NCBI GenBank assembly: GCA_964035575.1
Contig: OZ037843.1
Span: 496,001 to 560,000, forward strand
Reading direction: 5' to 3'
DNA from: Rhynchopus sp. YZ270_cl-10
Taxonomy: Eukaryota
DNA length: 64,000 nt
Shown here: positions 1 to 64,000 of the stretch, piece after piece
How the letters are laid out: the number at the start of each line of letters is the position of its first letter
Position numbering within the stretch: the first letter of the stretch is position 1
Translations under genes and position numbers: made by a program
Notes under the pieces: model-generated
Database searches by the model: none
What the model saw: the letters and a program-made list of their open reading frames with translations, nothing else
What the model was told of the DNA's origin: nothing

Positions 1-1317
1 TAAAAGAGTAAGACGGGCACCTTGTAGGTAGTCCACCTTAGGTAATATAATATTTGACCTGACAGAACAAAAAAATATATTCAAGTACTACAGAAAAAGG
101 GATGTGGTCAAGCGCATGACGTAACACAAGGAAGATAAGTACCGGTATTTTTTTTAAGGAAAAAAAACTGTACTTAAGAATATGGGGTACGTTCGAAAAA
201 CGATCTACACATCTTGCCTTCTCTGGAGAAATTTGAGGGGAAATACAACAAAAATAAAATCAAGGTGAATGTGCCTTCGTACACATCTTTGAAAACGAAA
301 GGAAAACAGGGAGAGTTTCTTTTATCGCAATAATGGCGGAAGCCGTATAGCCCATAGGGGAATATGGGCAAAGATGACGGATAGCACGCACAGAGAAAGA
401 AAAAAAAACAATGAAGTTGACAGGTGCAAAAAACGCCTCTGGGACGCAGGCACTGACACTCCAAAAATACGGAAAGGGGTTTGGGTGGGGGGCTGGGCAG
501 GGTATCTGTGGGATTATTTTTGAGCGAATAATAACATTGCCCCCCAAATATTGGGCTGGACTTTAAATTGCATCCGGAAGGGGGGGCCTTTTCGTCCTGA
601 AACTCTATGAAGGTGTACCTGAGGGTGAACCGGCCATTTTCGGAACCGGGAACCTGGTTCCCGGTTCCAAAAATGACCGGTTCCCCAAAGTTTTGGTTCC
701 AATATGAGTTTTCCCCCCTTTTTTTGTGTACATGATACAAGCAGCACTCAGGTTGTCACGTTAGTCTCTACCATAATATCCCCTCTAACTTCCTGGAGCT
801 ACTACAGTACACAGAAGTGAGGTACAGGCCTCCCCCAGTTTTTTTTTGGGCAAGTATTATTTTTTAAAACAAAGGTAGAAAGAAAAATCAACGAAAACTT
901 GAAATGTGAATGTGCCTCGCCTCTGATGCACACCCATTTAGAAGGAAAGTTGCACAGATGCGTCTGTTCCCTTATTGAGGATTAGTGATCTCATGCAACC
1001 TTAGAATACAAATAGAAACCCAACTCAGGATACGATGATGAAGAAATAAAAGCCAAAAAAAAAAAATACGAATACCGTACACATCTGGAGAAATGTCTGG
1101 GGAACAAATCGGAGGGGGGGGTTTTTTTTTTGTTGTCGTTTTTGTTGTTGTTGTTGTTGTTGTGTCGACAATCACCTAACCGAATCATGGTCTGTCCACA
1201 ATGTCGCCCCGAAGGCTATTGACATCATTGTACTTATTTGATGTCGCCGCTATCATATTTTTTTATATATTTTTTGCTAATTTGTTGGATTAGTGTGGAC
1301 GGTATTCACTTTTATAT

Positions 1318-2476
1318 TTTTCTCAACTGAGGAAAAGTAGCTCTGAGCAAACCCCGTGGAAGAAGTGTGAGGATAAATTCACTTTTCCTCACACATAGCC
1401 ACTTTTCCTCACGCAATTTGGAAAAGTAGCAATAATTTTTGGCTGGGGTTTGTGTAGAAAAAAGCCTATGTGTGAGGCTTTTTTTGGTGTGAGGAAAAGT
1501 AGAGGGGGGGTCGAAAAAAAAATTGGGTGGGAGAGTGGGTCATTTTGATATCTCTGCTTCACATTTTGTCACCGTGACCAACATGACCATTTTTTGGTCC
1601 ATTTTTTCGGCCAAAAATTTGGTACCACAGGGCTATACCATATACTGGGATTATCAATCTTTTGAAAATACACGTCCTGGGCTGGACGTTAAATTGCATC
1701 CGGGGGCCCTTTTGTGGCACTCCTCCTGAAACTCTATGAAGGTCTGACCTGAGGGTAAAAGGTGCTGGGTATGCTACCCTGGGTGCTGAAGGCAGGCACA
1801 CAACATGTGTGGAGGGACCTGCAGAGCCCTAGCCAGTGAAGCCAAGGAGGCCCCCCTAGGAAACTAGGGAACGGATTGGAAGAGACCTCGCCGGTAGCCG
1901 GGAACCCTCCCTGGGCTAGTACAATGATGAAACTTCAATCTTAAGTCCACACCCATGTGGCGGCCGCTTTGGCATGCGTCTGTAAGGACAGCCTTGACTG
2001 ATACTTTCTGTATTAGCACACGATTGCCTCCCTGAAGGCTACGTAGCTACCTGAGTACAAAAAAAAAAAAAAAAAACGGCCTGGTATTCGGGCCAAAATG
2101 TCCCATGGGGCCCATAGTAGCCTTACTGGGTGTCGAGCAGAGCCAATCTTAATAGTGAAATTCGATTTTCTGTGAAAAATATTCCCACCAAAAAATCGTC
2201 TTTTTTTTTCTGCATATTCTTCCCACACTTCTTCCACGGGGTTCGCTTAGAGCTACTTTTCCTTCAGTTGAGAAAACTATTATATTCTGGTGAAATATTC
2301 ACTTTCCCTCCACTCGTGCCCTTTCAGAAACTCGTGGCTGACTTTATCCCACTCGCTTCGCTCGTGAGATAAAGTCTATTACCCCACTCGCTTCGCTCGT
2401 GGGGTAAAATGCCACTCGTTTCTGAAAGGTACACTCGTGTGAGGAAAAGTGAATATTTCCTCAGACGAATAAATAG
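1318..2476 (-). mobile_element. Asymmetric hairpin-ended non-autonomous element (family H1, copy 1), interrupted by a SINE
   Basis: The left-end ~55 bp (TCTCAACTGAGGAAAAGTAGCTC...GAAGTGTG) is inverted at ~2222-2276, followed by a ~200-bp branched terminal foldback (2277-2476). A near-identical uninterrupted copy is at 43296-44049. Confidence 0.85.
1672..2077 (+). mobile_element. Poly(A)-tailed SINE-like retroposon
   Basis: Absent from the 43296-44049 copy (empty site GAAAATAC|GGCCTGG). Ends in an A18 tail with an imperfect TSD AAAATAC/AAAAAAC. Relatives at ~552-630 (+) and ~8640-8879 (-). Confidence 0.85.
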
Positions 2477-2927
2477 CTATTTTTTTTTTTGTAAATTGCT
2501 CTGTATTTACAGTGCAAGGAGGGCATAATATCCCCTCCTTGATAAAAACGTGTGTAATGAGTGTGTGGTGTGGTGTGGTTGAAAGCAATATTTTCTTTGT
2601 CGGTAATTCCGTCCGAAAGACGGAATATTTTCCAACAAAAAAAGGGAAAAAGAAAAAGAAAAAAAAAGGACGGGAGGAGAACTCAAAAACTATGAAGACA
2701 AGCCTTATGAAAGGCTGCTCACAGTTGAGTCTGTGTGTGTGTTGGTGAAAAAAGAAGAAGAAAAAAAAAAAAGGAATGGGGATAAAAATGGGAAGTTGAT
2801 AGGGGTGCAGTACAAGACAATACAGGATAATCATACAATTTTAAAAAAAAAGAAAAAGTCAGTGTTTCCTACAGGTCGAAAAAAAAAAACAAAAAGCTTT
2901 TTTGGGAGAAACCCCCCAAAGTGCGGG

Positions 2928-2959
<32 letters not shown>

Positions 2960-3324
2960 GCCCAAAATAATTTTCCGCGCTCCGCGCGAAAAGGGGGTGC
3001 CTTCATTCGGCACCTATAGGTGGGTGGAGATGGAGTAGCGGTACATCGCGTGCAGGTGGGAAATGCAGGCTCGCGATGCTATTCTATTCGTCCAGGCAGC
3101 GCAAGAACAACTTCAGCAGCAGCTTCTGCAGGCAGCGCTACAATTGAATCAACCGCCGCCCGTCACTTCATATTCATTGTATACACTCCGCCCATGTCTG
3201 CCTCACAGCCATCCAGGCAACCAGGGAACGTGGTTCAACATACCAAACCCAGAAATAGCAACTCTGATACGTCGGGAAACACTGAAAAAGGGTAAGATGA
3301 ATTGACACCTTCAAGGGGGTTGTG

Positions 3325-3436
3325 GTTGGCTGTATTGTGATAATTTCCCAGTGATAATACATAATGCACATCACAATACAAGCTGTATTGTGATGTGTGT
3401 TATGTATTATGATGGGCAGTTATCGCAAATACAGCT
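3325..3436. repeat. Palindromic MITE-like repeat
   Basis: GCTGTATTGTGATAA...TTATCGCAAATACAGC foldback. Relatives at ~30335-30390 and 53061-53291. Confidence 0.6.
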
Positions 3437-3556
3437 ATCACTATTAGGGGGGTAGGGGGGATGGGGGGTATCTAAAAATTAAAAAAAAAAAGGGTGAAAG
3501 TCAAATGTATACACATATACACAGGGTTATAGTCAGATCTATACACTCATTGTATA

Positions 3557-3877
3557 CCGCGATTGGAAATATTATGGACCGAATTAAGTACCAAATGTCC
3601 CGAAAAAACCTCAAACGTACCATAATTAATTCGGTCCAACAATAACCCGAACCAAATATTAATTCGATTCATATCGTTCTGGGCAAAAAGGTACTGGTCA
3701 AAAAAATAAGATTCGCCCTTTCCTCGGGGGACAAGTACAAAAAAAATTGCCCCCCAAAACATTATGGACCGAATTAAGTACCAAATGAAACTCAAAAACC
3801 TCGAACGTACCATAATTAATTCGGTCCATAATATTTTGTTTCTTTATTTATTCGGTCCATAATATTTCCAAACGCGG
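3557..3877. mobile_element. TA-flanked MITE (Tc1/mariner-like) nested in the left TIR
   Basis: TIR CCGCG(A/T)TTGGAAATATTATGGACCGAAT. TA duplication is evident against the uninterrupted right TIR. Confidence 0.85.
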
Positions 3878-4129
3878 TATACAATTGTCAATTGTACATA
3901 CAATTGTATAGAAATTGTATAGATCTGACTATTTGATGTACAATCCCAACTTTTTTTATAGTCAGATCTATACAATTTATGTACAATCCCAGTACACAGG
4001 ATTTGGCCAGGTTTCTGGCTATTGCCTCCCACCTACCCACCTACCCACACACACCCACCCCTACAGGACTATACACAAAAAAATGGAAATTGGGTTTCGC
4101 ACACCCGATTTTTCTCAGAAGTCAGTCAC

Positions 4130-5000
4130 TGCTATTGCCATTTAACCCAGGGAGCATAGCTAGTGCAAGAAATTTGACTTTGGAAACCTTCCGGAAAGTC
4201 TGTCCTCTGCTTGCGGAGGACTAGACACAAGAAAATATTGCGTTCCCCCAGAAAACCAGCGCACATCTCACACTCCTTGTGGGTGGTCTTGTTGCCTTTT
4301 CGTCATAGTAATTTTGGCCCAGGCATGCTCTCGAAGCATGACAATTTAGTGTGTATGGGGCAGGGTGTTGTTTTGTTCTGAATTCTCTTTGTTATAACAT
4401 CTAAGTCAATTGCGGGTGGTGGTTTGTGTAGCGTGAGGCACTCTTTTTAACAAACTTCCTGCGGCTGCTAAAGCGTTATTTCTTCGGATTTAACAACGTA
4501 CAGCGTAACATAGTGGATTCGCCTGGTCGACACAACCTTTGATAGATACGGGATAACCAACCCCCTTCGACCCCTTGTGGGTTCACTGAACAAGCCCTCG
4601 TGGTAGTTAAACGCGATTGACATTTACATTCCTAGAGATGAAAGAACAAGACAACACTTCTGTACCCGCGCATCAAAATTGTGGAAAACTTTGCACCCCA
4701 AACACCCTCAACAACGCCCGCCAAAAGGCGCCCCTTGTTGCTGGGAGTTGTTCTCATGTTTGATACCTGCACAGCGGGCATTCCTCTGAGTCCAACGCAT
4801 GTTTGGCCTGTCTGCGGCGTTGTACTTCAGGTGCACGAAGACAGGGTCTGGTGGTAAATTTTGCGTAGTGTCGCATTCCCTCATGTGTGGGTCACTCACA
4901 CTTGCGGTCATGTGCCACTGCGTGGGTTTGGGAATTTGGGTACCTGGGTACAGGATATTTGTTGTGAAAGACATCTTCCACCATGCATTGAGGAGGGTAA
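4130..5000 (-). pseudogene. Possible decayed transposase remnant with Cys-rich tail
   Basis: Fragmented minus-strand translation ...YNAADRPN...AFWRALL...KTTHKECEMC...IFLC...C, loosely like piggyBac-type C-termini. Contains stops and frameshifts. Confidence 0.3.
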
Positions 5001-5356
5001 GACAGTGCTCGCATTTTACTTGAAATCATTACAACATTTAACTTCTCCACGGGGGTCTTGGGCCGTTCATTCGGTTATACCTTGACTAGCGGCAGAGGCC
5101 TTTTAGGACTCTATAACTCCGATATTCCCGAACGGAGGCACACTTTGTGTGTTACTACGACCTGGCAATTTCCAGCAGTAGGTTAAGTAATGTTTTCTTG
5201 TAAATTGTTGGATCATTATCTCCTCAGTGCATGGATGCCCCACGCGACGGACACTTTTGTGTTTGTCAAGTGGACTGTCTGGTCACTTCTCAGTGACTGG
5301 CGGGTTGGCTGTGGTTGCTCTTTCACGACTTTTATCCTTGTATCCAGTGTACCGTG

Positions 5357-5532
5357 TACCTGGGTACCTGGGTACCTGGGTACCTGGGTACCTGGGTACC
5401 TGGGTACCTGGGTACCTGGGTACCTGGGTACCTGGGTACCTGGGTACCTGGGTACCTGGGTACCTGGGTACCTGGGTACCTGGGTACCTGGGTACCTGGG
5501 TACCTGGGTACCTGGGTACCTGGGTACCTGGG
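5357..5532. repeat. (TACCTGGG)x22 tandem repeat
   Basis: Perfect 8-bp array read directly. Confidence 0.97.
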
Positions 5533-6450
5533 TATGGCGTGTACAATCTCCCTCGAGTGTACAATCCAAAAATTGTATAGATCTGACTTTTGTATAGTCA
5601 AATCTATACAATTTGTGTACGACCTAGTGTATACTAGGATTGTACATAAATTGTATAGATCTGACTATAAAAAAAGTTGGGATTGTACATCAAATAGTCA
5701 GATCTATACAATTTCTATACAATTGTATGTACAATTGACAATTGTATATACAATGAGTGTATAGATCTGACTATAACCCTGTGTATATGTGTATACATTT
5801 GACTTTCACCCAAAAAAAAAAAAAAAAAAAATGCTGGGATGCATCTGAGCAGTGCTCAGTCACCCAGACAAAAGGAAACGATAAAAAAAAAAATGTGGAC
5901 GTTGGGGAGGTGCGATGGGGTGGGATTGGGGTGGGGGTGGGAAAGAAGAAAAGTTTATACACAGCGAACGGCAATAGAAACGAATAATATTTTTTTTTTC
6001 CCTTCTTTTTTTTTTGAAAGAAATAATATTATAAAACTATCCAGAATCTCATTCGTTTGTGTTTGCTTTTTGATAATTTGTTCGATTAGTGTTTTGAAAG
6101 AAAAACTGATAACATGAGCTAAAGTCTCATGCACTTATCCACATTGCAATCGTAACTTTTTATCAAAAAATAAAACTCTTCCTTTTTTCGATAGATATTC
6201 AGTCAAAAGAAACGAAAACAAGGAAAAAAGAGAGAGAAAGCTTTTTCGTTGATCGCTCGAATTAGTGTCCCTGAGTGAATGAGTCTGGGGAGTAATTCGG
6301 CAAGCACTATCTAAAAAAAAACAGAGTTTTATTTTTATATGACGATTCTCGAAAAGAAGATGCTTTTTTTTTTCCTCTCTGATGTCGATACAACGCCCTA
6401 CGGATCGAATGGATGCTACAATCTCTCTTTTTTTTTTTTTTTTTTTTTTT

Positions 6451-6497
6451 GAAAACTTGGTTGTATCAGTGTAGCCACCCTAAAGTGTGCTCCACTA
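6451..6497 (-). mobile_element. ~47-nt stem-loop + poly(A) mini-retroposon (family S1, representative)
   Basis: On the plus strand: poly(T)-GAAAACTTGGTTGTATTAGTGTAG...CTCCACTA. About 17 copies, e.g. 7580, 9608, 22334, 25536, 29916, 35744, 37490, 39556, 48937, 49821. Confidence 0.8.
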
Positions 6498-7695
6498 TAC
6501 CTAACATTTTTACGTCACCGCAGACGAGCGCGATGATCTCTCTTGTGTGGCAGATGTCACATTGATGCCCTACGGAACGATTGGATTTTACAATCTCTCT
6601 TTTTTTTCTTTTTTTTTTTTTTTTGATAAATTGTTGGATTGTTTGGATGAACAAAACCCTCTCGTGTCGCGGGGTATCCTGAATAAAAGGGGGAGGTACT
6701 CGAGAAGGTATGTGGGATATGCAGGTTGTAAGAATGGCGGGTGGGGGTTTTTGATTTGAAAAATAAAACAAGATATAAATTTATCTCATTCATTCATCAA
6801 TCAGTCATAAAAAAAAAACGCTGAAGAAAAAAAAAAAGATAAAAATAAACGGTGGAATATGCAGTTGTAAGAATGGCAGTAGGGGATATTTGAAAAAATT
6901 AAAGCAGAATTTTCATTTCTGGTATTTTTTTCAGGAGGGGAGAGGGGGGTAATAAATGTTGACAATATGAATACTATTATGATTCGTGTACTTCTCTGGG
7001 TGAGCTAGGATCGTCTCCGTGAGACACGTAACAGGCTGTGAGAGCTTGTGAGAGTGTGTGAGAGTCTCTGAGAGCCTGTGAGAGCTTACTGAGAGCTAGT
7101 GGAAAAAAAAAAAAAAAAAAAATCTCTCCCCGTTCATAGATCACCCAATCTCTTGAAAATCTTGAAGAATAATTTTCATATACATTCCAATCAAAGACTA
7201 GAAAACACACAAACGTTCAAGAAGAGAGAGAGAGAGAAAAGTGGACAAAAAAAAAATCCTAAAAATTCTTGTATTTGTGACCCTGAAGGGAATATTCGTT
7301 TTGTGCGTAAAGTGTAATAAATATTCTGTGTTGAAACTTTTACTGCAATACGCTCCCACTGACCTGGCTGTGAAGAGGAAATCTCTTTGAGGCCAAAAAA
7401 AAGATGTCGGTTTAAATAGGGAACAAACACGTGGTGTAGTAAGAAAGTCTTAAAAAAGGGAAGGCAGGCATAACGAGCGGGAAAAAAAAAAAAAACAGAA
7501 AAGAGTGGAAAGATGCAGAGCATCCCCCTTCGGGGGGCTACACGCGTTTGATTTTTTTTTTTCTTTTTTTCTTTTTTTTGAAAACTTGGTTGTATTAGTG
7601 TAGACACCCGAGAGGATGCACTCCACTATAATATTTTTTGTTTGATTTGAGGGGAAAACATTTTTTCTTTTTTTTTTTTTTTTTTTTGCATTTGT

Positions 7696-8561
7696 CATAC
7701 TTGGACCGCCCGAAATATATTTCGGGCATTTCGGGCGATTTCGGGCGAATTAGGGGCGGATTTCGGGCGATTTTGTGCGCCCGAAGTCGCCCGAAATCGC
7801 CCGAAATGCAGATTTCGGGCGAATTCGGGCGCTTTTTCCGTAGTGAAAACCGACTAGGTAGGGTTCTACTCATTTTCGCAAAAAACTTTTTATATTTGGA
7901 AAGATTTGATGCCAAATCTGTCAAAATAAGCAAGAATCGAAAACTTTTGTACACCTGAGTGCACTTTGGAGGCCCGTGAGAATCACCACCAAGTCACGGG
8001 TTTTCTGACTATCATTTGCTTATTCCTACCCAAAACACACTATGAACCGGGTTTTCACTATTTTTTCGTATTTCAGGGTGAATTTTTGTGAATTTTCGGG
8101 TCACAGGGTGGTTCTGACCCATTCTCGGGGTGTTTCGGGCCTGTAGTTGCTCAGGAGATGCCCAAAAACGTGAAAAATCGCCTTTTTACGTTTTTAGTAG
8201 TATTTTAGTGTAAATTGTTAAGGAAATCGGTTTTATACGTGGCTGCTAACAGAGCTGCACTCATATAAGTTGGGTTCTACTAGGAATTTTTGCTCAATTT
8301 TTTTTTTCTTTGAACAAATTTTGTGCCAATCTTTCAAATAAAGCGTTAGATTTTTACACAGATAGCATGCTTCCCAGCACACATAAGATACTGGTTGTGC
8401 GCCCGAATTCGCCCGAAATGTGCCCGAATTCGCCCGAATTACGTATAAATTCCCTTTAAAACGCCCGAAATATATTTCGGGCACATTTCGGGCGCTCGGG
8501 ATCCGCGCCCGAAAAATCCGCCCGAATTCGCCCGAAATATATTTCGGGCGGTCCAAGTATG
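7696..8561. mobile_element. MITE family with CATACTTGGACCGCCCGAAATATATTTCGGGC TIRs, 6-bp TSD (copy 1)
   Basis: Perfect TIR, TSD ATTTGT, subterminal GCCCGAA repeats. Confidence 0.92.
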
Positions 8562-8639
8562 ATTTGTAGACAGGCTATTATATACGATTTTTTTCCTTAC
8601 CAAAAGTGCAAAAAAAGTGAGGTTGCTATTCCTGAGGGG

Positions 8640-8879
8640 GCTGCAGGCACGGAGGGGCTTTTTTGGAAGGAGTGGACTTAAGTTTGAAGTATCATCGTTG
8701 TCCAGGGAGGGTTCCCGGCTACCGGCTAGTTTCCTAGGGGGCCTCATGGCTTCACTGGCTAGGGCTCCAGCAGGTCCCACACATGCACTGTGCCTGACTT
8801 TCCCAGCACCTTTCACCCCTTCAGGAGGAGCGCCACAAAGGGCACCCGGATGCAATTTTTCACGTCCATATGAGGACGT
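8640..8879 (-). mobile_element. Partial copy of the SINE at 1672-2077
   Basis: The reverse complement shares ACGTCC..GGACGT, AATTGCATCCGGG, GCCCTAGCCAGTGAAGCCA and GCCGGTAGCCGGGAACCCTCCCTGG. Confidence 0.75.
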
Positions 8880-10142
8880 GACTCTATTTTTTTTGCGGAG
8901 CAAAAAAAAATAATATAAAATGGCGCCGCAGGCGGAAAAAAATTGGGGTACGGTGTAAAAATCTAGCCTTTTACACCACAGAGTCACTCAACGAACCCTT
9001 TTTTGCGGAGCAAAAAAGGAAAAATGGCGCCGCAGGCAAAATTTTTTTGGGTACAGCCTGTATGGTACGGGATTCATGGTGCGGTCAGCAGCCCAGTTCC
9101 CCAAAAAATGCAAAAAAATTTTTCTCCAAATCTCCAAATCTGCAATTTTTTTTTTTTTTTTTTCAAAACTGAGGTTTGGCCTCAGTTCTACTACGGTGTA
9201 TAAATCTCTGTTTGTAGATTGATTATCCGGGTTAGTCTCTGGATCACATTTTTTTTGCATTTTTTTCTTTGCTTCCAAACAGTTTTTTTTTTATTCATTC
9301 TTTTGAAAAAATTGACCACGTGTAGACACCACCTGTGTGCACTCCACGCTCTTTTATTCAGTATTGATGAGCAAAAAAAAAAGGGGGGGAGGAGGAATAA
9401 GAAGAAAAGACTCTCAAAAATGGGCAGAGAAAGACCACTGGACAACATTTTTTTCCCCTCATTATTTTTTTTTTTTTTTACAATTGGCGAATTTTTGGAA
9501 TGCTTTCTGAAAAAAATTTTTGGAGGGGGGGTTTTTTAAAAGTTCCCGTATAAGGGAGTAATGAAGCGGTTTAAGGAAGGGGGGTTGAAAGTTTTTTTTT
9601 TGTTTTTGAAAACTTGGTTGTATTAGTGTAGCCACCCTAGAGTGTGCTCCACTATTGTTTTTTGTTACTGAAGGAAGGGGGATTTTGAATGGGGTTTTTT
9701 ATGAAGTTTTTGTTATGTTTGCTTTGTGCTCTGAAGGAAGGGGGAGAATTGATTGGAAAAGAAAACCAATTCCATATACTTTTCGTTCAAAGTGAGAGAA
9801 ATCACACAAAAAAAAAAGGGGGGGGAGACGGTCAAATACATGATACATTCAGGTAGGTAAAAGGAGGGGGTTTGATTAAAAAAGTTTGTAAAACGAAAAA
9901 TTGGTTGGTTCTCTCTGTATTGCTTTGGCTTTTGTTTTTTGTTTTTTTTGCCGAAAAAATCAATTTTAGTTAGATGTTAACTCAGGTAGGTAAAAGGAGG
10001 GGGGGGGGAAAAGATTTTTTTTTCGTTGATTGTTCAATTACCCTGTTGGAGGGGTGGGGGGGGGTGATTGGGGGCGACCGCATCAGGGGAAGCGATTTCT
10101 CCTGTACGCTTTGTAGGTAATACTAGGTATATGGTATATAAC

Positions 10143-10267
10143 CACGGGTTGTCTACGATCGTAGTACGATCGTACGATCATAATACGATCGTAGGTACGA
10201 TCGTAGTGCGATCAAAAAAAAGAGCTACGATCGTAAGAAATCGTACTACGATCGTAGGCAACCCGTG
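10143..10267. mobile_element. Small MITE with TACGATCGTA internal repeats
   Basis: Termini CACGGGTTG...CAACCCGTG. Confidence 0.7.
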
Positions 10268-10739
10268 TATAACAGAGGAATTATTTCATATACATTATTT
10301 TCTGACGAAAAGAAGGTATAGAGGGGTGCTAAAAATGTACCCTTGCTTTTTTTTTTACAGAGAAAAAAAAAAGAGAGAGAGAGAGAGAGAAAACCTGAAA
10401 AATAGTGCAAATGCCTCACCACACACTGGAGGGACATCGGCGATGACATTCACATCGTTTTTCTTGCATCCTTTTTTACACCCTCACTTTTTTTTGAAAA
10501 TTTTCGTTGTATTAGTGCAGACCACCCGAGGATGAGATTGGTCTACACACGTCTTTTCTTTTTTTCTTTTTTCTTTTCATTGTTCTTCTTTTTTTTGGCT
10601 ATCGAACAGCTAAAAAAAAGGGGATTATTTTTTGTGATAAATTGTTGAGCAAGTTTTTAATTATTTTTTTGATATTTCGACAAACGGGATGCCATCGCAT
10701 TTTTTTTTTTTTTTGATGGCCAGCACAGTGGCCTTTCGC

Positions 10740-10801
10740 CGTTTCGTGGTTACCGTTGCTACATCATCTTCCCGCCTCCACTCGTCCAGAAATGAACGGG
10801 G
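10740..10801 (-). ncRNA. Decayed permuted hammerhead ribozyme
   Basis: Minus strand: CCCG-tt-CATTT-CTGGACGA-GTGG-ag-GCGGG..tGTA-GCAACG-gtaa-CCAC-GAAAC. Core and stem I are mutated. Confidence 0.5.
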
Positions 10802-11279
10802 ATAAATGGGAACCCAGGATCATGGCTTCCCGGGTGAGATTGGTTCGGCTTCAGGCCTTCCCTGCGCCAGATGACTGTCACGGCTAAGTTTTTAGAAGAG
10901 CGGGAAAAAAGTAAACATGAGACAATGAGGAAAATGAGGAAACTGAGGACATGGATCACTTATCATCAAAAAAAAAAAAAATAAATAAATAAATAAATAA
11001 ATGGACGCTAAATGGGGGGTGCGGTGAGTGGTGAAGTTATTAAATAACAACACGCTGACGGATGGTAATGATGATGGTGATGGTGGAAGGGGGAAGAGGG
11101 ATGGATGGGTATAGGACTTTTGATAATTTGTTAGTTTGGGTGATACAACCAAGTTTTGCAACAAACATTATTAGCATAGAAACCCGAGGATGTGCTCTGC
11201 TATTGCGTCGACAATCGCCCGAGTAATCCCATCAGGTGGGAGAATTCGGGTCTGTACTCAATGTTGGCCGAAGCCTTTA

Positions 11280-11825
11280 CTGGGGGGGGGGGGGGGGCTA
11301 TTAAAGTATACGGTGCTAATAAAGTATACGGGGGTAATAAAGTATACGGCGCGGAAACCCATTTTGAGCGTGGAAATCTGTGAAATAAAGTATACGGTTT
11401 TTGTGTACATTTTTCTTACTAAAAAAAATTTCCACCAATTTTTGCACAAAAAATCGAAAAATTTTTTTTTTGATTTCGGTGGTCCGGATTCTGTGCGTGC
11501 TGTGATGGGCTCACTTTGAGCTGAGAAACGTGCATTTTTGACCTAAAACGCGTGTGTCAGTTTTTACACGATTGGTGCCTGATGGGGTTCAGATTTGTGA
11601 AAATTTAAGTCACCAAAAAATTGTTCATTTTTCCACATTGACCCCACCACTGGCTGGGATTGGCCCAAAAATGTCAATGGTGGTGTTTTCGCGAGGTTTC
11701 GGCCACTAAGAAACCCCGAAATAACAGTGATTTTTTTTTTTTTTTTTCCTTTTTCGTTTTTTGGCCATTTAAACAGTAATTCCCGCCGAATAAAGTATAC
11801 GTATACTTTAATAGCTCCCCCCCAG
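11280..11825. mobile_element. TA-flanked MITE
   Basis: TA|CTGGGGG..GCTATTAAAGTATACG ... CGTATACTTTAATAGCTCCCCCCCAG|TA. Confidence 0.85.
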
Positions 11826-11872
11826 TAGAAGGTTTTGACGTCGTTCGACCATTTTTTTTTTTTTTTTTTTTT

Positions 11873-12660
11873 TTATTCTATTTGTCTAGTAAAAACACTT
11901 TATACGTGCAATCCCTCTATAAAACGAATAAATTAAAGTGGACTTTATTTTACAGCTCGCACGAGGGTTTTCTATGGAGCTGTAAAATAAAGTTTTACTC
12001 CGTAAAATAAAGTTTTACACGCTGGAGACCAGGGTTTCCCCTACTTTTTTCACCAGCGCCCCACGAAAAACCGAGTAAAATAAAGTGTGCTGGAAAATAG
12101 AGGAGCTGTACGAAGATTATGGGATCTGTGTACCTGTGTACCTGTGTACCTGTGTACCTGTGTACCTGTGTACCTGTGTACCTGTGTACCTGTGTACCTG
12201 TGTACCTGTGTACCTGTGTACCTGTGTACCTGTGTACCTGTGTACCTGTGTACCTGTGTACCTGTGTACCTGTGTACCTGTGTACCTGTGTACCTGTGTA
12301 CCTGTGTACCTATACCTGGGAAAATGGGTACTCCCACTTTATTGTTCATTGTCATGCATGAGAAACAGTGCCCTTATGTCACCCCTGTTTTTTGTAGTAG
12401 TACACCCACACCCTCTCCACTCTTTGGTCAACATCATTTTATTCGTTTTAAAGAAGGATTGCGTATATCGTGTTTTTACTAGACAAATAAAACAACTTAT
12501 CACTGCAAAATAAAGTAGACTTCACTATTTTACTCGATATTTCCAGGTGCACTCGTGTATTTTTTTTTCCCTCGCTTCGCTCGGGAAAAAAATACACACT
12601 CGTGCACCTGGAAATATCGCGTAAAATAAAGTCTACTTTATTTTACAGTAATAAATAGTT
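11873..12660 (-). mobile_element. Asymmetric hairpin-ended element (family H2)
   Basis: The left end (TATTTGTCTAGTAAAAACAC..AAAACGAATAAA) is inverted at ~12436-12490, followed by a terminal foldback 12494-12660 centred on CTCGCTTCGCTCG. T-rich flanks. Confidence 0.8.
12131..12306. repeat. (TACCTGTG)x22 tandem repeat
   Basis: Perfect 8-bp array read directly. Confidence 0.97.
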
Positions 12661-15011
12661 ATTTTTTGTGTGTCGACAATCTCCAGGATCTGTACTCAAA
12701 ATGTTGCCCGAAAAGGCGAATGTGCTTACAGCATATATAGACGGAACCTCATCCTCAACTCTGGAAAGTAGCTTTTATTTGTGTATGCAATGCATGCGTA
12801 TCACCCTCATGAGGGTACAGAGAGGATTGCCATGGAACTGTTATCCAAGAAGAGTTGTTTGTGTTTTTTTTTGTCTTTTTTTTTTTGTGGATTTTTATGT
12901 GGTATAAATTTGCTAACTAGGAGGGAGCCTCAATACGAAATTCGGTTTGGTCACCCTCCTCTCTGGTATTTAGTTTAAAAACATACAAAGGTAAAATAAA
13001 AATTTCAAAGGAAAAAAAAAAAATCATCTGATTTTCCAATAATGACTTCTCAGTAATATTCAATATTATTGAGAAAAGGAAAAAAAAAAATACAAAAATT
13101 GGTGTCCGATATATTTGTCCATCGATCTCGCTGGATTATATATTTTTTTTGTGTTTTTGTTTGTAAAATGTAATGTTGACAAAATCTCCATTTTGCCTAA
13201 TAATGAAAAGGGAAGTTGAAACGTGCTAAAAACGCATCTCGGTCGAGCACAATGCAAAGGGGTGAGACGTGGGTGTTCCGTACCGAGAGTGGAGGCGGTC
13301 CACAGCCGCTCGGCGAATCACACACCCCAGCCTTTTAAACGGCCAAATAATGAAAAGGCGTATAAAAGAGCAAACGCCTCACCGGTCATCTGCGGACGAC
13401 CGGCACAAAAGGTAAAAGAAACCCATCACCACATCATCTCGAGACACTACACATCAATTAACAGTCTGACCACTCGATGTGACTACTGGTGTGAAATTCA
13501 TCATCCCGACTACTCGCTCGGCATGACAACCCCACACCGCCTATATAACTGCTGACAGCAAATCACACGAGTGGTGTCTTCACTTTGTACAGCCCAGTCA
13601 TGGTAGCAGCAATGCAACCATGCCAGAAGTCATTGTAACTAAGGATTTGGCGGTACCGGTAACAAACACTGACCGTAAAAAAAAAGGGCCCAACTCGCTT
13701 AAAACCCATAAAAAGGTCAAACATTTTTAGGTCAGTATATGGTACGCGTGTGGTAGTGGTCATATTGTTAGCTTGGATTGTAACATCCAGTGGTCACATT
13801 GTTAGTGTGTTGTGAGATGATGGAGAGAGAGGGTGGGGAGGAGAGTAGGCACTCAAAGAAAGGAATTCACCTCCAGGGTTAGGAGCTCCTACCTCATAAA
13901 GGATTGTTTCATAATATTCTTTTCTAAACGAAAAGAAGGCAAGAAAAGAAAAAAAAAAAGAACTGTTTCATATACTAACTATTCTACTGAATAGAAGGTA
14001 TAAAAGATTGTTTCATATACATTCTTGACGAAAAAAGAAGGTACAGAGGGTGCTAAAAATATACCCTTGCTTTTTTTAAAAAAAAAGAAAAAAAAGTGAA
14101 GTTGATAGTGCAAACGCCTCTGGGACGCAGGCACTGACACTCCGCGGGTTATCGAACCCCGGGGTGTTGCGCATGGGAGGTTTACAGGGAAGCTAAAAAA
14201 AAAGAGTAGTTGCTAAAAACGCATCTCAGTCGAGCTCAACGTAAAGGGGCGAGACGTGAGTACGTACCGTAAGAGAATGGAGGCGATTCACAACCGCTCG
14301 GCGAATCACGCGACCTCTTTATACCCCAGCCCTGTTAGATTAAAGCATACTTTTAAAAAAAAAGAGCGACTTCTTTTTTAAGGGGATATGAGAAAAAAAG
14401 CGATGATAAAAAATAAAAAAAAAAAAAAAGGCATCTGACAGAGCGTTTAGGGTTGTCCGTCGTGTTGTGGCGAGAGAGAGGTTGAGAAGGGGGGGAAATG
14501 AAGTTTTTTTTTTCTTCTTCTTCTTTTATATAGTTTTCGCTTTAATGTCATTGTAGCGAGAGTACGGGTGGTTTAAAAAATAAAAATAAAAGAGCGGTTG
14601 AGTGGTATTGGGCGTATAGTTTTTGTTATGTGTTTTGTTTCAAGAAGCTTTTTTTAAAAATTTTCTTTCTTGAAAAACCTTTTTGTACTGGAAACAATGG
14701 AAGATATGAATTTCCACTGTGATCACTTTTTTTTTTTGTCGTTTTCTTTTCTTCGAGGGGACTATACGGACTATTTTTTTTTTCTTCGTTTTCTTTGTAT
14801 CGACAAACACTTTATACCTACTGGTATATAAAATCTTAATATCGGCCGAAGCCTTTTTTTTTGCTTTTATGGTGCTCTGGGAGGGGGTTGATATTGACAC
14901 GTCGCTGACAGGTCACTGACACAGGGACCTATAGTCTATTATATATAATAGACACCCTGATATTGAGAGGTCGCTGAGAGGTCGTTGACCGATTTCCGAA
15001 AGCACTAATTT

Positions 15012-15043
<32 letters not shown>

Positions 15044-18000
15044 CCGTTTCACCAACCTCGAGTAGGTGAGTACAACACCCAGGGTATTTGAAGGGGGTTA
15101 AGAGTAAAAAGAGAGGTCATAATAAAAAAAAAAGGAAGTTGAAAGTACAAACACCTCACCGTTCATCGGAAGACGCAGACATCGGTTCCCCGCGGGTTAT
15201 TATTTTTTAAAAAAATAATGTGGTTAAGGTATAGACAAGAATGAGTTGTGCTGCTTGCTTTTTTTTTTGAAAAGGGAGTTTTATGAAAAGTTTTTAACCT
15301 GCCACTCACTATTTACCACGACAACGCGAGGTCATCAGAAGAAGAGAAAAAAAAAAAAAAAAGGGGGAAAAGTGTATAAGATGATCCTAAGCCACTCGTG
15401 CTTAGTCTGATTAGATTACTTAATGTGCTTAGTCACCTTAAAAAGAATGAGGGCATCCATTCACCCCTAGCTAGCTTTCAAAAAGGATAAAATAACAAAA
15501 GAAGGGTGAAAAAGAAAGGTAGGTTTTTGGAATTTTTTTTTGTTTTTTGTTTTTTGTTTTTTGTTTTTTTTGTCTGGACTCAGTGGTCAGACCAGACCCT
15601 GTCATACCCTGAGGAAAGGTGTGCTGTCTGTGTCCCCAAAGCAACCAGGAGTGTCTACACAACGTGGCAAACCCACTCACCAAAGTACCAACGGTACTTT
15701 GGTGAGTGGGTCTGCCACTCACCAAAGCCTCGGAGCTGTACCCTGATGCTGAGTAAAAGAGGCTGTCGGATCACATAACCCAATTGGCCCACACAGCACG
15801 TTGATCCAGGGAGTAACAGGTAAAAAAAAATATTAAAAAAAAATGGCTGCATCAGTGTCAACACCCTGTGGATGTAGTTCACTAAATTTTTTTTTTTGGG
15901 GGTGTCAGAGAAAAATAAAAGAGTTGTGTTTAGGTGTGGGGTATAGCTGCGGTTTTGGAGTTTTTTTTCTTGATTTTTTGATTTCTGATTTTTTTTGATA
16001 AAAAAAAAAGGAGATATTCCTCTTATTCTCATCGGGAAGTGGTGATGAGTGTTCCGGGTTTACAGGTTTGGCTGGGGGAGAATCATGGCGAGACGTGGGC
16101 TTTTTTTTAAAAAAAATCTTGAAGAAATTGGCAAACAATAAAATAGTATTCAGCACCACGCCCACACGGGGGGATGGATTAAAAAAAAAAAACGGCATAA
16201 ACAGGGGAAGATAACAGGTAACTTTGGAACTGGTATAAATGGTTTTTCATGAAGCTTTTTGTTTGGTACGGGTATTTTCTGGTTGCAAAAAAAAAAAAAA
16301 AAAAAAATAAATAAATAAATAAGAGGGCAGAATGTAAGGGGCAGAAGAAGGGGGGGAAAAAACTAAAAAAGAGGGGGGCTTTCATGGGTAGTTGATAGGT
16401 ACGGAAGAAGGGCGGGAGGAGGGTGCACGGTGGACTGGTAATGGTAATGACCAGCACTTTGACCGGTCAATCTGAGAAAATGCACTGGTCATCCCCTCCC
16501 CTTGGGAAGTGCTGTCGTAGGTGATTTTTTTTTTTTTTTTTTTTGGCAACTTTCATTTTCCAAAAATCAGGGACAGGGACAGGGACAGGTTTTTAGAAAT
16601 AGCCCCGGTGAGTACTAGTTATTGTCAGCATTTTGCCCTGACCAGTCCACCGTGCAAGCATACCCCCCCCCAAAAAAAAAAGAAAAAAATAAAAGGAAGA
16701 AGGAAGAAAAAGAAAGTACAATAAAATACAGATATCTGGCTTTCCCACAGCTCGAAGAAGCAAGGAAAGCCCGCAAGTAAAAAGAAAAAAAAAAGAAAAG
16801 ATAACTCGAGCTTTTTCACAGGCCACGCACGTGTGTTTTTTTTTTTTTAGTGACAATCAGGCAGGCGTACCGCTAATTCAGTACCCTCTCCCCGAGGTTT
16901 GGGCTGGGGGGGGGAAAAAATTGCAGGAAAAAAATTTACTCTGCTGTTTGTATTGCTTTTTTTACTCATTCTGGGGGAGGGGCACCCAAAATCACATATT
17001 TTTTCACCCCAGAACCTATCCTGAGGGGGTATTCAGGCGGTTTCAGGGTGTTTAAAAGAGGGAGTTTGAAAATGGTTTTTGTTAGTTTTGAAAGTGCTTT
17101 TGTGCTCTGGTTAAGGTGTTTAGAGGGAGTTGGCTCTCTGTTTGAAAAAGCGACCAAATTATTTCATATACTTTCTATTGAATAGAAGCTACAATAGGGT
17201 CTAAATGTACCCAAACTTTTTACTTTATGTGGATTGTTTATTTTGATAGTGAAGTGGACTCGTTTTTTGTTTTTCGCCAAAAAAAAACAAAAAATGAGGG
17301 TGATAGTGCAAACGCCTCTGGGAGGCTGGCGCTGACACTCCGCAAAGGGGGGGTGGGGGAAGGATAATGACAAAAGCCCTCTGCTTTTGGGGTGATTTGG
17401 GGGTTTTTTTTTTCAGGAAAATTCACGTAAATTCAAATCCTTCACGAAAAAACATTCACTGCCGATTGAATCGGATTCACATAAATTCACAAAAAAATCA
17501 CAAAAAAAATCAGACACCCGTGTGTCACGTCTGTTTCCGCCTCGTTGTGAATTTTTCTGAATTTTTCTGGGGGAAAAAAAAAGTCCTCAAATCACCCCAT
17601 GTTTGGGTCATAAACAATGAATGGTTGAAAGGCGAATGTGTTCTCTCGTGCACAATATACACACACACACACACATCATGCAAGAAGGTGAAGTGGTGTG
17701 GCCACCTTACCGAAAGGCGCCGTCACAAAAGGCTGGGGTATGACACCTCAGAGTGCACTTCAAAAAAAATTTCTTGAAGAAGGGAGCGAAGGGGGGGGTT
17801 TATTACCCCCCCCCCCGTAAGGACCTCTAAGAAAGCATTATTTCATACATTATTTTCCTAAACGAAAAGAAGGTATAGAGGGTTGCGAAAAAATGTACCC
17901 TTGCTTTAAGAGAAAAAAATCTGATATGTGCAAACGCCCAGGGCGCAAGCGCTGGAACTAATAATAGTATTTTTATCATATCCTGCTGGAACTAATAATG

Positions 18001-18260
18001 AATGCATGAAAGAAAAGAAAAGAAAAGAACAGGGTTGCATTTCATTGTAGTACTTATTCCGCAAAACCCGCAAACCCGTAAAGGGTTTTTTTGATTTGTA
18101 CTACTGAAGGGAGGGGCGAATAAGACACATAATAGCTCTTATTCACTTTAAATGGTATTGTACGAACAAAGGGAATACGAGATGTGGTATCTCTTCTTCG
18201 CCCCCCCCCCCCCCCCCCCCCAGCAATGTAGCTCGAGGATGGAACGAGGCTACACTTTGT

Positions 18261-18422
18261 AAAGTGTCACTTGTCGTTCCCTCACCCCCCCTTCTTGTAG
18301 TTGTTTGATGCGTTGACGCTTCCACACACACACCAAAAATTACCTGTTGGTTGGTGGTGTTGCGGAACACGGTTGGGGTGAGTGAACGACGTGACACTTT
18401 CCGCTCACAAAGTAGTGTGCGT
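18261..18422. repeat. Dispersed ~160-bp structured repeat
   Basis: Long hairpin AAAGTGTCAC..GTCGTTC.CTCACCCC ... GGGGTGAG.GAACGAC.GTGACACTTT. Near-identical copies at ~26845-27000 and ~28551-28702. Confidence 0.8.
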
Positions 18423-19182
18423 AATAATATATATTATTATCGTGAATTTATTTTCCAGTATTTCACGCACAGGTGGAAACAGCCCGAGGGGAAAAATGCT
18501 TCCCCGAGGGCTGTTTCCACCTGTAAGTGAAATACTGGTATAAATTCACGAAAATATATTATTTTATCTCCAAATGAGACCATGAATTTCACAACCCGTT
18601 TTCACGTACAAAGAGACGAGGGTGGGGTGGTTCTTTTTATGATGATTTTTGATTCAGTTTTTTGATGTGGAACTCTTAGCGCTGGACAGCGCCTTGAGCC
18701 AGAACTGGTGCAGCGGGTTTGTGGCGCTTACGCGGCTGTACTTCTGATGAAGATGAGGAAGACGATGACGATGAGTCACTTGTGTTCGTGTCGGACTCAC
18801 CCTCCACAGGTGCCCTCGCACGTTTTTGAGGTCTCATTTGGGATTTTTTGATGAAAATTTGGGAAAAAAAACGTGTAAATCCGTGGTTTGTGTGATACAG
18901 AAAATTAACTCAAAAATGCGTTTGAGACCCCCAGAATGGCTCAAAATGCCTCTTTTCTGGCTTTAATTGCAAAATTGGGCCTCCAAAGGCCTCCAAAAAA
19001 ATTTTCGAGAGTTCAGTTCTACGATTTTCTGAGCGTGAATTTATTTTTCTGAGCGTGAATTTATTTTTCTGAGCGTGAATTTATTTTTTGAGCGTGAAAT
19101 ACCGGAAAATAAATTCACGCACCTCCTTCACGATTTTGTGAAGGGGCGTGAAATTCATGGTCTCAAGCGGGGATAAAAATAA
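18423..19182 (+). mobile_element. Asymmetric hairpin-ended element (family H3)
   Basis: Terminal foldback 18423-18565 with CCCGAGGG/CCCGAGGG arms. TTATCTCC..TGAGACCATGAATTTCAC is inverted at 19148-19180. 20-bp tandem repeats at ~19025-19100. Confidence 0.8.
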
Positions 19183-19187
19183 CTTTT

Positions 19188-19388
19188 TTTTACCATTCCC
19201 TTTTTAGGGAACGGAGCAATGTACGGTCCTGGAAGCTCCAAGAAAAATGGAGTCGGCGGGCTTAATAGGAAGTTGCCTTTTCCTAAACGTACACACAACT
19301 GGCAAAAAAATGGGGGGGGTGTCGTCACTCACCTATATCATTGAAATACCATTGCTTACCAATGGTACACTCCAATACTGTTGCCCCC
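19188..19388. repeat. Dispersed ~200-bp repeat
   Basis: Near-identical copy at ~21170-21370; partial inverted copy at ~39275-39345. Confidence 0.8.
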
Positions 19389-21423
19389 TTTAATTTTTTT
19401 AAAGGTTTTTTGTCTCTTTGCCTTCGCTTTGCTTGGGAGGAGATGCAAAAGGAAAAGGACGTTTTTTTTTTTCGTAAAAAGCAGTTGGGTTTATAATCGG
19501 TATATAAAAAAAATATACTAAATACTATGGTGTGACTAACTCAAAAAAAATTTAGACCCTTTTGGACCATCCAACAAAAAAAAAATGCTGAATTTTTGCA
19601 CACATCGAATATATAAAAAAAAAAAGGAAACACACACCCAAATCTATGAAAAGAAAAGACAGGGTTGCAAAGACAAACAACATTTTTTTTTTCTTGCTTG
19701 CTAGTGTGGACATGCTTTTTTTTTGTTTGCAGGCTTTGGTCGCTAAAAAAATTTTTTTTTACTTGCTATAAAAACAAGAAAACCTTCACGGTAAATAATG
19801 GAAGGGGGAGGGGAGGGGAGGGGAGGGGAACCAGGGGGGAGATAGCATTATGTGCGCATAGCACAAAGGGTAGGAGGTATACGGGTAAGAGGGGGGGGCA
19901 GGGGGGGATTGAGATGCCCGTGAAGATAGGTGTCTCTGGGCTGGAGGGAAACCGCGAAGGCTGAAGAGGGAGAGCAATGAAGAAAAATGCAGTTTATTTT
20001 ATTCAGGTAGCGCTAGAGGGATGGGGGAAAGGGGAGGGAGAGATTATTTTTTTAAAAAAAAAAGGGGGGGGAGAGCCAGCGTTACCCTCATGAGGGTAAA
20101 ATACGAGGCAACAGGGAGGGGGGGGGGAAAAAAAAGTGGGAAAAAAAAGAGGGGGAAAAAAAATCTTGAGAAAAAGAAAGTAAGGTCTTTGGAGAAAAAA
20201 ACGGAGGTGGAGGAGGGAAACAGTTTTTGGTTTGCGTGCCTATTTTTTTTAAAAAAAGAATGAAGAAAAAAAAACAGGTGGGATTCACGTGGTGCACAGG
20301 AGTCATCCTGGTGCAGTGACTGTTGCTCCTGTCTCCGTACTCGTGGTGGGGGTTTGAAAGGGGATTTTTATGAAGTTTTTCAAGCCAAAGGGGGGTTTGA
20401 AAATATTTTTTGTTTAAAGTGCTTTGTGCTCTGTTTAATTCTGCTTGATAGTTTTTGTAAGCGAAAGGGGGGAATTTTTTTGAATGGGTTTTTATATGAA
20501 GTTTTTTTTTTTTTTTTTTTGCTCTTTTTTCTTTGTATTCTTGTTTTGTTTGGGATTGGGAGTGTGAGTGGGGTTTGAATGGGCTTTTATGAAATTTTTG
20601 CTACGTTTGCTGTGTGCTCTTTTTTTGATTTTTCGATCACTTTGGGGGAGGGGTTTTAAGGAAAAGGTATTCAATTGTATTTGTGGTGTTTTCCAGTGTA
20701 GCTACACACAGCTTTTTTTTTTTTTTTTTGACCGGGCTCGGGCAAAATTGGGAAACGGAAAAACAAAATGTTGCAGTATCTCAGTTCACGGGGGCTATTT
20801 ATAAAAGGAAGAACAAAAAACACGGGGATTGAGAAAAAAGTTCTGAAGAGCATGGTGACGAACTCCTGGGAGGAGGGGGGGGTTTTTTTTTTTCATTTGT
20901 GCGTAAAGTGTGTAATGTATATTCTGTGTTGAAACTTTTATCACACAATACGCTCCCACTGACTACCTGGCCGTGAAGAGGAAACCTCTTTGAGACCCAA
21001 TAAAGGGCGGGTGAAATAAACAATTTGCTTTTTTTTGTTGTTGTTTTATCTGATGTATTTTTTCTTCTTCTTTTTTTTTTTTTGCTGAACGAGGTTGTAT
21101 TTTGACACTAAGTTGTGCAAAAACGATCCTCATCTTTTTCTTTTCTTTTTTTTTTTTTTTGAAAACTTTTTTTTACCATTCCCTTTTAAGGAACGGAGCA
21201 TGCACGGTCCTGGAAGCTCCAAGAAAAATGGAGTCGGCGGGCTTAATAGGAAGTTGCCTTTCCTAAACGTACACACAACTGGCAAAAAAAAAGGGGAGGT
21301 GTCGTCACTCACCTATATCATCATTGAAATACCATTGTTTACCAATGGTACACTCCAATACTGTTGCCCCCCTTTTTTTCTTTTTCTTTTTTCTTTTTGA
21401 TAAATTGATAAATTGACAACGTG

Positions 21424-22298
21424 CAGTGGTCGCGCTAATTATGGGAAAAAATGGGGAAAAAATGGATTTCGGGTACGGAAAAACGTTCCTTGAAAAGGTT
21501 AGCTGGGGAGGCCCGGAAACCCCGTTTTGTGGCATTTCCGGGCCAATCCCGGCTTGTGGTGGGGTATATACGGAAAAATGGACAAAATTTTAGTGACTTA
21601 AATTTTCGCAAAATATGAACCCATACTCGTAAACAAGGGTCATTTTCAGGAAAATTCGGAAAATTCCGAGATTTGGAAGCAATTTTTCTCCTGAAAATCA
21701 GTGGGTTTTCAGCCCCAAAACATACCGCGATTGGAATTTCCGGAATCCGTCCGCGCTGTGGTGGGGTCACTTTGCCGAAATGGCCAATTTTTTGGTTTTG
21801 GTCAAAATCCATGTGGGTAAAGAGGGCCAATGTAAATCCCACAGCCAGATTTTCTCTCCCTGATCCTGAACGTCTTGCAACATGAAAATGCGCGAAAACA
21901 CTGGCATTTGCATTTCCGGAATTCGTCCGTTCTGTGGTGGGGTCAATTTGCCGAAATGGACAAGTTCTTGGTTTTGGTCAAAACCCGTCAGTGTAAGGTA
22001 AAGGGGGTAAAGTGTTTGCCTGTAGAAACTGGAAGGGAACAGGCAGCGCCGCAGGCGCACGGTAACCAACTTTTTTTTTTTTCCCTTTTCTTTTTTCTCC
22101 TCTTTCTTTTGACTTTCCGAGCCAATTGCGTTCCACGGCGGGGTCACATGTACATGCAAGTCCACTATGTGGTGGTCTTACTCAACAATATTAGAACTTC
22201 TGGTTTCTTAATGAAATCCCCGTACTGCAAAAAAAAAACGTTCCTACCAAAACCCCCAAAAATCCCGGGATGAGGGATGGACTTTAGCGCGAGCTCTG
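21424..22298. mobile_element. hAT-like non-autonomous element
   Basis: TIR CAGTGGTCGCGCTAA / TTAGCGCGAGCTCTG; 8-bp TSD ACAACGTG. Confidence 0.88.
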
Positions 22299-22475
22299 AC
22301 AACGTGTAGTCACATTTTTTTTTTTTTTTTTTTGAAAACTTGGTATTATTAGTGAAGACACCCGAGGATTGAATTCCATAATAATTTTTCTTTTCTTTGG
22401 AGGAAATATTAGGTGGGAAGGTGGGGAGGGGGAATTACAGGTTAACTTTAAAAAGCTTTGGGGTCATGGAGTAAA

Positions 22476-22509
<34 letters not shown>

Positions 22510-22844
22510 CTGGTAGACGCGAACAGAGTTATTTGCTTGCAAGATACAAAAGGAAAGCAAGAAAATTTCTTGACGTTACGTGGCTCAGGGAATGAAGGAG
22601 GGTATGGAGGACAATTGAAAGAAGCGAGTTGTGGTTGAAAAAGTAGTACTAAAGGAAATGCGGTTAAAATAAATGAGTGAAAAAATAATAAAAAGAAAAT
22701 GTCGAGGGAAAAGGGAGAAAAAAATCCTGGAAAAAAAATGGATTACCGAAGCTCCTACAACAAGGTGCTTAGTCGCCCTTTTTATAATAAAAAAAAAACA
22801 AAACAGCAAGATGGAAGGCATCTCGCGTTTTTTTGCACATCTGA

Positions 22845-23958
22845 CATAGATGGTAGTCGGCCCGAGTCGGGCCGAGTTTTTGGAAAATCTGGGAGTCGGG
22901 CCGACTCGGGCCGACTTTTTTTAATTTTTTTTTTTTTTTCAAAAGTCGGGCCGACTCGGGCCGAGTCGAAAAAAATTTTTAAAAAAAAAAAAAAGTCGGC
23001 CCGAGTCGAAAAAAAAACTCGGCCCGAGTCGGCCCGAGTCAGCCCGAGTCGGGCCGAGTCGGCCCGACTCGGGTCCCGTCGGCCCCCCCACAGTAAAATC
23101 AGAGTCCTAGCTTGCCTGGGTCAGTGGGTCAAGCTGACCCAAGTGCCTGGGTCGCGACCCACGAAAAAAAAAAAAAAAGGGAATTAATTAATTTGGAAAT
23201 TGGGAAATTCTGATTTTTTCCCCTCTTTGGGGGGCCCACCACCTTTTCTAGGGTAAGAAAAAAATATTGACAAAAAAATCCGGCACCGTCCAGGGCTGGG
23301 CCCAATTTTTTTTTGCCTGCGGCGCCATTTTTCCTTTTTTGCTCCGCAAAAAAGGGTTCGTAGAGTGACTCTGTGGTGTAAAAAGCTACATTTTTACACC
23401 GTACCCTAATTTTTTTCGCCTGCGGCGCCATTTTATATATTTTGTGTTGGGTGATCTATGAACGGGGAGTGATTTTTATGGTCATAGTGGCGTTACATTT
23501 AACGTTGTGAGCAACTCACTAGTCGTAGTGATCAAAATTTGTATCAGTCAAGAACTTGTCCATTTTTCTGAAATGACCCCACCACAGTGAGGGTAGAGCT
23601 CGGAAAACCCAAAAAAGCCAAGACAAGCCCCCCCAAGGCCCAAAACCTCTGCTGACCCAAAAAAAAAATTCTGACCCAGATTTGGCATTTTTTTTCAAAA
23701 CCAAGCTAGGACCCTGGTAAAATCTTTTCCAAAAAAAAAAAAAACCAAAAAAAAACAAAACAAAAAAAAAAAACCCAAAAAAAAAAAACCAAAAAAAATT
23801 CGACTCGGCCCGACTCGGGCCGACTTTTTTTTGAGTCGGGCCGAGTTTTTTCGACTCGGCCCGACTCGGGCCGACCCTGAAAAAAAAATTTTTGAAAAAA
23901 AAAATAACGAAAAGTGGTCGGCCCGAGTCGGCCCGACTCGGCCCGACTACCATCTATG
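22845..23958. mobile_element. Non-autonomous TIR element, P-like CATAG termini
   Basis: TIR CATAGATGGTAGTCGG; flanks CATCTGA/AATCTGA; subterminal GAGTCGGGCC repeats. Confidence 0.85.
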
Positions 23959-24061
23959 AATCTGAGGTATTTTTTTTTTTTTGTTGAAAACTTCGTTGTA
24001 TTAATGTGTAGTGTAGACACCCCAAGAATGAGCTATCACAAAAAAAAAAAAAAAACACATC

Positions 24062-24129
24062 TGGTGTTCCGGAGGGGGCCTATATTGACATGTCCTTGAC
24101 ATGTCCCCGACAGTTGTTCGGTAACACCA
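24062..24129. mobile_element. ~70-bp TG...CA mini-element with 5-bp TSD
   Basis: TGGTGTT...AACACCA, TSD ACATC. Copies at 37214-37281 (TSD ATAAA), 39062-39133 (TSD GGATA) and 14870-15007. Confidence 0.8.
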
Positions 24130-24230
24130 ACATCTGGTTTTCTTATTATTTTTTTTTCAGATTTTTTTTTGTTAAATCTTTCGAGGTACAAAAAATGCTT
24201 TTCTATGTTAAAGTTACTTTTTATTTTTTT

Positions 24231-24294
24231 GATAAATTGTTGGAGTAGTGTAGTTGCCTCGGTTTGTGTTGCCACAGTTTGTGCAATCTCCACT
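24231..24294 (-). mobile_element. ~64-nt stem-loop + poly(A) mini-retroposon (family S2, representative)
   Basis: On the plus strand: poly(T)-GATAAATTGTTGGAGTAGTGTAGTTGCC...AATCTCCACT. Copies at 30685, 31149, 35987, 49581, plus fragments. Confidence 0.8.
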
Positions 24295-24854
24295 TTCCTT
24301 TTTTTTTCTTTTTCTCTTGTATCGACAATCACCTGTCCGAAAGACGGGTTTTCTGTCTACACAACGATACCTGAGAGGCGAGAGCATTCCAAAGGTTTGG
24401 ATACATATCCTCCAATCCAGTGAAAGGGCATTGAAGGACTACACATGGCCTTCAGGGGGTACAGAGGTTTTGTGAGGATATGATGTACAGCACGAATGGC
24501 GAGGGGGAAGGGCGATGGTGTTACAGGTGAGGATGAACGGCATCCGTATGAACGGGAGTTTGAAAATGTTTTTGTTTACCGTAATCGTAATCGTAAAAAA
24601 AAAAGGTCGAACTTCCAAAAAAAAATCCTGAAAAGGTCGAACATTATTACGAAAATACGGTATGTTTTTTGTACTCTTTGATTTTTTTGTGTTTTTTTTT
24701 TTTTTTTTTTTGCTTTTTAGATCCTACCACATCACATGAACGGCGAGAATGGAGGAAAAGCCACCTGCATTTTCTTTTAAAAGTTGGTGGAGTTTAGTAA
24801 CATTTAAACCAAAACTCCATCAAAATTTCAAAAAAAATCAGGTGGAAAAGGGGA

Positions 24855-25060
24855 AGTTTGAAAATGTTTTTTGTATGTTTTGAAAGTGCTTTGTGCTCTG
24901 TTTAATTTTGCTTGATAGTTTTGTAGACGTGGAGTTGGAGAGGAAGGGCGCGTTACTTTGTATGAGATTACGACTTATCCTCTTTCTCAGCCACTGTCAA
25001 ATGTCCTTGTTATTTGTTTGTTTATTTGCTTGTCTTCGTTGAAAGAAACGAAAACAAAAA
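24855..25060. repeat. Dispersed repeat
   Basis: Near-identical to ~37905-38100; fragments at ~20400, 44695, 57020 and 57450. Confidence 0.75.
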
Positions 25061-25502
25061 AAGAAAAAAAGGGGGGTTGAAAAAAGAGGGTACAGCCAGT
25101 ACACCTTCCCTCAGGTGGAAAAGGGGAACATAGAATCCGTCAGGCTGCTGACAAAATGAATAAAAAGAAAGCAAAATAAGTTTCGTATACTTTCCATTCA
25201 ACAGAAGAGAAAGCAAGAAGGGGAGAAAAAGCATTTCAACCTATGCATTCAATAAATCGAGAGCATAGGTATCGGGATCAAAAAATGTTCCCAACTTTCT
25301 AGAAGAAAAAGAAAAAAAAATTCGTCTATCACACTGCAAAGTTGTTGTGCCTTTTCGTTTTGTATGAGTTGTGATAGGGGGTAATTCTTGCGTAGAACAT
25401 GTCCCCAATATGAGTGGCGATAAAACAAATACTGAAAATGAAAAAAGCAATTTGCAAGGACACCTTCTGTTGATTCTATTTCCTCCCTTTGCCAATGTTT
25501 GG

Positions 25503-25536
<34 letters not shown>

Positions 25537-25584
25537 AAAACTTGGTTGTATTAGTGTAGCCACCCTAGAGTGTGCTCCACTATA

Positions 25585-26094
25585 CCCTCATATTATAAAT
25601 TATGTTATTGTTACAAATAAATTATTTCGGCGATTTTTATTTTTTTTATAACATTTTTGCATTTTGTTACTTTTTTCATTGTTTGGATTTTATTTTTTTG
25701 TAACATTTTTGTTACGCCGCAGGCGTAACAAAAATGTTACTGGGGGGGCTAATAAAGCATACAGCGCGGACACCCATGGTGTAAAAATATAGCTTTTTAC
25801 ACAGAGTCACTCAACGAACCCTTTTTTGCGGAGCAAAAAGGGGAAAATGGCGCCGCAGGCAAAAAAAAAAATTGAGGTACAGCCTGGATGGTGTGGTCAG
25901 CAACCCAGTTCCCTATGGTACTCCCGTGCTTCAACCATGGGCTTTTTATTTTTTCTTTGTAACATTTGTTACTTTTTGCCCAACTGCAAAAAAACGAATA
26001 AAACATTTTATTAAATTGTTACAAAAAAAATGTTACTTTTGGGTCATTTTTTTATTAATTTATTTTTGAAAAAACATTATTTTTACTATGAGGG
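25585..26094. mobile_element. TA-flanked MITE
   Basis: TA|CCCTCATA...TATGAGGG|TA with internal TGTTAC/GTAACA repeats. Confidence 0.7.
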
Positions 26095-27224
26095 TATTTT
26101 TTTTTTTTGAAAAATTGGAATAGTGTAGTTGCCACATGTGCAAGCTCCACATGTCATTTTTTTTAAAGAGTAGCGGGGTCGTACAATTTGCTAAAAATGA
26201 TGATACAGCACGACCAGAAATGGGGGGCATCTGAGAAGGGGGGGTTTAGAGCGGGGATAAAGGGTTTTTGAAAATCGGTTTCTTTTTTGGTTCTATGGTG
26301 GGAACAGAAACGGAGCTTAGTTTATGATTTATATAACTAAACCCCCTAGCCCTGTGCCCATGCCTTTTTCACACATCCTTTCCCCTTCCTTTTTTTCTTC
26401 TTTTTTTTCTAAAAACTTAGTTGTATTAGTGTACACCCGAGGATGACATGACGCTATGTTTTTATTTTATTTTATTTTCCGAGAAAGGGGGGAAGGAAAT
26501 GAGGGGGGAATAAAGTTTCGCGAGATGAGCGCGCATCGATCCCCCAAGATTATTTCACATAATTTTCTTTTTTATATTTTTTTTTAAAGACAAAGAGAAA
26601 ACCTGCGCAAAGATGATGTGCCTTTCGTGCATACATCGACATCTTATGTTGGTATCTTGTTAAACATAAATCCCCCATTCGAGGGAGGGACTGATAGGGG
26701 TTATACATTTTTTTTTTTTTTGAACTTTATGTTTGGATCAAAAAAAAGGTGAAGTTGATGTGAAAATGCCTCGAGGCAGAGGCTCTGACATTTCCGAGGG
26801 TTAAAAAAAAGGGAGGAAAAACTTAAAAAGAAAAAGGGGGGAAAAAAGTGTCACTTGTCGTTCCCTCACCCCCCTTCTTGTAGTTGTTTGATGCGTTGAC
26901 GCTTCCACACTAAAAATCACCTGTTGGGTGGTGGTGTTGCGGAGCACGGTTAGGGTGAGTGAACGACGTGACACTTTCCGCTCACAAAGTAGTGTGCGTA
27001 AGAAAAAAAAGGGAGCAGGGTGAGGGGAGTAAAGGGCAACCTTCAAACTTACAAAAAAAAACATCGTTTTTTTTTTTCTCACAGCCCATCCTCCTCATTT
27101 CCTAGCTTTAAAGAGGGGGGGAAAAAGATGTTGAAAAGCGTGCAAGAAACCGCCTCACCTTAGATTGGCGGACGCAAGGGCACTGTTTCACTTCGAGGCG
27201 ATAGACCTTCAAAGAACGAAAAAG

Positions 27225-27521
27225 GCTAATGAGATTAGGATCTGGGCTGTGCTGCCGTCCTCAAGGATTGGCACATCTCCCTTTCAGTGCGGCTTATGGG
27301 TTTGACACCCTAAGCCTTGCACACGTGTTAGACTCCTTGGTCCGTGTTTCAAGACGGGTAGTTAAAGGTCGCTATGTCAGGTGCCCACCCTACGTAAACT
27401 AATCTGAGATACACACGCCTCACAAAGACCGCAACCCGAAGGAGTGATACTTAGTGAGGACATGAGCACAACAGACTTGAAGACTCCTTAGGTCCGTGTT
27501 TCAAGACGGGTAGTTAAAGGT
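27225..27521 (-). pseudogene. LSU (28S) rRNA gene fragment with a short re-duplicated piece
   Basis: The reverse complement contains the conserved ACCCGTCTTGAAACACGGACCAAGGAGTCTAAC at ~27328-27359, repeated at 27482-27521. No other rDNA is present around it. Confidence 0.85.
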
Positions 27522-29062
27522 TTTCATATACTATCTATTCTACTGAATAGAAGGCCTAATAGGGGTGCACTAAAGGTACCCAAAACTTTTTTTCTCAGTG
27601 GTTTTTCATCTCCACTCAAGGAGATGAAAAACCGCACCTTTCACACTCAAAAAAAAAGAGGGGGGAAAAAAAAAAAAACTGGACGAAGAAAAATTTGTAA
27701 CATAAAACCTAAAGCGCGGTGCTTCAGGACAGCCTTTGAATTTTTAAGGTAAATGGTACTGATGAATAGCGGGTATTTGACCACACGGTCGGAAGTATTT
27801 TTTTGAAGGTGAGGTACGGGGTTAAAAAAAAAAAATATACTAAAATAACAAGATTGTAACAAAGAGCGTGGGTATAATAATTTAACAATAATGTGAAAGA
27901 ATGGCGAATTTTTTTTGTGCTTTTTGAATGGTGTCATCTGGAGACACTGAAAGCTTTTGAAAAAGAAAAAATGTAAAATAGAGAAAGACAACTTGAACGA
28001 TGAATGTGCCTATAATGCACAAACATTTAAAAAAAAAGCGGGAATGTTAAGATAAGATTCACTTTCAATTCGGGAGAACAGAAATAGGGGGGCGTATATT
28101 CCGGTTACCGTCTTCGTAAAAATGTTCGACCGTAAAAAAGGACGAACTTCCAGAAAAATCCTGAACAGGACGAATTTTATTACGGTCGAACATATTTACA
28201 AAGACGGTAAGCCTAAAAAGGCGGGGGTTTTTTTGGGCCTTTCTCAAAAATTTAAGACCCGGAAAAGTGCTTTTGTGTTTCAGATCCACGACCGAAGTGA
28301 CGTACCTATGAATAGGCGCTACTTCTTTTGCTGAGAGCGTTGCAGAGGGAACAGGCATTCTGTGTGACACTTCCAAGAAATACCAAAAACGCTTTCGGTA
28401 CCAAACTTTAGTCTTGAAGTCCCAAAAAAGACCAAACAACAATTAAAAGACCCTTAAACCCCGGTATAGGCCCCCCTAACACACAGTGGAGTCCGCCCAA
28501 AATGGGCGGACCCTTTTGGGCGGACTCCACCGTGCAGAAAGCAAAAAAAAAAAGTGTCACTTGTCGTTCCCTCACCCCCCTTCTTGTAGTTGTTTGATGC
28601 GTTGACGCTTCCACACACACTAAAAATAACCTGTTGGGTGGTGGTGTTGCGGAGCACGGTTGGGTGAGTGAACGACGTGACACTTTCCGCTCAGTGTGCG
28701 TAAAAAAAAAGAGAGAGAGAGTTGCCATAATAAGCAAGTAATCATCGACGTACATCCCCCCCTTTACTCCGCACCTCTCTTTTTTTGAACTAGCGCAAAA
28801 AAAAGGGGTGCGGGGAGGGAGGGGGGGAACTGGATGGAGGGGAGGGGAGGTGATCAGAACTTTGTTTTGTTTTTTTGTTTTTTTTTTTTGTGCTGCGGAA
28901 ATGTGTTGGGACCTGGTATACTGGACCCTTCATGTCAACACAATTGGCTCTTGCCCCTTTGATGCTTAGTCACCTTTTAAAAGGGAGGAAACAACAACAA
29001 AAAAAAAAAGACTTGAAGGATTGTAAAAGACCCCTCAAATAAGTTACATTATTTGGGAGGAG

Positions 29063-29741
29063 CAGTGTTTCCGCTATGAAGATATGACCCAAAAAATCTT
29101 CAAAAAAAAAAAATCTGGGATTTTCCCGTTTTTTCCCATGAAGATATCTTCATGAGAAAAAAAAAAAAAAAAAAAAAAAAAAACCCAGAAAAAAAGGGGA
29201 GGCAGGCGTCGCGCGCGCGCGAAGCGCGTCTTATCCCCTTCCTGGTATCATTGTGAAGAGGATATAGCGAGGTAAAGTTTCAGACCGTGCCCCCAATTCC
29301 CTCAATCTTTGCACCATTTGACAAAGAGTGAGAATAAGGGATCGACAAAAATAAAAAAAGTAGCGTACCGTGCGCCTGCGGCGCAAAACTTATGAGCGGA
29401 ATCCCACAGCCCTCTACCATAGTTTGTCTGTAAAAATGGTTGATTTTAAGTCACAATTTTTGAAATGTTGCGTACCGTGGCTTCGCCAAAAAGTTTTGAT
29501 ATTATGACCGCCGTTTCTCCCTATACTGAGGGAAGGCAGGCGTAGAAAAAACATGAGAAAAAGGGTTGGTTTGGTTCTTGATGTACATTACCATCCCACG
29601 TCATCACGTATTTACCTGAAATGGACGGACCTTTTCGCGCGGAGCGCGAAAAGATTTTTTTTGACCCCTTTTTGGACATATCTTCATATCTTCACGGTTT
29701 TGGAAAAAAAAAATTTTCCATGAAGATAAGCGGAAACCCTG
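29063..29741. mobile_element. hAT-like non-autonomous element
   Basis: TIR CAGTGTTTCCGCT / AGCGGAAACCCTG; 8-bp TSD GGGAGGAG. Confidence 0.88.
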
Positions 29742-32254
29742 GGGAGGAGGTTAAAAAAAAAAAACCACAAAAATAAAAACTAAAAAAAGATATTTGGAGA
29801 CCCCATTGAGGGACCTCTTGGATATCTTTAAAAAAAAGTCTGTTCATGTTTAGGAAAAAAGGCGTTGATTTTAGTTCTGAAAGTAGACATAAAATATACA
29901 TTTTTTTTTTTTTTTGAAAACTTGGTTGTTTTAGTGTAGACACACGAAGATGAACTCCACTATACTACACGCATCTAAGTGATGCGATTTTTTTGTTTGT
30001 ATTTCTTGCGAAAGGGGGTTTTATGAAGCTTTTTATATGTGTGCGGGGGGAGAAAAAGAAGGAGGGGGGCAAAGGCGCGTGAGAAGTGGGGGGTTGCTCA
30101 CTAACGAGCATATGAGGAGGAGTAGTTGCGGAAAAGAGAAAAAAAATGCTGGCGCGAAGGGGCTTCATCATATGCAATCAATGAATTGATAGTATATGGT
30201 GAGGGATCAACAAAAAACGTTCCCATCTTTCGTTTTATGGCGTATGTTTTGCAAAACGTAGATGGAGTTTAAAATATAAAAAAAAAAAATGGAGTTTTTT
30301 GCTTTGTGCTCTTGCTTTGGTGCGAAGAAGGGACAGCTAGTATTGTGATGTGTATTATGTATTATGATGGGCAGTTATCACAGTACAGCCAAACCACAAA
30401 ACTACGTTCCCTTTGCAGTCTCGAGGGGGAGGAAAAAAATCCTAAAACCAAAGCTTTGCAACTGTGTGTGCAGAGTCTGATTTAGATTACACAAAACCAC
30501 TTCTTTAAAAAGAGAGAGAGAAAGAGAAAGAGCGAGAGAAATAAAAGAAAATAAAGTACATAATTCCACTTTGGTGTTGGTTTGCTTTGTTTTACAGGTC
30601 TTTTTTTTAAATGAATTTCAAGAGGTATCGATACAGATGATCCTCAACCTAATGAATTGTTTTAATTTTTTTTTTTTTTTTTTTGATAAATTGTTGGAGT
30701 AGTGTAGTTGCCTCGGTTTGTGTTGCCACAGTTTGTGCAATCTCCACTGTCCAAAAGTTCACTCACGAAAAAGGCCTCAGATCTGGGGGCTTTTCGTGTC
30801 CTTTTTTTCCTTCGCAGAATCCCACTTTTGAGAGCAAAGAAAAGCTTCTAAGATGAACCTAAACCTCTCGTGTCTAGTCACCTTGAGGAAAGCATCAGCC
30901 TCATAAAATACAGAGAGAAAGAAAAGTTGGTCAGAACATAAATCCTCATTCATTTATTGTTCAAGGGGGGGAAAAAGGGGGGAGAAAAAGAAGAAAAAAA
31001 ACAAACTTAAAAAGTACACACACATACACGCTTCGAAGGGTCACCGCAAAAAATATCTCCTTGTTTTTTTTTCCTTTTGAAAACTTTGCAAATCAGTGTA
31101 GACACCCGAGGGTGCTTCCACCACGTTTTTTTTTTTTTTTTTTTTTTTGATAAATTGTTGGAGTAGTACAGTTGCCTCGGTTTGTGTTTGCCACAGTTTG
31201 TGCAATCTCCACTTTCCTTTTTTTTTTTTTCGAACAGAAACGTCTCTCACTCCATACTCGCTTTCATTTGGTAGAGCAAAGATCACCGACAGTTAAAACC
31301 AAACACAGTGCCGTTGGGTGTACCAAAACGATAGAGGGAGGGTTGGGTGGGGCGATGATGAGACTGCATCCTTGTTTTCTATGCACTGTCAGAATACTAC
31401 ACGTCGACAGTCTGATGTTGTGGACGTAAAATATGTTGAGAAACGCCAATTTTCCGCTCACAAAGTAGTGTGCAAAAACAAAAAAAAACACACACGAGCT
31501 TATGAGTTGAACCTAAGCCTCTCACGCTTATATGGTGGTGTCTGACCAAAATGGCCGGACTCTTAGCCGGACCCCTGAGTCCGGATTGGACTGACTCCAA
31601 GCTGGTCAGACTCCACCGTGTTATCACCGGGTGAAAAAACAAAAGAAAAAGGCCATATTCTCAACACTAGTACGTCCACAATGGTGCAATACAGAAAAAC
31701 ATAAAATCCAGCCCCCATAAGGAAGGCCACGTCCTGATCAAAAAGGATATCACAAAGAGTCAAAAAAAAAATCGTGAAATCTCCACAAGAATTCGCCATG
31801 TGCGTGAAATCTCCTCCGTTTTTAATTTATTTTTTTTGAAAAAAAGTTAGATGAGCTTGGTGGCATCTCAAGGGGGGGAAGGAGGGCACAAAAGATTAAG
31901 ATATTATTTTCAATCGAAAAGAGGGAGTTTTTTATCCATCAGCGTTCGTCTCCTCTCTGTTTGTAAATACGAAAATAATCCTTTGTTTTGGGCACAAAAA
32001 AAAAGGGGGGGGGGAACTCATGCGTACGCCCCCTCCCGGGCGCAGACACAAAAATAAAGGGTACAAGGTATGCGGTAGAGGACGATGAGAGGGGAAACGG
32101 AGGAAAGGGGAGGGGAGAATGAGATCATCAATTGTGCGACTGTTCTGTGTGTTTGAGGGGGGGTGACGGTCTAAAAAATAAACTCCCCTCCCCCCTCCTC
32201 CTCCCAAAAGAAGGCGGGTAGAGTACTCTGTGCTAAACTAGTAGTGTTAATTGG

Positions 32255-32510
32255 TGCTATTTTGCTTGTTACCAGGGTAACAAGGCCACCGTGTACACAA
32301 ACGAATAGTCAGAAGGACTACAACGTGGGACCACCAGTCGTAATGACTATGTACCAAACTAGTTGCAAAACAACGGTCGTTTGGATCAGTAGCACTACTG
32401 GTAGTCGTCCTGACTAGTCCGCCGTGTATGTGACCGGGGGGAGAACATCTGAGGGGGGGTGGACCCCAACTATGCAGTCCTACATCCATTTTTTCGCGGT
32501 TTTCCATCTG
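32255..32510 (-). mobile_element. Structured retroposon-like repeat headed by a hammerhead remnant
   Basis: The body is near-identical to ~36210-36410. Its right end matches 60515-60570, including the 3' half of the ribozyme. Confidence 0.55.
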
Positions 32511-32748
32511 CACGACGGGACCCAATGACAAGTGACAAGTGAATCACTTGTCATATTTATGACAAGTGAAATGACAAAAAAGTCACTTGTCATGACAAGT
32601 GAATAGCCTATATCCCCATAGAAAATCACTTGTCATGACAAGTGGACAAGTGGCTCACTTGTCATTCACTTGTCATTTACTTGTCACCCATTTCACTTGT
32701 CATTCACTTGTCATTTTCACTTGTCACTTGTCACTGGGTCCCGTCGTG
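32511..32748. mobile_element. CAC...GTG MITE (CMC/EnSpm-like)
   Basis: TIR CACGACGGGACCCA(A/G)TGACAAGTG, flanked by TG/TG, with TGACAAGTG internal repeats. Confidence 0.85.
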
Positions 32749-33233
32749 TGGTGGATGGTATATGGGGGGGGGGTGCGGAATCACAAAATCGATTGACTCT
32801 CTGATGATTTGGTATTAGTTTAGATTTTTTTTTTTTTGAATACTTTTGGTTGTATTAGTGCAGACACCCGAGGATGTGCTACACTGTTTTTTTTTTTGGC
32901 GGGTAAAGAGAAAAAGAAATGTTGAAGGGGTTATTTTTTCCTTTTGGAAACAAAAAAAAGAGGGAGACTACCAAATGAACCAAGCAGGTTGTGCTCAGTG
33001 ACCTTGGCGAAAAATATGGGGTGGGGGGGCTCGTAAAATACATGTGTCGCGTGCTGTGTACATTCGCATTTTTTTTTTTTTTTGGCTGTGAGAGAGAAAG
33101 CGTACCAGGATGACCATCAGCCTCTCTGCTTAGTCAGCTCTGGTATAATGGTTCGGGTAAGCTTATACACAACGCAACGGAGGAAGGAAAAAATACAAAA
33201 GAAAAAAAAAAATAGTAACTCTGATAGGTAAAA

Positions 33234-34035
33234 CATACTTGGACCGCCCGAAATATATTTCGGGCATTTCGGGCGAATTCGGGCGCTTTTTCCTTAGTGA
33301 AAACCGACTAGGTAGGGTTCTATTCATTTTTGCAAAAAACTTTTTATATTTGGAAAGATTTGATGTCAAATCTGTCAAAATAAGCAAGAATTGAAAACTT
33401 TTGGACACCTGAATGCACTTTGGAGGCCCGTGAGAATCACCATCAAATCATGGGTTTTCCGACTATCATTTGCTTATTCCCACCCAAAACACACTATGAA
33501 CCGGGTTTTCACTATTTTTTCGTATTTCAGGGTGGTTTTTTGTGAATTTTCGGGTCACAGGGTGGTTCTGACCCATTCTGGGGGTGTTTAGGGCCTGTAG
33601 TTGCTCAGGAGATGCCCGAAAACGTGAAAAAACGGCATTTTTACGTTTTTTTACGTTTTTAGTGGTATTTTCGTGTAAATTGTTAGGGAAATCGGTTTTA
33701 TACGTGGCTGCTAACAGAGCTGCACTCATATACGTTGGGTTCTACTAGGACTTTTTGCTCGATTTTTTTTTTCTGTGAACAATTTTTGTGGCAATCTTTC
33801 AAATAAAGCGTAAGATTTTTACACTGGTGGCATGCTTCCCAGCACACATAAGATACTCCAGTGCACTGGTTGTGCGCCCGAATTCGCCCGAATCTGCCCG
33901 AAATCGCCCGAAATACGTATAAATTCCCTTTAAAACGCCCGAAATATATTTCGGGCACATTTCGGGCGCTCGGGACCCGCGCCCGAAAAATTCGCCCGAA
34001 TTCGCCCGAAATATATTTCGAGCGGTCCAAGTATG
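33234..34035. mobile_element. CATACTTGG MITE, copy 2
   Basis: Same TIRs as copy 1; TSD GTAAAA. Confidence 0.92.
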
Positions 34036-34248
34036 GTAAAAGGGGTAAAAGGGTTTATGTTGCTTAATTACCCTGTTGGAGGGGGGGTGATTGGCGACCA
34101 TATAGGAGGAAGCTATTTCTCCTTTAAGCTGCCCTTTTGTAGGTATATAAAAAAAATTTAAAGAAGAGGGGGAGAGAGGGAGGGAAAGAGTGCGCAAGAT
34201 CAATGTGTATCTCATTGACCCACATAAAGAATAGGCGCGAGAAAAGAG

Positions 34249-34283
<35 letters not shown>

Positions 34284-37200
34284 TTGTGAGATGCTTTCAC
34301 CATACCCATTTGTTAATTTTTTAATCACAATCGTTTATCGTGCAGCATCAGCTGTACAAAGAAAAAGAGGATTTTTTTTTTTTGCGGTCGTTTTGGTTTT
34401 TGGAGGTCAAGCTGAAAAATATATTTTTAAAAAAGAGGGCTGAAAGGTTTGTAGTGTCTGCGTGGGTAAGGAATAGGGGAATTGATACTTTTTTTGTTGT
34501 GTCGACAATCACCTGCGATGTGCAGGATCTGTACATCAATGTCACCCGAAGGCTATTTTTCTTTTTCTTTTTTGATAAATTTTTGGAGTAATATTTTGTT
34601 TGCAACAACAAAACTGAGAGACGGGGTATGATAATAGCATCCTTCCCCGCCCCCCCCTCCTTTTTTCGGCAAAAGTATCTTTTGTTTTTTCTGAGGGAGT
34701 ATTTGAGGATGGGCTGGCGGACTGCAAGATTAATTATCCACATAAGTTAGGATACACACAAATCTCGAAAAGAAAAAAGAAAAAAAAAAAATAGTGTCCA
34801 CAAATGGAAAGACGGGAGTATTGAAGTGAGTAAAAAAAAATAGGGGACACAGACACCAAAAAAAAATAATAATAATAAAGGCTGGATGGAGGAAAAAGTG
34901 TTCCAACATATGCAATCAATAAATTGATAGCATAGGAGGAGGGATCAAAAAATGTTCCCGGGTTTTGCGAGAAAAAAAATTGTTTGATTATAGACTACTA
35001 TCACAAGATAGGCAGCCACAATTTTTTTCCTCACAGGATCCTTGAGACTAAAAAATAATGAGGCTGAAAGGGGGAAAAACAAAAAAAGGGGGGGGGGAAG
35101 AAGAAGAAGAAAGACTTTGTGGGCGGTTGAAAGAGTAATAAAAAAAAGCGGGGTTAAAAAAATAAAAAAAAATAAAAACGTAACCAAAGAGAAAAACTGC
35201 AAAGATGACACTAAGTTTCTCAGTGCTTAGAATAAAAGGGGGGTTTGAAAATGTTTTTTTGTTTGTTTGTTTTGAAAGTGCTTTGTGCGGCAGAATAAAA
35301 GGGGAGTTTTGTCACTTAGTAAAAAGTTGAAAATACAGTTTGTATGGGAAGACTGATAAGGAGGCTAAAAAAATATATAGAGTTGTTTCATATACATTCT
35401 TTTTCTGACAAAAAGAAGGTACAGAGGGTGCTAAAAATGCACCCTTGCTTTTTTTTTTTTTTTTTGAATGTAGAGTTGAAATACAAAAGCCCTCTCGTGA
35501 ACAGTGTACCTTGTGTACAATGACCGGCTGTACCGGGGTGGGGGGGGGGGGGAAAGAAACGTTTATAAGATTATACTAAGCCTCTCGTGCTTAGTCACCT
35601 TGATCGCATTCGTATTTTATACGAATATGAATATTTTTTCACGCATTTTTAAAAAAAGGGAAAACCGTGTAACAAAGAGCAATGCCGTTTGTGTTAATGT
35701 AGGGGGGGGAGGGAGGGAAAATGACGGGAGTTTTTTTTTTTTTGAAAACTTGGTTGTTTTAGTGTAGACACCCGAAGATGAACTCCACTACTTTTTTTTT
35801 TTTGTTTTTTTGTATAAAAACTGCGTATTTATGGGGTCGGTTGGTACAAGTTCATGACAAAAAAAAAAAAATGGGCATTTTTTTTTGTCATAGGGAAAGC
35901 AAAGTTCCCTTGGGGAGGGGAGGAAATTGGAAGGGGGTTAGGATGAAGGGAGGGAAACAAAAGATTTATTTTATTTTTATTTTTTTGATAAATTCTTGGA
36001 GTAGTGTAGTTGCTTCGGTTTGTGTTGCCACAGTTTGTGCAATCTCCACTTTCTTCTTTTTTTCGAACAGAAACGTCTCTCACTCCATTTGGAAAAGGGG
36101 ATTTTTATGAAAAATTTGGCATTTTATGGAGAGAAAAAAACAAAAAACAAAAAATAAACAAGCTTGAGCTGAGTTCTGTCACAAGCTACAAAGTAATAAG
36201 GAAAAAGTTTGTTATTTTGCTTGTTACCAGGGTAACAAGGCCACCCGTGTACACAGAGGACTAATCAGCAGGACTACAACGTGGCACCACCAGTCGTAAT
36301 GACTATGTACCAAACTAGTTGTAAAACAACGGTCGTTTGGATCAGTAGCACTACTGGTAGTCGTCCTGACTAGTCCGCCGTGTACGTGACCGGGGGGGAG
36401 AACACCGGGGGGGCGGGGTTTTGTTTTGATAAATTAGAAATTAACTTCTGGTATTTTTTTCAGGCACGATGAGAGGGGGGTGAAACCTGAACGAGAACAC
36501 TGCAAACATTTTTAGAGTACCATAAAAAAATTGACTTTTCCGGGGCGCAAAAAATTCTGGGAACAAAAACTGGGACAATCGGGGGAAAATCTGAACCATT
36601 TTTACGCTCCAGAAAGAAAAAATAATTTTACGATATTATTATCGCTAGACTAGAGTGGGTTGGGGTGTGTGTGTGTTTGATAACGGGTTTAGAGTGGGTA
36701 ACGCCTGAACGGAGTATGGCCCACTGTGCGTGTGTGTGGGTATCCAGGGGGAGACCCACTTCACAGCAACAGCTGCTTTAACAAAAGTAGCATAGTGGTG
36801 GGGGGTTATTGTACTTTTTATTTTGAAGATTTTGTGGGAACAGTGTATGTTGCCGTGCAAACACCACTGTCTCTGTTTTTTTTTAAAATTGTAAACTTTT
36901 AACAATCCTTTAAATAGGGCCAATATTCACAAAAGCCCTTTTTTTTTTTTTTTTGTACTACGGAAGGTACAGATGTAGTTCGTCCTCAACACACCCCCCT
37001 CTTTTTTTTCTTTTTTTCCTCTTGCACGTTTACGAGATGTGCAAAAAAATTTAAAAAAAAAAAAAAAATGGTAATGCTAAGCGTATCATGCTCAACCACC
37101 TTTAAAAGAGGGGGGCGAGTAAAGAATTCTCATAAAAGGCAGGTGCAGCCGTTGGTTTGAGTCCTAATTGCCAACGGTAAGTAAACGGTGAAAAAAAAAA

Positions 37201-38199
37201 ACCCCCCCATAAATGGTGCTTAGGGAGGGGTCGATATTGACACATCGCTGACAGGTCGTTGACCGACTTCCGAAAGCACCAATAAAGTAAACCACAAGTC
37301 AAGTCATTTAGTTGAGAATGGTGGGCACGTGCTTCACCGCCGTGCACGGTGAAGTACGTGCCCGCATTCTCGGTTTGTGGTTGGATGAGAGTGGGAAATA
37401 GAAGGGGTGAGGGGGGTTTAATATTTAACTTTCAATCGAAAGACGGAGTTTTTTTTCCCATCAGCGTCGTCTCCCCTTTCTTGTTTTTTGAAAACATGGT
37501 TGTATTAGTGTAGACACCCGAGGAAGAACTCCACTATAGTTTTTTTTCTTCTTTTTTGCTTTTTTTTTTTTTTTTTTTGCAAATTTTGAGCAGGGTGCAG
37601 CCAGCAACACCTTTCCCTAATTGCGCAACATAAAGGGTTCAATTGCGTGGTTTTCCTTGTGGTTTCACCGTTGCAAACCAACGGTGAAACCTACAAAGAA
37701 AATCCACAAAGTTAAGTCATTTACTTCACTGTTGTGTACGGTCCGGAAATATTTCCCAAAACACGGTAACAATGAATGAAAAGTTTTGTGTTTTTGCTAA
37801 ACACTTTATTTCATTTACATTGGGCGGATGCAGAGGCCCTGGTGCTCCGCGGGTTGTTCGATTCCCCCCAGAGAGCACTTCGTTGGCATGCACACGGTGA
37901 TGTTTTTTTTTTTGTTTGTTTTGAAAGTGCTTTGTGCTCTGTTTAAGCTTGCTTGATAGTTTTGTAGACGTGGGGTTGGAGAGGAAGGGCGCGTTGCTTT
38001 GAATGAGATCACAACGTATCCTCTTTCTCATCCACTGTCAAATGTCCTTGTTGTTTGTTTGTTTATTTGCTTGTCTTCGTTGTAAGAAACGAAAACAAAA
38101 AAGGGGGCGTGAAAAAAGGAGGGCACAGCCGGTACACTTGCTGGGGGGGTAACAAAAAAGATGGAAGAAAAAAGTGACTTATAAATTGATGTTCGTGTT

Positions 38200-38307
38200 G
38201 AATCAAAGTGAATCAAAGTGAATCAAAGTGAATCAAAGTGAATCAAAGTGAATCAAAGTGAACCAAAGTAAAATCAAAGTGAATCAAAGTGAATCAAAGT
38301 GAATCAA
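38200..38307. repeat. (GAATCAAAGT)n minisatellite
   Basis: About 10 near-perfect 10-bp units. Confidence 0.9.
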
Positions 38308-40650
38308 AACAGACACTAAAATTCATGATTTTGCTTTTTTTCCGTTTTTTTGTTGTTCCCAAAGCCCTGCCTCCTATCTTTCTAGTAAAGGGGGGGGGTG
38401 TGGAATGGACCCATTATGATATAATAGACCCACCGTTTTTGGTGTTAAATTAACCTTTTCTCGATTTTTCGAAAAAAAAAAAAAAAAAAGAAGAAAAAAA
38501 AAAAATGGGGAAAAAAAATACAGATAGGCAACTAAAAGATGGTATGTTTTTTAAAAAAAGATTGAATCCTTTTTGAAAAGGCACGATCTTTGGAGAAATC
38601 TGGGAAAAAAAAAGAGAAAAAAAACTTAAATGGGGGATACGAGGGGGGTCTTGTAAGACAAAAAAATAGAGCATTCAGGCTTGTTCTTGTTCAAATTGGA
38701 TTCGTTGTTTCTCATAAGCCCCTCCAAAGGATGGAAGAAGAAACACACATGAAATAGAAAATTTCGTGTCGCTCTTTTGCTTATATTTTGCTCATATTTT
38801 TTTTATCTACGATTGAGCCCCTCTCTCTCCCCTACCATGTGCTATAAAGCTGCACACAAGTCTGTTTGAGCATGAGATGTGGTAAATAATTCGACAATAA
38901 CAGTACAGAGGCATTGTTTCATATACTAACTATTCTACTGAATAGAAGGTATAATAGATGCATTGAACAATAATAGTAAAGATGCATTGAAAAAAATTTA
39001 ATTTTTTTCAAAAAGCAACGGTACTACACAAAAAAAAAAATAATATGCGATTTTTGGGATATGGTGTTCCAGAGGGGGGCCTATATTGACATGTCCTTGA
39101 CAGAGGGCCTTGACAGGTATTTCAGGAACACCAGGATACTGAATAAAAAGTGAAGTTGATAGTGCAAACGCCTCTGGGACGCAGGCACTGACACTCCAAA
39201 ATAAAAGAGAAAGGGTTTGGGGGAAATAATAGATTGCAAAAAAAGGGGGGGGGGGGGGGGAGGGGGTGTAAACTTTAGCCCACCGACTCCATTTTTCTTG
39301 GGAGCTTCCAGGACTGTACATGATCCGTTTCCTAAAAGGAATGGCAAAAAAAAAAAAAGGATTTTCAAAAAACGAGAGCGGAAGTGAAACCAAGACTCTT
39401 TTGAAAGTGTACTTGTGGAAGAGGTGAGGAATGTGTTTTTCTACGATGAGAAATACACTGCAAAAGTTTATATATATTTTTTTTTGTACGGTTCGCATTC
39501 TTTTAATTCAAATCCGTGTTATTAGGTCATGCATTTTTTACTTTTTCTTTTTTTTGAAAACTTGGTTGTATTAGTGTATCCACCCGAGGATGAACTCCAC
39601 TTTTTTTTCTTTTTTATACTCATTGTTATCTCGTAACCTCTACAACTCTTTTACGGCAGGGGAACCGGATGAGGTGCTACTTCCGGACTGAGGAAGCGCA
39701 GTCTTTTACAGAGAGGGGGGGAAAAAAACATCCAACAAGGGATTGACAAAAAGCATGTCTCGGCTGCCACCCCCTATAGGCATAGTGATAAGTTTGAAAA
39801 GTATTTTAACATATGCAATCAATAAATTGACAGCAGAGGGATCAACAAAAATGTTCCCAAAAAAAAATTTTTTTTTTTTTGGTTTGGGGGAAGGGGAGAG
39901 AGAGTGTGTGTGTGGATATAGTGACCTTTCGATCTCTTCTCAAGATTATCAAGAAAAACAAAAAAAACAAAAAAAAAAAAAAAAAAAAAAAAACAAAGAA
40001 AAAAAGGGGGGTGATAAAAGACCACCTTTGGGTGGATGGAGATAGATGGAATGGAAAGGGGGGGACAAAGCGCAAACCTTGAAAAATAAAACTGCAGGAG
40101 GGATACAAATGGGAGTGACGGGAATGGGGGGGTGGATGGGGAGGGGGAGGGGAGGAAAAAAAAAACACACACAGTGACCAATGTGGCCTGGGGTAACCAT
40201 TTGCTATGTTATTATTATTGTCCCTTTACTACATTTGCTAAAAAAAAAACGGTAACACGAAAAGCAGTATTGCCTGTTTATTTTTTTGGCATAAAATGCA
40301 ATAAAAAAAACGTATAAAAAAATCGTGGTATAACATGCATCTCAAAGTAACATGCACAGAAGAATGCTAACAATGGTACCCAGGGGGATACATGGTCACT
40401 GTGGTAAAGAAACAGAAAGGGGGTGGGAGATGGAGATGGAGGGGGGGGTGAGGGGGGATGGTAAAATCATCATAAGCCTGTCTTGCTTAGAAACCTTTGA
40501 AAAGGGGAAAAGAAACAAGATGCGATTTCAAAAAAAAAAAGGGGGGGATTTTGTCAAAAAAAATTCGCAAACGTAAAAAAATTGGACCGTCGTATGATTC
40601 CAATTCAAAAAAAACACAAAAAAAAAAAAAAAAAAAAAATCAATTTAGGC

Positions 40651-41951
40651 CAGGGTAGATCCTTAGCGAAAGTGAAAATAAGGATTCGAGATTTTTTATT
40701 TTTTTTCCTTTTTTTTTTTCCTTTTTTCTCTGGCCCATTTTTTTGGTTACCTACTAATTTCCAGGCACAGAGTGGCACCACCACGGTCCGCAATCGATCC
40801 GGAAAGTCAAAATAAGGGGGAAGGATGTACATAGGTTGGTGCTGAGGGTGGAGGTTTCGAAGAAATGCATGTGTGTTAAAGGTCGGGTATGGGTCACCTG
40901 TACGGAGTATGAGATCCAGTAATAAAGACTTCAACCGGACCAAGGCAGAAACACAACACTGTTAGGCCAAAATCCAAAAACCCATAGGGGCCCCAGTATT
41001 GTTGTCGAAAATCCCCACTTAATTTTTGGTGGGATTTTGAACTTTTCCCAAAAACTGCGAAAAAAAATTTCCGCTCGCTGCGCTCGCGGAGGTTCACCCA
41101 TGCTGTCTCGCCTACCCAAACTGCTGGTGCATCGGCACTACCTATTTAATTTTGGAAATTTTCTTGCTAATGCCGGGCACTACCACTTTTTTTCAGAATG
41201 TTTCTAGAAAGTATTACCCTTGTCAGAGGGCGCAGTGTCCGACAAGGGTCACAGCCAGAATGCGATTTAATTGGTCAAACGCCGAAGGAAAAGGAAGCAT
41301 GCGAAAGAAAAAAAGTAGCGTACCGTGCCTGCGGCGCAAGATTGCAACTCACCCTTCCCATGACTAGTTTGGCAGTAAATATCTGCAATTTTGAGCGCAA
41401 TTTTTAGAAATGTTGCGTACCGTGGCTTCGCCATGGGTGCCACGACCGCCGTTTCTTTTTGTAAATATACTGAGGTCACTGCGTGTGCCTGGTGCAAATA
41501 TCAATGCAGTGCCGAACTCCGCAGTAGGATAACCGAGGAATTCTCACATTCCGCCGGAGGCCCTAACGAGCTGGGTTGGGCTCGACCGAGTTTCAGCGAA
41601 AACCCCCAAAACCTATATTATCCCCTGGGGTCTAGTTCTACGACAGCTGAGATGTGTAAAAAAAAACACCTATATTCTGCCTCAGTACGGTACCAACCTG
41701 CTTGTTGGATTTTTTTTTAGACCGTCACTCATTTTTTCCGCTCGCTGCGCTCGCGGAGGTACACCTTACATTTTTTTTTGCTCGCTTCGCTCGCGGACAA
41801 ACCATCAACACCACACGATTTCCCAAAAACCTGAAAGTTAGCGTCAGGCCTGCGCCGAAAAATTTCAAAAACGGGAGAGAAAAAAAAAGGAAAAAAACGA
41901 AAATAAATCTGGGATTTTCAGCGTTTTTAGCGAAAATAAGGATCTACCCTG
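40651..41951. mobile_element. hAT-like non-autonomous element
   Basis: TIR CAGGGTAGATCCTTA; 8-bp TSD ATTTAGGC. Shares an internal segment with 29063-29741. Confidence 0.9.
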
Positions 41952-41979
41952 ATTTAGGCCAGTTCAACGTGGCTTTTAT

Positions 41980-42756
41980 TTACGGCTTGTAAGCGACGAC
42001 AGGTGAGACCAAAAACATCATGGGTTGGGCACCCAGGGCTTGCTGCTGGAGGAAGATCTGCTGCTGCTGTGCTTGATGCGCTCGCATCTGCTGTTGCTGG
42101 TTCATCTGCGACTGCAGTGCCAGCTGCTGGAGGAGCATGTTCTGGTATGCCGCCTCGTCCACGAACTGCATCTGAAACGGCTGCACAGCCTGCGTCGGTG
42201 CGACACCCATGTACTGTGCTGCCAGCACCTTGCGCTGCAGATCAGCCTCGGGCACGACCGCCATCTGCAGGGTGGCCGGGTGTGCAGTGGGGAGAACAGT
42301 GGTTGGCATGACAGCAACCGGAGGCTCACGCATCTGCCCCTGTTTCGTCTGCAAGGGCACCTCCTGCGTCTCGCTTCTGTACGCAGGGATGTACGGCATT
42401 TCCTCAGGGGCTGCGAACGTGCGCGCCTGGGGCGTCGGCAGGGGCGGCACGGCACCGGCACGCTCGGGGTGCGTCTTCCTCCTTTGCTTCTCCATAAAGG
42501 CGTCCTCCTTCACCTTGCTTTTGTAGGCGTGGATGTGCAGCAGCGTGCACGTGGGGTCCGTACAGTTTCCCTTTGGGAATTTGCTGCATTTGTCACACGC
42601 CTCGAGAATAACGTTCCACTTGCCAGAGCAGACACGGCAGCGGAGGTGTGTCTTCTGGCACTTCACCCGCAGGTTATCCCAGTCGTTGTGCGTGCATCTT
42701 GAGCTTGCAGGCGCCAATGGCTCGGGCGCGATGTCCTTGTTTGTTCTGACGCACAT
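41980..42756 (-). CDS. Zinc-ribbon + CCCH-type zinc-finger protein with Q-rich tail (258 aa)
   Basis: GC-rich ORF with CTHNDWDNLRVK..HLRCRVC and C-x7-C-x4-C-x3-H. The ATG at 42756 follows a pyrimidine tract + AG. Paralog at 50148-51032. Confidence 0.85.
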   Translation of the reverse strand: MCVRTNKDIAPEPLAPASSRCTHNDWDNLRVKCQKTHLRCRVCSGKWNVILEACDKCSKFPKGNCTDPTCTLLHIHAYKSKVKEDAFMEKQRRKTHPERAGAVPPLPTPQARTFAAPEEMPYIPAYRSETQEVPLQTKQGQMREPPVAVMPTTVLPTAHPATLQMAVVPEADLQRKVLAAQYMGVAPTQAVQPFQMQFVDEAAYQNMLLQQLALQSQMNQQQQMRAHQAQQQQIFLQQQALGAQPMMFLVSPVVAYKP

Positions 42757-43295
42757 TCTAAAAAATAAACGAGCTGAAGGAGAAGAAGAAGGAGGAAGTA
42801 GGGGTATGTGCAGAAGGGAGGAGAGAGAAGCGAGTAATGAGGAAGGAGCGAGGGGGGACAAGTATCCCTGTTGGGTGGTGAATAATTTTTTTGTAGGAAG
42901 TGGGGGTGGGGGGAGAAGTATTATTTGAGTGATAAAAAAAAAAAAAATACGCGAATGCACAGCGAGCCGGTCAACCCTGCGTAAAAGCCTATGTGTACAA
43001 CGGAAGGTATAGACAGCGTTCGTCCCAGTGGTCTTGATGTATGTCAAATGATGGTCGATCCGTGTGCGCGTAAGCTACCCTAGTTTTGAAAAGATGGAAA
43101 AAAAGCAGGAGTGGAGGGAGAGGGGGGGGAGACGTTATTTTACCCCGTCTTTTTTCTAGGTACATTTTTTTTTTTTTTTTTGCTTTTTTTTTTTCGTTTT
43201 GGTTTATTTTTGATAATCTGGGTTGCGTTTTCCCCCCCTTTTTTTCTTATAATCTCTTGGTACATCATCAAAAGCTAATCTAGTTTTTTTTTTTT

Positions 43296-44049
43296 TTTTC
43301 TCAACTGAGGAAAAGTAGCTCTGAGCAAACCCCGTGGAAGAAGTGTGAGGATAAATTCACTTTTCCTCACACATAGCCACTTTTCCTCACGCAATTTGGA
43401 AAAGTAGCAATAATTTTTGGCTGGGGTTTGTGTAGAAAAAAGCCTATGTGTGAGGCTTTTTTTGGTGTGAGGAAAAGTAGAGGGGGGGGTCGAAAAAAAA
43501 ATTGGGTGGGAGAGTGGGTCATTTTGATATCTCTGCTTCACATTTTGTCACCGTGACCAACATGACCATTTTTTGGTCCATTTTTTCGGCCAAAAATTTG
43601 GTACCACAGGGCTATACCATATTCTGGGATTATCAATCTTTTGAAAATACGGCCTGGTATTCGGGCCAAAATGTCCCATGGGGCCCATAGTAGCCTTACT
43701 GGGTGTCGAGCAGAGCCAATCTTAATAGTGAAATTCGATTTTCTGTGAAAAATATTCCCACCAAAAAATCGTCTTTTTTTTTCTGCATATTCACCCCACA
43801 CTTCTTCCACGGGGTTTGCTTAGAGCTACTTTTCCTTCAGTTGAGAAAACTATTATATTCTGGTGAAATATTCACTTTCCCTCCACTCGTGCCCTTTCAG
43901 AAACTCGTGGCTGACTTTATCCCACTCGCTTCGCTCGTGAGATAAAGTCTATTACCCCACTCGCTTCGCTCGTGGGGTAAAATGCCACTCGTTTCTGAAA
44001 GGTACACTCGTGTGAGGAAAAGTGAATATTTCCTCAGACGAATAAATAG
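43296..44049 (-). mobile_element. Family H1, copy 2 (uninterrupted)
   Basis: Near-identical to 1318-2476 without the SINE; T-rich flanks. Confidence 0.88.
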
Positions 44050-44130
44050 CTATTTTTTGAAAACTTGGAAAAATCACGTGTCGCAACAGAATATATCCAC
44101 GCCACGCCCACCCTCCGCCCAGCTTACTTC

Positions 44131-44192
44131 CATTTCGCGGTCTACGTTGAGATGTCCTACTCCCGCTACCGCTCGTCAGTCAACGAAACGGG
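44131..44192 (-). ncRNA. Non-circularly permuted hammerhead ribozyme
   Basis: Minus strand: CCCG-ttt-CGTTGA-CTGACGA-GCGGT-ag-CGGG-agtagga-CATC^TCAACG-tag-ACCGC-GAAATG. Confidence 0.75.
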
Positions 44193-45120
44193 TATAATTG
44201 GAACACAAGGGAGCAACTCCTTGTGCGAAGTAAGTGACTCGGGGGGGGTTTTTTTTCATTTACCGACCCTCCCCCTTGAAATTGTCCCTGGCGGCAAAAT
44301 ACCGGTTTTTAGGGGGGACAATTTCATGGGGAGGGTCGGTATTTATTTTTTTAGCACAAAAAATTTAAAAAAAAAAAGCACTTCAACGTAGGGTGGGTCC
44401 ATCACTTTAAGTCATATGAGAATAGGTTGTGGTCACCTAACTATGGTTGGAGACAAAGGTACACAGTGGCCACGTGACATACAAATGACATTGCTATCAT
44501 TTGCCCTTTGGTACGTAACACCGCCACACGGCAACACGCTTTCATAGCATTGCTTTCTTTTTTTTTTTTGCGTGAAATGCATAAAAACAAACATAAAAAG
44601 TCATACATTTCAAAGTACGATGCAAAATAGAATACTATTGTAGCAATGTTACCCGGAGGGGGTACATGGTTCACTGTGAATTGGGGAGGAGGGGAGTTTG
44701 AAAATGTTTTTTGCATGTTTCGAAAGTGCTTTGTGCTCTGTTTAATTTTGCTTGATAGAGAGGAGGGGGGCAGACCACGACCCTTTGTAAGCACCACAAA
44801 AAATATTCGCCGTTGACTATTTGTGTCTCTTTTTTTTTTTTGTAGATTACCCTGAGGGCAGGCTCACTTTTGTCTGTGTTTAGTGCTCGGAGGGCCCAAA
44901 AATTTTCCGCGCGCGCGCGCAAGAAAAAAACATGGAAAAAAAACATGGAAAAAAAAAATAAGAAAAAACACACACACACACACACACGTTGCACGGTGTG
45001 CATGATTGGTGAAACTTTTAAACGCCGGCATTTGCATTTCCGGAATTCGTCCGGCCAGTGGTGGGGTCAATTTGCCGAAATGGACAAGTTCTCGTTTTTG
45101 GTCAATTTCTGCACAGTACA

Positions 45121-45471
45121 CAGTATACACAGTATACACAGTATACACAGTATACACAGTATACACAGTATACACAGTATACACAGTATACACAGTATAC
45201 ACAGTATACACAGTATACACAGTATACACAGTATACACAGTATACACAGTATACACAGTATACACAGTATACACAGTATACACAGTATACACAGTATACA
45301 CAGTATACACAGTATACACAGTATACACAGTATACACAGTATACACAGTATACACAGTATACACAGTATACACAGTATACACAGTATACACAGTATACAC
45401 AGTATACACAGTATACACAGTATACACAGTATACACAGTATACACAGTATACACAGTATACACAGTATACA
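45121..45471. repeat. (CAGTATACA)x39 tandem repeat
   Basis: Perfect 9-bp array read directly. Confidence 0.97.
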
Positions 45472-45485
45472 CAGGGGATTGGGAG

Positions 45486-48400
45486 TACAGTACAGTACAG
45501 TACAGTACAGTACAGTACAGTACAGTACAGTACAGTACAGTACAGTACAGTACAGTACAGTACAGTACAGTACAGTACAGTACAGTACAGTACAGTACAG
45601 TACAGTACAGTACAGTACAGTACAGTACAGTACAGTACAGTACAGTACAGTACAGTACAGTACAGTACAGTACAGTACAGTACAGTACAGTACAGTACAG
45701 TACAGTACAGTACAGTACAGTACAGTACAGTACAGTACAGTACAGTACAGTACAGTACAGTACAGTACAGTACAGTACAGTACAGTACAGTACAGTACAG
45801 TACAGTACAGTACAGTACAGTACAGTACAGTACAGTACAGTACAGTACAGTACAGTACAGTACAGTACAGTACAGTACAGTACAGTACAGTACAGTACAG
45901 TACAGTACAGTACAGTACAGTACAGTACAGTACAGTACAGTACAGTACAGTACAGTACAGTACAGTACAGTACAGTACAGTACAGTACAGTACAGTACAG
46001 TACAGTACAGTACAGTACAGTACAGTACAGTACAGTACAGTACAGTACAGTACAGTACAGTACAGTACAGTACAGTACAGTACAGTACAGTACAGTACAG
46101 TACAGTACAGTACAGTACAGTACAGTACAGTACAGTACAGTACAGTACAGTACAGTACAGTACAGTACAGTACAGTACAGTACAGTACAGTACAGTACAG
46201 TACAGTACAGTACAGTACAGTACAGTACAGTACAGTACAGTACAGTACAGTACAGTACAGTACAGTACAGTACAGTACAGTACAGTACAGTACAGTACAG
46301 TACAGTACAGTACAGTACAGTACAGTACAGTACAGTACAGTACAGTACAGTACAGTACAGTACAGTACAGTACAGTACAGTACAGTACAGTACAGTACAG
46401 TACAGTACAGTACAGTACAGTACAGTACAGTACAGTACAGTACAGTACAGTACAGTACAGTACAGTACAGTACAGTACAGTACAGTACAGTACAGTACAG
46501 TACAGTACAGTACAGTACAGTACAGTACAGTACAGTACAGTACAGTACAGTACAGTACAGTACAGTACAGTACAGTACAGTACAGTACAGTACAGTACAG
46601 TACAGTACAGTACAGTACAGTACAGTACAGTACAGTACAGTACAGTACAGTACAGTACAGTACAGTACAGTACAGTACAGTACAGTACAGTACAGTACAG
46701 TACAGTACAGTACAGTACAGTACAGTACAGTACAGTACAGTACAGTACAGTACAGTACAGTACAGTACAGTACAGTACAGTACAGTACAGTACAGTACAG
46801 TACAGTACAGTACAGTACAGTACAGTACAGTACAGTACAGTACAGTACAGTACAGTACAGTACAGTACAGTACAGTACAGTACAGTACAGTACAGTACAG
46901 TACAGTACAGTACAGTACAGTACAGTACAGTACAGTACAGTACAGTACAGTACAGTACAGTACAGTACAGTACAGTACAGTACAGTACAGTACAGTACAG
47001 TACAGTACAGTACAGTACAGTACAGTACAGTACAGTACAGTACAGTACAGTACAGTACAGTACAGTACAGTACAGTACAGTACAGTACAGTACAGTACAG
47101 TACAGTACAGTACAGTACAGTACAGTACAGTACAGTACAGTACAGTACAGTACAGTACAGTACAGTACAGTACAGTACAGTACAGTACAGTACAGTACAG
47201 TACAGTACAGTACAGTACAGTACAGTACAGTACAGTACAGTACAGTACAGTACAGTACAGTACAGTACAGTACAGTACAGTACAGTACAGTACAGTACAG
47301 TACAGTACAGTACAGTACAGTACAGTACAGTACAGTACAGTACAGTACAGTACAGTACAGTACAGTACAGTACAGTACAGTACAGTACAGTACAGTACAG
47401 TACAGTACAGTACAGTACAGTACAGTACAGTACAGTACAGTACAGTACAGTACAGTACAGTACAGTACAGTACAGTACAGTACAGTACAGTACAGTACAG
47501 TACAGTACAGTACAGTACAGTACAGTACAGTACAGTACAGTACAGTACAGTACAGTACAGTACAGTACAGTACAGTACAGTACAGTACAGTACAGTACAG
47601 TACAGTACAGTACAGTACAGTACAGTACAGTACAGTACAGTACAGTACAGTACAGTACAGTACAGTACAGTACAGTACAGTACAGTACAGTACAGTACAG
47701 TACAGTACAGTACAGTACAGTACAGTACAGTACAGTACAGTACAGTACAGTACAGTACAGTACAGTACAGTACAGTACAGTACAGTACAGTACAGTACAG
47801 TACAGTACAGTACAGTACAGTACAGTACAGTACAGTACAGTACAGTACAGTACAGTACAGTACAGTACAGTACAGTACAGTACAGTACAGTACAGTACAG
47901 TACAGTACAGTACAGTACAGTACAGTACAGTACAGTACAGTACAGTACAGTACAGTACAGTACAGTACAGTACAGTACAGTACAGTACAGTACAGTACAG
48001 TACAGTACAGTACAGTACAGTACAGTACAGTACAGTACAGTACAGTACAGTACAGTACAGTACAGTACAGTACAGTACAGTACAGTACAGTACAGTACAG
48101 TACAGTACAGTACAGTACAGTACAGTACAGTACAGTACAGTACAGTACAGTACAGTACAGTACAGTACAGTACAGTACAGTACAGTACAGTACAGTACAG
48201 TACAGTACAGTACAGTACAGTACAGTACAGTACAGTACAGTACAGTACAGTACAGTACAGTACAGTACAGTACAGTACAGTACAGTACAGTACAGTACAG
48301 TACAGTACAGTACAGTACAGTACAGTACAGTACAGTACAGTACAGTACAGTACAGTACAGTACAGTACAGTACAGTACAGTACAGTACAGTACAGTACAG

Positions 48401-48530
48401 TACAGTACAGTACAGTACAGTACAGTACAGTACAGTACAGTACAGTACAGTACAGTACAGTACAGTACAGTACAGTACAGTACAGTACAGTACAGTACAG
48501 TACAGTACAGTACAGTACAGTACAGTACAG
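45486..48530. repeat. (TACAG)x609 microsatellite
   Basis: Perfect 5-bp array spanning 3045 bp. Confidence 0.98.
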
Positions 48531-50147
48531 TTCTTCGTAGAACTTCGTTTTGCAATAAGAAAGCCTCACCCTTCTTCCCAGAATTCCTCCCAGAACCAGC
48601 TGGGCACCAATACTGGAAATATCGTAAAAGCATAACTATTTTGGACGATTTTGTGGACGATTTGGCTGCTACTCGGAAAATCCATTTGTTTGCGGGTTTC
48701 CCGGAACCTCACAAAAATAAATCCCATCGATCATTTTTTGAAACATTTCACAATATTTTTGTAGGAACTTGGTGCACAAAATCACCTCAAGCCCCACTAC
48801 TCTCTCCCTCACACCTTTTATTACTACAATGTTTTTTTTTTTTCCCATGTTTTTTTTTTTGGAATTCTCAAAATTTTCCGCGCGCGCGAGCAATAAACAC
48901 AGGCAAAAGTGAGCCTGCCCTGAATGTTTTTTTTTTGAAAACTTGGTTGTATTAGTGTAGCCACCCTAGGCTAGAGTATGCTCCACTATGGATTTTTTTT
49001 TTGTCACCTCACGAAATGAAGGAGGAAATAGAAACAACGCACTTTGAACACACTTTGCGGTTCTAGGGAAGAACCGCGTTGCAGAGCCACGCCTCACCAA
49101 ACAGGTCGAGGTGTGTGCGTTTCACCACAACCTCTCCCATGGGTTTTATCGTGTGATGAGTGTTAAGTTTCTATTTTGTGTCTAACCCCCTTGCTGGGCA
49201 CCTCGGGTGTGTGTTGAATGACTGCACTATGCCGCCTCACTCTCCTCATAGTTTTCGGGTTGACGGGTTTGCGGGATCAACAAAAAAAAAAAAAAAATGT
49301 TCCCAAAACTAAGCACATCAAAAAAAAATAGAGGGAACTGAAAAAAAGGAAAAAAAAAAGAGGGAAAAAAAAAACGTTCAAAACGTGCTTTGTTGAAATA
49401 GGTGAGAATCTCAGAAGCGGTGCAAGAAACCCCCAAGAAGACGGCTTCAGTGAAAAAAAAAGGGGGGTGTGACTGTGTGGTAGTGAGGTAGTGACTACTG
49501 TGCCTGCTGTTGTTTATTCAATTGCAAGGTTTTTTTTTTGTTGTGGGTGTGTGTGTTTTCTTTTCTTTTTTTCTTTTTTTGATAAATTGTTAGAGTAGTG
49601 TAGTTGTCTCGGTTGTGTTGCCACAGTTTGTGCAATCTCCACTTTCTGTTGTTGTTGCTGTTGTTGTTGTCGAACGAACCACCCACCTGAGGTAGGATCG
49701 GTATTCAATTGTCGCCCGAGGGCTATTGACTGAAGAATTTAAGAGATATATCTCCAAGGGTAAAAACACGGGATGCGCTCTGCCTTTTTCTTCTTTTTTT
49801 GTTTTTTTTTTTTTTTTTTTGAAAACTTGGTTGTATTAGTGTAGCCATCCTAGAGCGCGCTCCACTAACTTTTTTTCTTTTTTCTTTTTTTTTTTTTTTT
49901 GATTATTTTTTCTCGAAAAGATCGAAAAAACAAAAGTGCAAAACAATAAATAATAAATACCGCCCGATCCGTGTCAGGTCTGTTACAAAAAAAAACAAAA
50001 AATAAGGCTAAAATACTTGCGAAGTGAACCCACATATCCACTACGGCAATCAACACCAACCACTAGCCTCTACGCACCTCCACACCAAAGCCGCCCCTTT
50101 CTCCTTTGCTGCGCCCAGTGGGCAGGCTGCGGCTCTGCGTCGGGACG

Positions 50148-51032
50148 TCACTTTGTTCGCTCCCGTCGAGGACGCGGTGAAGGAAGACTGCAAGCACGAC
50201 GTCTTGGGGCTGGTGCGGGGTGCGCGCCCACGTTGCAGGCGACAACGCGGGTGTCCCCCTCCTCTGCTTGGTCTGTGTGCGCGGGGCGTTTCTCTTCCTG
50301 CCCCCCCTGCTCGGGCTCAGCACGCATCGCCTGCTGCCACATGCCCTGCTGTGCATGCTGTGGACTGTCGTAGCGATCCCACTCAGACCCATAAGGACTC
50401 CACTGCAGTGCCTGCTGCTGGTGTGCGTCAGGGAAGAAAGGTGGCTGTGCAACCTGCTGAGGGTGGTGTTGGTGCTGGTGTGCGTGTACCGTGTGGTGGT
50501 GCTGATACGGGTGTACCGTGTGGTGGGGCTGGCATGGGTGAACCGTGTGTTGGGTATGTGGCAGAACAGCGAGACCTGGGTGAGGCGGCGGTTGCATCAT
50601 GAAAGGACCTGTCATGCGATTTGGTTGTAGTCGTGGCTGTGGCAGTGGTTGTGTCTGTGGCTTAGGTTGTGACTTAGGTTGTGTCTGTGGCTTTGGTTGT
50701 GGCTGTGCAGAGCGCGTGTTGTCCTGCACTAACCCCTTTAACTTCTGCAACTCGGCTTTCGCCTTCGTCCTTTCCAGAAATTCCTTTTCTTTGTCCTCAC
50801 TTTTGTAAGCATGTATATGCAGGAGCGTGCACGCAGGGTCCTCGCATTTACCCTTTGGGAAAAGGACACACTTTTCGTGCGTTGCTTTTGTCCTCTTCTT
50901 CACATCGCAGACACGGCAGCGTAGATGCGTCTTGCCGTTCTTGACACGCAGGTTGTCCCAGTCGTTGTGGCCGCAGTCTGGGGGCTCAGGTTGATCTTTT
51001 TTCGAAGCAAGTACTTCGGTCTTGGCGCACAT
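50148..51032 (-). CDS. Zinc-ribbon + CCCH-type zinc-finger protein with P/Q/H-rich tail
   Basis: CGHNDWDNLRVKNGKTHLRCRVC...CVLFPKGKCEDPACTLLHIHAYKS. The first ATG at 51032 follows TTTTGCAG. Confidence 0.85.
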   Translation of the reverse strand: MCAKTEVLASKKDQPEPPDCGHNDWDNLRVKNGKTHLRCRVCDVKKRTKATHEKCVLFPKGKCEDPACTLLHIHAYKSEDKEKEFLERTKAKAELQKLKGLVQDNTRSAQPQPKPQTQPKSQPKPQTQPLPQPRLQPNRMTGPFMMQPPPHPGLAVLPHTQHTVHPCQPHHTVHPYQHHHTVHAHQHQHHPQQVAQPPFFPDAHQQQALQWSPYGSEWDRYDSPQHAQQGMWQQAMRAEPEQGGQEEKRPAHTDQAEEGDTRVVACNVGAHPAPAPRRRACSLPSPRPRRERTK

Positions 51033-52426
51033 TTTCCCCTCTTCCTGCAAAATGTGTCAGTGGAGTGGATTGGGGTGGGATATGGGATAGGGTCTGAGTG
51101 CAAAGGCAGGTCCATTATATTTTAAAAAAATGGGGGAAATAGTTGGCTCTCCCTGTTTTGCTCTCGTTTTCTGCTTTTTTTTTCCCCCCGAAAAAGATCG
51201 GGTCTTTTGTTTGTGCGCTCAAAAGCCGGAAAACAAAAAGGTGAAAAATTGTGTTAAACTGAAGTACCGTTGTTGTGGTTAATTTGAGTACTCAAAAAGA
51301 AACAAGCGAGCTTCTGTATTTTTTTCAATCCGTTTTTGTTTGCCCTGCAGCGCTGCCTCCAATCTTTTTAGAATTTGACAACAAGTTGTTTTATCAAAAT
51401 ATTCTGCAGTCCCAACCCGACCTCCTTCCCTACTTGAAAATGGGGCGGGGGAAAATGCATAAACTTGTGATTCATTGATCGCTTCCAGCAACACACACTT
51501 CTGAAGGGTACTTTTTTTTTTTTTTTTTTTTTTGAAAGGTGAACACAAAAATCCCTGAAGTACAGAAAGTGTGTGTGTGGAGCACAAAGGTAAAACAGAC
51601 AGCAAAGGGGAGAGTCAATCATCCGAGTTTGGAGTGCGGAACATTTCTCTTAACATTACATGTTTGGGTAAAAAAAAAAATTGGGGGGGCTTCGTAGCGG
51701 GAGAGGGAGAGGGGTTGCGGAAGTGGATGCCTGGGGGGGAAACCCCTAGGAATAAGAAGCAAAAAAAAAAAAGGGGGTGAAGTTGTCAAGGTGCAGATAA
51801 CACCTCTGGTACCGTGGGGCAGGTTGCAAAAGCAACAAAAATAGAAAACGACTTCAGGATATGACAGTGAAGCATAAATCATAAATGACAAGAAAACACC
51901 TTTCGTTTATCGCACCGCAGTTGTGTTTTTCACTGATGGATGTGAACGATGTGTATGTTAGTGGAAAACCAAATCCGCTAAAAGCGCGCACCATCCGTCG
52001 TTTTTTTCATTTCTATTTGACAATGCTTGATCATTCGATAAAAAGGGTTTATAAGATGATCCTAAGTCTCTCATACATAGTCACCTTGATCACATTCGTT
52101 ACCACACAGTATCAGCTGCGTTAGATAAAAAAGCCCATCCCACGCCAAACGGTTGCTTCCTTTTTGTTTTTTTTAGAAAACTTGGTGTGTATTTGTGACA
52201 CGAGGACGCACTCCATCATTTTTCTTCTTCAAGAGTTCAACTTATTCTTAGGTTTTGTTTCTTTTGGGTGACAAAAGAAAAACATGAGTCAGTATCCATC
52301 TTCCCCCTTTTGGGGGATCCGATCTGCGCTTACCATGCATTCATTTTGTTCCATTGGGTTAGCTATAGAAACAGTTTAATTTCCTCCCCGCTTTGCATCA
52401 CGAACCAAACGCACCCACCTCCCCCC

Positions 52427-52613
52427 CTAGGTTGGAAAATTCGAATAATTCGTATAATTAATTATACGAATTATAAGGTATTCGGTCCGTATAATACACC
52501 GTATAATACGGTATAATACGGTATACTACCGTTTAATACCGTATAATACGGTAATCGTATAATACGAATTATACGGTATTCGGTCGGGTCCGGGACCGTA
52601 TATAACAACCTAG
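52427..52613. mobile_element. Small MITE with CGTATAATACG repeats
   Basis: CTAGGTTG...CAACCTAG, flanked by CCTCCCCCC on both sides. Confidence 0.7.
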
Positions 52614-53076
52614 CCTCCCCCCCCTATCTCACCCCATCAACCACCCACAGCAGGGCGTGTATCCTCCCCACTCCTTCGGTTCTAAAGTGAAGTTATTAAT
52701 GCAGGCACCTCCCGCTGACCCACGTACGATGCCAGCTGGATGAAAGCACAAAGTTCTAAATTTTAAATACATTTGCCCTACCTATTTCTGCGAGATACTG
52801 CTTACGCATGCTTTCTACCCGACAACACAAAAAAACAGTGTTTTTGGGGCTGGAAGAAAAAAAAAAATCGTGCGCGTCATATCGTGCGTAATCACGCTAG
52901 GTTTTGCATCCACATTAATACAAACCACCGGTAAAAAAAATTGATCACCGCGTTTAAAAAAAATGTTGAAAATGCCAAAACAAAATGGTAGACAGTTTGG
53001 ATACAGGCACACCCTTAGCATGGCAACTCAACACCAAACAACACCCCCTCCCCTTTCCTAGTGGTTGGCTGTATTG

Positions 53077-53187
53077 CACGGTGGGGTCCAACCTCTGAGC
53101 TGGACCAAAAGCTGGAGTCTCAACTAGCGGGTGGCGGCACACCCTCTAGGCTTCCGTTTGACACCAGCTCAGCTGTACCCCACCGTG
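53077..53187. mobile_element. CAC...GTG mini-MITE nested in a palindromic repeat
   Basis: CACGGTGGGGT...ACCCCACCGTG; the empty site is seen in the 3325-3436 copy. Confidence 0.7.
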
Positions 53188-53304
53188 TATGATAATTTCC
53201 TATTCCCTAATACATAACACACATCACATCACAGCTTGTATTGTGATGTGGATTATGTATTATGAATGGGCAGTTATCACAGTACAACCACTACCCTTCC
53301 CCCT

Positions 53305-55791
53305 TCAGTCTTTCTCTATCATTTCGACCAGCGCCGCAGTAAACGCGGTGTACTCAGGGAGACAACGTGACCACTGCTTCAGCTCGGCTTGGTGCACCAG
53401 AGAGTGCATGAAGTTGAGACAGCGTTCCCGCAGCATGTCGCCATTTGGGGTCTCGCACGCTGCGTTCACCTGCGCGAAGGAAAATGCAAGATCGGTCATA
53501 TCCGCCAATGTCTCAAGCTCGGTAAGCAAACGCGCATACACGATCCGCTGCTTCTTGTACGCACGCCTCGAGAACACCAAGGTATACATCGCGTCGTATG
53601 TCAACGAAACCCTCTGGGTAAATGCCTCACACGCAGCCACAATCTTCCTCAAGGTACTGCACCGTACGAAGCACCGCCCCGCCACATTCGCCACCTTCCC
53701 GACAAATTGCACCTCCGTCACGGCCGGCACCTCCATCCCCTGCACCCCACCTGCCCACTTCTCTAGCCTCTCCCTCAACACTCTCGCATTATCTGGCAGC
53801 CTATTTGGATCATCCGCGATCCGTTCATTCTGCCCCGCAACATCAACACCACTGGACCCACCAGAAGGAGGGGGGAACCCTGTACCACGCAGCTCAATGA
53901 GACGGAGGCGTTCAGTGATCATAGCGCGTCCGGTGGTTTGAAAAAGCGCGGATTCTGTGTTAAAGAGCGCCTGGGGTGCCATCTGGGTGTGGTAGTTTGC
54001 GACGTAGCGCAGAGGGGTAGCGAATGTGGTGGCAAATCGTTCGCGTTGTTCTGGGGGTGCGAGAGCGACGCCGCAGTGGATCACGACAGCGAGAAGTGGC
54101 GACAGAATTTCGACCGGGATGTCTTCTGGGTGTATCGAGGCGTGCGCCAGGTCGTCACGACCACGTGGCCCATCCTGCCATATCCAATGATCATATAAGA
54201 CATCCGTTGCCCCATTGCCGAGGAATGGAAGCAGATGGTTTGCACCCGGCGACAAAATTTCGTCCACAGTAACAAAGAGCTCATCCTTGATGGGTGCACG
54301 CCAACGGTGGTCTAGATCATTCACCGCCGCGTAAACCCTACGTAACGCAGATTCGAGAAGCACTGAAACCAACGCTGCCGCTTTGTACACACTGCAGGCA
54401 TCAGATGCAACACCGTTCATACACACCCGACCTCCATTTGCCAAACCCTCAGTTGCGCTGAGTTTTGAAGCCTTTTCTAGATACAATGTACTATAGTAGG
54501 CCTCAAGCGCCTCACCCCATTCGTTCTCTCTCGAGGAAAGAAAAAACGCGCTGTTTGCAACCAAATCCAAAAAGGCGTTTTTCCCGATCCCCAGCAGCGC
54601 TTCCGTCAGCTCCGTCGGTGTAAGATCTATCCCCCGCCTTTTGAGACCTCCGGTCCATTCTTTTAGATCAAAGAGAGGCCCCCCTTTGTGAGCGGACGCT
54701 CTCTTCGCAGTGATGTCCATCAACACAAACGGGGTTTCTTCTGTGATGTAGGATATCCTCTCTGGAAGACCTCGCAGTTTTTCCTCTACCCCAAATCTCT
54801 CCAATGCGTTGGCGTACTTCTTTGCTATTAATGGTTTGGTCTGAAGCATTGCGGCGACCGCTTTAAAACATTCTGCACGAACCTCTTCTTCGCACCCCTT
54901 TACCTCCCCAAAGGGTCGGGTAACATCATATAGAATGTCACCAATACTCACAACACTATGAGGATTTGATATAACAGATTTCAAAGAAACTTTATGCAAT
55001 GAAAGAATTATGTGAAGGAGAAGAACAGCATAAGAAGGATGTAACTCTTCTGCCGAAAGAAAATTGTGCCAAACCAGGTTGCGTAGAGAAAGTCCGTGGA
55101 GAGGGCCGAAAAGGGCGCGGAAGAGAAGGATAGTCTTAACCCCGAGAAGCCTTTTGAGGAATTCATTCTGGAGAAGGTCGGTCGATTTGGTTTCTCGAAG
55201 GGTGATAGCAGCACCACCTCCCCCTTTACCCCTCCCTCCCCATACCAACACCGCGGTTAAGGCGCGCTCCAAATATGAAACACATAGCATGAATGCAACC
55301 ATCTGATCCACTCTCGATCCCTTCATCAATGTTATAACCACCTCAATCACCCCCTTAGGGAAGGTTCGGAGCGCTCTCGGAACCGCGAGACTTTCAAAGT
55401 CCGAATGGAGATCCGATGCGCAGCATTTGAGACGTTCAACAATGGTGAGGTAGCTGGATTCGTCTGGGTGGATCTCATTTTTCTCCCCTTTTTGCGTAGA
55501 TGAAGGCAAATCTCGGGTACGTTTGTAAGACCCCCAGAGGGGTAAAGCAGAGTCGGGAACACATTTTTCGGCAAGCTGGCAGAGATCGAGAAATCCGTCT
55601 TTGTCGGTGAGCGTGGTGGAGGTGGTGGAGGTGGAGGTGGTGTTGTGATTGCCCTCAATCCGGCACAACGTTTGCGTCACATCAAACACAGCAGCCTCTT
55701 CACACTGTGCAGCCAGACGTCCAGGGCTGCCACCACCCAAAATATCTAACACCACACGGGACACTTTGTACCGTGGTGAGACGGCTGGCAT
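53305..55791 (-). CDS. ERMARD: ERMARD-like (DUF4209) protein, 828 aa
   Basis: Long ORF. The motif LERAL...FGPLHGLSLRNLVWHNFLS resembles ERMARD GLNLRNxLWHGF, and there is a second GPRGRDDLAH motif. First ATG at 55791. Confidence 0.8.
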   Translation of the reverse strand: MPAVSPRYKVSRVVLDILGGGSPGRLAAQCEEAAVFDVTQTLCRIEGNHNTTSTSTTSTTLTDKDGFLDLCQLAEKCVPDSALPLWGSYKRTRDLPSSTQKGEKNEIHPDESSYLTIVERLKCCASDLHSDFESLAVPRALRTFPKGVIEVVITLMKGSRVDQMVAFMLCVSYLERALTAVLVWGGRGKGGGGAAITLRETKSTDLLQNEFLKRLLGVKTILLFRALFGPLHGLSLRNLVWHNFLSAEELHPSYAVLLLHIILSLHKVSLKSVISNPHSVVSIGDILYDVTRPFGEVKGCEEEVRAECFKAVAAMLQTKPLIAKKYANALERFGVEEKLRGLPERISYITEETPFVLMDITAKRASAHKGGPLFDLKEWTGGLKRRGIDLTPTELTEALLGIGKNAFLDLVANSAFFLSSRENEWGEALEAYYSTLYLEKASKLSATEGLANGGRVCMNGVASDACSVYKAAALVSVLLESALRRVYAAVNDLDHRWRAPIKDELFVTVDEILSPGANHLLPFLGNGATDVLYDHWIWQDGPRGRDDLAHASIHPEDIPVEILSPLLAVVIHCGVALAPPEQRERFATTFATPLRYVANYHTQMAPQALFNTESALFQTTGRAMITERLRLIELRGTGFPPPSGGSSGVDVAGQNERIADDPNRLPDNARVLRERLEKWAGGVQGMEVPAVTEVQFVGKVANVAGRCFVRCSTLRKIVAACEAFTQRVSLTYDAMYTLVFSRRAYKKQRIVYARLLTELETLADMTDLAFSFAQVNAACETPNGDMLRERCLNFMHSLVHQAELKQWSRCLPEYTAFTAALVEMIEKD

Positions 55792-56082
55792 TGTGGGGCC
55801 TTTTTTTATGTACTCAGCGCAAAAAAAAAAAGGATACAAAGTGTGTGAACTGACCGCGAATTTCTGCGATAAAGGAATTCAAAAATGCGGTGTAATCTGT
55901 TGGGGTGTTTGTCAGAAAGTTGTTGTTTTTGCTTTGTGCTCTTTTTGTTTTGGTGGTCTTTAAAAATGTACTATTTGCTTTTTTGTTTTGTTGTTGCTTT
56001 TGTGTTTTGGATCCATGACCAATTGGTCTTCAGGAATCTTTTTTCGTGTTTTTCAAAATAAAAGAAAAGGAAAAGTTAAAAA

Positions 56083-56153
56083 CTGGTTTCGGCGGTCTGC
56101 TCCCTGACCAGGAAAAGTGCCCTTCGACCGCGCTCATCAGAAGGAGCAAGGGC
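56083..56153 (-). ncRNA. Non-circularly permuted, pseudoknotted hammerhead ribozyme (apparently intact)
   Basis: Minus strand: GCCCTT-GCTCCTT-CTGATGA-G-c-GCGGTC-g-AAGGGC-acttttc-CTGGTC^AGGGAGC-a-GACCGC-C-GAA-ACCAG. All core nucleotides and four helices are present. Confidence 0.85.
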
Positions 56154-56703
56154 TTAAAATAAAAAGTAAAAACATGAACACTTTTGTCGAGTCATTGTTT
56201 TTTTGAGTACACTTTGGAATAATAAAAAAGAGTGATGAAGTCGTTTTTTTGTTTGTGTTCAGGTATCGTAGCTCGCCAACCTGTGGGCAGACAGTATTCA
56301 CATATCAATGGTATACTGTCGTATGAATAGGGCAATTACACATATTCCTTGTGATAGCCTTCTCTTTGTAAGTAAAAGTAGAAAGGCTCTTTAAGCACTC
56401 AACATTAGGTTTTTTTAGTGTGTATCAGTGGGCTCAAGGTTTCGCTACCCCTCAGTTTATGGAACTAGCCAGGTTCCTTAGTCGAACGCACCACCGTTCG
56501 AGGAGAATTTACGCAGCATATGGGGGTTTCCCATAGCAGGCCCCGCGTTTTATATATTGGCAAGTGTGAGTCCTATCGGCTCATATTGCTTGCTCTCTGA
56601 GGTGGTTTAGAAGAAATTCACACACGATAGACAAAAATTGAAAACAGAAAAGGTAGAGTTTCTTGCTGAGGATTACTCCGTTCTTTTATTTGCATTGCAC
56701 TGT

Positions 56704-57556
56704 TGAAGAAAAAGGGTTCAAGAAAAACTGCATGTTGCATCGTGCTCGTAGCATCGATAGGCCACCCCGCAACTGGGTTCGTAGGCTTCTTAGTCTACCT
56801 CGGGCGGTTATTGTAACGAAGACCTTTTGAGAGGCTATAGTTATTAGTAAAACTGCCGTCTAACATGAAAAATCAGCATCGCGTACTGATATCCATGAAG
56901 TACGTAGGCATTGCAGACATTCGTGGAGTCTTTCCCTTCGGATTCCATAGAAAAGAAAAAAAAGGTTTTTGTTTTTTGTTTGATGACATGTACAGCAACT
57001 GTTTTGTAGAGTATGTTTTTCTAAGTTTGTAGACATCAAGTCAAAGAGAAGGGGTGCGTTACTTTGTTTGAGATTACGACTTATCCACGATCTTCGAACT
57101 AAGAAAAGGTTTTCCATAAGACTCAAATAAGAGTGAAGAAAAAGGGTTCAAGAAAAACTGCATGTTGCATCGTGCTCGTAGCATCGATAGGCCACCCCGC
57201 AACTGGGTTCGTAGGCTTCTTAGTCTACCTCGGGCGGTTATTGTAACGAAGACCTTTTGAGAGGCTATAGTTATTAGTAAAACTGCCGTCTAACATGAAA
57301 GATCAGCATCGCGTACTGATATCCATGAAGTACGTAGGCATTGCAGACATTCGTGGAGTCTTTCCCTTCGGATTCCATAGAAAAGAAAAAAAAGGGTTTT
57401 GTTTTTTGTTTGATGACATGTACAGCAACTGTTTTGTAGAGTATGTTTTTCTAAGTTTGTAGACATCAAGTCAAAGAGAAGGGGTGCGTTACTTTGTTTG
57501 AGATTACGACTTATCCACGATCTCCGAACTGAGAAAAGGTTTTTCATAAAACTCAA
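56704..57556. repeat. Tandem duplication, 430-bp period
   Basis: Units start at 56704 and 57134 and are near-identical. Confidence 0.93.
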
Positions 57557-58711
57557 GTAAAAAAGAAAGAGGAAAAGGAGATTTGACATTCAATACGAGT
57601 CGTTCAACCTTATCCTTCTTTTGCAAATGTACTTTTCTTATCATATAAAGCCACGTTTTTATATTTTTTCAATTGTTTGTAAAAAGTAAAAATGGAAAAG
57701 GGTTTTACTCAATCCTCAAATAGGAGTTGAGTGAGCATGTTGGGGTCTGCGGAATCTGTTGGGGTGGTATAAAATAGTAACTCTGATAGGTAAGTAAGAG
57801 GAAAAAAGGTTTTTTCGTTGATTGCACAATTACCCGTTTGAGGGGTGATTGGCGACTGTATCTGAGGAACTATTTCTCCTTTAAGCTACGCTTGTAGGTA
57901 TAACAAAAAAAAGTTTTCAATTTGAACAAACCCTTTCAGGTCAACACTCACCCTCACCCTCCAACCGGTAGTCCTGGAATATTAGGTGTACTCCAGACTG
58001 TCTGGTAACAGCCTAAGTGATCTTCTGAGGTCAAATGAGCAGAAATGAAAACAAAAAAACACAAATTATCATTTTCATTTTTATTTTCAAAAGAGGAAAA
58101 CAAACCAGAAAGGGTAGTTGAAAACGTGCTAAAAGCGTAGCTCGGTCGAGGGGGGAAAGAAGAAAAGTTTATAAGATGACCCTAAGCCTCTCGTGATTAG
58201 ATTATTCATTGGTTTATTCATCAGTCATTTGTTTTTTTTTTGTGTGCCATTGCTACTCGTGGGTGGCAATTTGTTTTAAGTAAGCCTCTCGTGCCTTAGT
58301 CACCTTATCAAAAATGTCAAGAGACCACACCGACTGACATATCAGCCAATCACGTGAACCTGAAAAGGTTTACCCAAGAGTTGGTCCAGTTGTCCTCAAA
58401 GCCGTCACACCCCGAGGGGGGGGAGGTGTGCTGTCTGTTTTCCCTGTTGTGGCAACAACAGGGAGGTCCCCTCCGTATAGCGGTAAAATGGCACCCAACC
58501 GCCGGGACACGGTCCCGGGTTTACTTTGGATAGAGCAAATTTTTTTTTTGATTATAGACTACTATCACCTAGATAGGCAGCCACAGTTTTTCTTTCACAG
58601 GATCCTTAAAAAGAGAGCAAATAGAAGGGAGTACGCTTTGTACGATACCAAGATCGCGTTAGTCACCTTAACGGGGGGAAGAAATTGAAAATTTTGTTTT
58701 GATAGACTACT

Positions 58712-59619
58712 CATACTTGGACCGCCCGAAATATATTTCGGGCGAATTCGGGCGAATTTTTCGGGCGCGGATCCCGAGCGCCCGAAATGTGCCCAAAATA
58801 TATTTCGGGCGTTTTAAAGGGAATTTATACGCAATTCGGGCGAATTCGGGCGCATTTCGGGCGAATTTGGGCACATTTCGGGCGAATTCGGGCGAATTCG
58901 GGCGCACAACCAGTATCTTATGTGTGCTGGGAAGCATGCCACCAGTGTAAAAATCTAACGCTTTATTTGAAAGATTGGCACAAAATTTGTTCAAAGAAAA
59001 AAAAAATTGAGCAAAAATTCCTAGTAGAACCCAACTTATATGAGTGCAGCTCTGTTAGCAGCCACGTATAAAACCGATTTCCCTAACAATTTACACTAAA
59101 ATACTACTAAAAACGTAAAAAGGCGATTTTTCACGTTTTTGGGCATCTCCTGAGCAACTACAGGCCCTAAACACCCCCAGAATGGGTCAGAACCACCCTG
59201 TGACCCGAAAATTCACAAAAATTCACCCTGAAATACGAAAAAAATAGTGAAAACCCGGTTCATAGTGTGTTTTGGGTGGGAATAAGCAAATGATAGTCAG
59301 AAAACCCGTGATTTGGTGGTGATTCTCACGGGCCTCCAAAGTGCACTCAGGTGTACAAAAGTTTTCGATTATTGCTTATTTTGACAGATTTGACATCAAA
59401 TATTTCCAAATATAAAAAGTTTTTTGCGAAAATGAGTAGAACCCTACCTAGTCGGTTTTCACTAAGGAAAAAGCGCCCGAATTCGCCCGAAATCTGCATT
59501 TCGGGCGACTTCGGGCGTTTTCGGGCGAATTCGGGCGCATAAAATCGCCCGAAATCCGCCCCTAATTCGCCCGAAATCGCCCGAAATGCCCGACATATAT
59601 TTCGGGCGGTCCAAGTATG
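58712..59619. mobile_element. CATACTTGG MITE, copy 3 (inverted)
   Basis: Same TIRs; TSD ACTACT. An empty-site paralog lies at ~58550-58640. Confidence 0.92.
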
Positions 59620-60548
59620 ACTACTATCACTAGATAGGCAGCAACGGGTTTTCTTCGCAGGATCCTTAAAAAGCGAGCAAATAGAAGGGAGTACGCTTTG
59701 CAGTAGGAGGTGTGTACTCTGGATAGAGCACATAGAGCAACCACGTACTGCTTTGACAGCGTTAAAGTCATGAGAGTGAATACCAAGTATTTTTTAAAAA
59801 AATAAATAAAAATACCTCCCGCACACCCTGGAAAGGGGGGGGCGGAACAACAACAATGGAATTGCATTTTTTTTATTTACAGCCAAAGTGATTGACCTTG
59901 CTTCAATCTTGCGCACATCGCGCTCATATGTGCCTGTACATCGTTCGGGTGAAAAGAACGTTCCTCCAAAAATGGTGTCAAAAACAGTAAAATCACCTCA
60001 CAAGCCACTGTATGTGTAAAAGGGGCAAAAATAGCCTAAAAACACGGGGAAAAATACCCAAAAAAAAAAGGGGGTCAAAAAAAAAAAATGTATTTTTGCC
60101 AAAGCCCCCAGCCGCCGGAAAATGGTTTTTGGGCACCGCAAAAGGAGATGGTGGACTGTGCACGACAGGCGAATATGTCAACACCAAAAACGGCATGCCT
60201 CGTTCTTGTGGTCAATAGGAGAACATGGCAACATGGCAACGTGCGTCACGACTGCTTAGGCAGAGCGGAGGCCCCAAACGAACGGTTCACTAGGCATACA
60301 CTTGATGCGAGTCGCATGCGAGAATCATTCTCGTTCACATAGAAGGGTTTTGGTCGTGCGAGAATGAGCAAGAATTGTACGACAATGCGAGAATGCGACT
60401 CGATCGAGTGTATGACCAGGGGGATAAAGAAAACAAAAACAAAACAAAATCGACTTGAAACACAAAAACCCTCTCGTGAACAGTGTACCTTTTGGTACAA
60501 ATGACCGGCGGTACCGGGGGTGGACACCCAACCATGCGGTCCTACATC

Positions 60549-60617
60549 CATTTTCGTGGTTTACATCTGATATGTTCTACTCCCGCTTCCACTCATCAGC
60601 CAGATGAATGAAAGGGA
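60549..60617 (-). ncRNA. Non-circularly permuted hammerhead ribozyme
   Basis: Minus strand: TCCC..CATCTGG-CTGATGA-GTGG-aagc-GGGA-gtagaa-CATA^TCAGATG-taaa-CCAC-GAAAATG (one extra A). Confidence 0.65.
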
Positions 60618-60999
60618 TCATTGCAAACACAGGTTAATGGCCTGTGTGATGTATGGTCCGGTTGGGTTGGGTTGGGAAAACAAAACAAAAACAAGGATTA
60701 TAGGTTTGGAAAAATGGGCCTTCCCATACCAGTAAAAAAAACACACACAAAACAAAAAAGACACAAAACGTCACAAAAAGCTCGCCAGAATATTTCTGTC
60801 ACTATTGTGGGTTACTGTGGGAATGGATTGTGAACCTTCCAGGATTGCTTTCTAATCATCGCATTGCACGTAACGGGGGGGGAGAAAAAATGGTGCTGCA
60901 AATTACCAGGTTATTTTGAACTCTGGCTTGCAAGGAAGGGTTGCCAAGGTTGCCGACGGAAGTCGGCTCAATGAAGGCAAAATGGTTACGATATCTGTA

Positions 61000-61155
61000 T
61001 GTTCTGTTCGATGGCGACAGGGCCGGTGTTGACACCAATGCGCACAGTGAGGCCACCCCACAGAGAGTCTTGTGGTGAGCAGATGGGTGCATCCTCACGC
61101 AGCGACGCAGGCCAGTCTGCTGCAAGCAGCTTCTCGTGTACCTGCAGAGCAAACC
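61000..61155 (-). pseudogene. Adenylate cyclase gene fragment
   Basis: FALQVHEKLLAADWPASL...VRIGVNTGPVAIEQN, a near-copy of ~62143-62295, truncated at both ends. Confidence 0.8.
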
Positions 61156-61304
61156 TCAGCCCGGGGCAAGACATTCTCTGCACTCTGCACACCACAGCAA
61201 CAACCCTGATGAACCTGATACTCTGCGGCCACATACAGCAGCGTCTGTAAAGTCCACGCCGGCAGTGACAACGGTGATATAGTTGACATGGAGCAGGTGG
61301 CGTA

Positions 61305-63398
61305 CTAATACACACTCTCTCTACTGCCGCACTTCGTAACAACTCTGTAGCACTCCTTGTACGGAACGAGAACCTTCTCGACTGCAGACAGCAGTGTTGT
61401 GCCCTCGGGAGGCTCGAACAGACACACCACACCGTCGCGCACAGCCTCTTCGCACAGCGTCCAGCTCCGGCGCACAGTTGTCCCCATCACCGTCACAAAG
61501 CGCTGCTTGCGTGCCCCCACATCACCATGCTGGATCAGCCCGCTTGCGAGGCCAACACCGTGCAGGGTTGCCTTCACGACCATGCGTTGTGCAAAGCGGA
61601 TCGCATTCTCCATGTGTGCAGGGGCAGGGCGGCTTACGTTCCACGACACGCAGACACGGCTGCCAAGGAGCGTCACCAGGCTTCCGCCACTTTGGCTGAG
61701 TGCGACGGTAAGTGTCGAGAGGCCCGCGTTAATGTCGTTCAGTGTTGCATGGCGTTCGTCTCGGACTGCTAGGTCCATCACACCCACAGTGCCGGACACC
61801 TGTCGTGCAGAAGAGGGTACAACGACAGACTGAAGCGACGAAGTGGAGTGCGTCGAGCCAGTTGCCTTCGACACTAAGCTTCCCTTGTGAAATACGCGCA
61901 AGTCACCAAGGGGCCGCCCCTTCCGTCTCCCGAGCGTCACAGGCCACACAGGACACACAAATATCGTATCACTCACGCCCTTCAGGTCAAGTGATTCTGT
62001 CTCACCCACAACAGCACTGCACGCACAACAGTCAGACGTCCACAGGTCAGAGGACACAGCAACAGCCCCAGGCGTGCATATGCTCTCAAGGCGTGACGCA
62101 ACGTTGACAGTGTGTCCGAAGTAGTCTGTCCGTCCAGTGAGTGCGTTCTGTTCGATGGCGACAGGGCCGGTGTTGACACCAATGCGCACAGTGAGGCCAC
62201 CCCACAGAGAGTCTTGTGGTGTGCAGATGGGGACGTTGAGGAGCGACGCAGGCCAGTCCGCGTGGAGCAGCTTCTCGTGTACCTGCAGAGCAAAGTTTAT
62301 CCCGTCTGCTGTTGTCGCAAAGGCAATCATGAAGGCGTCGCCAATGGTTTTGACTTCGTACCCACCAAACACCTGCATCACCTCCCTCATGACACGGTTG
62401 TGGGTATGCAACGCAGCGCCCATCCCGTCAGGTGCACACTCCCAGATCGACGTCGACGCACGGATGTCTGTGAACACAATCGTTGCTGTCCCACTCTCGA
62501 GCCCAGGTGGTGCCACAGATGTGTGCTGCACACCGTCCACCTCATCTTCCTCAAACAGCGCAGCAGGGAGGTAGGGACGGTACTTCCGCAGGTTCTCCTC
62601 CAACGTCTGCAGCGTTGCGCGCATCTCCTCTGGGAGCAACGTCTCTTGCGCCTCCAGCATGCGTGCCACGCCTTCCACGTCGTACCCAGCCAGGAGTGAG
62701 GCGATGTCCTGCACTGTAGCTATGGTCCGCTGCATGGCTTCCTTCTCCTTGAGTGCAGAACGCGCGAAGCCTCTCGTTGCTATAAAATCTACCGCAAATA
62801 TGCTGATGCTGGGGAGCAACGTGTACGGCGGGAACCCTACCGGGCAGGGCAATGCATCACACGCCGTGAGCTTGCTCAGGATCGCACGCCTCCCTTCGGC
62901 GCCTTCTTGCCACACGAGACCGGGCATTTCAAAGAGCCCAAAGCGAAAGCTTTCTTCGCACCCAAGAACAAGCAACCACACCACCACAAAGCACACCAGG
63001 CCGGTACTGTACCGTTCGGGCACCTCCACCACAAGCAACACATCGATGATGAGGACAAGCAGCGCCCAGTTCGTTTGCCCATGCGTACGTGCGTTCAGGT
63101 CCCACATCAGAAACCCTGCTGCGACGGTGTACAACCCCGGCACCACGACACACGTTGTGAGGTGCCGTTTACTGATAATAACGACTGCAGTCATCAGCGA
63201 CCCCAAGAAAACGCAGGAATATGCGAGAGTGCTTACGCTGAAGGGCGGCCGGCTCGACCAACGGTCGATCAACATGAGCATGCCCACCACAGGCAGTAGC
63301 ATGCCCATGAAGGAAACTATCAACAGCGTCAGCCGCTTCTTCTGCTCAGCTCTGTGCAGAGTTCCGTCAAGCGACAGTGCGTTCGCAAGACACTGCAT
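61305..63398 (-). CDS. Membrane-bound class III adenylate cyclase
   Basis: N-terminal hydrophobic helices; IVFTDI, YEVKTIGDAFM, RIGVNTG and DYFGHTVNVASR motifs (K/D indicate ATP specificity); degenerate second cyclase-like domain. The start is uncertain (the frame is open to 63443). Confidence 0.92.
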   Translation of the reverse strand: MQCLANALSLDGTLHRAEQKKRLTLLIVSFMGMLLPVVGMLMLIDRWSSRPPFSVSTLAYSCVFLGSLMTAVVIISKRHLTTCVVVPGLYTVAAGFLMWDLNARTHGQTNWALLVLIIDVLLVVEVPERYSTGLVCFVVVWLLVLGCEESFRFGLFEMPGLVWQEGAEGRRAILSKLTACDALPCPVGFPPYTLLPSISIFAVDFIATRGFARSALKEKEAMQRTIATVQDIASLLAGYDVEGVARMLEAQETLLPEEMRATLQTLEENLRKYRPYLPAALFEEDEVDGVQHTSVAPPGLESGTATIVFTDIRASTSIWECAPDGMGAALHTHNRVMREVMQVFGGYEVKTIGDAFMIAFATTADGINFALQVHEKLLHADWPASLLNVPICTPQDSLWGGLTVRIGVNTGPVAIEQNALTGRTDYFGHTVNVASRLESICTPGAVAVSSDLWTSDCCACSAVVGETESLDLKGVSDTIFVCPVWPVTLGRRKGRPLGDLRVFHKGSLVSKATGSTHSTSSLQSVVVPSSARQVSGTVGVMDLAVRDERHATLNDINAGLSTLTVALSQSGGSLVTLLGSRVCVSWNVSRPAPAHMENAIRFAQRMVVKATLHGVGLASGLIQHGDVGARKQRFVTVMGTTVRRSWTLCEEAVRDGVVCLFEPPEGTTLLSAVEKVLVPYKECYRVVTKCGSRESVY

Positions 63399-63744
63399 CA
63401 CAACCCCAACCCTCCCAAATAGCAAAGGCGGCAAGTGGACCACACCTCAGCACCCACAAAGAATATGTGTAACACCTATGTGGAGGATGGCGTGGACTGT
63501 CGGCCTCGAAAGACAAGCCGCGATAGCAACCCTACAATGGGTGTGCTCAAGCTGGTGCCTAAGGGGGTAGTGGTGCATGGAGGTTGTGCTCATTCTCGCC
63601 TCGAACGTCACACATAGTGCGATGTGAGGCCGGAGAAAGAGAGAAAGTGCCTCAACAACACCAAAGGGATGAAGTTTTGGGTATTTTGTATACAGTTATT
63701 CTCGCCTCGAACATCACACATGGTGTGATGTGAGGCCGGAGAAA

Positions 63745-63783
<39 letters not shown>

Positions 63784-64000
63784 CCCCGCCACAAAACCCC
63801 ACCAAAGGACAAAGCATTCAGTGTCGACAACACCCATAAAGGCTGTGCTGCAACCCACGCAAACCTGAAGCAAAGTGGTGCAACTGTGTCACCCACACTG
63901 CCCCGTGGCACCTCCCTCACCATGACGTTGTGCTCCCCATTTGATCCTCTGTTGCGAAGCCTGGATGTGTCCACCACGCCTCGAACATCACACATAGTGC

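What the first reader, a model, noticed from the sequence alone, without database searches (positions are those of the whole stretch)
43850..44049. Branched terminal DNA hairpin that folds well on only one strand (family H1)
Seen: a ~200-bp foldback with two small arms, each reading CACGAGCGAAGCGAGTG on the minus strand. CACGAGTG faces CACGAGTG in the stem, so the 'mismatches' are tandem G.A pairs on the minus strand but T.C on the plus strand. Known: d(GCGAAGC) mini-hairpins and sheared tandem G.A pairs are very stable in ssDNA. Inference: the end is recognised as folded ssDNA, implying a single-stranded intermediate (tyrosine recombinase/Crypton-like or HUH-type). The same structure is at 2277-2476.
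Basis: partly seen in the sequence, partly recalled or inferred. Interest (0 to 1): 0.7.

Follow-up and report, generated by a model that had tools for sequence, protein, structure and literature searches.

The report
Branched hairpin end of Crypton-like transposon
The branched DNA hairpin is real and forms one end of a small gene-less mobile element present twice in this window, and because elements built the same way carry a tyrosine recombinase gene in another genome, it is likely a Crypton-type jumping gene whose enzyme would act on one folded DNA strand, as bacterial integrons do.

Summary
The hairpin is real. It ends a 753-bp non-coding element (43300-44052; second copy 1322-2479, 99% identical) that sits in T runs with no target duplication beyond T. 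A 52-bp repeat beside the hairpin base is inverted at the far end, so joined ends would extend the stem across the junction with a 3-nt bulge. Mismatches favour one strand (G.A 12, G.T 3 against A.C 1, C.T 0). However, the folding model says both strands fold well (-59.9 and -54.3 kcal/mol), so 'only one strand' is overstated. Two other families in the window (one inverted) and two outside share design and polarity. In eukaryotic DNA inside a bacterial genome bin, such hairpins lie beside 8 of 14 distinct DUF3504 (Crypton) recombinase loci and none of 11 Helitron loci, and one recombinase element has gene-less derivatives. Best reading: a non-autonomous Crypton-type element (0.65), likely recombined as folded single-stranded DNA. 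Its own recombinase was not found, and a Helentron origin remains possible (0.2).

The parts
43300..44052 (.). Element H1, copy A: 753 bp, non-coding, between T16 (43284-43299) and T6 (44053-44058)
   Evidence: laid whole with 0 other letters and 2 gaps on a contig of run X1
43850..44049 (-). Branched terminal hairpin: main stem of 55 Watson-Crick pairs with two tandem G.A sites, and two arms
43914..43948 (-). Arm B: stem, tandem G.A, GC stem, GAA triloop (core 43923-43939)
43954..43978 (-). Arm A: same cap (core 43958-43974)
43797..43849 (.). Inner copy of the repeat pair, directly at the hairpin base; with the first hairpin bases it is complementary to the joined ends
43296..43347 (.). Outer copy of the repeat pair at the far end (inverted; 1 mismatch and 1 gap in 53 columns)
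44050..44052 (.). Terminal CTA; would be the 3-nt bulge (TAG on minus) in the modelled end-to-end junction
   Evidence: a model, not an observed junction
43543..43779 (.). Interior stretch shared with another, deeper repeat family
   Evidence: tables 2, 7, 8
1322..2479 (.). Element H1, copy B, between T5 and T11; hairpin 2277-2476; interrupted by a 406-bp A-tailed insertion at 1671-2076
11875..12661 (-). Family H2: same design and polarity; unbranched hairpin 12483-12669 with the same cap, repeat pair 11876-11932 and near 12430-12495, central (CTGTGTAC)n, T runs at both ends
18424..19174 (+). Family H3: same design, opposite orientation in the window; hairpin 18424-18567 with one tandem G.A site but no GNA triloop, partner repeat 19138-19182, central tandem repeats

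Best explanation
The hairpin is one end of a 753-bp gene-less repeat that is likely a non-autonomous Crypton-type transposon, which would be moved by a tyrosine recombinase encoded elsewhere and would be recombined as one folded DNA strand. Shown: the element, its ends in T runs, the repeat pair, the strand-biased mismatches, and the same design around tyrosine recombinase genes in another genome. Inferred: when the minus (G.A) strand is single-stranded, the far end pairs with the inner repeat and the hairpin end pairs with the hairpin base. The two ends then meet inside one continuous stem with a small bulge, which rebuilds a double-stranded recombination site from one strand. Inferred: the enzyme would exchange that strand with a T-run target that matches the junction, and replication would resolve the product, which leaves no true target duplication. 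Inferred: the tandem G.A pairs, G.T wobbles and GAA triloops would stabilise this strand's fold against re-annealing and single-strand-binding proteins while keeping the double-stranded form an imperfect palindrome. I put about 0.65 on the recombinase class and about 0.45 on the whole single-strand mechanism.
For: (1) Design and polarity are shared by 5 families without shared stems: H1, H2, H3, L086 and the L004 family. H3 lies inverted, so host transcription does not set the strand. (2) In G001, 9 of the 15 DUF3504 loci fetched (of 34 matches; 8 of 14 distinct) have a GNA-capped long hairpin within about 1.5 kb. There are 0 in 11 Helitron loci, including 3 x 20 kb around RepHel frames. Background is 3 in 155 kb, binomial p 6e-7. 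(3) In 3 of those loci the recombinase frame lies between the hairpin and the partner repeat (L377, L380, L382). The proteins match PF12012 (8 of 8 scanned) and PF00589 (7 of 8), and several keep the R, HxxR, H and Y positions (read by eye). (4) The L380 element has 6 shorter relatives of 0.3-1.2 kb that share both ends, with flanks showing only short variable microhomology. (5) End words match: on the G.A strand L377 starts AATAGTTATT and its repeat starts TTTTCT; H1 has AATAGCTATT and TTTTCT. Three G001 hairpins carry H1's exact 13-nt cap (3 of 22 caps examined). (6) A real head-to-tail dimer in L058 extends the stem across its junction with a 2-nt bulge, as the H1 model does with 3 nt. (7) Mismatch bias outside the caps: 16 to 2 events in H1-H3 (p 0.0013); G.A 53 to C.T 3 and G.T 27 to A.C 12 in 18 G001 hairpins. 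(8) Papers: Cryptons have no true duplication, only 4-6 bp of microhomology (PMC3212892, PMC13465315, passages); integrons recombine one folded strand chosen by extrahelical bases (PMC2727003, abstract); d(GCGAAGC) melts at 76.5 C, and mini-hairpins of this class resist nucleases and bind SSB poorly (PMC13037366, passages).
Against: No recombinase gene with H1 ends was found; no genome is held. The link to Cryptons is by design and short end words, not by alignment, and it comes from one genome of another lineage. Nothing shows Cryptons in this host's lineage: the 6 organism-named hits among 120 listed are all animals, and the Diplonema supplements have 0 hits for Crypton, DUF3504 and PF12012. 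6 of 15 DUF3504 loci had no hairpin, one hairpin pointed away from the gene, and no partner repeat beyond the gene was found for L379, L381 and L383. The layout also fits the published Helitron2 description, and T-run targets fit Helentrons. H1's 52-bp repeat is longer than the 11-21 bp partners beside the recombinase genes. Both strands fold well in the model. H3 lacks the triloop, and L004 shows little stem bias (G.A 4, G.T 1, A.C 2, C.T 2). The H1 junction is modelled, not observed.
Confidence: 0.65

Rival explanations
1. A non-autonomous Helentron/Helitron2 (HINE, DINE-1 type). A HUH Rep-helicase would nick one strand, displace it, and stop at the hairpin.
For: Helitron2 is defined by a repeat at the 5' end that forms a hairpin and its partner immediately upstream of the 3' hairpin (PMC3627910, passages); H1 has both. 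HINEs insert in T-rich DNA without duplication and carry central tandem repeats (PMC4067079, passages), as H2 and H3 do. Fusarium Helitron2 ends include CCGAAGG hairpins and an ATTTT terminus (PMC5148889, passages). Helitron-like frames are reported in Diplonema (PMC10161547, passage).
Against: Published repeats are 8-16 bp and hairpins 5-10 bp, against 52 bp and 200 nt here. The 11 oyster HINE palindromes are 13-17 nt with no GNA loop or tandem G.A (PMC7492417 Table S2). No such hairpin lay in 11 Helitron loci of G001, where they cluster at recombinase genes.
Confidence: 0.2
2. A gene-less derivative of a tyrosine-recombinase retroelement (DIRS, TATE or VIPER type). The inner repeat would act as an internal complementary region that circularises single-stranded cDNA.
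For: DIRS elements carry an internal region complementary to both ends (PMC6681497, PMC13465315, passages), as H1 does. TATE-like frames are reported in Diplonema (PMC10161547, passage). As RNA the minus strand folds at -117 and the plus strand at -93.9 kcal/mol.
Against: VIPER has split direct repeats, not this layout (PMC6681497, passage). The G001 elements of 1.6-2.3 kb hold one frame of 200 aa or more, the recombinase, with no room for a reverse transcriptase. The related GCGAAAGC hairpin is far weaker as RNA (39 against 76.5 C; PMC13037366, passages). No Rfam family reached its threshold.
Confidence: 0.08
3. The CTCG/CGAG words are oriented protein-binding sites on double-stranded DNA, or nucleate a cruciform, and the strand bias has nothing to do with a free single-stranded intermediate. 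The parent could be any enzyme class, a DDE transposase included.
For: The same arm motif occurs three times inside a hAT-like element with terminal repeats and an 8-bp duplication (40651-41951) and in many phage and bacterial loci without this layout. The plus strand folds too.
Against: The words sit in register across the stems in unrelated families, and G.T wobbles lean the same way. H1 has no terminal repeat pair and no duplication beyond T.
Confidence: 0.07

Closest known systems
CryptonA / DUF3504 (PF12012) DNA transposons and their gene-less derivatives (Kojima and Jurka 2011, PMC3212892: passages, section 8, supplement 1; Glomhoppers, PMC13465315: passages)
   Same: No true target duplication, short microhomology at the ends, small gene-less derivatives; DUF3504 recombinase genes sit inside elements of H1's design in G001.
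   Different: The papers report no terminal repeats in animal Cryptons, and 'hairpin' occurs 0 times in both. They assume a circular intermediate without a folded strand. H1 has a branched tip, a 52-bp repeat pair and a protist-like host for which I found no Crypton report.
Helitron2 / Helentron / HINE / DINE-1 (PMC3627910, PMC4067079, PMC11417382, PMC5148889: passages)
   Same: Asymmetric repeat pair, inner copy right before the hairpin, T-run target, central tandem repeats in H2 and H3.
   Different: Repeats and hairpin are several times longer here; the hairpin reaches to 3 nt from the end; tandem G.A sites; the design was absent around Helitron genes in G001.
Integron attC sites (PMC2727003, abstract) and the folded attP of phage CTX (recalled, no call)
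   Same: Imperfect palindrome whose unpaired bases make the two strands differ; would give a tyrosine recombinase a site built from one strand.
   Different: Bacterial; attC lies at one cassette end, whereas here the site would form only when the two element ends meet the inner repeat. The mechanism is proven there and only inferred here.
DIRS internal complementary region (PMC6681497, passage)
   Same: An internal stretch complementary to both ends in a tyrosine-recombinase element.
   Different: DIRS are retroelements with reverse transcriptase; here the complement is fused to a long terminal hairpin.

Membership tests
Crypton | Autonomous partner encodes a tyrosine recombinase | tested here: inconclusive
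   Not found for H1 (no genome). Met for elements of the same design in G001.
Crypton | No true target duplication; at most 4-6 bp microhomology | tested here: met
   Only T runs of 5 or more flank both ends in copies A and B and in contig ends. The TATTTTT repeat at copy B is not seen at copy A. No true empty site was seen.
Crypton | No symmetric terminal inverted repeats | tested here: met
   The repeat pair is asymmetric: one copy at the end, the other about 200 nt inside.
Crypton | Circular intermediate | not testable with these tools
   No joint joining the H1 ends in 7 runs laid as contigs; contigs drop rare forms. A tandem dimer exists in the L004 family.
Helitron2 / HINE | Asymmetric repeat pair, inner copy just upstream of a 3' hairpin, 5' hairpin | tested here: met
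Helitron2 / HINE | Repeats 8-16 bp, hairpin 5-10 bp, inner repeat 20-60 bp from the end | tested here: not met
   52 bp, 200 nt, and about 200 nt from the end
Helitron2 / HINE | Insertion in TT or after TTTT without duplication | tested here: met
Helitron2 / HINE | Ends shared with a Rep-helicase element | tested here: inconclusive
   No host genome; in G001 0 such hairpins in 11 Helitron loci
DDE MITE | [quoted passage not shown] | tested here: not met
Replitron | Short direct terminal repeats and a Y1 Rep partner (PMC10288648, passages) | tested here: inconclusive
   No direct repeat other than T runs; partner not testable
attC-like single-strand site (works like) | Strand-specific recombination of the folded strand | not testable with these tools
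   Needs biochemistry; only the structure was modelled

The most novel reading that the evidence does not exclude
Crypton transposons across distant eukaryotes, a euglenozoan-like protist included, are the eukaryotic counterpart of integron cassettes: they move as folded single-stranded DNA, and their ends are written in a DNA-only structural code (tandem sheared G.A pairs, GNA triloops, here on a branched tip) that picks the strand and rebuilds the recombination site from the joined ends. Many repeats now filed as Helentron-like would then be Cryptons.
Probability: 0.4. Interest if true: 0.85.

Novelty: new variant of a known kind. Interest (0 to 1): 0.6.

Why it matters
How Cryptons move rests on a tentative model, and their ends were described as featureless. 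A conserved folded end gives a rule for finding and classifying the many gene-less copies, and a direct bench test of whether a eukaryotic tyrosine recombinase uses single-stranded DNA. It would also be a natural use of sheared G.A pairs and GNA mini-hairpins in a eukaryotic genome. This window adds a protist-like host and a branched tip; earlier unchecked notes of this scan saw the design in animals and a moss, so the idea is not new within the scan.

Tried and rejected
No whole genome is held, so copy number and the parent element could not be searched. Rfam: nothing at threshold; the best were IsrM (E 0.2) and GA-cis (E 0.6). No RNA holder was listed. No clean empty site appeared among the joints of the runs laid. 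Stem-plus-arm pattern in prokaryotic genomes: 0. Viral scans: the single arm gave 59 stretches, mostly unrelated hairpin clusters; two recalled recombinase motifs gave 0; a wider cap gave 13, none with the design; a G001 recombinase query gave 0. Pfam on 7 window frames found no transposase, only an adenylate cyclase and DUF4209; the other frames were not scanned. The protein atlas did not place the host. Conservation of mismatches within H1 is weakly tested: copies are nearly identical, and none of 21 listed substitutions falls on the 16 TC positions, which chance allows about 1 time in 6. I first leaned to Helentron and dropped it to second place after the G001 test. Parvovirus-type ends and an RNA gene were rejected: the element is a non-coding interspersed repeat with no Rfam match. 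Supplements of bioRxiv preprints were closed, figures with end alignments (Fig. 1c of PMC5753468, Fig. 5C of PMC3627910) could not be seen, and Kojima's 2020 review was not held; any of them may already show these ends.

Full report
Observation. The structure is there. 43845-44056 folds as a long stem with two arms, z about -13, and none of 200 shuffles folds as well. Both arms read CACGAGCGAAGCGAGTG on the minus strand, and the hairpin recurs unchanged at 2277-2476. With a strand-neutral alignment of the arms, the non-standard pairs on the minus strand are G.A 12 and G.T 3 against A.C 1 and C.T 0. The claim that only one strand folds well goes too far: the model gives -59.9 against -54.3 kcal/mol. 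It has no term for the GAA triloop and almost none for tandem G.A, so the true gap is probably larger, but that is not measured.

The element. The hairpin ends a 753-bp non-coding repeat, 43300-44052, between T16 and T6. Copy B, 1322-2479, is 99% identical and carries a 406-bp A-tailed insertion. A 52-bp stretch at the far end is inverted right at the hairpin base. No duplication other than T flanks copy A; copy B shows TATTTTT on both sides, but the TA belongs to the element's end in both copies. Contigs of public runs hold the element at other sites, again with T5-T9 at the ends. In three runs the main family lies about 15-40 times deeper than its divergent relatives, which is only a hint of many copies. 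The host is a eukaryote; four long frames on one strand and at least 119 relatives of a receptor-type adenylate cyclase on large contigs suggest a euglenozoan, perhaps a diplonemid. That is my inference; no call names it.

A shared design. Read along the G.A strand, H1 runs: A run, long hairpin, repeat, body, inverted repeat, A run. H2 (11875-12661) has the same order, the same cap and nearly the same last 16 bases, with a different stem. H3 (18424-19174) has it in the opposite orientation, so host transcription does not choose the strand. L086 from a metagenome and a repeat family in AT-rich viral records (L004, L010, L058) follow the same order. Contig ends show further families with other stems and with three arms. 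Leaving out the caps, mismatch events in H1-H3 favour the G.A strand 16 to 2 (p 0.0013; events counted by hand, and one C.T at the outer edge of H3 left out). Against this: H3 has no triloop and L004 has little stem bias.

Joined ends. If the two H1 ends are joined with four A, they pair with the inner repeat and hairpin base as one stem with a 3-nt bulge. This is a model. A real head-to-tail dimer in L058 does the same with a 2-nt bulge. H2 fits with a larger bulge and H3 poorly. I took the idea from earlier notes of this scan and tested it here.

Which enzyme. It lies in G001, a bin labelled as a bacterium that holds 34 DUF3504 and 10 Helitron matches, so I read these contigs as host, probably animal, DNA. 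G001 has 149 caps against 0 for the reversed control. Of 15 DUF3504 loci fetched, 9 (8 of 14 distinct) have a GNA-capped long hairpin within about 1.5 kb; 11 Helitron loci have none; background is 3 in 155 kb, p 6e-7. In L377, L380 and L382 the recombinase frame lies between hairpin and partner repeat; in L379, L381 and L383 no partner was found beyond the gene, and the hairpin of L376 points away. The proteins match PF12012 (8 of 8) and PF00589 (7 of 8). The L380 element has six shorter relatives with both ends and only variable microhomology at the flanks. End words match H1, three hairpins carry its exact cap, and 18 hairpins show G.A 53 to C.T 3 and G.T 27 to A.C 12 outside a 17-nt tip (they were picked by their caps, and longer caps may add a few G.A).

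What is missing. H1's own partner was not found. No call shows a Crypton in the host's lineage. The layout also meets the wording of Helitron2 (PMC3627910, passages) and the T-rich target of HINEs (PMC4067079, passages and Table S2), though not their sizes, and the oyster HINE palindromes lack the code (PMC7492417, supplement 1). The arm motif alone proves little: it sits inside a hAT-like element here and in many phage loci.

Mechanism. Most likely a tyrosine recombinase from a full-length relative acts on the G.A strand when it is single-stranded, for example at a replication fork. The fold brings both ends into one stem, the enzyme would exchange one strand with a T-run target, and replication would finish the job. 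This follows integron attC sites (PMC2727003, abstract) and, from recall, phage CTX. The stability and poor SSB binding of mini-hairpins (PMC13037366, passages) would explain the caps. All steps after the anatomy are inferred.

Novelty. Gene-less Cryptons are known (PMC3212892, section 8). That paper found no terminal repeats in animal Cryptons, and I did not find the folded end described in searches. I recall, without a call, that the human Eulor5/6 repeats, which PMC5753468 (passages) files as Cryptons, are long hairpins, so curators may know the shape. Earlier notes of this scan split between Helentron and Crypton readings for such hairpins; my G001 test favours the Crypton reading. Verdict: a new variant of a known kind, interest 0.6.

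Noticed in passing
window 40651-41951: hAT-like MITE with terminal repeats starting CAGGGTAGATCCTT and an 8-bp duplication ATTTAGGC; carries three internal GCG(A/C)AGC arms with tandem G.A, all on the minus strand.
   Followed up: partly
window 6423-49860: At least 18 copies of a short repeat beginning with a T run and GAAAACTTGG, all on the plus strand (family D6); a second family beginning with a T run and GATAAATTG is also all plus. H1 copy A split the T run of a related repeat at 44053-44068.
   Followed up: partly
window 1671-2076: 406-bp A-tailed insertion in H1 copy B without a duplication; related pieces at 552-629 and 8669-8880.
   Followed up: no
window 7694-8562, 33234-34035, 58711-59621: Three copies of an element of about 870 bp with terminal inverted repeats and TTCGGGCG tandem units.
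   Followed up: no
window 45027-48540: 3.5 kb of 9-bp and then 5-bp tandem repeats inside an element with inverted ends at 44855-44943 and 48837-48921.
   Followed up: no
window 25700-25740: Perfect 19-bp hairpin with a C-GCA-G triloop on the plus strand; no convincing partner repeat found.
   Followed up: partly
window 41980-43074 and 50148-51056 (minus): Two related frames with a cysteine/histidine cluster and low-complexity tails; no Pfam match.
   Followed up: partly
L066, L081, L118 and other loci: Many short repeats that begin GT, end CAG and hold GAGCGAAGCGAG inside genes of eukaryote-like contigs; they look like mobile introns.
   Followed up: no
L075, L155: Bacterial REP-like palindromes built on the same CGAGCGAAGCGAG word.
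   Followed up: no
L003, L016, L043: Phage intergenic clusters of GNA-triloop hairpins with tandem G.A, possibly origins.
   Followed up: no
G001 (via L255): A 16-Mb bin labelled Nitrospirales holds megabase contigs with Crypton and Helitron genes: likely host DNA in a bacterial reference genome.
   Followed up: partly
L004 4747-5845, L010, L058: Gene-less elements of the H1 design in several AT-rich viral records of one taxon, with a second GCGAAGC hairpin inside and a head-to-tail dimer in L058.
   Followed up: partly

Follow-up and report, generated by a model that had tools for sequence, protein, structure and literature searches.

In classical hammerhead ribozymes, loop-loop contacts hold stems I and II together. 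A classical type I/III hammerhead is also carried by a retroelement of Schistosoma, the SINE-like Sm-alpha repeat. In Penelope-like elements (PMC4209133) and plant retrozymes (PMC4918200), as far as the consulted parts of these reports go, the hammerhead likewise occupies the sense strand of a retroelement that is non-autonomous and present in many copies. A self-cleaving RNA of another class, the HDV-like L1TcRz, is located at the 5′ end of the Trypanosoma cruzi L1Tc/NARTc elements, that is, in a poly(A) retroposon of a protist, and is thought to free the element RNA from longer transcripts (PMC3383444, consulted sections).

The closest described system is the type-CSG permutation, a non-circularly permuted hammerhead defined by Eckert, Friedrich, Weinberg and Weinberg in 2023 (PMC10085705). 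In the consulted parts of that report, the type comprises two unique, near-identical sequences that come only from metagenomic soil DNA, with neither host nor context. Both CSG-1 and CSG-2 self-cleave in vitro in cis where expected, with rates of 0.004 per min for the former and 0.026 per min for the latter, and an 8-bp helix was proposed to join stems I and II (PMC10085705). The covariation was called “modest,” and the authors rated the evidence for biological relevance as weaker than that for type SGC. The supplementary row for type CSG reads 5, 66, 25, 3, 0, soil, DNA (PMC10085705), which, with the column heads visible in part, we take as sequences, length, base pairs, R2R-covarying pairs, and R-scape pairs. 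The type-SGC hammerheads (HRIMA-1 and its variants), whose block order is S-G-C, come almost exclusively from metatranscriptomes, where they neighbor hairpin ribozymes on RNAs presumed to be circular (PMC10085705, same parts). Our literature search found the terms “type-CSG” and “type-SGC” in PMC10085705 alone and found no placement of the type-CSG layout in a SINE or a eukaryote genome; the consulted part of a 2026 paper cites the permutations in passing only. The layout itself is thus already published, and what is new in the present work is the sequence classes, the host type, and the genomic setting.

A probable type-CSG hammerhead on the minus strand

We analyzed a stretch of 64,000 nt, referred to here as the window, which is eukaryotic-looking and repeat-rich. 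A preliminary description had assigned a permuted hammerhead to positions 44131..44250. The ribozyme proper (copy A) occupies 44192-44131 of the minus strand, where every listed helix and core base is present, while the rest of that range comprises a hairpin further upstream (44226-44203) and the beginning of a repeat, its 5′ part. Read 5′ to 3′ on the minus strand, copy A runs CCCG UUU CGUUGA CUGACGA GCGGU AG CGGG AGUAGGA CAU C / UCAACG UAG ACCGC GAAA UG, where the slash marks the predicted cut, and is built of the following parts.

44203..44226, minus strand: 8-bp hairpin approximately 11 nt upstream of the ribozyme (−11.3 kcal/mol, z −2.4)
44189..44192, minus strand: 5′ strand of the joining helix (pseudoknot), CCCG; 4/4 pairs with CGGG at 44165-44162
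44180..44185, minus strand: 3′ strand of stem I, CGUUGA, directly before the core; 6/6 pairs with 44150-44145
44173..44179, minus strand: block C core, CUGACGA (C3-A9), from sequence reading and pattern match
44168..44172, minus strand: 5′ strand of stem II, GCGGU; 5/5 pairs with 44141-44137, including G10.1-C11.1
44162..44165, minus strand: 3′ strand of the joining helix, CGGG, in the linker after stem II (pair table)
44151..44154, minus strand: block S, 5′ strand of stem III plus cleavage triplet (C-AUC); the triplet AUC is 44153-44151
44145..44150, minus strand: 5′ strand of stem I, UCAACG, followed by the 3-nt linker UAG at 44144-44142
44137..44141, minus strand: 3′ strand of stem II, ACCGC (pair table)
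44131..44136, minus strand: block G, GAAA at 44136-44133, plus the 3′ strand of stem III (A15.1, U, G; 44133-44131; pair table)

The blocks follow one another on one strand in the order CUGANGA block, cleavage-site block, GAAA block (C-S-G), an arrangement that makes each of stems I, II, and III cross the other two. All helix pairs in the pair table, which was built from coordinates, are standard pairs. The table bore out the previously proposed stem I (CGUUGA/UCAACG), stem II (GCGGU/ACCGC), and pseudoknot (CCCG/CGGG) with 6, 5, and 4 bp, respectively, as well as the short stem III, which consists of the three pairs U44152-A44133, A44153-U44132, and C44154-G44131. Beyond these pairs lie four purine-purine oppositions (G.A, A.G, A.G, G.A), and this run could prolong stem III of copy A in a noncanonical manner. 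By analogy with the site at which CSG-1 and CSG-2 cleave in vitro, the cut is predicted 3′ of C44151, between 44151 and 44150; the triplet AUC and the cut site proposed earlier fall on the same coordinates. Collectively, these features make it likely that the minus strand from 44192 to 44131 encodes a hammerhead of the rare type CSG, predicted to cut its own RNA between C44151 and U44150. The 4-bp joining helix taken alone is not significant in a single sequence, as approximately 0.3 to 2 chance matches were estimated for these ranges.

In the mechanism that we propose, the RNA of copy A would fold into the ordinary hammerhead active site, and the 2′-OH of C17 would attack its own phosphate, leaving a 2′,3′-cyclic phosphate end and a 5′-OH end. 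The 3-nt linker (UAG in copy A, CAG in copy B described below) would bridge the far ends of stems I and II, and the 4-bp joining helix would hold these two stems together.

Two further copies share the plan

The window contains three copies, all on the minus strand and within 17 kb. In addition to copy A, these are:

56083..56153, minus strand: copy B (56153-56083), type-CSG hammerhead layout with a sequence unrelated to A (descriptor and pair tables)
60550..60617, minus strand: copy C (60617-60550), A-like, with 80% identity to A over approximately 60 nt

Copy B begins with a 4-bp joining helix (GCCC/GGGC), whose second strand sits in the linker, followed by a 3-nt spacer, a 6-bp stem I, and CUGAUGA. 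Its stem II has 6 bp with one bulged C, its stem III has 5 bp, the triplet is GUC, the linker from S1 to S2 has 3 nt, and the copy ends in GAAA; the predicted cut lies between 56106 and 56105. Outside the core, copy B shares nothing recognizable with copy A, and it nevertheless has the same four helices and the same plan. In copy C, stem I has 7 bp, stem II has 4 bp, and the triplet is AUA. The likeness between copies A and C is confined to the ribozyme of approximately 60 nt. A 7-bp hairpin of different sequence stands at the same relative place upstream of copy C (approximately 60648-60626; −10.2 kcal/mol, z −1.3). A MAFFT alignment of A, B, and C misplaced the middle of copy B, and the pair tables were therefore built from coordinates.

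The idea of one permuted fold carried by different sequences held up, as the invariant core bases were kept in 3/3 copies: C3, U4, G5, A6, G8, A9, G12, A13, and A14, together with the pairs A15.1-U16.1 and G10.1-C11.1, are common to A, B, and C, and H17 is C in A, C in B, and A in C, thus not G in any of them. Stems I, II, and III have 6, 5, and 3 bp in A and 6, 6, and 5 bp in B, and the joining helix has 4 bp in all three copies, shifted by one position in C. Between A and B, both sides changed with pairing kept at 5/6 pairs of stem I and at 2/3 pairs of stem III. Between A and C, stem I carries three double changes (U-A to C-G, G-C to U-A, and C-G to A-U), a change on a single side (A-U to G-U), and one extra C-G pair, and stem II carries one double change (C-G to U-A) and lost one end pair. 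Stem I varies while staying paired. The compensatory double changes between A and C amount to four (three in stem I, one in stem II); three sequences are too few for a statistical covariation test.

The base after GAAA had also been reported to covary with the cleavage triplet. This applies to GUC/GAAAC (copy B) and AUC/GAAAU (copy A), while the third combination, GUA/GAAAC, is absent from the window: three scans returned three copies only, and copy C reads AUA with GAAAA. Due to the extra A after GAAA, positions 15.2 and 16.2 of copy C form an A.A opposition and stem III does not form as drawn; only the U16.1-A15.1 pair is present, and copy C is probably impaired.

The layout exceeds chance expectation

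To describe the layout formally, we used a strict descriptor that comprised the C-S-G order, a stem I of at least 4 bp, a stem II of at least 3 bp, a stem III with A-U and 2 bp or more besides, and a linker no longer than 10 nt. It returned 2 sites in the window, whereas 100 shuffles averaged 0.06 sites and never gave more than 1. Relaxing stem III added a third site, and allowing one core mismatch added none in the window. A looser pattern, CTGANGAG..GAAA, matched 5 times in the window against 0.88 expected.

A search of the whole window against Rfam gave 0 matches at the gathering score, and around copy A, at E values up to 10, it gave weak non-hammerhead matches only, none from the hammerhead families (types I, II, III, HH9, and HH10). 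This miss was expected, since nested models cannot hold the crossing C-S-G strand order. Searches for relatives covered viral and metagenome contigs and yielded none beyond the reads of this organism. The 18-base pattern CTGANGAGN{3,7}AGCGGGAGTAG gave 0 loci in viral contigs and 52 loci in metagenome contigs, of which 0/52 had the C-S-G layout, as judged by eye and by the descriptor. With 22 nt taken from copy B, viral contigs again returned 0 loci. We rejected the 52 metagenome loci as relatives and consider them chance matches, several of them at the 5′ ends of tRNAs.

The short helices, the lack of an Rfam hammerhead, and the 52 unrelated metagenome matches of the 18-base pattern would all suit the view that CUGANGA and GAAA merely happen to lie near short complementary stretches. 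We hold such a coincidence to be very improbable. The strict descriptor matches twice where 0.06 matches are expected per shuffled window, a single strand carries three copies within 17 kb, and two unrelated classes are spaced alike (4-bp helix, 3-nt spacer, 6-bp stem I, and core). Moreover, the likeness is limited to the ribozyme, both between A and C and among the copies of B, none of the 52 metagenome loci has the layout, and the Rfam models are unable to represent this strand order in the first place.

Comparison with the published type-CSG hammerheads

Our copies share with CSG-1 and CSG-2, as presented in the consulted parts of PMC10085705, the block order, the core, and the four helices, including the 5′ extension that pairs with the linker after stem II. 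They are also of similar size (62-71 nt here versus 66 nt). Judged by eye only, the sequences are not alike beyond the core. In our copies, the joining helix is 4 bp long and set off by spacers (3 nt and 2-4 nt), whereas the 8-bp helix of CSG-1/2 abuts both stems. A linker of 13-15 nt separates stems II and III here, N7 is C in copy A, and stem III has 3 bp in copy A compared with 5 bp in CSG-1/2 and in copy B. CSG-1/2 originate from soil metagenome DNA, while the present ribozymes occur many times over in a nuclear genome of eukaryote-like character, with one class located in a poly(A)-tailed repeat. Finally, cleavage was demonstrated for CSG-1/2, whereas here it is predicted.

The published descriptor, as given in the same parts of the report (PMC10085705), specifies CUGAUGAG, no more than 10 nt from stem II to stem III, and a stem III of 4 bp or longer. 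With CUGACGAG, 13 nt, and 3 bp, copy A lies outside it at all three points, and copy B lies outside it with a linker of 15 nt. That descriptor would therefore miss both copies, which explains why neither was reported.

Copy A lies in a strongly repeated element

Most of a 9-kb probe was present in five runs, none of them recorded as RNA. To examine the surroundings of copy A, we mapped Logan contigs from four runs, at 80% likeness, onto 43950-44450. The contigs delimited one feature:

44053..44252, minus strand: multicopy SINE-like element with ribozyme A, from contig depth and loose ends (bounds from 17-nt bins)

The element is approximately 190 nt long, with its 5′ end near 44238-44252 and its 3′ end formed by CCAAGTTTTC and then an A-run at 44053. 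In run X3, the summed depth over 44052-44238 was 1.8-6.0 × 10^5 compared with 467 on the single-copy flank (44392-44450), and in run X4, it was 3.4 × 10^4 to 1.9 × 10^5 compared with 136. The depth of the element thus reached 400-1300 times that of the single-copy flank, a ratio of summed depths that is not a copy number. The 501-nt stretch collected 1116 contig pieces in X3 and 530 in X4. The copy A element is plainly strongly repeated.

Loose ends before 44053 were T-runs on the plus strand (32 records in X3 and 21 in X4), which means that on the ribozyme strand, the copies end with CCAAGTTTTC and A-runs of varying length. The last 10-35 nt of the element are common to a 50-nt motif that occurs 13 times in the window, in one orientation. 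The window yielded no reverse-transcriptase ORF (0/86 ORFs with any Pfam family), and we found no tRNA-like head in the element and, by eye, no target-site duplication around it. Endings with A-runs of this kind are the signature of a short poly(A) retroposon; in view of the three negative results, we regard the element, whose sense strand contains the ribozyme, as a probable SINE-like retroposon. The predicted cut would lie approximately 88 nt inside the element from the 5′ end and approximately 98 nt from the tail.

Several differences from the known ribozyme-bearing retroelements follow from the consulted parts of the respective reports. The classical hammerheads of retroelements are three-way junctions that Rfam models detect, whereas copy A is knotted. 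Retrozymes carry two ribozymes and form RNA circles (PMC4918200), while one ribozyme per unit and a poly(A) tail are found here. L1TcRz (PMC3383444) belongs to another ribozyme class and cuts at its own 5′ edge, by which the whole element is kept; the type-CSG cut, in contrast, is predicted approximately 88 nt inside.

In X3, X4, and X9, the summed depth dropped by approximately one-third between bins 44137-44153 and 44154-44170, and few loose ends were seen at this step (2 in X4 at 44153). The step would fit copies that start at the cut and is a lead only, as contig depth cannot rank the parts of a stretch. Run X9, which is an RNA run by guess only, contained contigs identical to 44053-44151, 44122-44173, 44144-44236, and 55977-56150. 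The first of these stops one base from the predicted cut of copy A and the last spans the site of copy B; contig ends, though, cannot show RNA ends.

Variation among genomic copies and alternative folds

Few variants were found inside the ribozyme among the copies of A. Variants at 44170 and 44139 fall on opposite strands of a single stem II pair and would turn G-C into A-U if linked, and in X6, the one contig of that run has 44170 changed without 44139. A variant at 44146 gives a G.U pair, and another, at 44143, lies in the linker. One contig per run carries a core-killing change at 44176, and one contig per run skips the region 44120-44185.

The high depth of copy B in X3 was confined to 56087-56154, where it reached 5.4-9.1 × 10^4 compared with 2.4-3.0 × 10^3 just upstream and 1.1-1.7 × 10^3 further out. 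Within the resolution of the 17-nt bins, this block coincides with ribozyme B from the first helix to stem III. The listed variants inside it fall at 56114-56119, in the unpaired linker between the joining helix and stem III, and in one terminal pair of the joining helix, which the change converts to G.U; none is listed in the core. B-type ribozymes thus spread through the genome as conserved blocks of approximately 70 nt that vary where the model has no pairs.

Nested folding produced competing structures. In copy A, an 8-bp clamp of CCGUUUCG on CGAAAUGG sequesters the GAAA (minimum free energy of −20.9 kcal/mol, z −1.4), and in copy C, a 15-bp hairpin covers the CUGAUGAG core (z −2.2). Such folds would permit uncleaved RNA to persist, yet they would also count against efficient cleavage.

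These observations bear on whether the layout still cuts. The sequences might be relics of a ribozyme that no longer does so, or a structured RNA kept for another purpose, for example, to be recognized by the reverse transcriptase copying the element. The stem III of 3 bp in A and its mismatch in C, the stable nested folds that mask the GAAA in A and the core in C, and the loss of half its ribozyme by any element that cuts itself midway all speak in this direction, as do the already slow rates of the published type-CSG sequences (PMC10085705, consulted parts). We nevertheless consider this explanation unlikely, given that the invariant catalytic bases are intact in 3/3 copies, including the unrelated copy B, which would not be expected of a mere scaffold. 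Copy B furthermore has a full 5-bp stem III, and its listed variants spare the core.

A related question is whether a short, open-ended stem III could work unaided or would require paired copies, help in trans from a second RNA, or a chaperone protein. For the minimal hammerheads of Penelope-like elements, cleavage as dimers of two pairing copies has reportedly been proposed. The occurrence of minimal hammerheads in these retroelements (PMC4209133, in the part consulted) and the 3-bp stem III of copy A agree with such a dependence. On the other hand, copy B with its 5-bp stem III would need no partner, CSG-1 and CSG-2 cleave in cis (PMC10085705, in the parts consulted), and the purine-purine oppositions after stem III of copy A might extend the helix noncanonically. 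A need for help of this sort therefore appears quite unlikely to us, and we retain the type-CSG hammerhead cleaving in cis as our preferred reading.

Possible role and significance

The biological role is uncertain and constitutes the weakest part of our explanation. The ribozyme would probably process transcripts that contain the element, releasing a 3′ piece of approximately 98 nt plus poly(A). Since a cut inside the element splits off the CUGANGA block, the ribozyme can be passed on intact only by RNA that escapes cleavage. If cleavage were slow, as in CSG-1/2, or gated, some RNA would stay full-length and could serve as the template for copying the entire element. Taken together, the observations allow a broader reading that we put forward tentatively and regard as rather unlikely to hold in full. 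The family would be the first type-CSG hammerhead with an organism and a job, namely, an RNA-processing module of a poly(A)-tailed retroposon family in a protist-like genome. The nested folds would gate the cut, the cleaved 3′ halves would be reverse transcribed as truncated copies, and whole transcripts would pass the ribozyme on. That the second, unrelated class (B) spread as a bare module of 70 nt would then imply repeated recruitment of the knotted layout in this lineage.

Our results add to type CSG two further sequence classes with the same four helices, a eukaryote-like nuclear host, and a high copy number, as well as a concrete setting, the sense strand of a poly(A)-tailed repeat. As the published descriptor misses copies with a longer linker, an N7 other than U, or a shorter stem III, knotted hammerheads may be much commoner than the literature suggests. 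If the cut is confirmed, the family would offer a natural system for how a retroposon carries an internally cutting ribozyme and would also let one ask whether alternative folds regulate the cut.

Neighboring reading frames

Only two ORFs in the window carry Pfam families:

53305-55839, minus strand: DUF4209 ORF (Pfam)
61305-63443, minus strand: cyclase ORF (Pfam)

A search for relatives of the DUF4209 ORF returned only itself. The cyclase has hundreds of paralogues on Mb-sized contigs of the same assembly, and the Atlas search returned bacterial cyclase clusters only. All three copies share their strand with the neighboring ORFs: copy B lies approximately 300 nt upstream of the DUF4209 ORF, and copy C lies approximately 370 nt downstream of the cyclase reading frames. 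Judging by this arrangement, cuts in host transcripts by the predicted ribozymes are conceivable.

Repeats adjoining the predicted ribozymes

The ribozyme-A element, the SINE-like, multi-copy repeat that carries the predicted type-CSG hammerhead ribozyme A, is closely neighbored by two other repeats.

44256-44341, palindromic element of ~80 nt
43288-44058 and 1310-2485, dispersed repeat, two copies 99% identical

The palindrome, whose arms read TACCGACCCTCCCC...GGGGAGGGTCGGTA, lies directly upstream of the ribozyme-A element and is itself strongly multi-copy, with a summed contig depth of 2-5e5 in sequencing run X3 (a measure distinct from copy number). It yielded weak, miRNA-precursor-like matches in Rfam and resembles a hairpin repeat of the MITE type. 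The dispersed repeat, whose 43288-44058 copy terminates ~75 nt downstream of ribozyme A, contains GA-cis-like hairpins (CCCCACGAGCGAAGCGAGUGGGG) with a weak Rfam match.

A shorter sequence shares its end with the ribozyme-A element.

13 sites within 6451-49841 (e.g., 7580-7600, 25536-25556, and 49821-49841), recurrent motif of ~50 nt, compared by alignment

Read on the minus strand, this motif takes the form ..TAGTGGAGCACACTCTAGGGTGGCTACACTAATACAACCAAGTTTTC, with flanking A-runs, and all 13 copies in the window have the same orientation. Its last 10 to 35 nt are common to the ribozyme-A element. The motif may represent either a very small retroposon or a signal lying between genes.

Approximately 150 nt downstream of ribozyme B, the second predicted type-CSG hammerhead, we found another repeated sequence.

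55917-55967, very high-copy motif, minus-strand reading ..AGAGCACAAAGCAAAAACAACAAC..

Its summed contig depth in X3 reached 2-3e5, and further related copies in the window constitute family D12, one of which (44688-44733) is located near ribozyme A.

Other features of the window

Tandem arrays and large inverted repeats were also identified.

45027-48900, tandem array of a 9-nt unit, ~3.9 kb
5360-5540 and 12126-12300, 8-nt tandem repeats, (CTGGGTAC)n and (CTGTGTAC)n
7694-8567, 33234-34035, and 58706-59621, large repeats in inverted orientation, 93-97% identical, up to 409 nt

Nearly all reading frames of the 9-nt array are open. The inverted repeats, inside which a 10- to 11-nt unit (ATTTCGGGCG) is arrayed, probably represent a DNA transposon family.

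The window also contains a long open reading frame (ORF).

61305-63443, minus strand, 712-amino-acid ORF with an adenylate/guanylate cyclase domain

A protein search retrieved 495 relatives with E values no higher than 1e-5. Of these, the 120 that were listed are 54-71% identical and about 550-870 amino acids long, and their genes sit on Mb-sized contigs from a single source. The ORF is a member of a very large paralogous cyclase family in the same organism.

What the first reader, a model, noticed from the sequence alone, without database searches (positions are those of the whole stretch)
56083..56153. Intact hammerhead ribozyme with non-circularly permuted topology and an extra pseudoknot
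Seen: the minus-strand order is PK5'(GCCCUU) - stem I(GCUCCUU) - CUGAUGA - stem II(G,GCGGUC) - PK3'(AAGGGC) - stem III(CUGGU) - C^ - stem I'(AGGGAGC) - stem II'(GACCGC,C) - GAA - stem III'(ACCAG). The GUC cleavage strand is threaded inside loop II, which fits none of types I/II/III (these are circular permutations). Standard hammerhead models should therefore miss it. Known (from memory): non-circularly permuted hammerheads were reported by the Weinberg lab (Eckert et al., NAR 2023); I do not know of them in euglenozoans. Inference: self-cleavage between 56106 and 56105.
Basis: partly seen in the sequence, partly recalled or inferred. Interest (0 to 1): 0.93.

Follow-up and report, generated by a model that had tools for sequence, protein, structure and literature searches.

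The report
Scrambled hammerhead ribozyme as tiny repeat
This stretch has every part of a hammerhead self-cutting RNA in a rare scrambled order published from only two soil sequences, and here it forms a roughly 80-letter repeat with dozens of copies in what is likely a protist genome; cutting is predicted, not yet tested.

Summary
Minus-strand 56153-56083 holds an intact hammerhead core and four perfect helices in block order C-S-G, which is type CSG of Eckert et al. 2023. The 'extra' pseudoknot is part of that published type. Score 48; 0 hits at 44 or more in 150 shuffled windows. Rfam misses it, as does the published CSG descriptor.

What is new is the setting. Read data show a short dispersed repeat, about 50-65 times single-copy depth, with differing upstream flanks and listed variants in or beside the unpaired linker. 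A second, diverged CSG family with compensatory changes has four copies or remnants in this window. All five copies lie on the strand of a one-way gene cluster in a euglenozoan-like genome. Type CSG was published from two soil-metagenome sequences and no known organism.

Best reading: a working CSG hammerhead that is the body of a tiny non-autonomous retroposon. Cleavage, expression and the mobilising enzyme are untested. This scan already noted a CSG hammerhead on other DNA (e1-7368731). Verdict: new variant of a known kind; interest 0.62.

The parts
56083..56153 (-). Family A type-CSG hammerhead: pseudoknot 6 bp, stem I 7 bp, CUGAUGA, stem II 1+6 bp with a bulged C, stem III 5 bp, GUC site, GAAA
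56105..56106 (-). Predicted cleavage bond (after C17 of GUC)
   Evidence: analogy to CSG-1 and CSG-2; untested
56112..56118 (-). 7-nt unpaired linker from pseudoknot to stem III; holds the common variants among genomic copies
56078..56159 (-). Extent of the high-depth repeat unit. The edge at 56157-56159 is sharp; the other edge is blurred by a skipped low-complexity stretch (56030-56081)
   Evidence: tables 1, 2, 7
56055..56082 (-). U-rich tail; its first 10-12 bases resemble the tails of two other copies
   Evidence: table 7
56176..56185 (-). Upstream flank that can form a 10-bp helix with 56122-56113 (pseudoknot strand and linker); possible inhibitor at this locus
   Evidence: predicted only
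44123..44234 (-). Family B copy B44, intact-looking CSG hammerhead (CUGACGA at 44179, AUC site, 6-bp pseudoknot, stems 6/5/3 bp) with an upstream hairpin and an 8-bp outer stem next to stem III
60526..60667 (-). Family B copy B60, decayed (extra A in GAAA, pseudoknot strand one base short, AUA site); stems I and II, hairpin and outer stem differ from B44 yet still pair
10740..10835 (-). Family B copy B10, decayed (core insertion, stem I 5' strand lost); stem III UGU/ACG against CAU/AUG in B44; run of 15 A about 25 nt downstream
32455..32510 (-). Family B remnant: only the part downstream of the predicted cut, next to an inverted-repeat element
53305..55791 (-). Downstream gene, 828 aa, DUF4209; likely splice acceptor AG at 55814-55813 after a pyrimidine tract, about 290 nt past the predicted cut
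   Evidence: the acceptor is inferred
61305..63398 (-). Upstream gene, 697-aa membrane adenylate cyclase of a large paralog family; best solved relatives are the receptor-type cyclases GRESAG 4.1 and 4.3

Best explanation
The motif has the complete anatomy of a type-CSG hammerhead, is predicted to cut itself after GUC (56106|56105), and makes up almost all of an 80-100 nt dispersed repeat that likely spreads as a non-autonomous retroposon using a reverse transcriptase borrowed from another element. Folding (inferred from strand order): the pseudoknot forms first; stems I, II and III then clamp the last 23 nt onto the 5' part and build the ordinary hammerhead core. Expression (inferred): copies lie on the strand of a one-way gene cluster, so they would be read as part of a polycistronic transcript with no promoter of their own. 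A cut in a spacer would be tolerated if the downstream gene gets its cap by trans-splicing. Spread (partly shown): the copies are mostly full length, so they were not copied from the 3' cleavage product. The template would be RNA that is uncut, rejoined or circular, or the opposite strand, which cannot cut itself and whose end here is A-rich. Selection on the copying masters would explain why helices and core are kept while the linker drifts.
For: Shown: all helices and core bases; beyond chance; same order and pseudoknot position as CSG-1 and CSG-2, which cleave in vitro at 0.004 and 0.026 per min. Summed contig depth across the linker is 47-65 times that of the neighbouring single-copy gene in 3 of 3 deep runs. 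Depth falls from 11,000-21,000 to 500-850 just upstream of the pseudoknot, and 5 listed loose ends at 56152-56164 show 5 different flanks. Of 12 variant rows inside the motif, 9 lie in the linker; the other 3 are a C lost from the CC run beside it, a G-C to G-U change in the last pseudoknot pair and an insertion beside that base; all 7 rows lie in the linker. One loose end turns a stem I G-U into A-U. Family B keeps pairing through changed letters in stems I, II, III and the hairpin, has a 7-nt linker in 3 of 3 copies that retain one, and shows decayed copies as mobile repeats do. 5 of 5 copies and 4 of 4 credible genes are on the minus strand; three other short repeats are also one-way (11 of 11, 5 of 5, 5 of 5). 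Precedent: ribozyme-bearing retroposons in trypanosomatid polycistrons (PMC4035085 abstract) and a four-fold sense bias of SIDERs (PMC2689281 passages).
Against: No cleavage or expression data. No reverse transcriptase among the 10 ORFs scanned with Pfam. No head-to-tail joint was listed, though the tail region was skipped there. The candidate target duplication (9 nt, 56164-56156 and 56063-56055) is a word found 17 times on that strand, so it is weak. Depth is not a true copy number, as the tool warns. Variant detection is best in the middle of the motif, where the linker lies; the tables are incomplete (56114 appears but not; 8 and 7 indel rows were cut). Two pieces with 8-9 unlisted differences and a loose end that changes a stem III base (GAAAACAG) could be broken copies. 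The best nested fold traps the core in a hairpin and has z = +1.05 (pseudoknots are not modelled). The upstream flank can pair with the pseudoknot strand. Eckert et al. note that the pseudoknot-to-stem III link spans distant points in the crystal structure.
Confidence: 0.55

Rival explanations
1. The ribozyme is active but is the terminal piece (UTR, pseudo-LTR or LTR) of a longer autonomous retroelement such as a Penelope-like or RLE-type element; the short copies are its truncated or solo remnants.
For: One contig piece at about 13-copy depth runs 43 nt beyond the 3' end (X1 record 2). Family B shares a hairpin, an outer stem and, in two copies, about 40 nt of downstream sequence. B32 starts about at the predicted cut. 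Hammerheads sit in the pLTRs of Penelope-like elements, including protist ones (PMC4209133 passages). Unchecked scan notes put other scrambled hammerheads in Naiad and Hero tails.
Against: Depth drops about twenty-fold within 10 nt of the pseudoknot and the listed upstream flanks differ. No RT domain among the ORFs scanned. B32 abuts an inserted inverted-repeat element, which may explain its edge.
Confidence: 0.22
2. The host has adopted the ribozyme to process or destabilise polycistronic pre-mRNA, cutting in spacers or UTRs as SIDER retroposons do in Leishmania.
For: All 5 copies lie on the gene strand; the family A copy is about 290 nt upstream of a likely splice acceptor. SIDER elements with HDV-like ribozymes are linked to mRNA down-regulation (PMC4035085 abstract).
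Against: Other short repeats show the same one-way bias, so orientation is not specific. Family A copies are nearly identical and look young; 3 of 4 family B copies are decayed, which fits neutral loss after insertion.
Confidence: 0.12
3. The sequence does not cut as a monomer: it needs a strand-swapped dimer, in which S of one molecule with C and G of another gives a normal type III order, or it misfolds.
For: Long-range link from pseudoknot to stem III; competing nested folds; dimeric hammerheads are known in retrozymes (PMC7229834 abstract).
Against: CSG-1 and CSG-2 cleave during transcription with a 2-nt linker; this motif has 7 nt. The same 7-nt length in four unlike linkers suggests a fixed span within one molecule. 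No tandem partner in the window.
Confidence: 0.1
4. Chance arrangement or assembly artefact.
For: The descriptor was relaxed after seeing the motif.
Against: 0 hits at this score in 150 shuffles; present unchanged in a third study; multi-copy with structure-keeping variation; a second family that covaries.
Confidence: 0.01

Closest known systems
Type-CSG hammerhead ribozymes CSG-1 and CSG-2 (Eckert, Friedrich, Weinberg, Weinberg 2023, PMC10085705; read: main text parts 1, 3-6 of 8 and all supplement passages with 'CSG')
   Same: Block order C-S-G; pseudoknot strand directly before stem I and its partner directly after stem II; intact CUGAUGA, GAAA and GUC; 5-bp stem III; about 70 nt.
   Different: Little sequence likeness outside the core (compared by eye). 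Pseudoknot 6 bp against 8; linker to stem III 7 nt against 2; stem I-to-II link 1 nt against about 5; bulged C in stem II. The published examples are 2 unique sequences from soil metagenome DNA with no known organism or context; this one is a multi-copy repeat in a eukaryotic gene cluster.
Type-SGC hammerheads (HRIMA-1; same paper)
   Same: [quoted passage not shown]
   Different: Open ends lie elsewhere; found in metatranscriptomes, in presumed circular-RNA agents, 583 sequences.
Non-LTR retrozymes (PMC7229834 abstract; bioRxiv 10.64898/2026.07.22.740005 part 1 of 5)
   Same: Non-coding, non-autonomous genomic repeats built around a hammerhead, mostly intergenic; solo copies occur.
   Different: Retrozymes are 170-400 nt tandem units with a type I hammerhead that make RNA circles. 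This unit is about 80-100 nt, type CSG, with no tandem array seen.
L1Tc/ingi/SIDER retroposons with the Pr77 HDV-like ribozyme (PMC4035085 abstract; PMC2689281 passages)
   Same: Ribozyme-bearing dispersed repeats in euglenozoan polycistronic gene clusters, biased to the gene strand.
   Different: Different ribozyme class. An HDV-like ribozyme cuts at its 5' edge and stays whole in the released RNA (recalled); a CSG hammerhead cuts in its own middle.
Penelope-like element pLTR hammerheads (PMC4209133 passages)
   Same: Hammerheads spread by retroelements, also in protists.
   Different: Type I order, inside the repeats of long coding elements.

Membership tests
Type-CSG hammerhead | Blocks in 5'-3' order C (stem I-CUGAnGA-stem II), S (stem III-UH-stem I), G (stem II-GAAA-stem III) | tested here: met
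   definition
Type-CSG hammerhead | All conserved core bases and the G10.1-C11.1 and A15.1-U16.1 pairs | tested here: met
Type-CSG hammerhead | [quoted passage not shown] | tested here: met
   6 of 6 Watson-Crick pairs; same place as in the published alignment
Type-CSG hammerhead | Fits the published RNAmotif search pattern (unbroken stem II, at most 10 nt to stem III) | tested here: not met
   (my re-coding of the 'noU' pattern): matches only with a bulge and a longer spacer. This is a search setting, not the definition of the type
Type-CSG hammerhead | Covariation or structure-keeping variation among homologs | tested here: met
   Family A: variants in or beside the linker plus two pair-keeping changes (tables incomplete). 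Family B: compensatory changes in stems I, II, III among 3 copies
Type-CSG hammerhead | Site-specific self-cleavage that depends on the core | not testable with these tools
   needs an in vitro assay or raw RNA reads
Canonical hammerhead types I, II, III (Rfam models) | Nested three-way junction in order CGS, GSC or SCG | tested here: not met
Non-LTR retrozyme | Tandem units of about 170-400 nt, each with a type I hammerhead | tested here: not met
   no tandem array over the motif, no second family A copy in the window, no head-to-tail joint listed (tail region skipped)
Non-LTR retrozyme | Expressed as linear and circular RNA | not testable with these tools
   needs RNA reads
Short non-autonomous retroposon (SINE-like) | Dispersed multi-copy unit with a defined edge and unrelated flanks | tested here: met
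Short non-autonomous retroposon (SINE-like) | A-rich tail and target-site duplication | tested here: inconclusive
   on the plus strand 2 of 5 listed flanks start with a 7-A run, 2 are A-rich, 1 is not; the 9-nt candidate duplication is a common word
Short non-autonomous retroposon (SINE-like) | An autonomous partner element that shares a terminus | not testable with these tools
   no whole genome is held

The most novel reading that the evidence does not exclude
An 80-100 nt mobile element that is little more than a scrambled hammerhead ribozyme, about half the size of the smallest retrozymes, is spreading through euglenozoan polycistronic gene clusters. It needs its ribozyme fold to spread, yet escapes its own mid-body cut by being copied from an RNA circle, a rejoined RNA or the opposite strand. 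With a second, older family that adds a hairpin and an outer stem, type CSG would be a recurring eukaryotic mobile-RNA design and not a two-sequence oddity.
Probability: 0.35. Interest if true: 0.82.

Novelty: new variant of a known kind. Interest (0 to 1): 0.62.

Why it matters
[quoted passage not shown] This genome offers dozens of natural variants in one family, a second covarying family, a genomic setting and probably a culturable host. It makes two open questions testable: whether CSG folds as a monomer despite its long-range link, and what a ribozyme that cuts its own middle does for a mobile element. It also shows that Rfam and the published pattern both miss such motifs, so eukaryotic genomes may hold many more.

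Tried and rejected
No whole genome is held, so no genome-wide descriptor search. My first strict descriptor missed the motif because of the bulge. No RNA holder listed among 8 runs. X6 is only guessed to be RNA, so its contig across the cut site was not used as evidence on cleavage. Family A pattern: 0 hits in viral contigs; 2 in metagenome contigs, one GC-rich bacterial locus seen twice, not CSG; 1 in prokaryote genomes, not CSG. Family B pattern: 0 in viral contigs. Nested folding does not recover the structure, as expected for pseudoknots. Flank folding energies of family B are not unusual (ranks 106-152 of 600 random positions); the outer stem reaches p = 0.007 in B44 but 0.07 in B60, so it is suggestive only. 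Homolog searches and the protein atlas named no eukaryotic taxon. No tRNA. Rejected: 'extra pseudoknot' as a novelty; a canonical type III reading of B60; the 9-nt target duplication as firm evidence. Literature searches for other CSG reports or euglenozoan hammerheads returned only Eckert 2023 for 'type-CSG'; subscription journals are mostly outside this library.

Full report
Observation. The four helices pair fully: pseudoknot 6 bp, stem I 7 bp with one G-U, stem II 6 bp plus the closing G10.1-C11.1 pair with a bulged C between, stem III 5 bp including A15.1-U16.1. CUGAUGA, GAAA and a GUC site are intact. A descriptor for all six block orders gives this motif score 48 and one more CSG hit at 44179 with score 39. 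In 150 dinucleotide-preserving shuffles of the window (19.2 Mb) 0 hits of any order reach 44 and 0 CSG hits reach 35. Rfam finds nothing at gathering score and no hammerhead at E up to 10.

Identity. Eckert et al. 2023 (PMC10085705; I read main text parts 1 and 3-6 of 8 and the supplement passages with 'CSG') split the hammerhead into blocks C, G and S and name six orders. This motif is C-S-G. They found two unique CSG sequences, only in metagenome DNA (soil), both cleaving in vitro at 0.004 and 0.026 per min. They found none in known organisms and called the biological evidence weaker than for type SGC. Their alignment has the same pseudoknot in the same place, so it is not an extra feature. 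A full-text search for 'type-CSG' returns only that paper; searches for hammerheads in diplonemids, Euglenozoa or Trypanosoma showed no such report in their listings.

Host and setting. The four credible genes in the window are single open frames on the minus strand. The upstream gene is a membrane adenylate cyclase with 546 relatives, the best 120 at 54-100% identity on long contigs. Its best solved relatives are GRESAG 4.1 and 4.3 (E 4e-24, 7e-24; next 1e-7), which I recall as trypanosome proteins. This fits a euglenozoan with polycistronic clusters, as described for Diplonema (PMC10161547 passages). The lineage is inferred; no call named it. The predicted cut lies about 290 nt upstream of a likely splice acceptor of the DUF4209 gene.

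The motif is a repeat. Six of 8 listed runs hold the region; I laid 4 of them on 55700-56600 and 2 on 56030-56240. Next to a single-copy gene at depth 103.5, 146.8 and 406.6, summed depth across the linker is 4,896-5,809, 9,125 and 26,250, or 47-65 times higher. This is a rough estimate; the tool warns that depth is no copy number, and the best runs may be the source of the assembly. Depth falls about twenty-fold within 10 nt upstream of the pseudoknot, and 5 listed loose ends there show 5 different flanks (23 rows not shown). So the unit is the ribozyme plus short U-rich ends. The 5' half is not less deep than the 3' half, so the copies are mostly whole. A third study holds 55977-56150 with 0 differences.

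Variation follows the structure. All 7 variant rows inside the motif lie in the 7-nt linker. In one search, 9 of 12 rows do; the others are a C lost from the run beside it, a G-C to G-U change in the last pseudoknot pair, and an insertion beside that base, each at about 1-1.5 copies of depth. The common alleles reach 28-86% of depth. One loose end changes a stem I G-U to A-U. Against this: detection is best in mid-motif, though positions 56120-56130 are as central and show no rows; the tables are incomplete; neighbouring rows may be one event; two pieces carry 8-9 unlisted differences; and one loose end alters a stem III base with no visible compensation.

A second family. Three more CSG-like copies and a remnant lie in the window: B44, B60, B10 and B32. 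B44 looks intact. Helices keep pairing through different letters: stem I CGUUGA/UCAACG against CAUCUGG/UCAGAUG; stem II GCGGU/ACCGC against GUGG/CCAC; stem III CAU/AUG against UGU/ACG; an upstream hairpin in all three. B44 and B60 have an outer stem directly after the 3-bp stem III, with modest statistical support (p 0.007 and 0.07). The linker is 7 nt in A, B44, B60 and B10 with unlike sequences. B60 and B10 are decayed. B32 begins about at the predicted cut but abuts an inverted-repeat insertion. All 5 copies are on the gene strand, as is the orientation shared within three other short repeats (11 of 11, 5 of 5, 5 of 5). I had no read call left for family B, so its copy number is unknown.

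Mechanism. Shown: the anatomy, the repeat nature, the variation pattern, the orientation. Inferred: self-cleavage after GUC; passive transcription within the cluster; spread through RNA with a borrowed reverse transcriptase. One cut in mid-body cannot release a whole unit, so whole copies need an uncut, rejoined, circular or opposite-strand template. Slow rates like those of CSG-1 and CSG-2 would leave uncut RNA for a long time. On the plus strand the sharp edge is followed by A-rich sequence in 4 of 5 listed flanks, which hints at opposite-strand copying. The sequence upstream of this copy resembles the family's tail, which hints at a circle. Both hints are low-complexity and weak, and no head-to-tail joint was listed. 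I put cleavage at about 0.85 and the whole model at 0.55. Rivals: end piece of a longer retroelement (0.22), host processing signal (0.12), dimer-only or misfolded (0.10), chance (0.01).

Comparison. It meets every sequence-testable defining feature of type CSG; cleavage could not be tested. It is not a type I-III hammerhead. It works somewhat like a retrozyme but fails the tandem, 170-400 nt, type I definition (PMC7229834 abstract; bioRxiv 10.64898/2026.07.22.740005 part 1). The nearest setting is the HDV-ribozyme retroposons of trypanosomatids. No relative turned up in viral, metagenome or prokaryote collections with exact patterns. The scan's notes list one earlier CSG finding in another genome and several differently wired hammerheads in animal retroelements; I did not check them, and no look-alike of family A or B was listed.

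Verdict. The fold is a known but very rare type. The new parts are a eukaryotic genomic home, a young multi-copy family with structure-keeping variation, a second covarying family with added helices, and features that hide it from current searches. New variant of a known kind; interest 0.62.

Noticed in passing
window 56704-57560: Two head-to-tail 430-bp units, 98% identical, 550 nt upstream of the ribozyme on the minus strand; no Rfam match at gathering score and no clear ORF.
   Followed up: partly
window 55902-56022: Very high-depth short repeat (hundreds of times single-copy depth) just downstream of the ribozyme; one other locus also joins it to the ribozyme's 5' half (table 5).
   Followed up: partly
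window 56125-56600: The upstream flank is itself at about 2.5-4 times single-copy depth, suggesting a small segmental duplication that includes the ribozyme.
   Followed up: no
window 6452, 7581, 9609, 22335, 25537, 29917, 35745, 37491, 39557, 48938, 49822; 24231, 30685, 31149, 35987, 49581; 20415, 24882, 35274, 37923, 44722: Three families of short dispersed repeats, each in one orientation only; the first two follow long T runs on the plus strand (A tails on the gene strand), like SINEs or 3' ends of LINEs.
   Followed up: partly
window 7694-8567, 33234-34035, 58706-59621: Three copies of a 900-bp element with arrays of 10-11-nt units near both ends, MITE-like; copies are in both orientations.
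   Followed up: no
window 32511-32740: Inverted-repeat element with many short internal repeats and an apparent CA duplication, next to the family B remnant.
   Followed up: partly
window 2071-2485 and 43644-44058: Near-identical element with internal inverted repeats, MITE-like.
   Followed up: no
window 45027-48600: About 3.5 kb of 9-nt and 5-nt microsatellite that gives spurious long open frames on both strands and a spurious Pfam 'Decapeptide' hit.
   Followed up: partly
window 41980-42756 and 50148-51032 (minus): Two paralogous genes with a Cys/His-rich N-terminal domain (HNDWDNLR motif) and a low-complexity tail; no Pfam match, 5 homologs found, no atlas hit.
   Followed up: partly
window 58160-58310 and near 52070 (minus): Small hairpin-like repeat that also flanks another genomic copy of the ribozyme in the read data (table 7).
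   Followed up: no
window 1-41900: About 42 kb with no credible protein gene, filled with short repeats.
   Followed up: no
L061, L084, L090, L111: Canonical-order hammerhead candidates (types I and II) in viral contigs, picked up while screening for CSG.
   Followed up: no

Follow-up and report, generated by a model that had tools for sequence, protein, structure and literature searches.

Near position 60.6k of a 64-kb stretch of DNA (referred to here as the window; all positions are counted from its first letter), the minus strand carries a short structured repeat with the core motifs of a hammerhead ribozyme in an unusual order. The locus raises two linked questions: whether this repeat is one copy of a retroelement family with a self-cleaving module in its 5' half, and whether the ends of related copies agree with cutting at the site predicted from the fold.

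Copies of the repeat in the window

Three diverged copies of a module of ~110 nt lie on the minus strand of the window, at ~60.6k, ~44.2k, and ~10.8k (hereafter c60k, c44k, and c10k). Their column identity is ~62–75% over ~110 nt, with c60k and c44k ~75% alike, and the flanks of the three copies do not align. Along the minus strand, the module runs from a covarying 5' hairpin through CUGAYGA and a UH site to GAAA. The corresponding elements in c60k (60652-60540) are the hairpin ACACAGG/CCUGUGU, CAUCUGG, CUGAUGA, GUGG, a conserved stretch of 13 nt, CAU-A, UCAGAUG, UAAA, CCAC, and GAAA. Searching the 64 kb with a covariance model of the three copies recovered these three and no other full copy (E about 1e-28 to 1e-29), together with a fragment at 32.5k at E 0.05.

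The full c60k unit spans 60450..60676 on the minus strand, with approximate boundaries taken from the contig depth profile, and consists of a C-rich leader, the hairpin, the type-CSG hammerhead motif described below, a body of ~100 nt, and a conserved 3' end (60450-60491). It is followed by a T/G-rich, (TTTTG)n-like tail recognized from the sequence (60425..60449, minus strand), and T/G-rich sequence resembling this tail also occurs 5' of the unit (~60678-60700 and 60733-60779). The preliminary description had placed the unit at 60463..60655; the unit probably extends somewhat further, from ~60676 to 60450, plus the tail to ~60425. The second copy, c44k (44059..44245, module 44232-44122, minus strand), differs in its 3' part and shows, of the three, the motif closest to canonical, while c10k (10700..10840, module 10840-10725, minus strand) keeps the hairpin and the helix that we call J, and is followed by a 15-nt A-run (10714-10700). 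The three module heads are joined to three different 3' parts.

Two partial copies belong with the c60k subfamily. The 3' continuation of c60k is shared, as the preliminary description held, with a fragment at 32455..32510 (minus strand; 86% over 57 nt) and with the 35k region (35538-35473; 89.7% over 68 nt). The latter forms part of a deeper 5' truncation of the c60k 3' part (35449..35538, minus strand) that ends in a 17-nt A-run (35465-35449). Homology between the 32.5k fragment and c60k begins at a C, the second base past the predicted cut.

A hammerhead motif of type CSG

Eckert et al. (2023; PMC10085705) divide the hammerhead into block C (CUGANGA with stem I and II strands), block G (GAAA with stem II and III strands), and block S (the cleavage site with stem III and I strands). 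In these terms the classic types I, II, and III have the orders CGS, GSC, and SCG, and three non-circular orders were reported. One of these, type CSG, comprises two unique, similar DNA sequences from soil metagenomes (CSG-1 and CSG-2) that showed cleavage in vitro; the authors regard the evidence for its biological relevance as weaker than that for type SGC.

The block order in c60k and c44k is C-S-G, as in the type-CSG non-circularly permuted hammerhead, going by the model given in PMC10085705, and the term “permuted hammerhead” in the preliminary description was thus well chosen. Block C comprises a stem I strand, CUGAYGA, and a stem II strand; block S a stem III strand, the UH site, and the other stem I strand; and block G the remaining stem II strand, GAAA, and the remaining stem III strand. 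In c60k, all on the minus strand, block C (60589..60606) contains CAUCUGG of stem I (60606-60600), the core CUGAUGA (60599-60593), and GUGG of stem II (60592-60589). Block S (60564..60574) contains CAU of stem III (60574-60572), A17 (60571), and UCAGAUG of stem I (60570-60564), and block G (60544..60559) contains CCAC of stem II (60559-60556), GAAA (60555-60552), an extra A (60551), UG of stem III (60550-60549), and the 3' strand of an additional helix, P1 (60548-60544). Both the stem I pairing CAUCUGG/UCAGAUG and the AUA site (60573-60571) are read on the minus strand just as first described, and the predicted cut falls at 60571|60570. Stem I has 7 bp with a U-G pair adjoining the core, and stem II (GUGG/CCAC) has 4 bp. 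Stem III needs a 1-nt bulge because of the one extra A after GAAA, next to the essential A15.1-U16.1 pair.

The minus-strand elements of c44k are a 6-bp stem I (CGUUGA/UCAACG, 44185-44180/44150-44145), the core CUGACGA (44179-44173), a 5-bp stem II with G10.1-C11.1 (GCGGU/AGACCGC, 44172-44168/44141-44137), an AUC site with the predicted cut at 44151|44150, GAAA (44136-44133) with A15.1-U16.1, and stem III AUG/CAU. The invariant core (C3 U4 G5 A6 N7 G8 A9, G12 A13 A14, A15.1-U16.1, and H17) is complete in two of the three copies, c60k and c44k, which share CUGA(U/C)GA, G10.1-C11.1, GAAA, and A15.1-U16.1, and have A or C as H17. The core of c10k reads UGGACGA instead of CUGANGA (U G for C3 U4, or one inserted G); with its core mutated, this copy is therefore likely inactive, and most likely dead.

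Full pairing of stem I (7 and 6 bp) and stem II (4 and 5 bp) is confined to the correct register; slid controls gave at most 3/6 and 2/4 pairs. Stem III is only 3 bp long: A-U, U-A, and G-C followed by mismatches in c44k, a bulged helix in c60k, and A-U, C-G, and G-U in c10k. The linker from stem I to stem II measures 3–4 nt, and the core halves lie 36–37 nt apart in the window copies. Counterparts of all four type-CSG helices can be drawn, stem III tentatively, and they agree helix for helix with the published Stockholm structure (PMC10085705). On this basis the module is predicted to self-cleave at 60571|60570 in c60k, and two of the copies may be impaired: c60k by its extra A beside A15.1 and a 4-nt insertion beside the J helix, and c10k by its mutated core.

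Additional helices

Beyond the hammerhead stems, three further helices were found, all on the minus strand. The 5' hairpin (P2) pairs ACACAGG with CCUGUGU in c60k (60627..60647), GCACAAGG with CCUUGUGU in c44k (44226-44203; strands 44226-44219/44210-44203), and ACCCGGGA with UCCUGGGU in c10k (10835-10812). It covaries in 3/3 copies, in agreement with the covariation among the 60.6k, 44.2k, and 10.8k copies that had been claimed earlier.

P1 is formed in c60k and c44k by the 5–6 nt just 5' of the hairpin, which pair with the bases directly past the stem III strand. It was identified by a slide test and in the nested minimum-energy folds of both copies as ACAUC/GAUGU in c60k (60652-60648/60548-60544) and at 44232-44227/44130-44125 in c44k. 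The pairing is complete in register (5/5 in c60k and 6/6 in c44k) and drops to at most 3 pairs when slid (-4 to +4 in c60k); its third pair is A-U in c60k and U-A in c44k. P1 is not part of the type-CSG model published with PMC10085705. We infer that stacking of P1 on the 3-bp stem III would offset the shortness of that stem, and that the leader, hairpin, and ribozyme would form one compact pseudoknotted domain of ~110 nt.

The J helix was found by folding in c60k, where its 5' strand UCCC (60614..60617) pairs with GGGA; it reads CCCGU/GCGGG in c44k (44192-44188/44166-44162) and also in c10k, and being invariant it is without covariation. Most copies of the family read CCCCG at the J 5' strand and lack 3–4 nt that are present in c60k at 60611-60614.

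Covariation, chance, and alternative folds

Between c60k and c44k, stem II contains one double change (U-A vs. C-G). For stem I the count depends on the register: three double changes when anchored on the core or, in the MAFFT register, a single double change with a one-base deletion matched between the two strands. Stems I and II together thus hold two to four double changes, depending on the alignment, and as this covariation comes from two or three related sequences, no significance test such as R-scape is possible.

A type-CSG descriptor matched the window twice (c60k and c44k) vs. 0 matches in 300 dinucleotide shuffles. To match, a site had to combine CUGANGA, UH, and GAAA with a stem I of 5 bp or more, a 4-bp stem II, a linker no longer than 8 nt, and two or more pairs beyond A-U; the descriptor was written after the data had been seen. 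The core, stem II, and GAAA alone occurred on average 0.1 times per shuffle. Folding z-scores are unremarkable (-2.1, -1.75, and -0.7). A competing nested hairpin buries the CUGAUGA core, with 12 bp in c60k and weaker pairing in the other copies; this hairpin could represent either an inactive conformer or the fold that actually forms.

Rfam 15 gave no matches at gathering thresholds over the whole window, and only noise up to E 10 around c60k and c44k; the missing hammerhead match is uninformative either way, because it is expected for the C-S-G strand order. Pattern scans for relatives returned one locus in viral contigs and at least 19 loci in metagenomes, none of them a true relative: 0/20 have CU before GAYGAG and all lie in G+C-rich sequence, so these 20 loci were rejected as chance matches.

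Several other RNA classes were also considered. Ordinary hammerheads of types I and III were ruled out, as the strand 5' of CUGAUGA finds no partner where those types need one, and an HDV-like double pseudoknot was ruled out by the absence of P3/P4 and of a G opening P1. Twister, pistol, hatchet, and hairpin ribozymes, C/D-box k-turn RNAs, snRNAs, and SRP, RNase P, and MRP RNAs were excluded by the lack of both an Rfam match and a motif fit by eye.

Family size and variation in sequencing runs

Contigs of three DNA runs from two organisms (X1, X3, and X4) were aligned to 60250-60900, with matches of at least 80%. The c60k unit was covered by 2260, 3132, and 1976 contigs in the respective runs, 609–727 of which fit partly only, and 43 contigs of the c60k family came from the small run X10, which is only presumed to be an RNA run; these contigs are no evidence of expression. 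The unit belongs to a family with thousands of dispersed copies. Summed contig depth reaches 1e5–1e6 inside 60448-60601, three to four orders of magnitude higher than in the flanks (~110–920). It steps down toward the 5' side of the element, to ~10% at 60602-60623 and ~2% at 60624-60645, and decays toward 60668-60689; part of this fall is an alignment effect, because most copies are without the 3–4 nt at 60611-60614 and homology continues beyond.

The majority of the depth differs from c60k at several positions, among them 60576 (85% C on the element strand) and 60538 and 60510 (over 90%). The extra A at 60551 is absent from 30–42% of the depth in X1, X3, and X4, and from 57% of the small depth in X10, which gives the canonical spacing. 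At 60600, A instead of G accounts for 12–14% of the depth, so that the U1.1-G2.1 wobble becomes U-A. No alternative letter reaches 5% at core positions in the three DNA runs (X10 has one at A9), but this is no evidence of constraint, because few positions anywhere in the unit vary.

Copy ends at the predicted cut

Among the loose ends listed on the 5' side in X1, X3, and X4, letters unlike the window occur only at 60568 and 60572. Loose ends at 60568 comprise 30, 45, and 34 contigs in X1, X3, and X4 (these were listed under 60553 because of an indel in an A-run), and those at 60572 comprise 18 and 21 contigs in X3 and X4. All ends listed from the DNA runs with non-homologous letters thus fall at most 2 nt from 60571|60570. 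In the small run X10, one listed end lies at 60570 (3 contigs), with a few elsewhere. Loose ends at 60608 and 60633 are alignment breaks, as the letters beyond them are homologous. The listed copy ends, besides which there are 595 more, spread over ~5 nt rather than marking a single bond.

On the element strand, T-rich sequence lies upstream of the loose ends. At one joint in the contigs the preceding sequence belongs to another copy's tail, suggesting that units are joined head to tail. Depth falls by 24–36% across the predicted cut site in the DNA runs. The clustering of copy ends at the predicted cut fits ribozyme processing, or reverse transcription of an RNA that ends there.

Retroelement character and coding content

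The units are short (~190–230 nt), non-coding, and dispersed at high copy number. Their tails vary, with A15 after c10k, A17 after the 35k copy, and (TTTTG)n-like sequence both after and before c60k. A search for target-site duplications gave only one weak candidate, of 9–10 nt at c10k. ARAGORN detected no tRNA in the window, and no Rfam match to a tRNA-, 7SL-, or 5S-derived pol III promoter appeared at E 10 around c60k and c44k. TRF found no tandem array at the copies, which are solo in the window; a non-LTR retrozyme was ruled out, since the copies are solo and ordered C-S-G rather than being tandem type I units.

From 194 stop-to-stop ORFs of at least 85 aa, 7 in a 3-kb microsatellite and 40 overlapping other arrays or large ORFs were removed, and the remaining 147 were scanned together with 6 large ORFs. 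None of these 153 window ORFs has an RT or GIY-YIG endonuclease domain in Pfam, the domains taken to mark an autonomous Penelope-like element, and no RT fragment was seen beside any copy among the window ORFs. The 147 smaller ORFs, including those overlapping c60k and c44k, contain no Pfam domain at all.

The window as a whole is eukaryote-like, with low coding density, microsatellites, and retroposon-like repeats. The only Pfam domains among the scanned ORFs are a cyclase (61305-63443) and DUF4209 (53305-55839). The cyclase ORF has look-alikes in the Atlas that are bacterial only, and for the DUF4209 ORF a word-limited search at E 1e-5 yielded no relative.

That the short repeat is a retroposon family is supported in outline. 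The preliminary description had gone further, to a ribozyme-processed retroposon family released from read-through transcripts, and had proposed looking for target-site duplications and an RT-encoding parent. The family itself stands in outline, by its thousands of dispersed copies, 5' truncations, A-runs, and non-coding sequence, and processing fits the copy ends. Release from read-through transcripts is conjectural, the duplications come down to the one weak candidate, and no RT-encoding parent was found within the 64-kb window (0/153 ORFs). Of the retroelements proposed for comparison, the trypanosomatid Ingi and L1Tc, with their HDV-like ribozymes, found no support, while Penelope elements proved to be the better lead, specifically those of the Naiad type.

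Comparison with known systems

Self-cleaving ribozymes are known from other short or non-LTR retroposons. Schistosoma Sm-alpha, a tRNA-derived SINE, has a hammerhead of type I, and R2 and L1Tc begin with HDV-like ribozymes, which cut at their own 5' edge, so that the ribozyme stays on the copied RNA. The window family resembles these elements in having a ribozyme, here a predicted one, inside such a retroposon. Unlike in the HDV-like ribozymes of R2 and L1Tc, the predicted cut in this family falls mid-module and would leave the 3' product without block C.

The nearest structural counterparts are CSG-1 and CSG-2, which, as published in PMC10085705, share with c60k and c44k the C-S-G order, the invariant core, the pseudoknotted crossing of stems I and II with a stem III that is putative in the window copies, and a helix formed between the sequence 5' of stem I and that following the first stem II strand. 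Outside the core, the two groups show no likeness in sequence. Compared to the window copies, CSG-1 and CSG-2 have a longer linker from stem I to stem II (5 nt vs. 3–4 nt), a longer stem III (5 bp vs. 3 bp), and a J helix of 8 bp that abuts directly, in contrast to 4–5 bp with spacers of 1–2 nt, whereas the window copies add the 5' hairpin P2 and the leader helix P1. CSG-1 and CSG-2 come from soil metagenomes with host and context not known, and their cleavage has been shown; the window family lies in a eukaryote-like genome in thousands of copies, with cleavage predicted from sequence alone.

Canonical Penelope-like elements and animal non-LTR retrozymes have type I hammerheads (C-G-S) in pseudo-LTRs or tandem arrays (Craig et al., 2021, PMC8557442; bioRxiv 10.64898/2026.07.22.740005). 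They resemble the window family in that a small hammerhead occurs both in retroelements and in short non-autonomous forms derived from them, some of which become extremely numerous, but the window copies are solo and of C-S-G order rather than type I in pseudo-LTRs or arrays. According to Craig et al. (2021), canonical hammerheads are absent from Naiad and Chlamys elements, which insert in microsatellites, where target duplications are hard to see. Some of these elements have core halves 35–50 nt apart and are flagged “HHR_half_core” (others “HHR_core”); the authors do not call them permuted.

By inspection, three 3' regions in the supplementary FASTA of PMC8557442 (Naiad_Parc and two Nippostrongylus Naiad elements) read as complete type-CSG hammerheads, with CUGANGA, a GUC site that pairs back 5' of the core, GAAA, and a J helix. 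RT-encoding elements with type-CSG wiring therefore exist elsewhere. Their core-half spacing of 35–50 nt is like that of the window copies, and one record has a T/G-rich 3' end like the c60k tail. In contrast, the Naiad elements in these sources are RT-encoding animal elements of 3.4–4.8 kb with stems III of 5–12 bp and the motif in the 3' region, whereas the window unit is ~220 nt with a short stem III, the motif in its 5' half, and no RT in the window. Three motifs of 10–11 nt from the window family have no occurrence in the PMC8557442 supplement, and no sequence is shared beyond the core.

Within the literature searched, which omits most subscription journals, Eckert et al. are alone in using “type-CSG” for a hammerhead. 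The same searches, with most subscription journals outside their range, returned no work linking Naiad, the hammerhead, and Eckert et al., and, judged by title or abstract start, no work on a permuted hammerhead in a SINE. The wiring itself is the known type CSG; what our searches did not find in print is the P1/P2 scaffold, the short stem III, and the retroelement setting.

Interpretation of the c60k locus

We consider it probable, from the motif and fold, that c60k is a copy of a very abundant short retroelement with a type-CSG hammerhead in its 5' module, predicted to cut its own RNA. Transcripts would fold into the pseudoknotted domain and be cut after A17 (c60k) or C17 (c44k), leaving the leader, hairpin, and block C on the 5' cleavage piece. 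The 3' products, with block G, body, and tail, would be reverse-transcribed by an RT supplied in trans, giving many copies that start at the cut. Any RNA left uncut, possibly because it adopts the alternative hairpin, would transmit the whole module. In a tandem or read-through arrangement, two cuts could release RNA of unit length, a route put forward for Penelope-like elements and retrozymes in the sources cited above. The partner RT would likely come from a Penelope-like element of the Naiad/Chlamys kind, or alternatively from a poly(A)-dependent LINE. A cut in the middle of the module counts against this reading, since the copied 3' product would lose its ribozyme, with no obvious gain for the element.

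The three copies could instead be fossils: the module would go back to a once-functional type-CSG hammerhead, and the copies would be dead, 5'-truncated tails of a longer element, such as an RT-encoding Penelope-like one with the ribozyme at its 3' end, rather than short non-autonomous units, with nothing cutting today. Depth that falls steadily toward the 5' side, as 5' truncation produces, would follow naturally, as would the lost core of c10k, the extra A and 4-nt insertion of c60k, and the presence of the same wiring in the 3' regions of three Naiad consensus sequences (PMC8557442). We nonetheless think such a fossil origin unlikely, since the similarity of c60k and c44k, to each other and in the flanks, ends at nearly the same place, 10–25 nt upstream of the hairpin, and this shared limit suggests a defined 5' end. 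Moreover, the core and helices of c44k are complete, no RT fragment adjoins any copy in the window, and the same head occurs on different 3' parts in the three copies, as it does in modular non-autonomous families.

A somewhat less probable reading is that the module is a structured but non-catalytic SINE head, serving as a promoter or RT-recognition element, with only a coincidental likeness to a hammerhead. GAGUGG and CGAAA would then be degenerate A- and B-box-like pieces, and their spacing of 36–37 nt lies within the usual range for the two boxes. The short, very abundant, non-coding unit, the A-runs at two copies, and the strong nested alternative hairpin suit this reading. Nevertheless, ARAGORN identified no tRNA in the window, Rfam tRNA and other models gave nothing at E 10, and every invariant hammerhead position is present in two of three copies. 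Four crossing helices also fit the type-CSG model of PMC10085705, with compensatory changes in helices for which a promoter would have no use, and the copy ends cluster at the predicted scissile bond. Chance assembly of CUGAUGA, GAAA, and meaningless pairings within a repeat appears highly improbable: the motifs are short and the descriptor was composed with the sequences in view, but 0/300 shuffles gave the full match found twice in the window, the core with stem II and GAAA averaging just 0.1 per shuffle, and the motif is kept, with paired changes, in two copies that differ at about one quarter of positions.

Returning to the reading of c60k as a copy of a self-cutting retroelement, a broader proposal can be put forward tentatively, with somewhat less than even confidence: type-CSG hammerheads may be the working ribozymes of a broad eukaryotic retroelement class, the Naiad/Chlamys-type Penelope-like elements and their short non-autonomous riders, which here would cut in vivo and have their cut RNAs copied back thousands of times, with P1 stacking on a 3-bp stem III as a new route to the fold.

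In the literature searched, the type-CSG order has so far been represented by two soil sequences, to which the window adds an unrelated sequence family with its own compensatory changes, in a genome and in thousands of copies, giving type CSG a host setting and a likely job in retroelement life. A cheap test is at hand, because copy ends within the genome itself mark the predicted cut. Together with the Naiad consensus sequences, the family would open to testing the old question of why some very successful Penelope-like elements seem hammerhead-free. If it is true that the cut RNAs of the riders are recopied, the genome itself would record the cleavage site, and type CSG would be no soil curiosity.

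Sequences adjoining the repeat copy near position 44 kb

The second minus-strand copy of the repeat family (c44k, 44059-44245) meets at its 3′ end, exactly and at an A-run (44059/44058), one end of a repeat present in two ~99% identical copies, at 43288-44058 and 1310-2485, the latter, near position 2 kb, having an additional 400 nt. CACGAG strings are plentiful in this repeat, and the covariance model built from the three hammerhead-module copies gave a weak match to it (E 0.13) at 43886-43982 and 2313-2409, with a hairpin-plus-stem layout. A short way 5′ of c44k is a near-perfect inverted repeat with arms of ~25 nt (ACCGACCCTCCCC...GGGGAGGGTCGGT, 44262-44335), followed by an A8C8 run; this may be a small foldback element.

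Tandem arrays and long open reading frames

Tandem arrays without a single error were found in several places, and error-free arrays of such length are uncommon. The region 45117-48531 contains a 3 kb (AGTAC)n array that is wholly uniform (609 units, 100% matches), adjoined by 40 perfect units of (TACACAGTA)n. Two more perfect arrays of 8-mers are located at 5356-5534 (GTACCTGG) and 12126-12311 (CTGTGTAC). A 430-bp unit occurs as two tandem repeats at 56704-57560, with 98% identity.

The window is otherwise poor in ORFs, with two long uninterrupted ones, both on the minus strand. The ORF at 61305-63443 encodes a class III cyclase domain protein within a G+C-rich island (54% vs. ~41%), and its Atlas look-alikes are exclusively bacterial. 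The other, at 53305-55839, encodes an 844-aa DUF4209 protein whose sole match at E 1e-5 in a word-limited search was itself.

Upstream sequences and Penelope-like elements

Palindromic units CACTTGTCA / TGACAAGTG are clustered at 32530-32740, immediately 5′ of the minus-strand fragment at 32455-32510, and TRF reports a period of 38 within this cluster (32655-32735). For the ~60450-60676 unit (c60k), (CCCAA)3 lies immediately 5′ of the C-rich leader, at 60661-60676; the majority sequence of the family, as given by the contigs with a loose end at 60633, differs from c60k there. In EN-minus Penelope-like elements, hammerheads have been reported together with reverse-complement telomere repeats, according to PMC8557442. 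The same paper characterizes the published consensus sequences of Naiad, a group of Penelope-like elements, as being without canonical hammerheads; on our reading of sequences in its supplement, Naiad_Parc and two Nippostrongylus Naiad records carry complete hammerheads of type CSG (block order C-S-G) near or at their 3′ ends.
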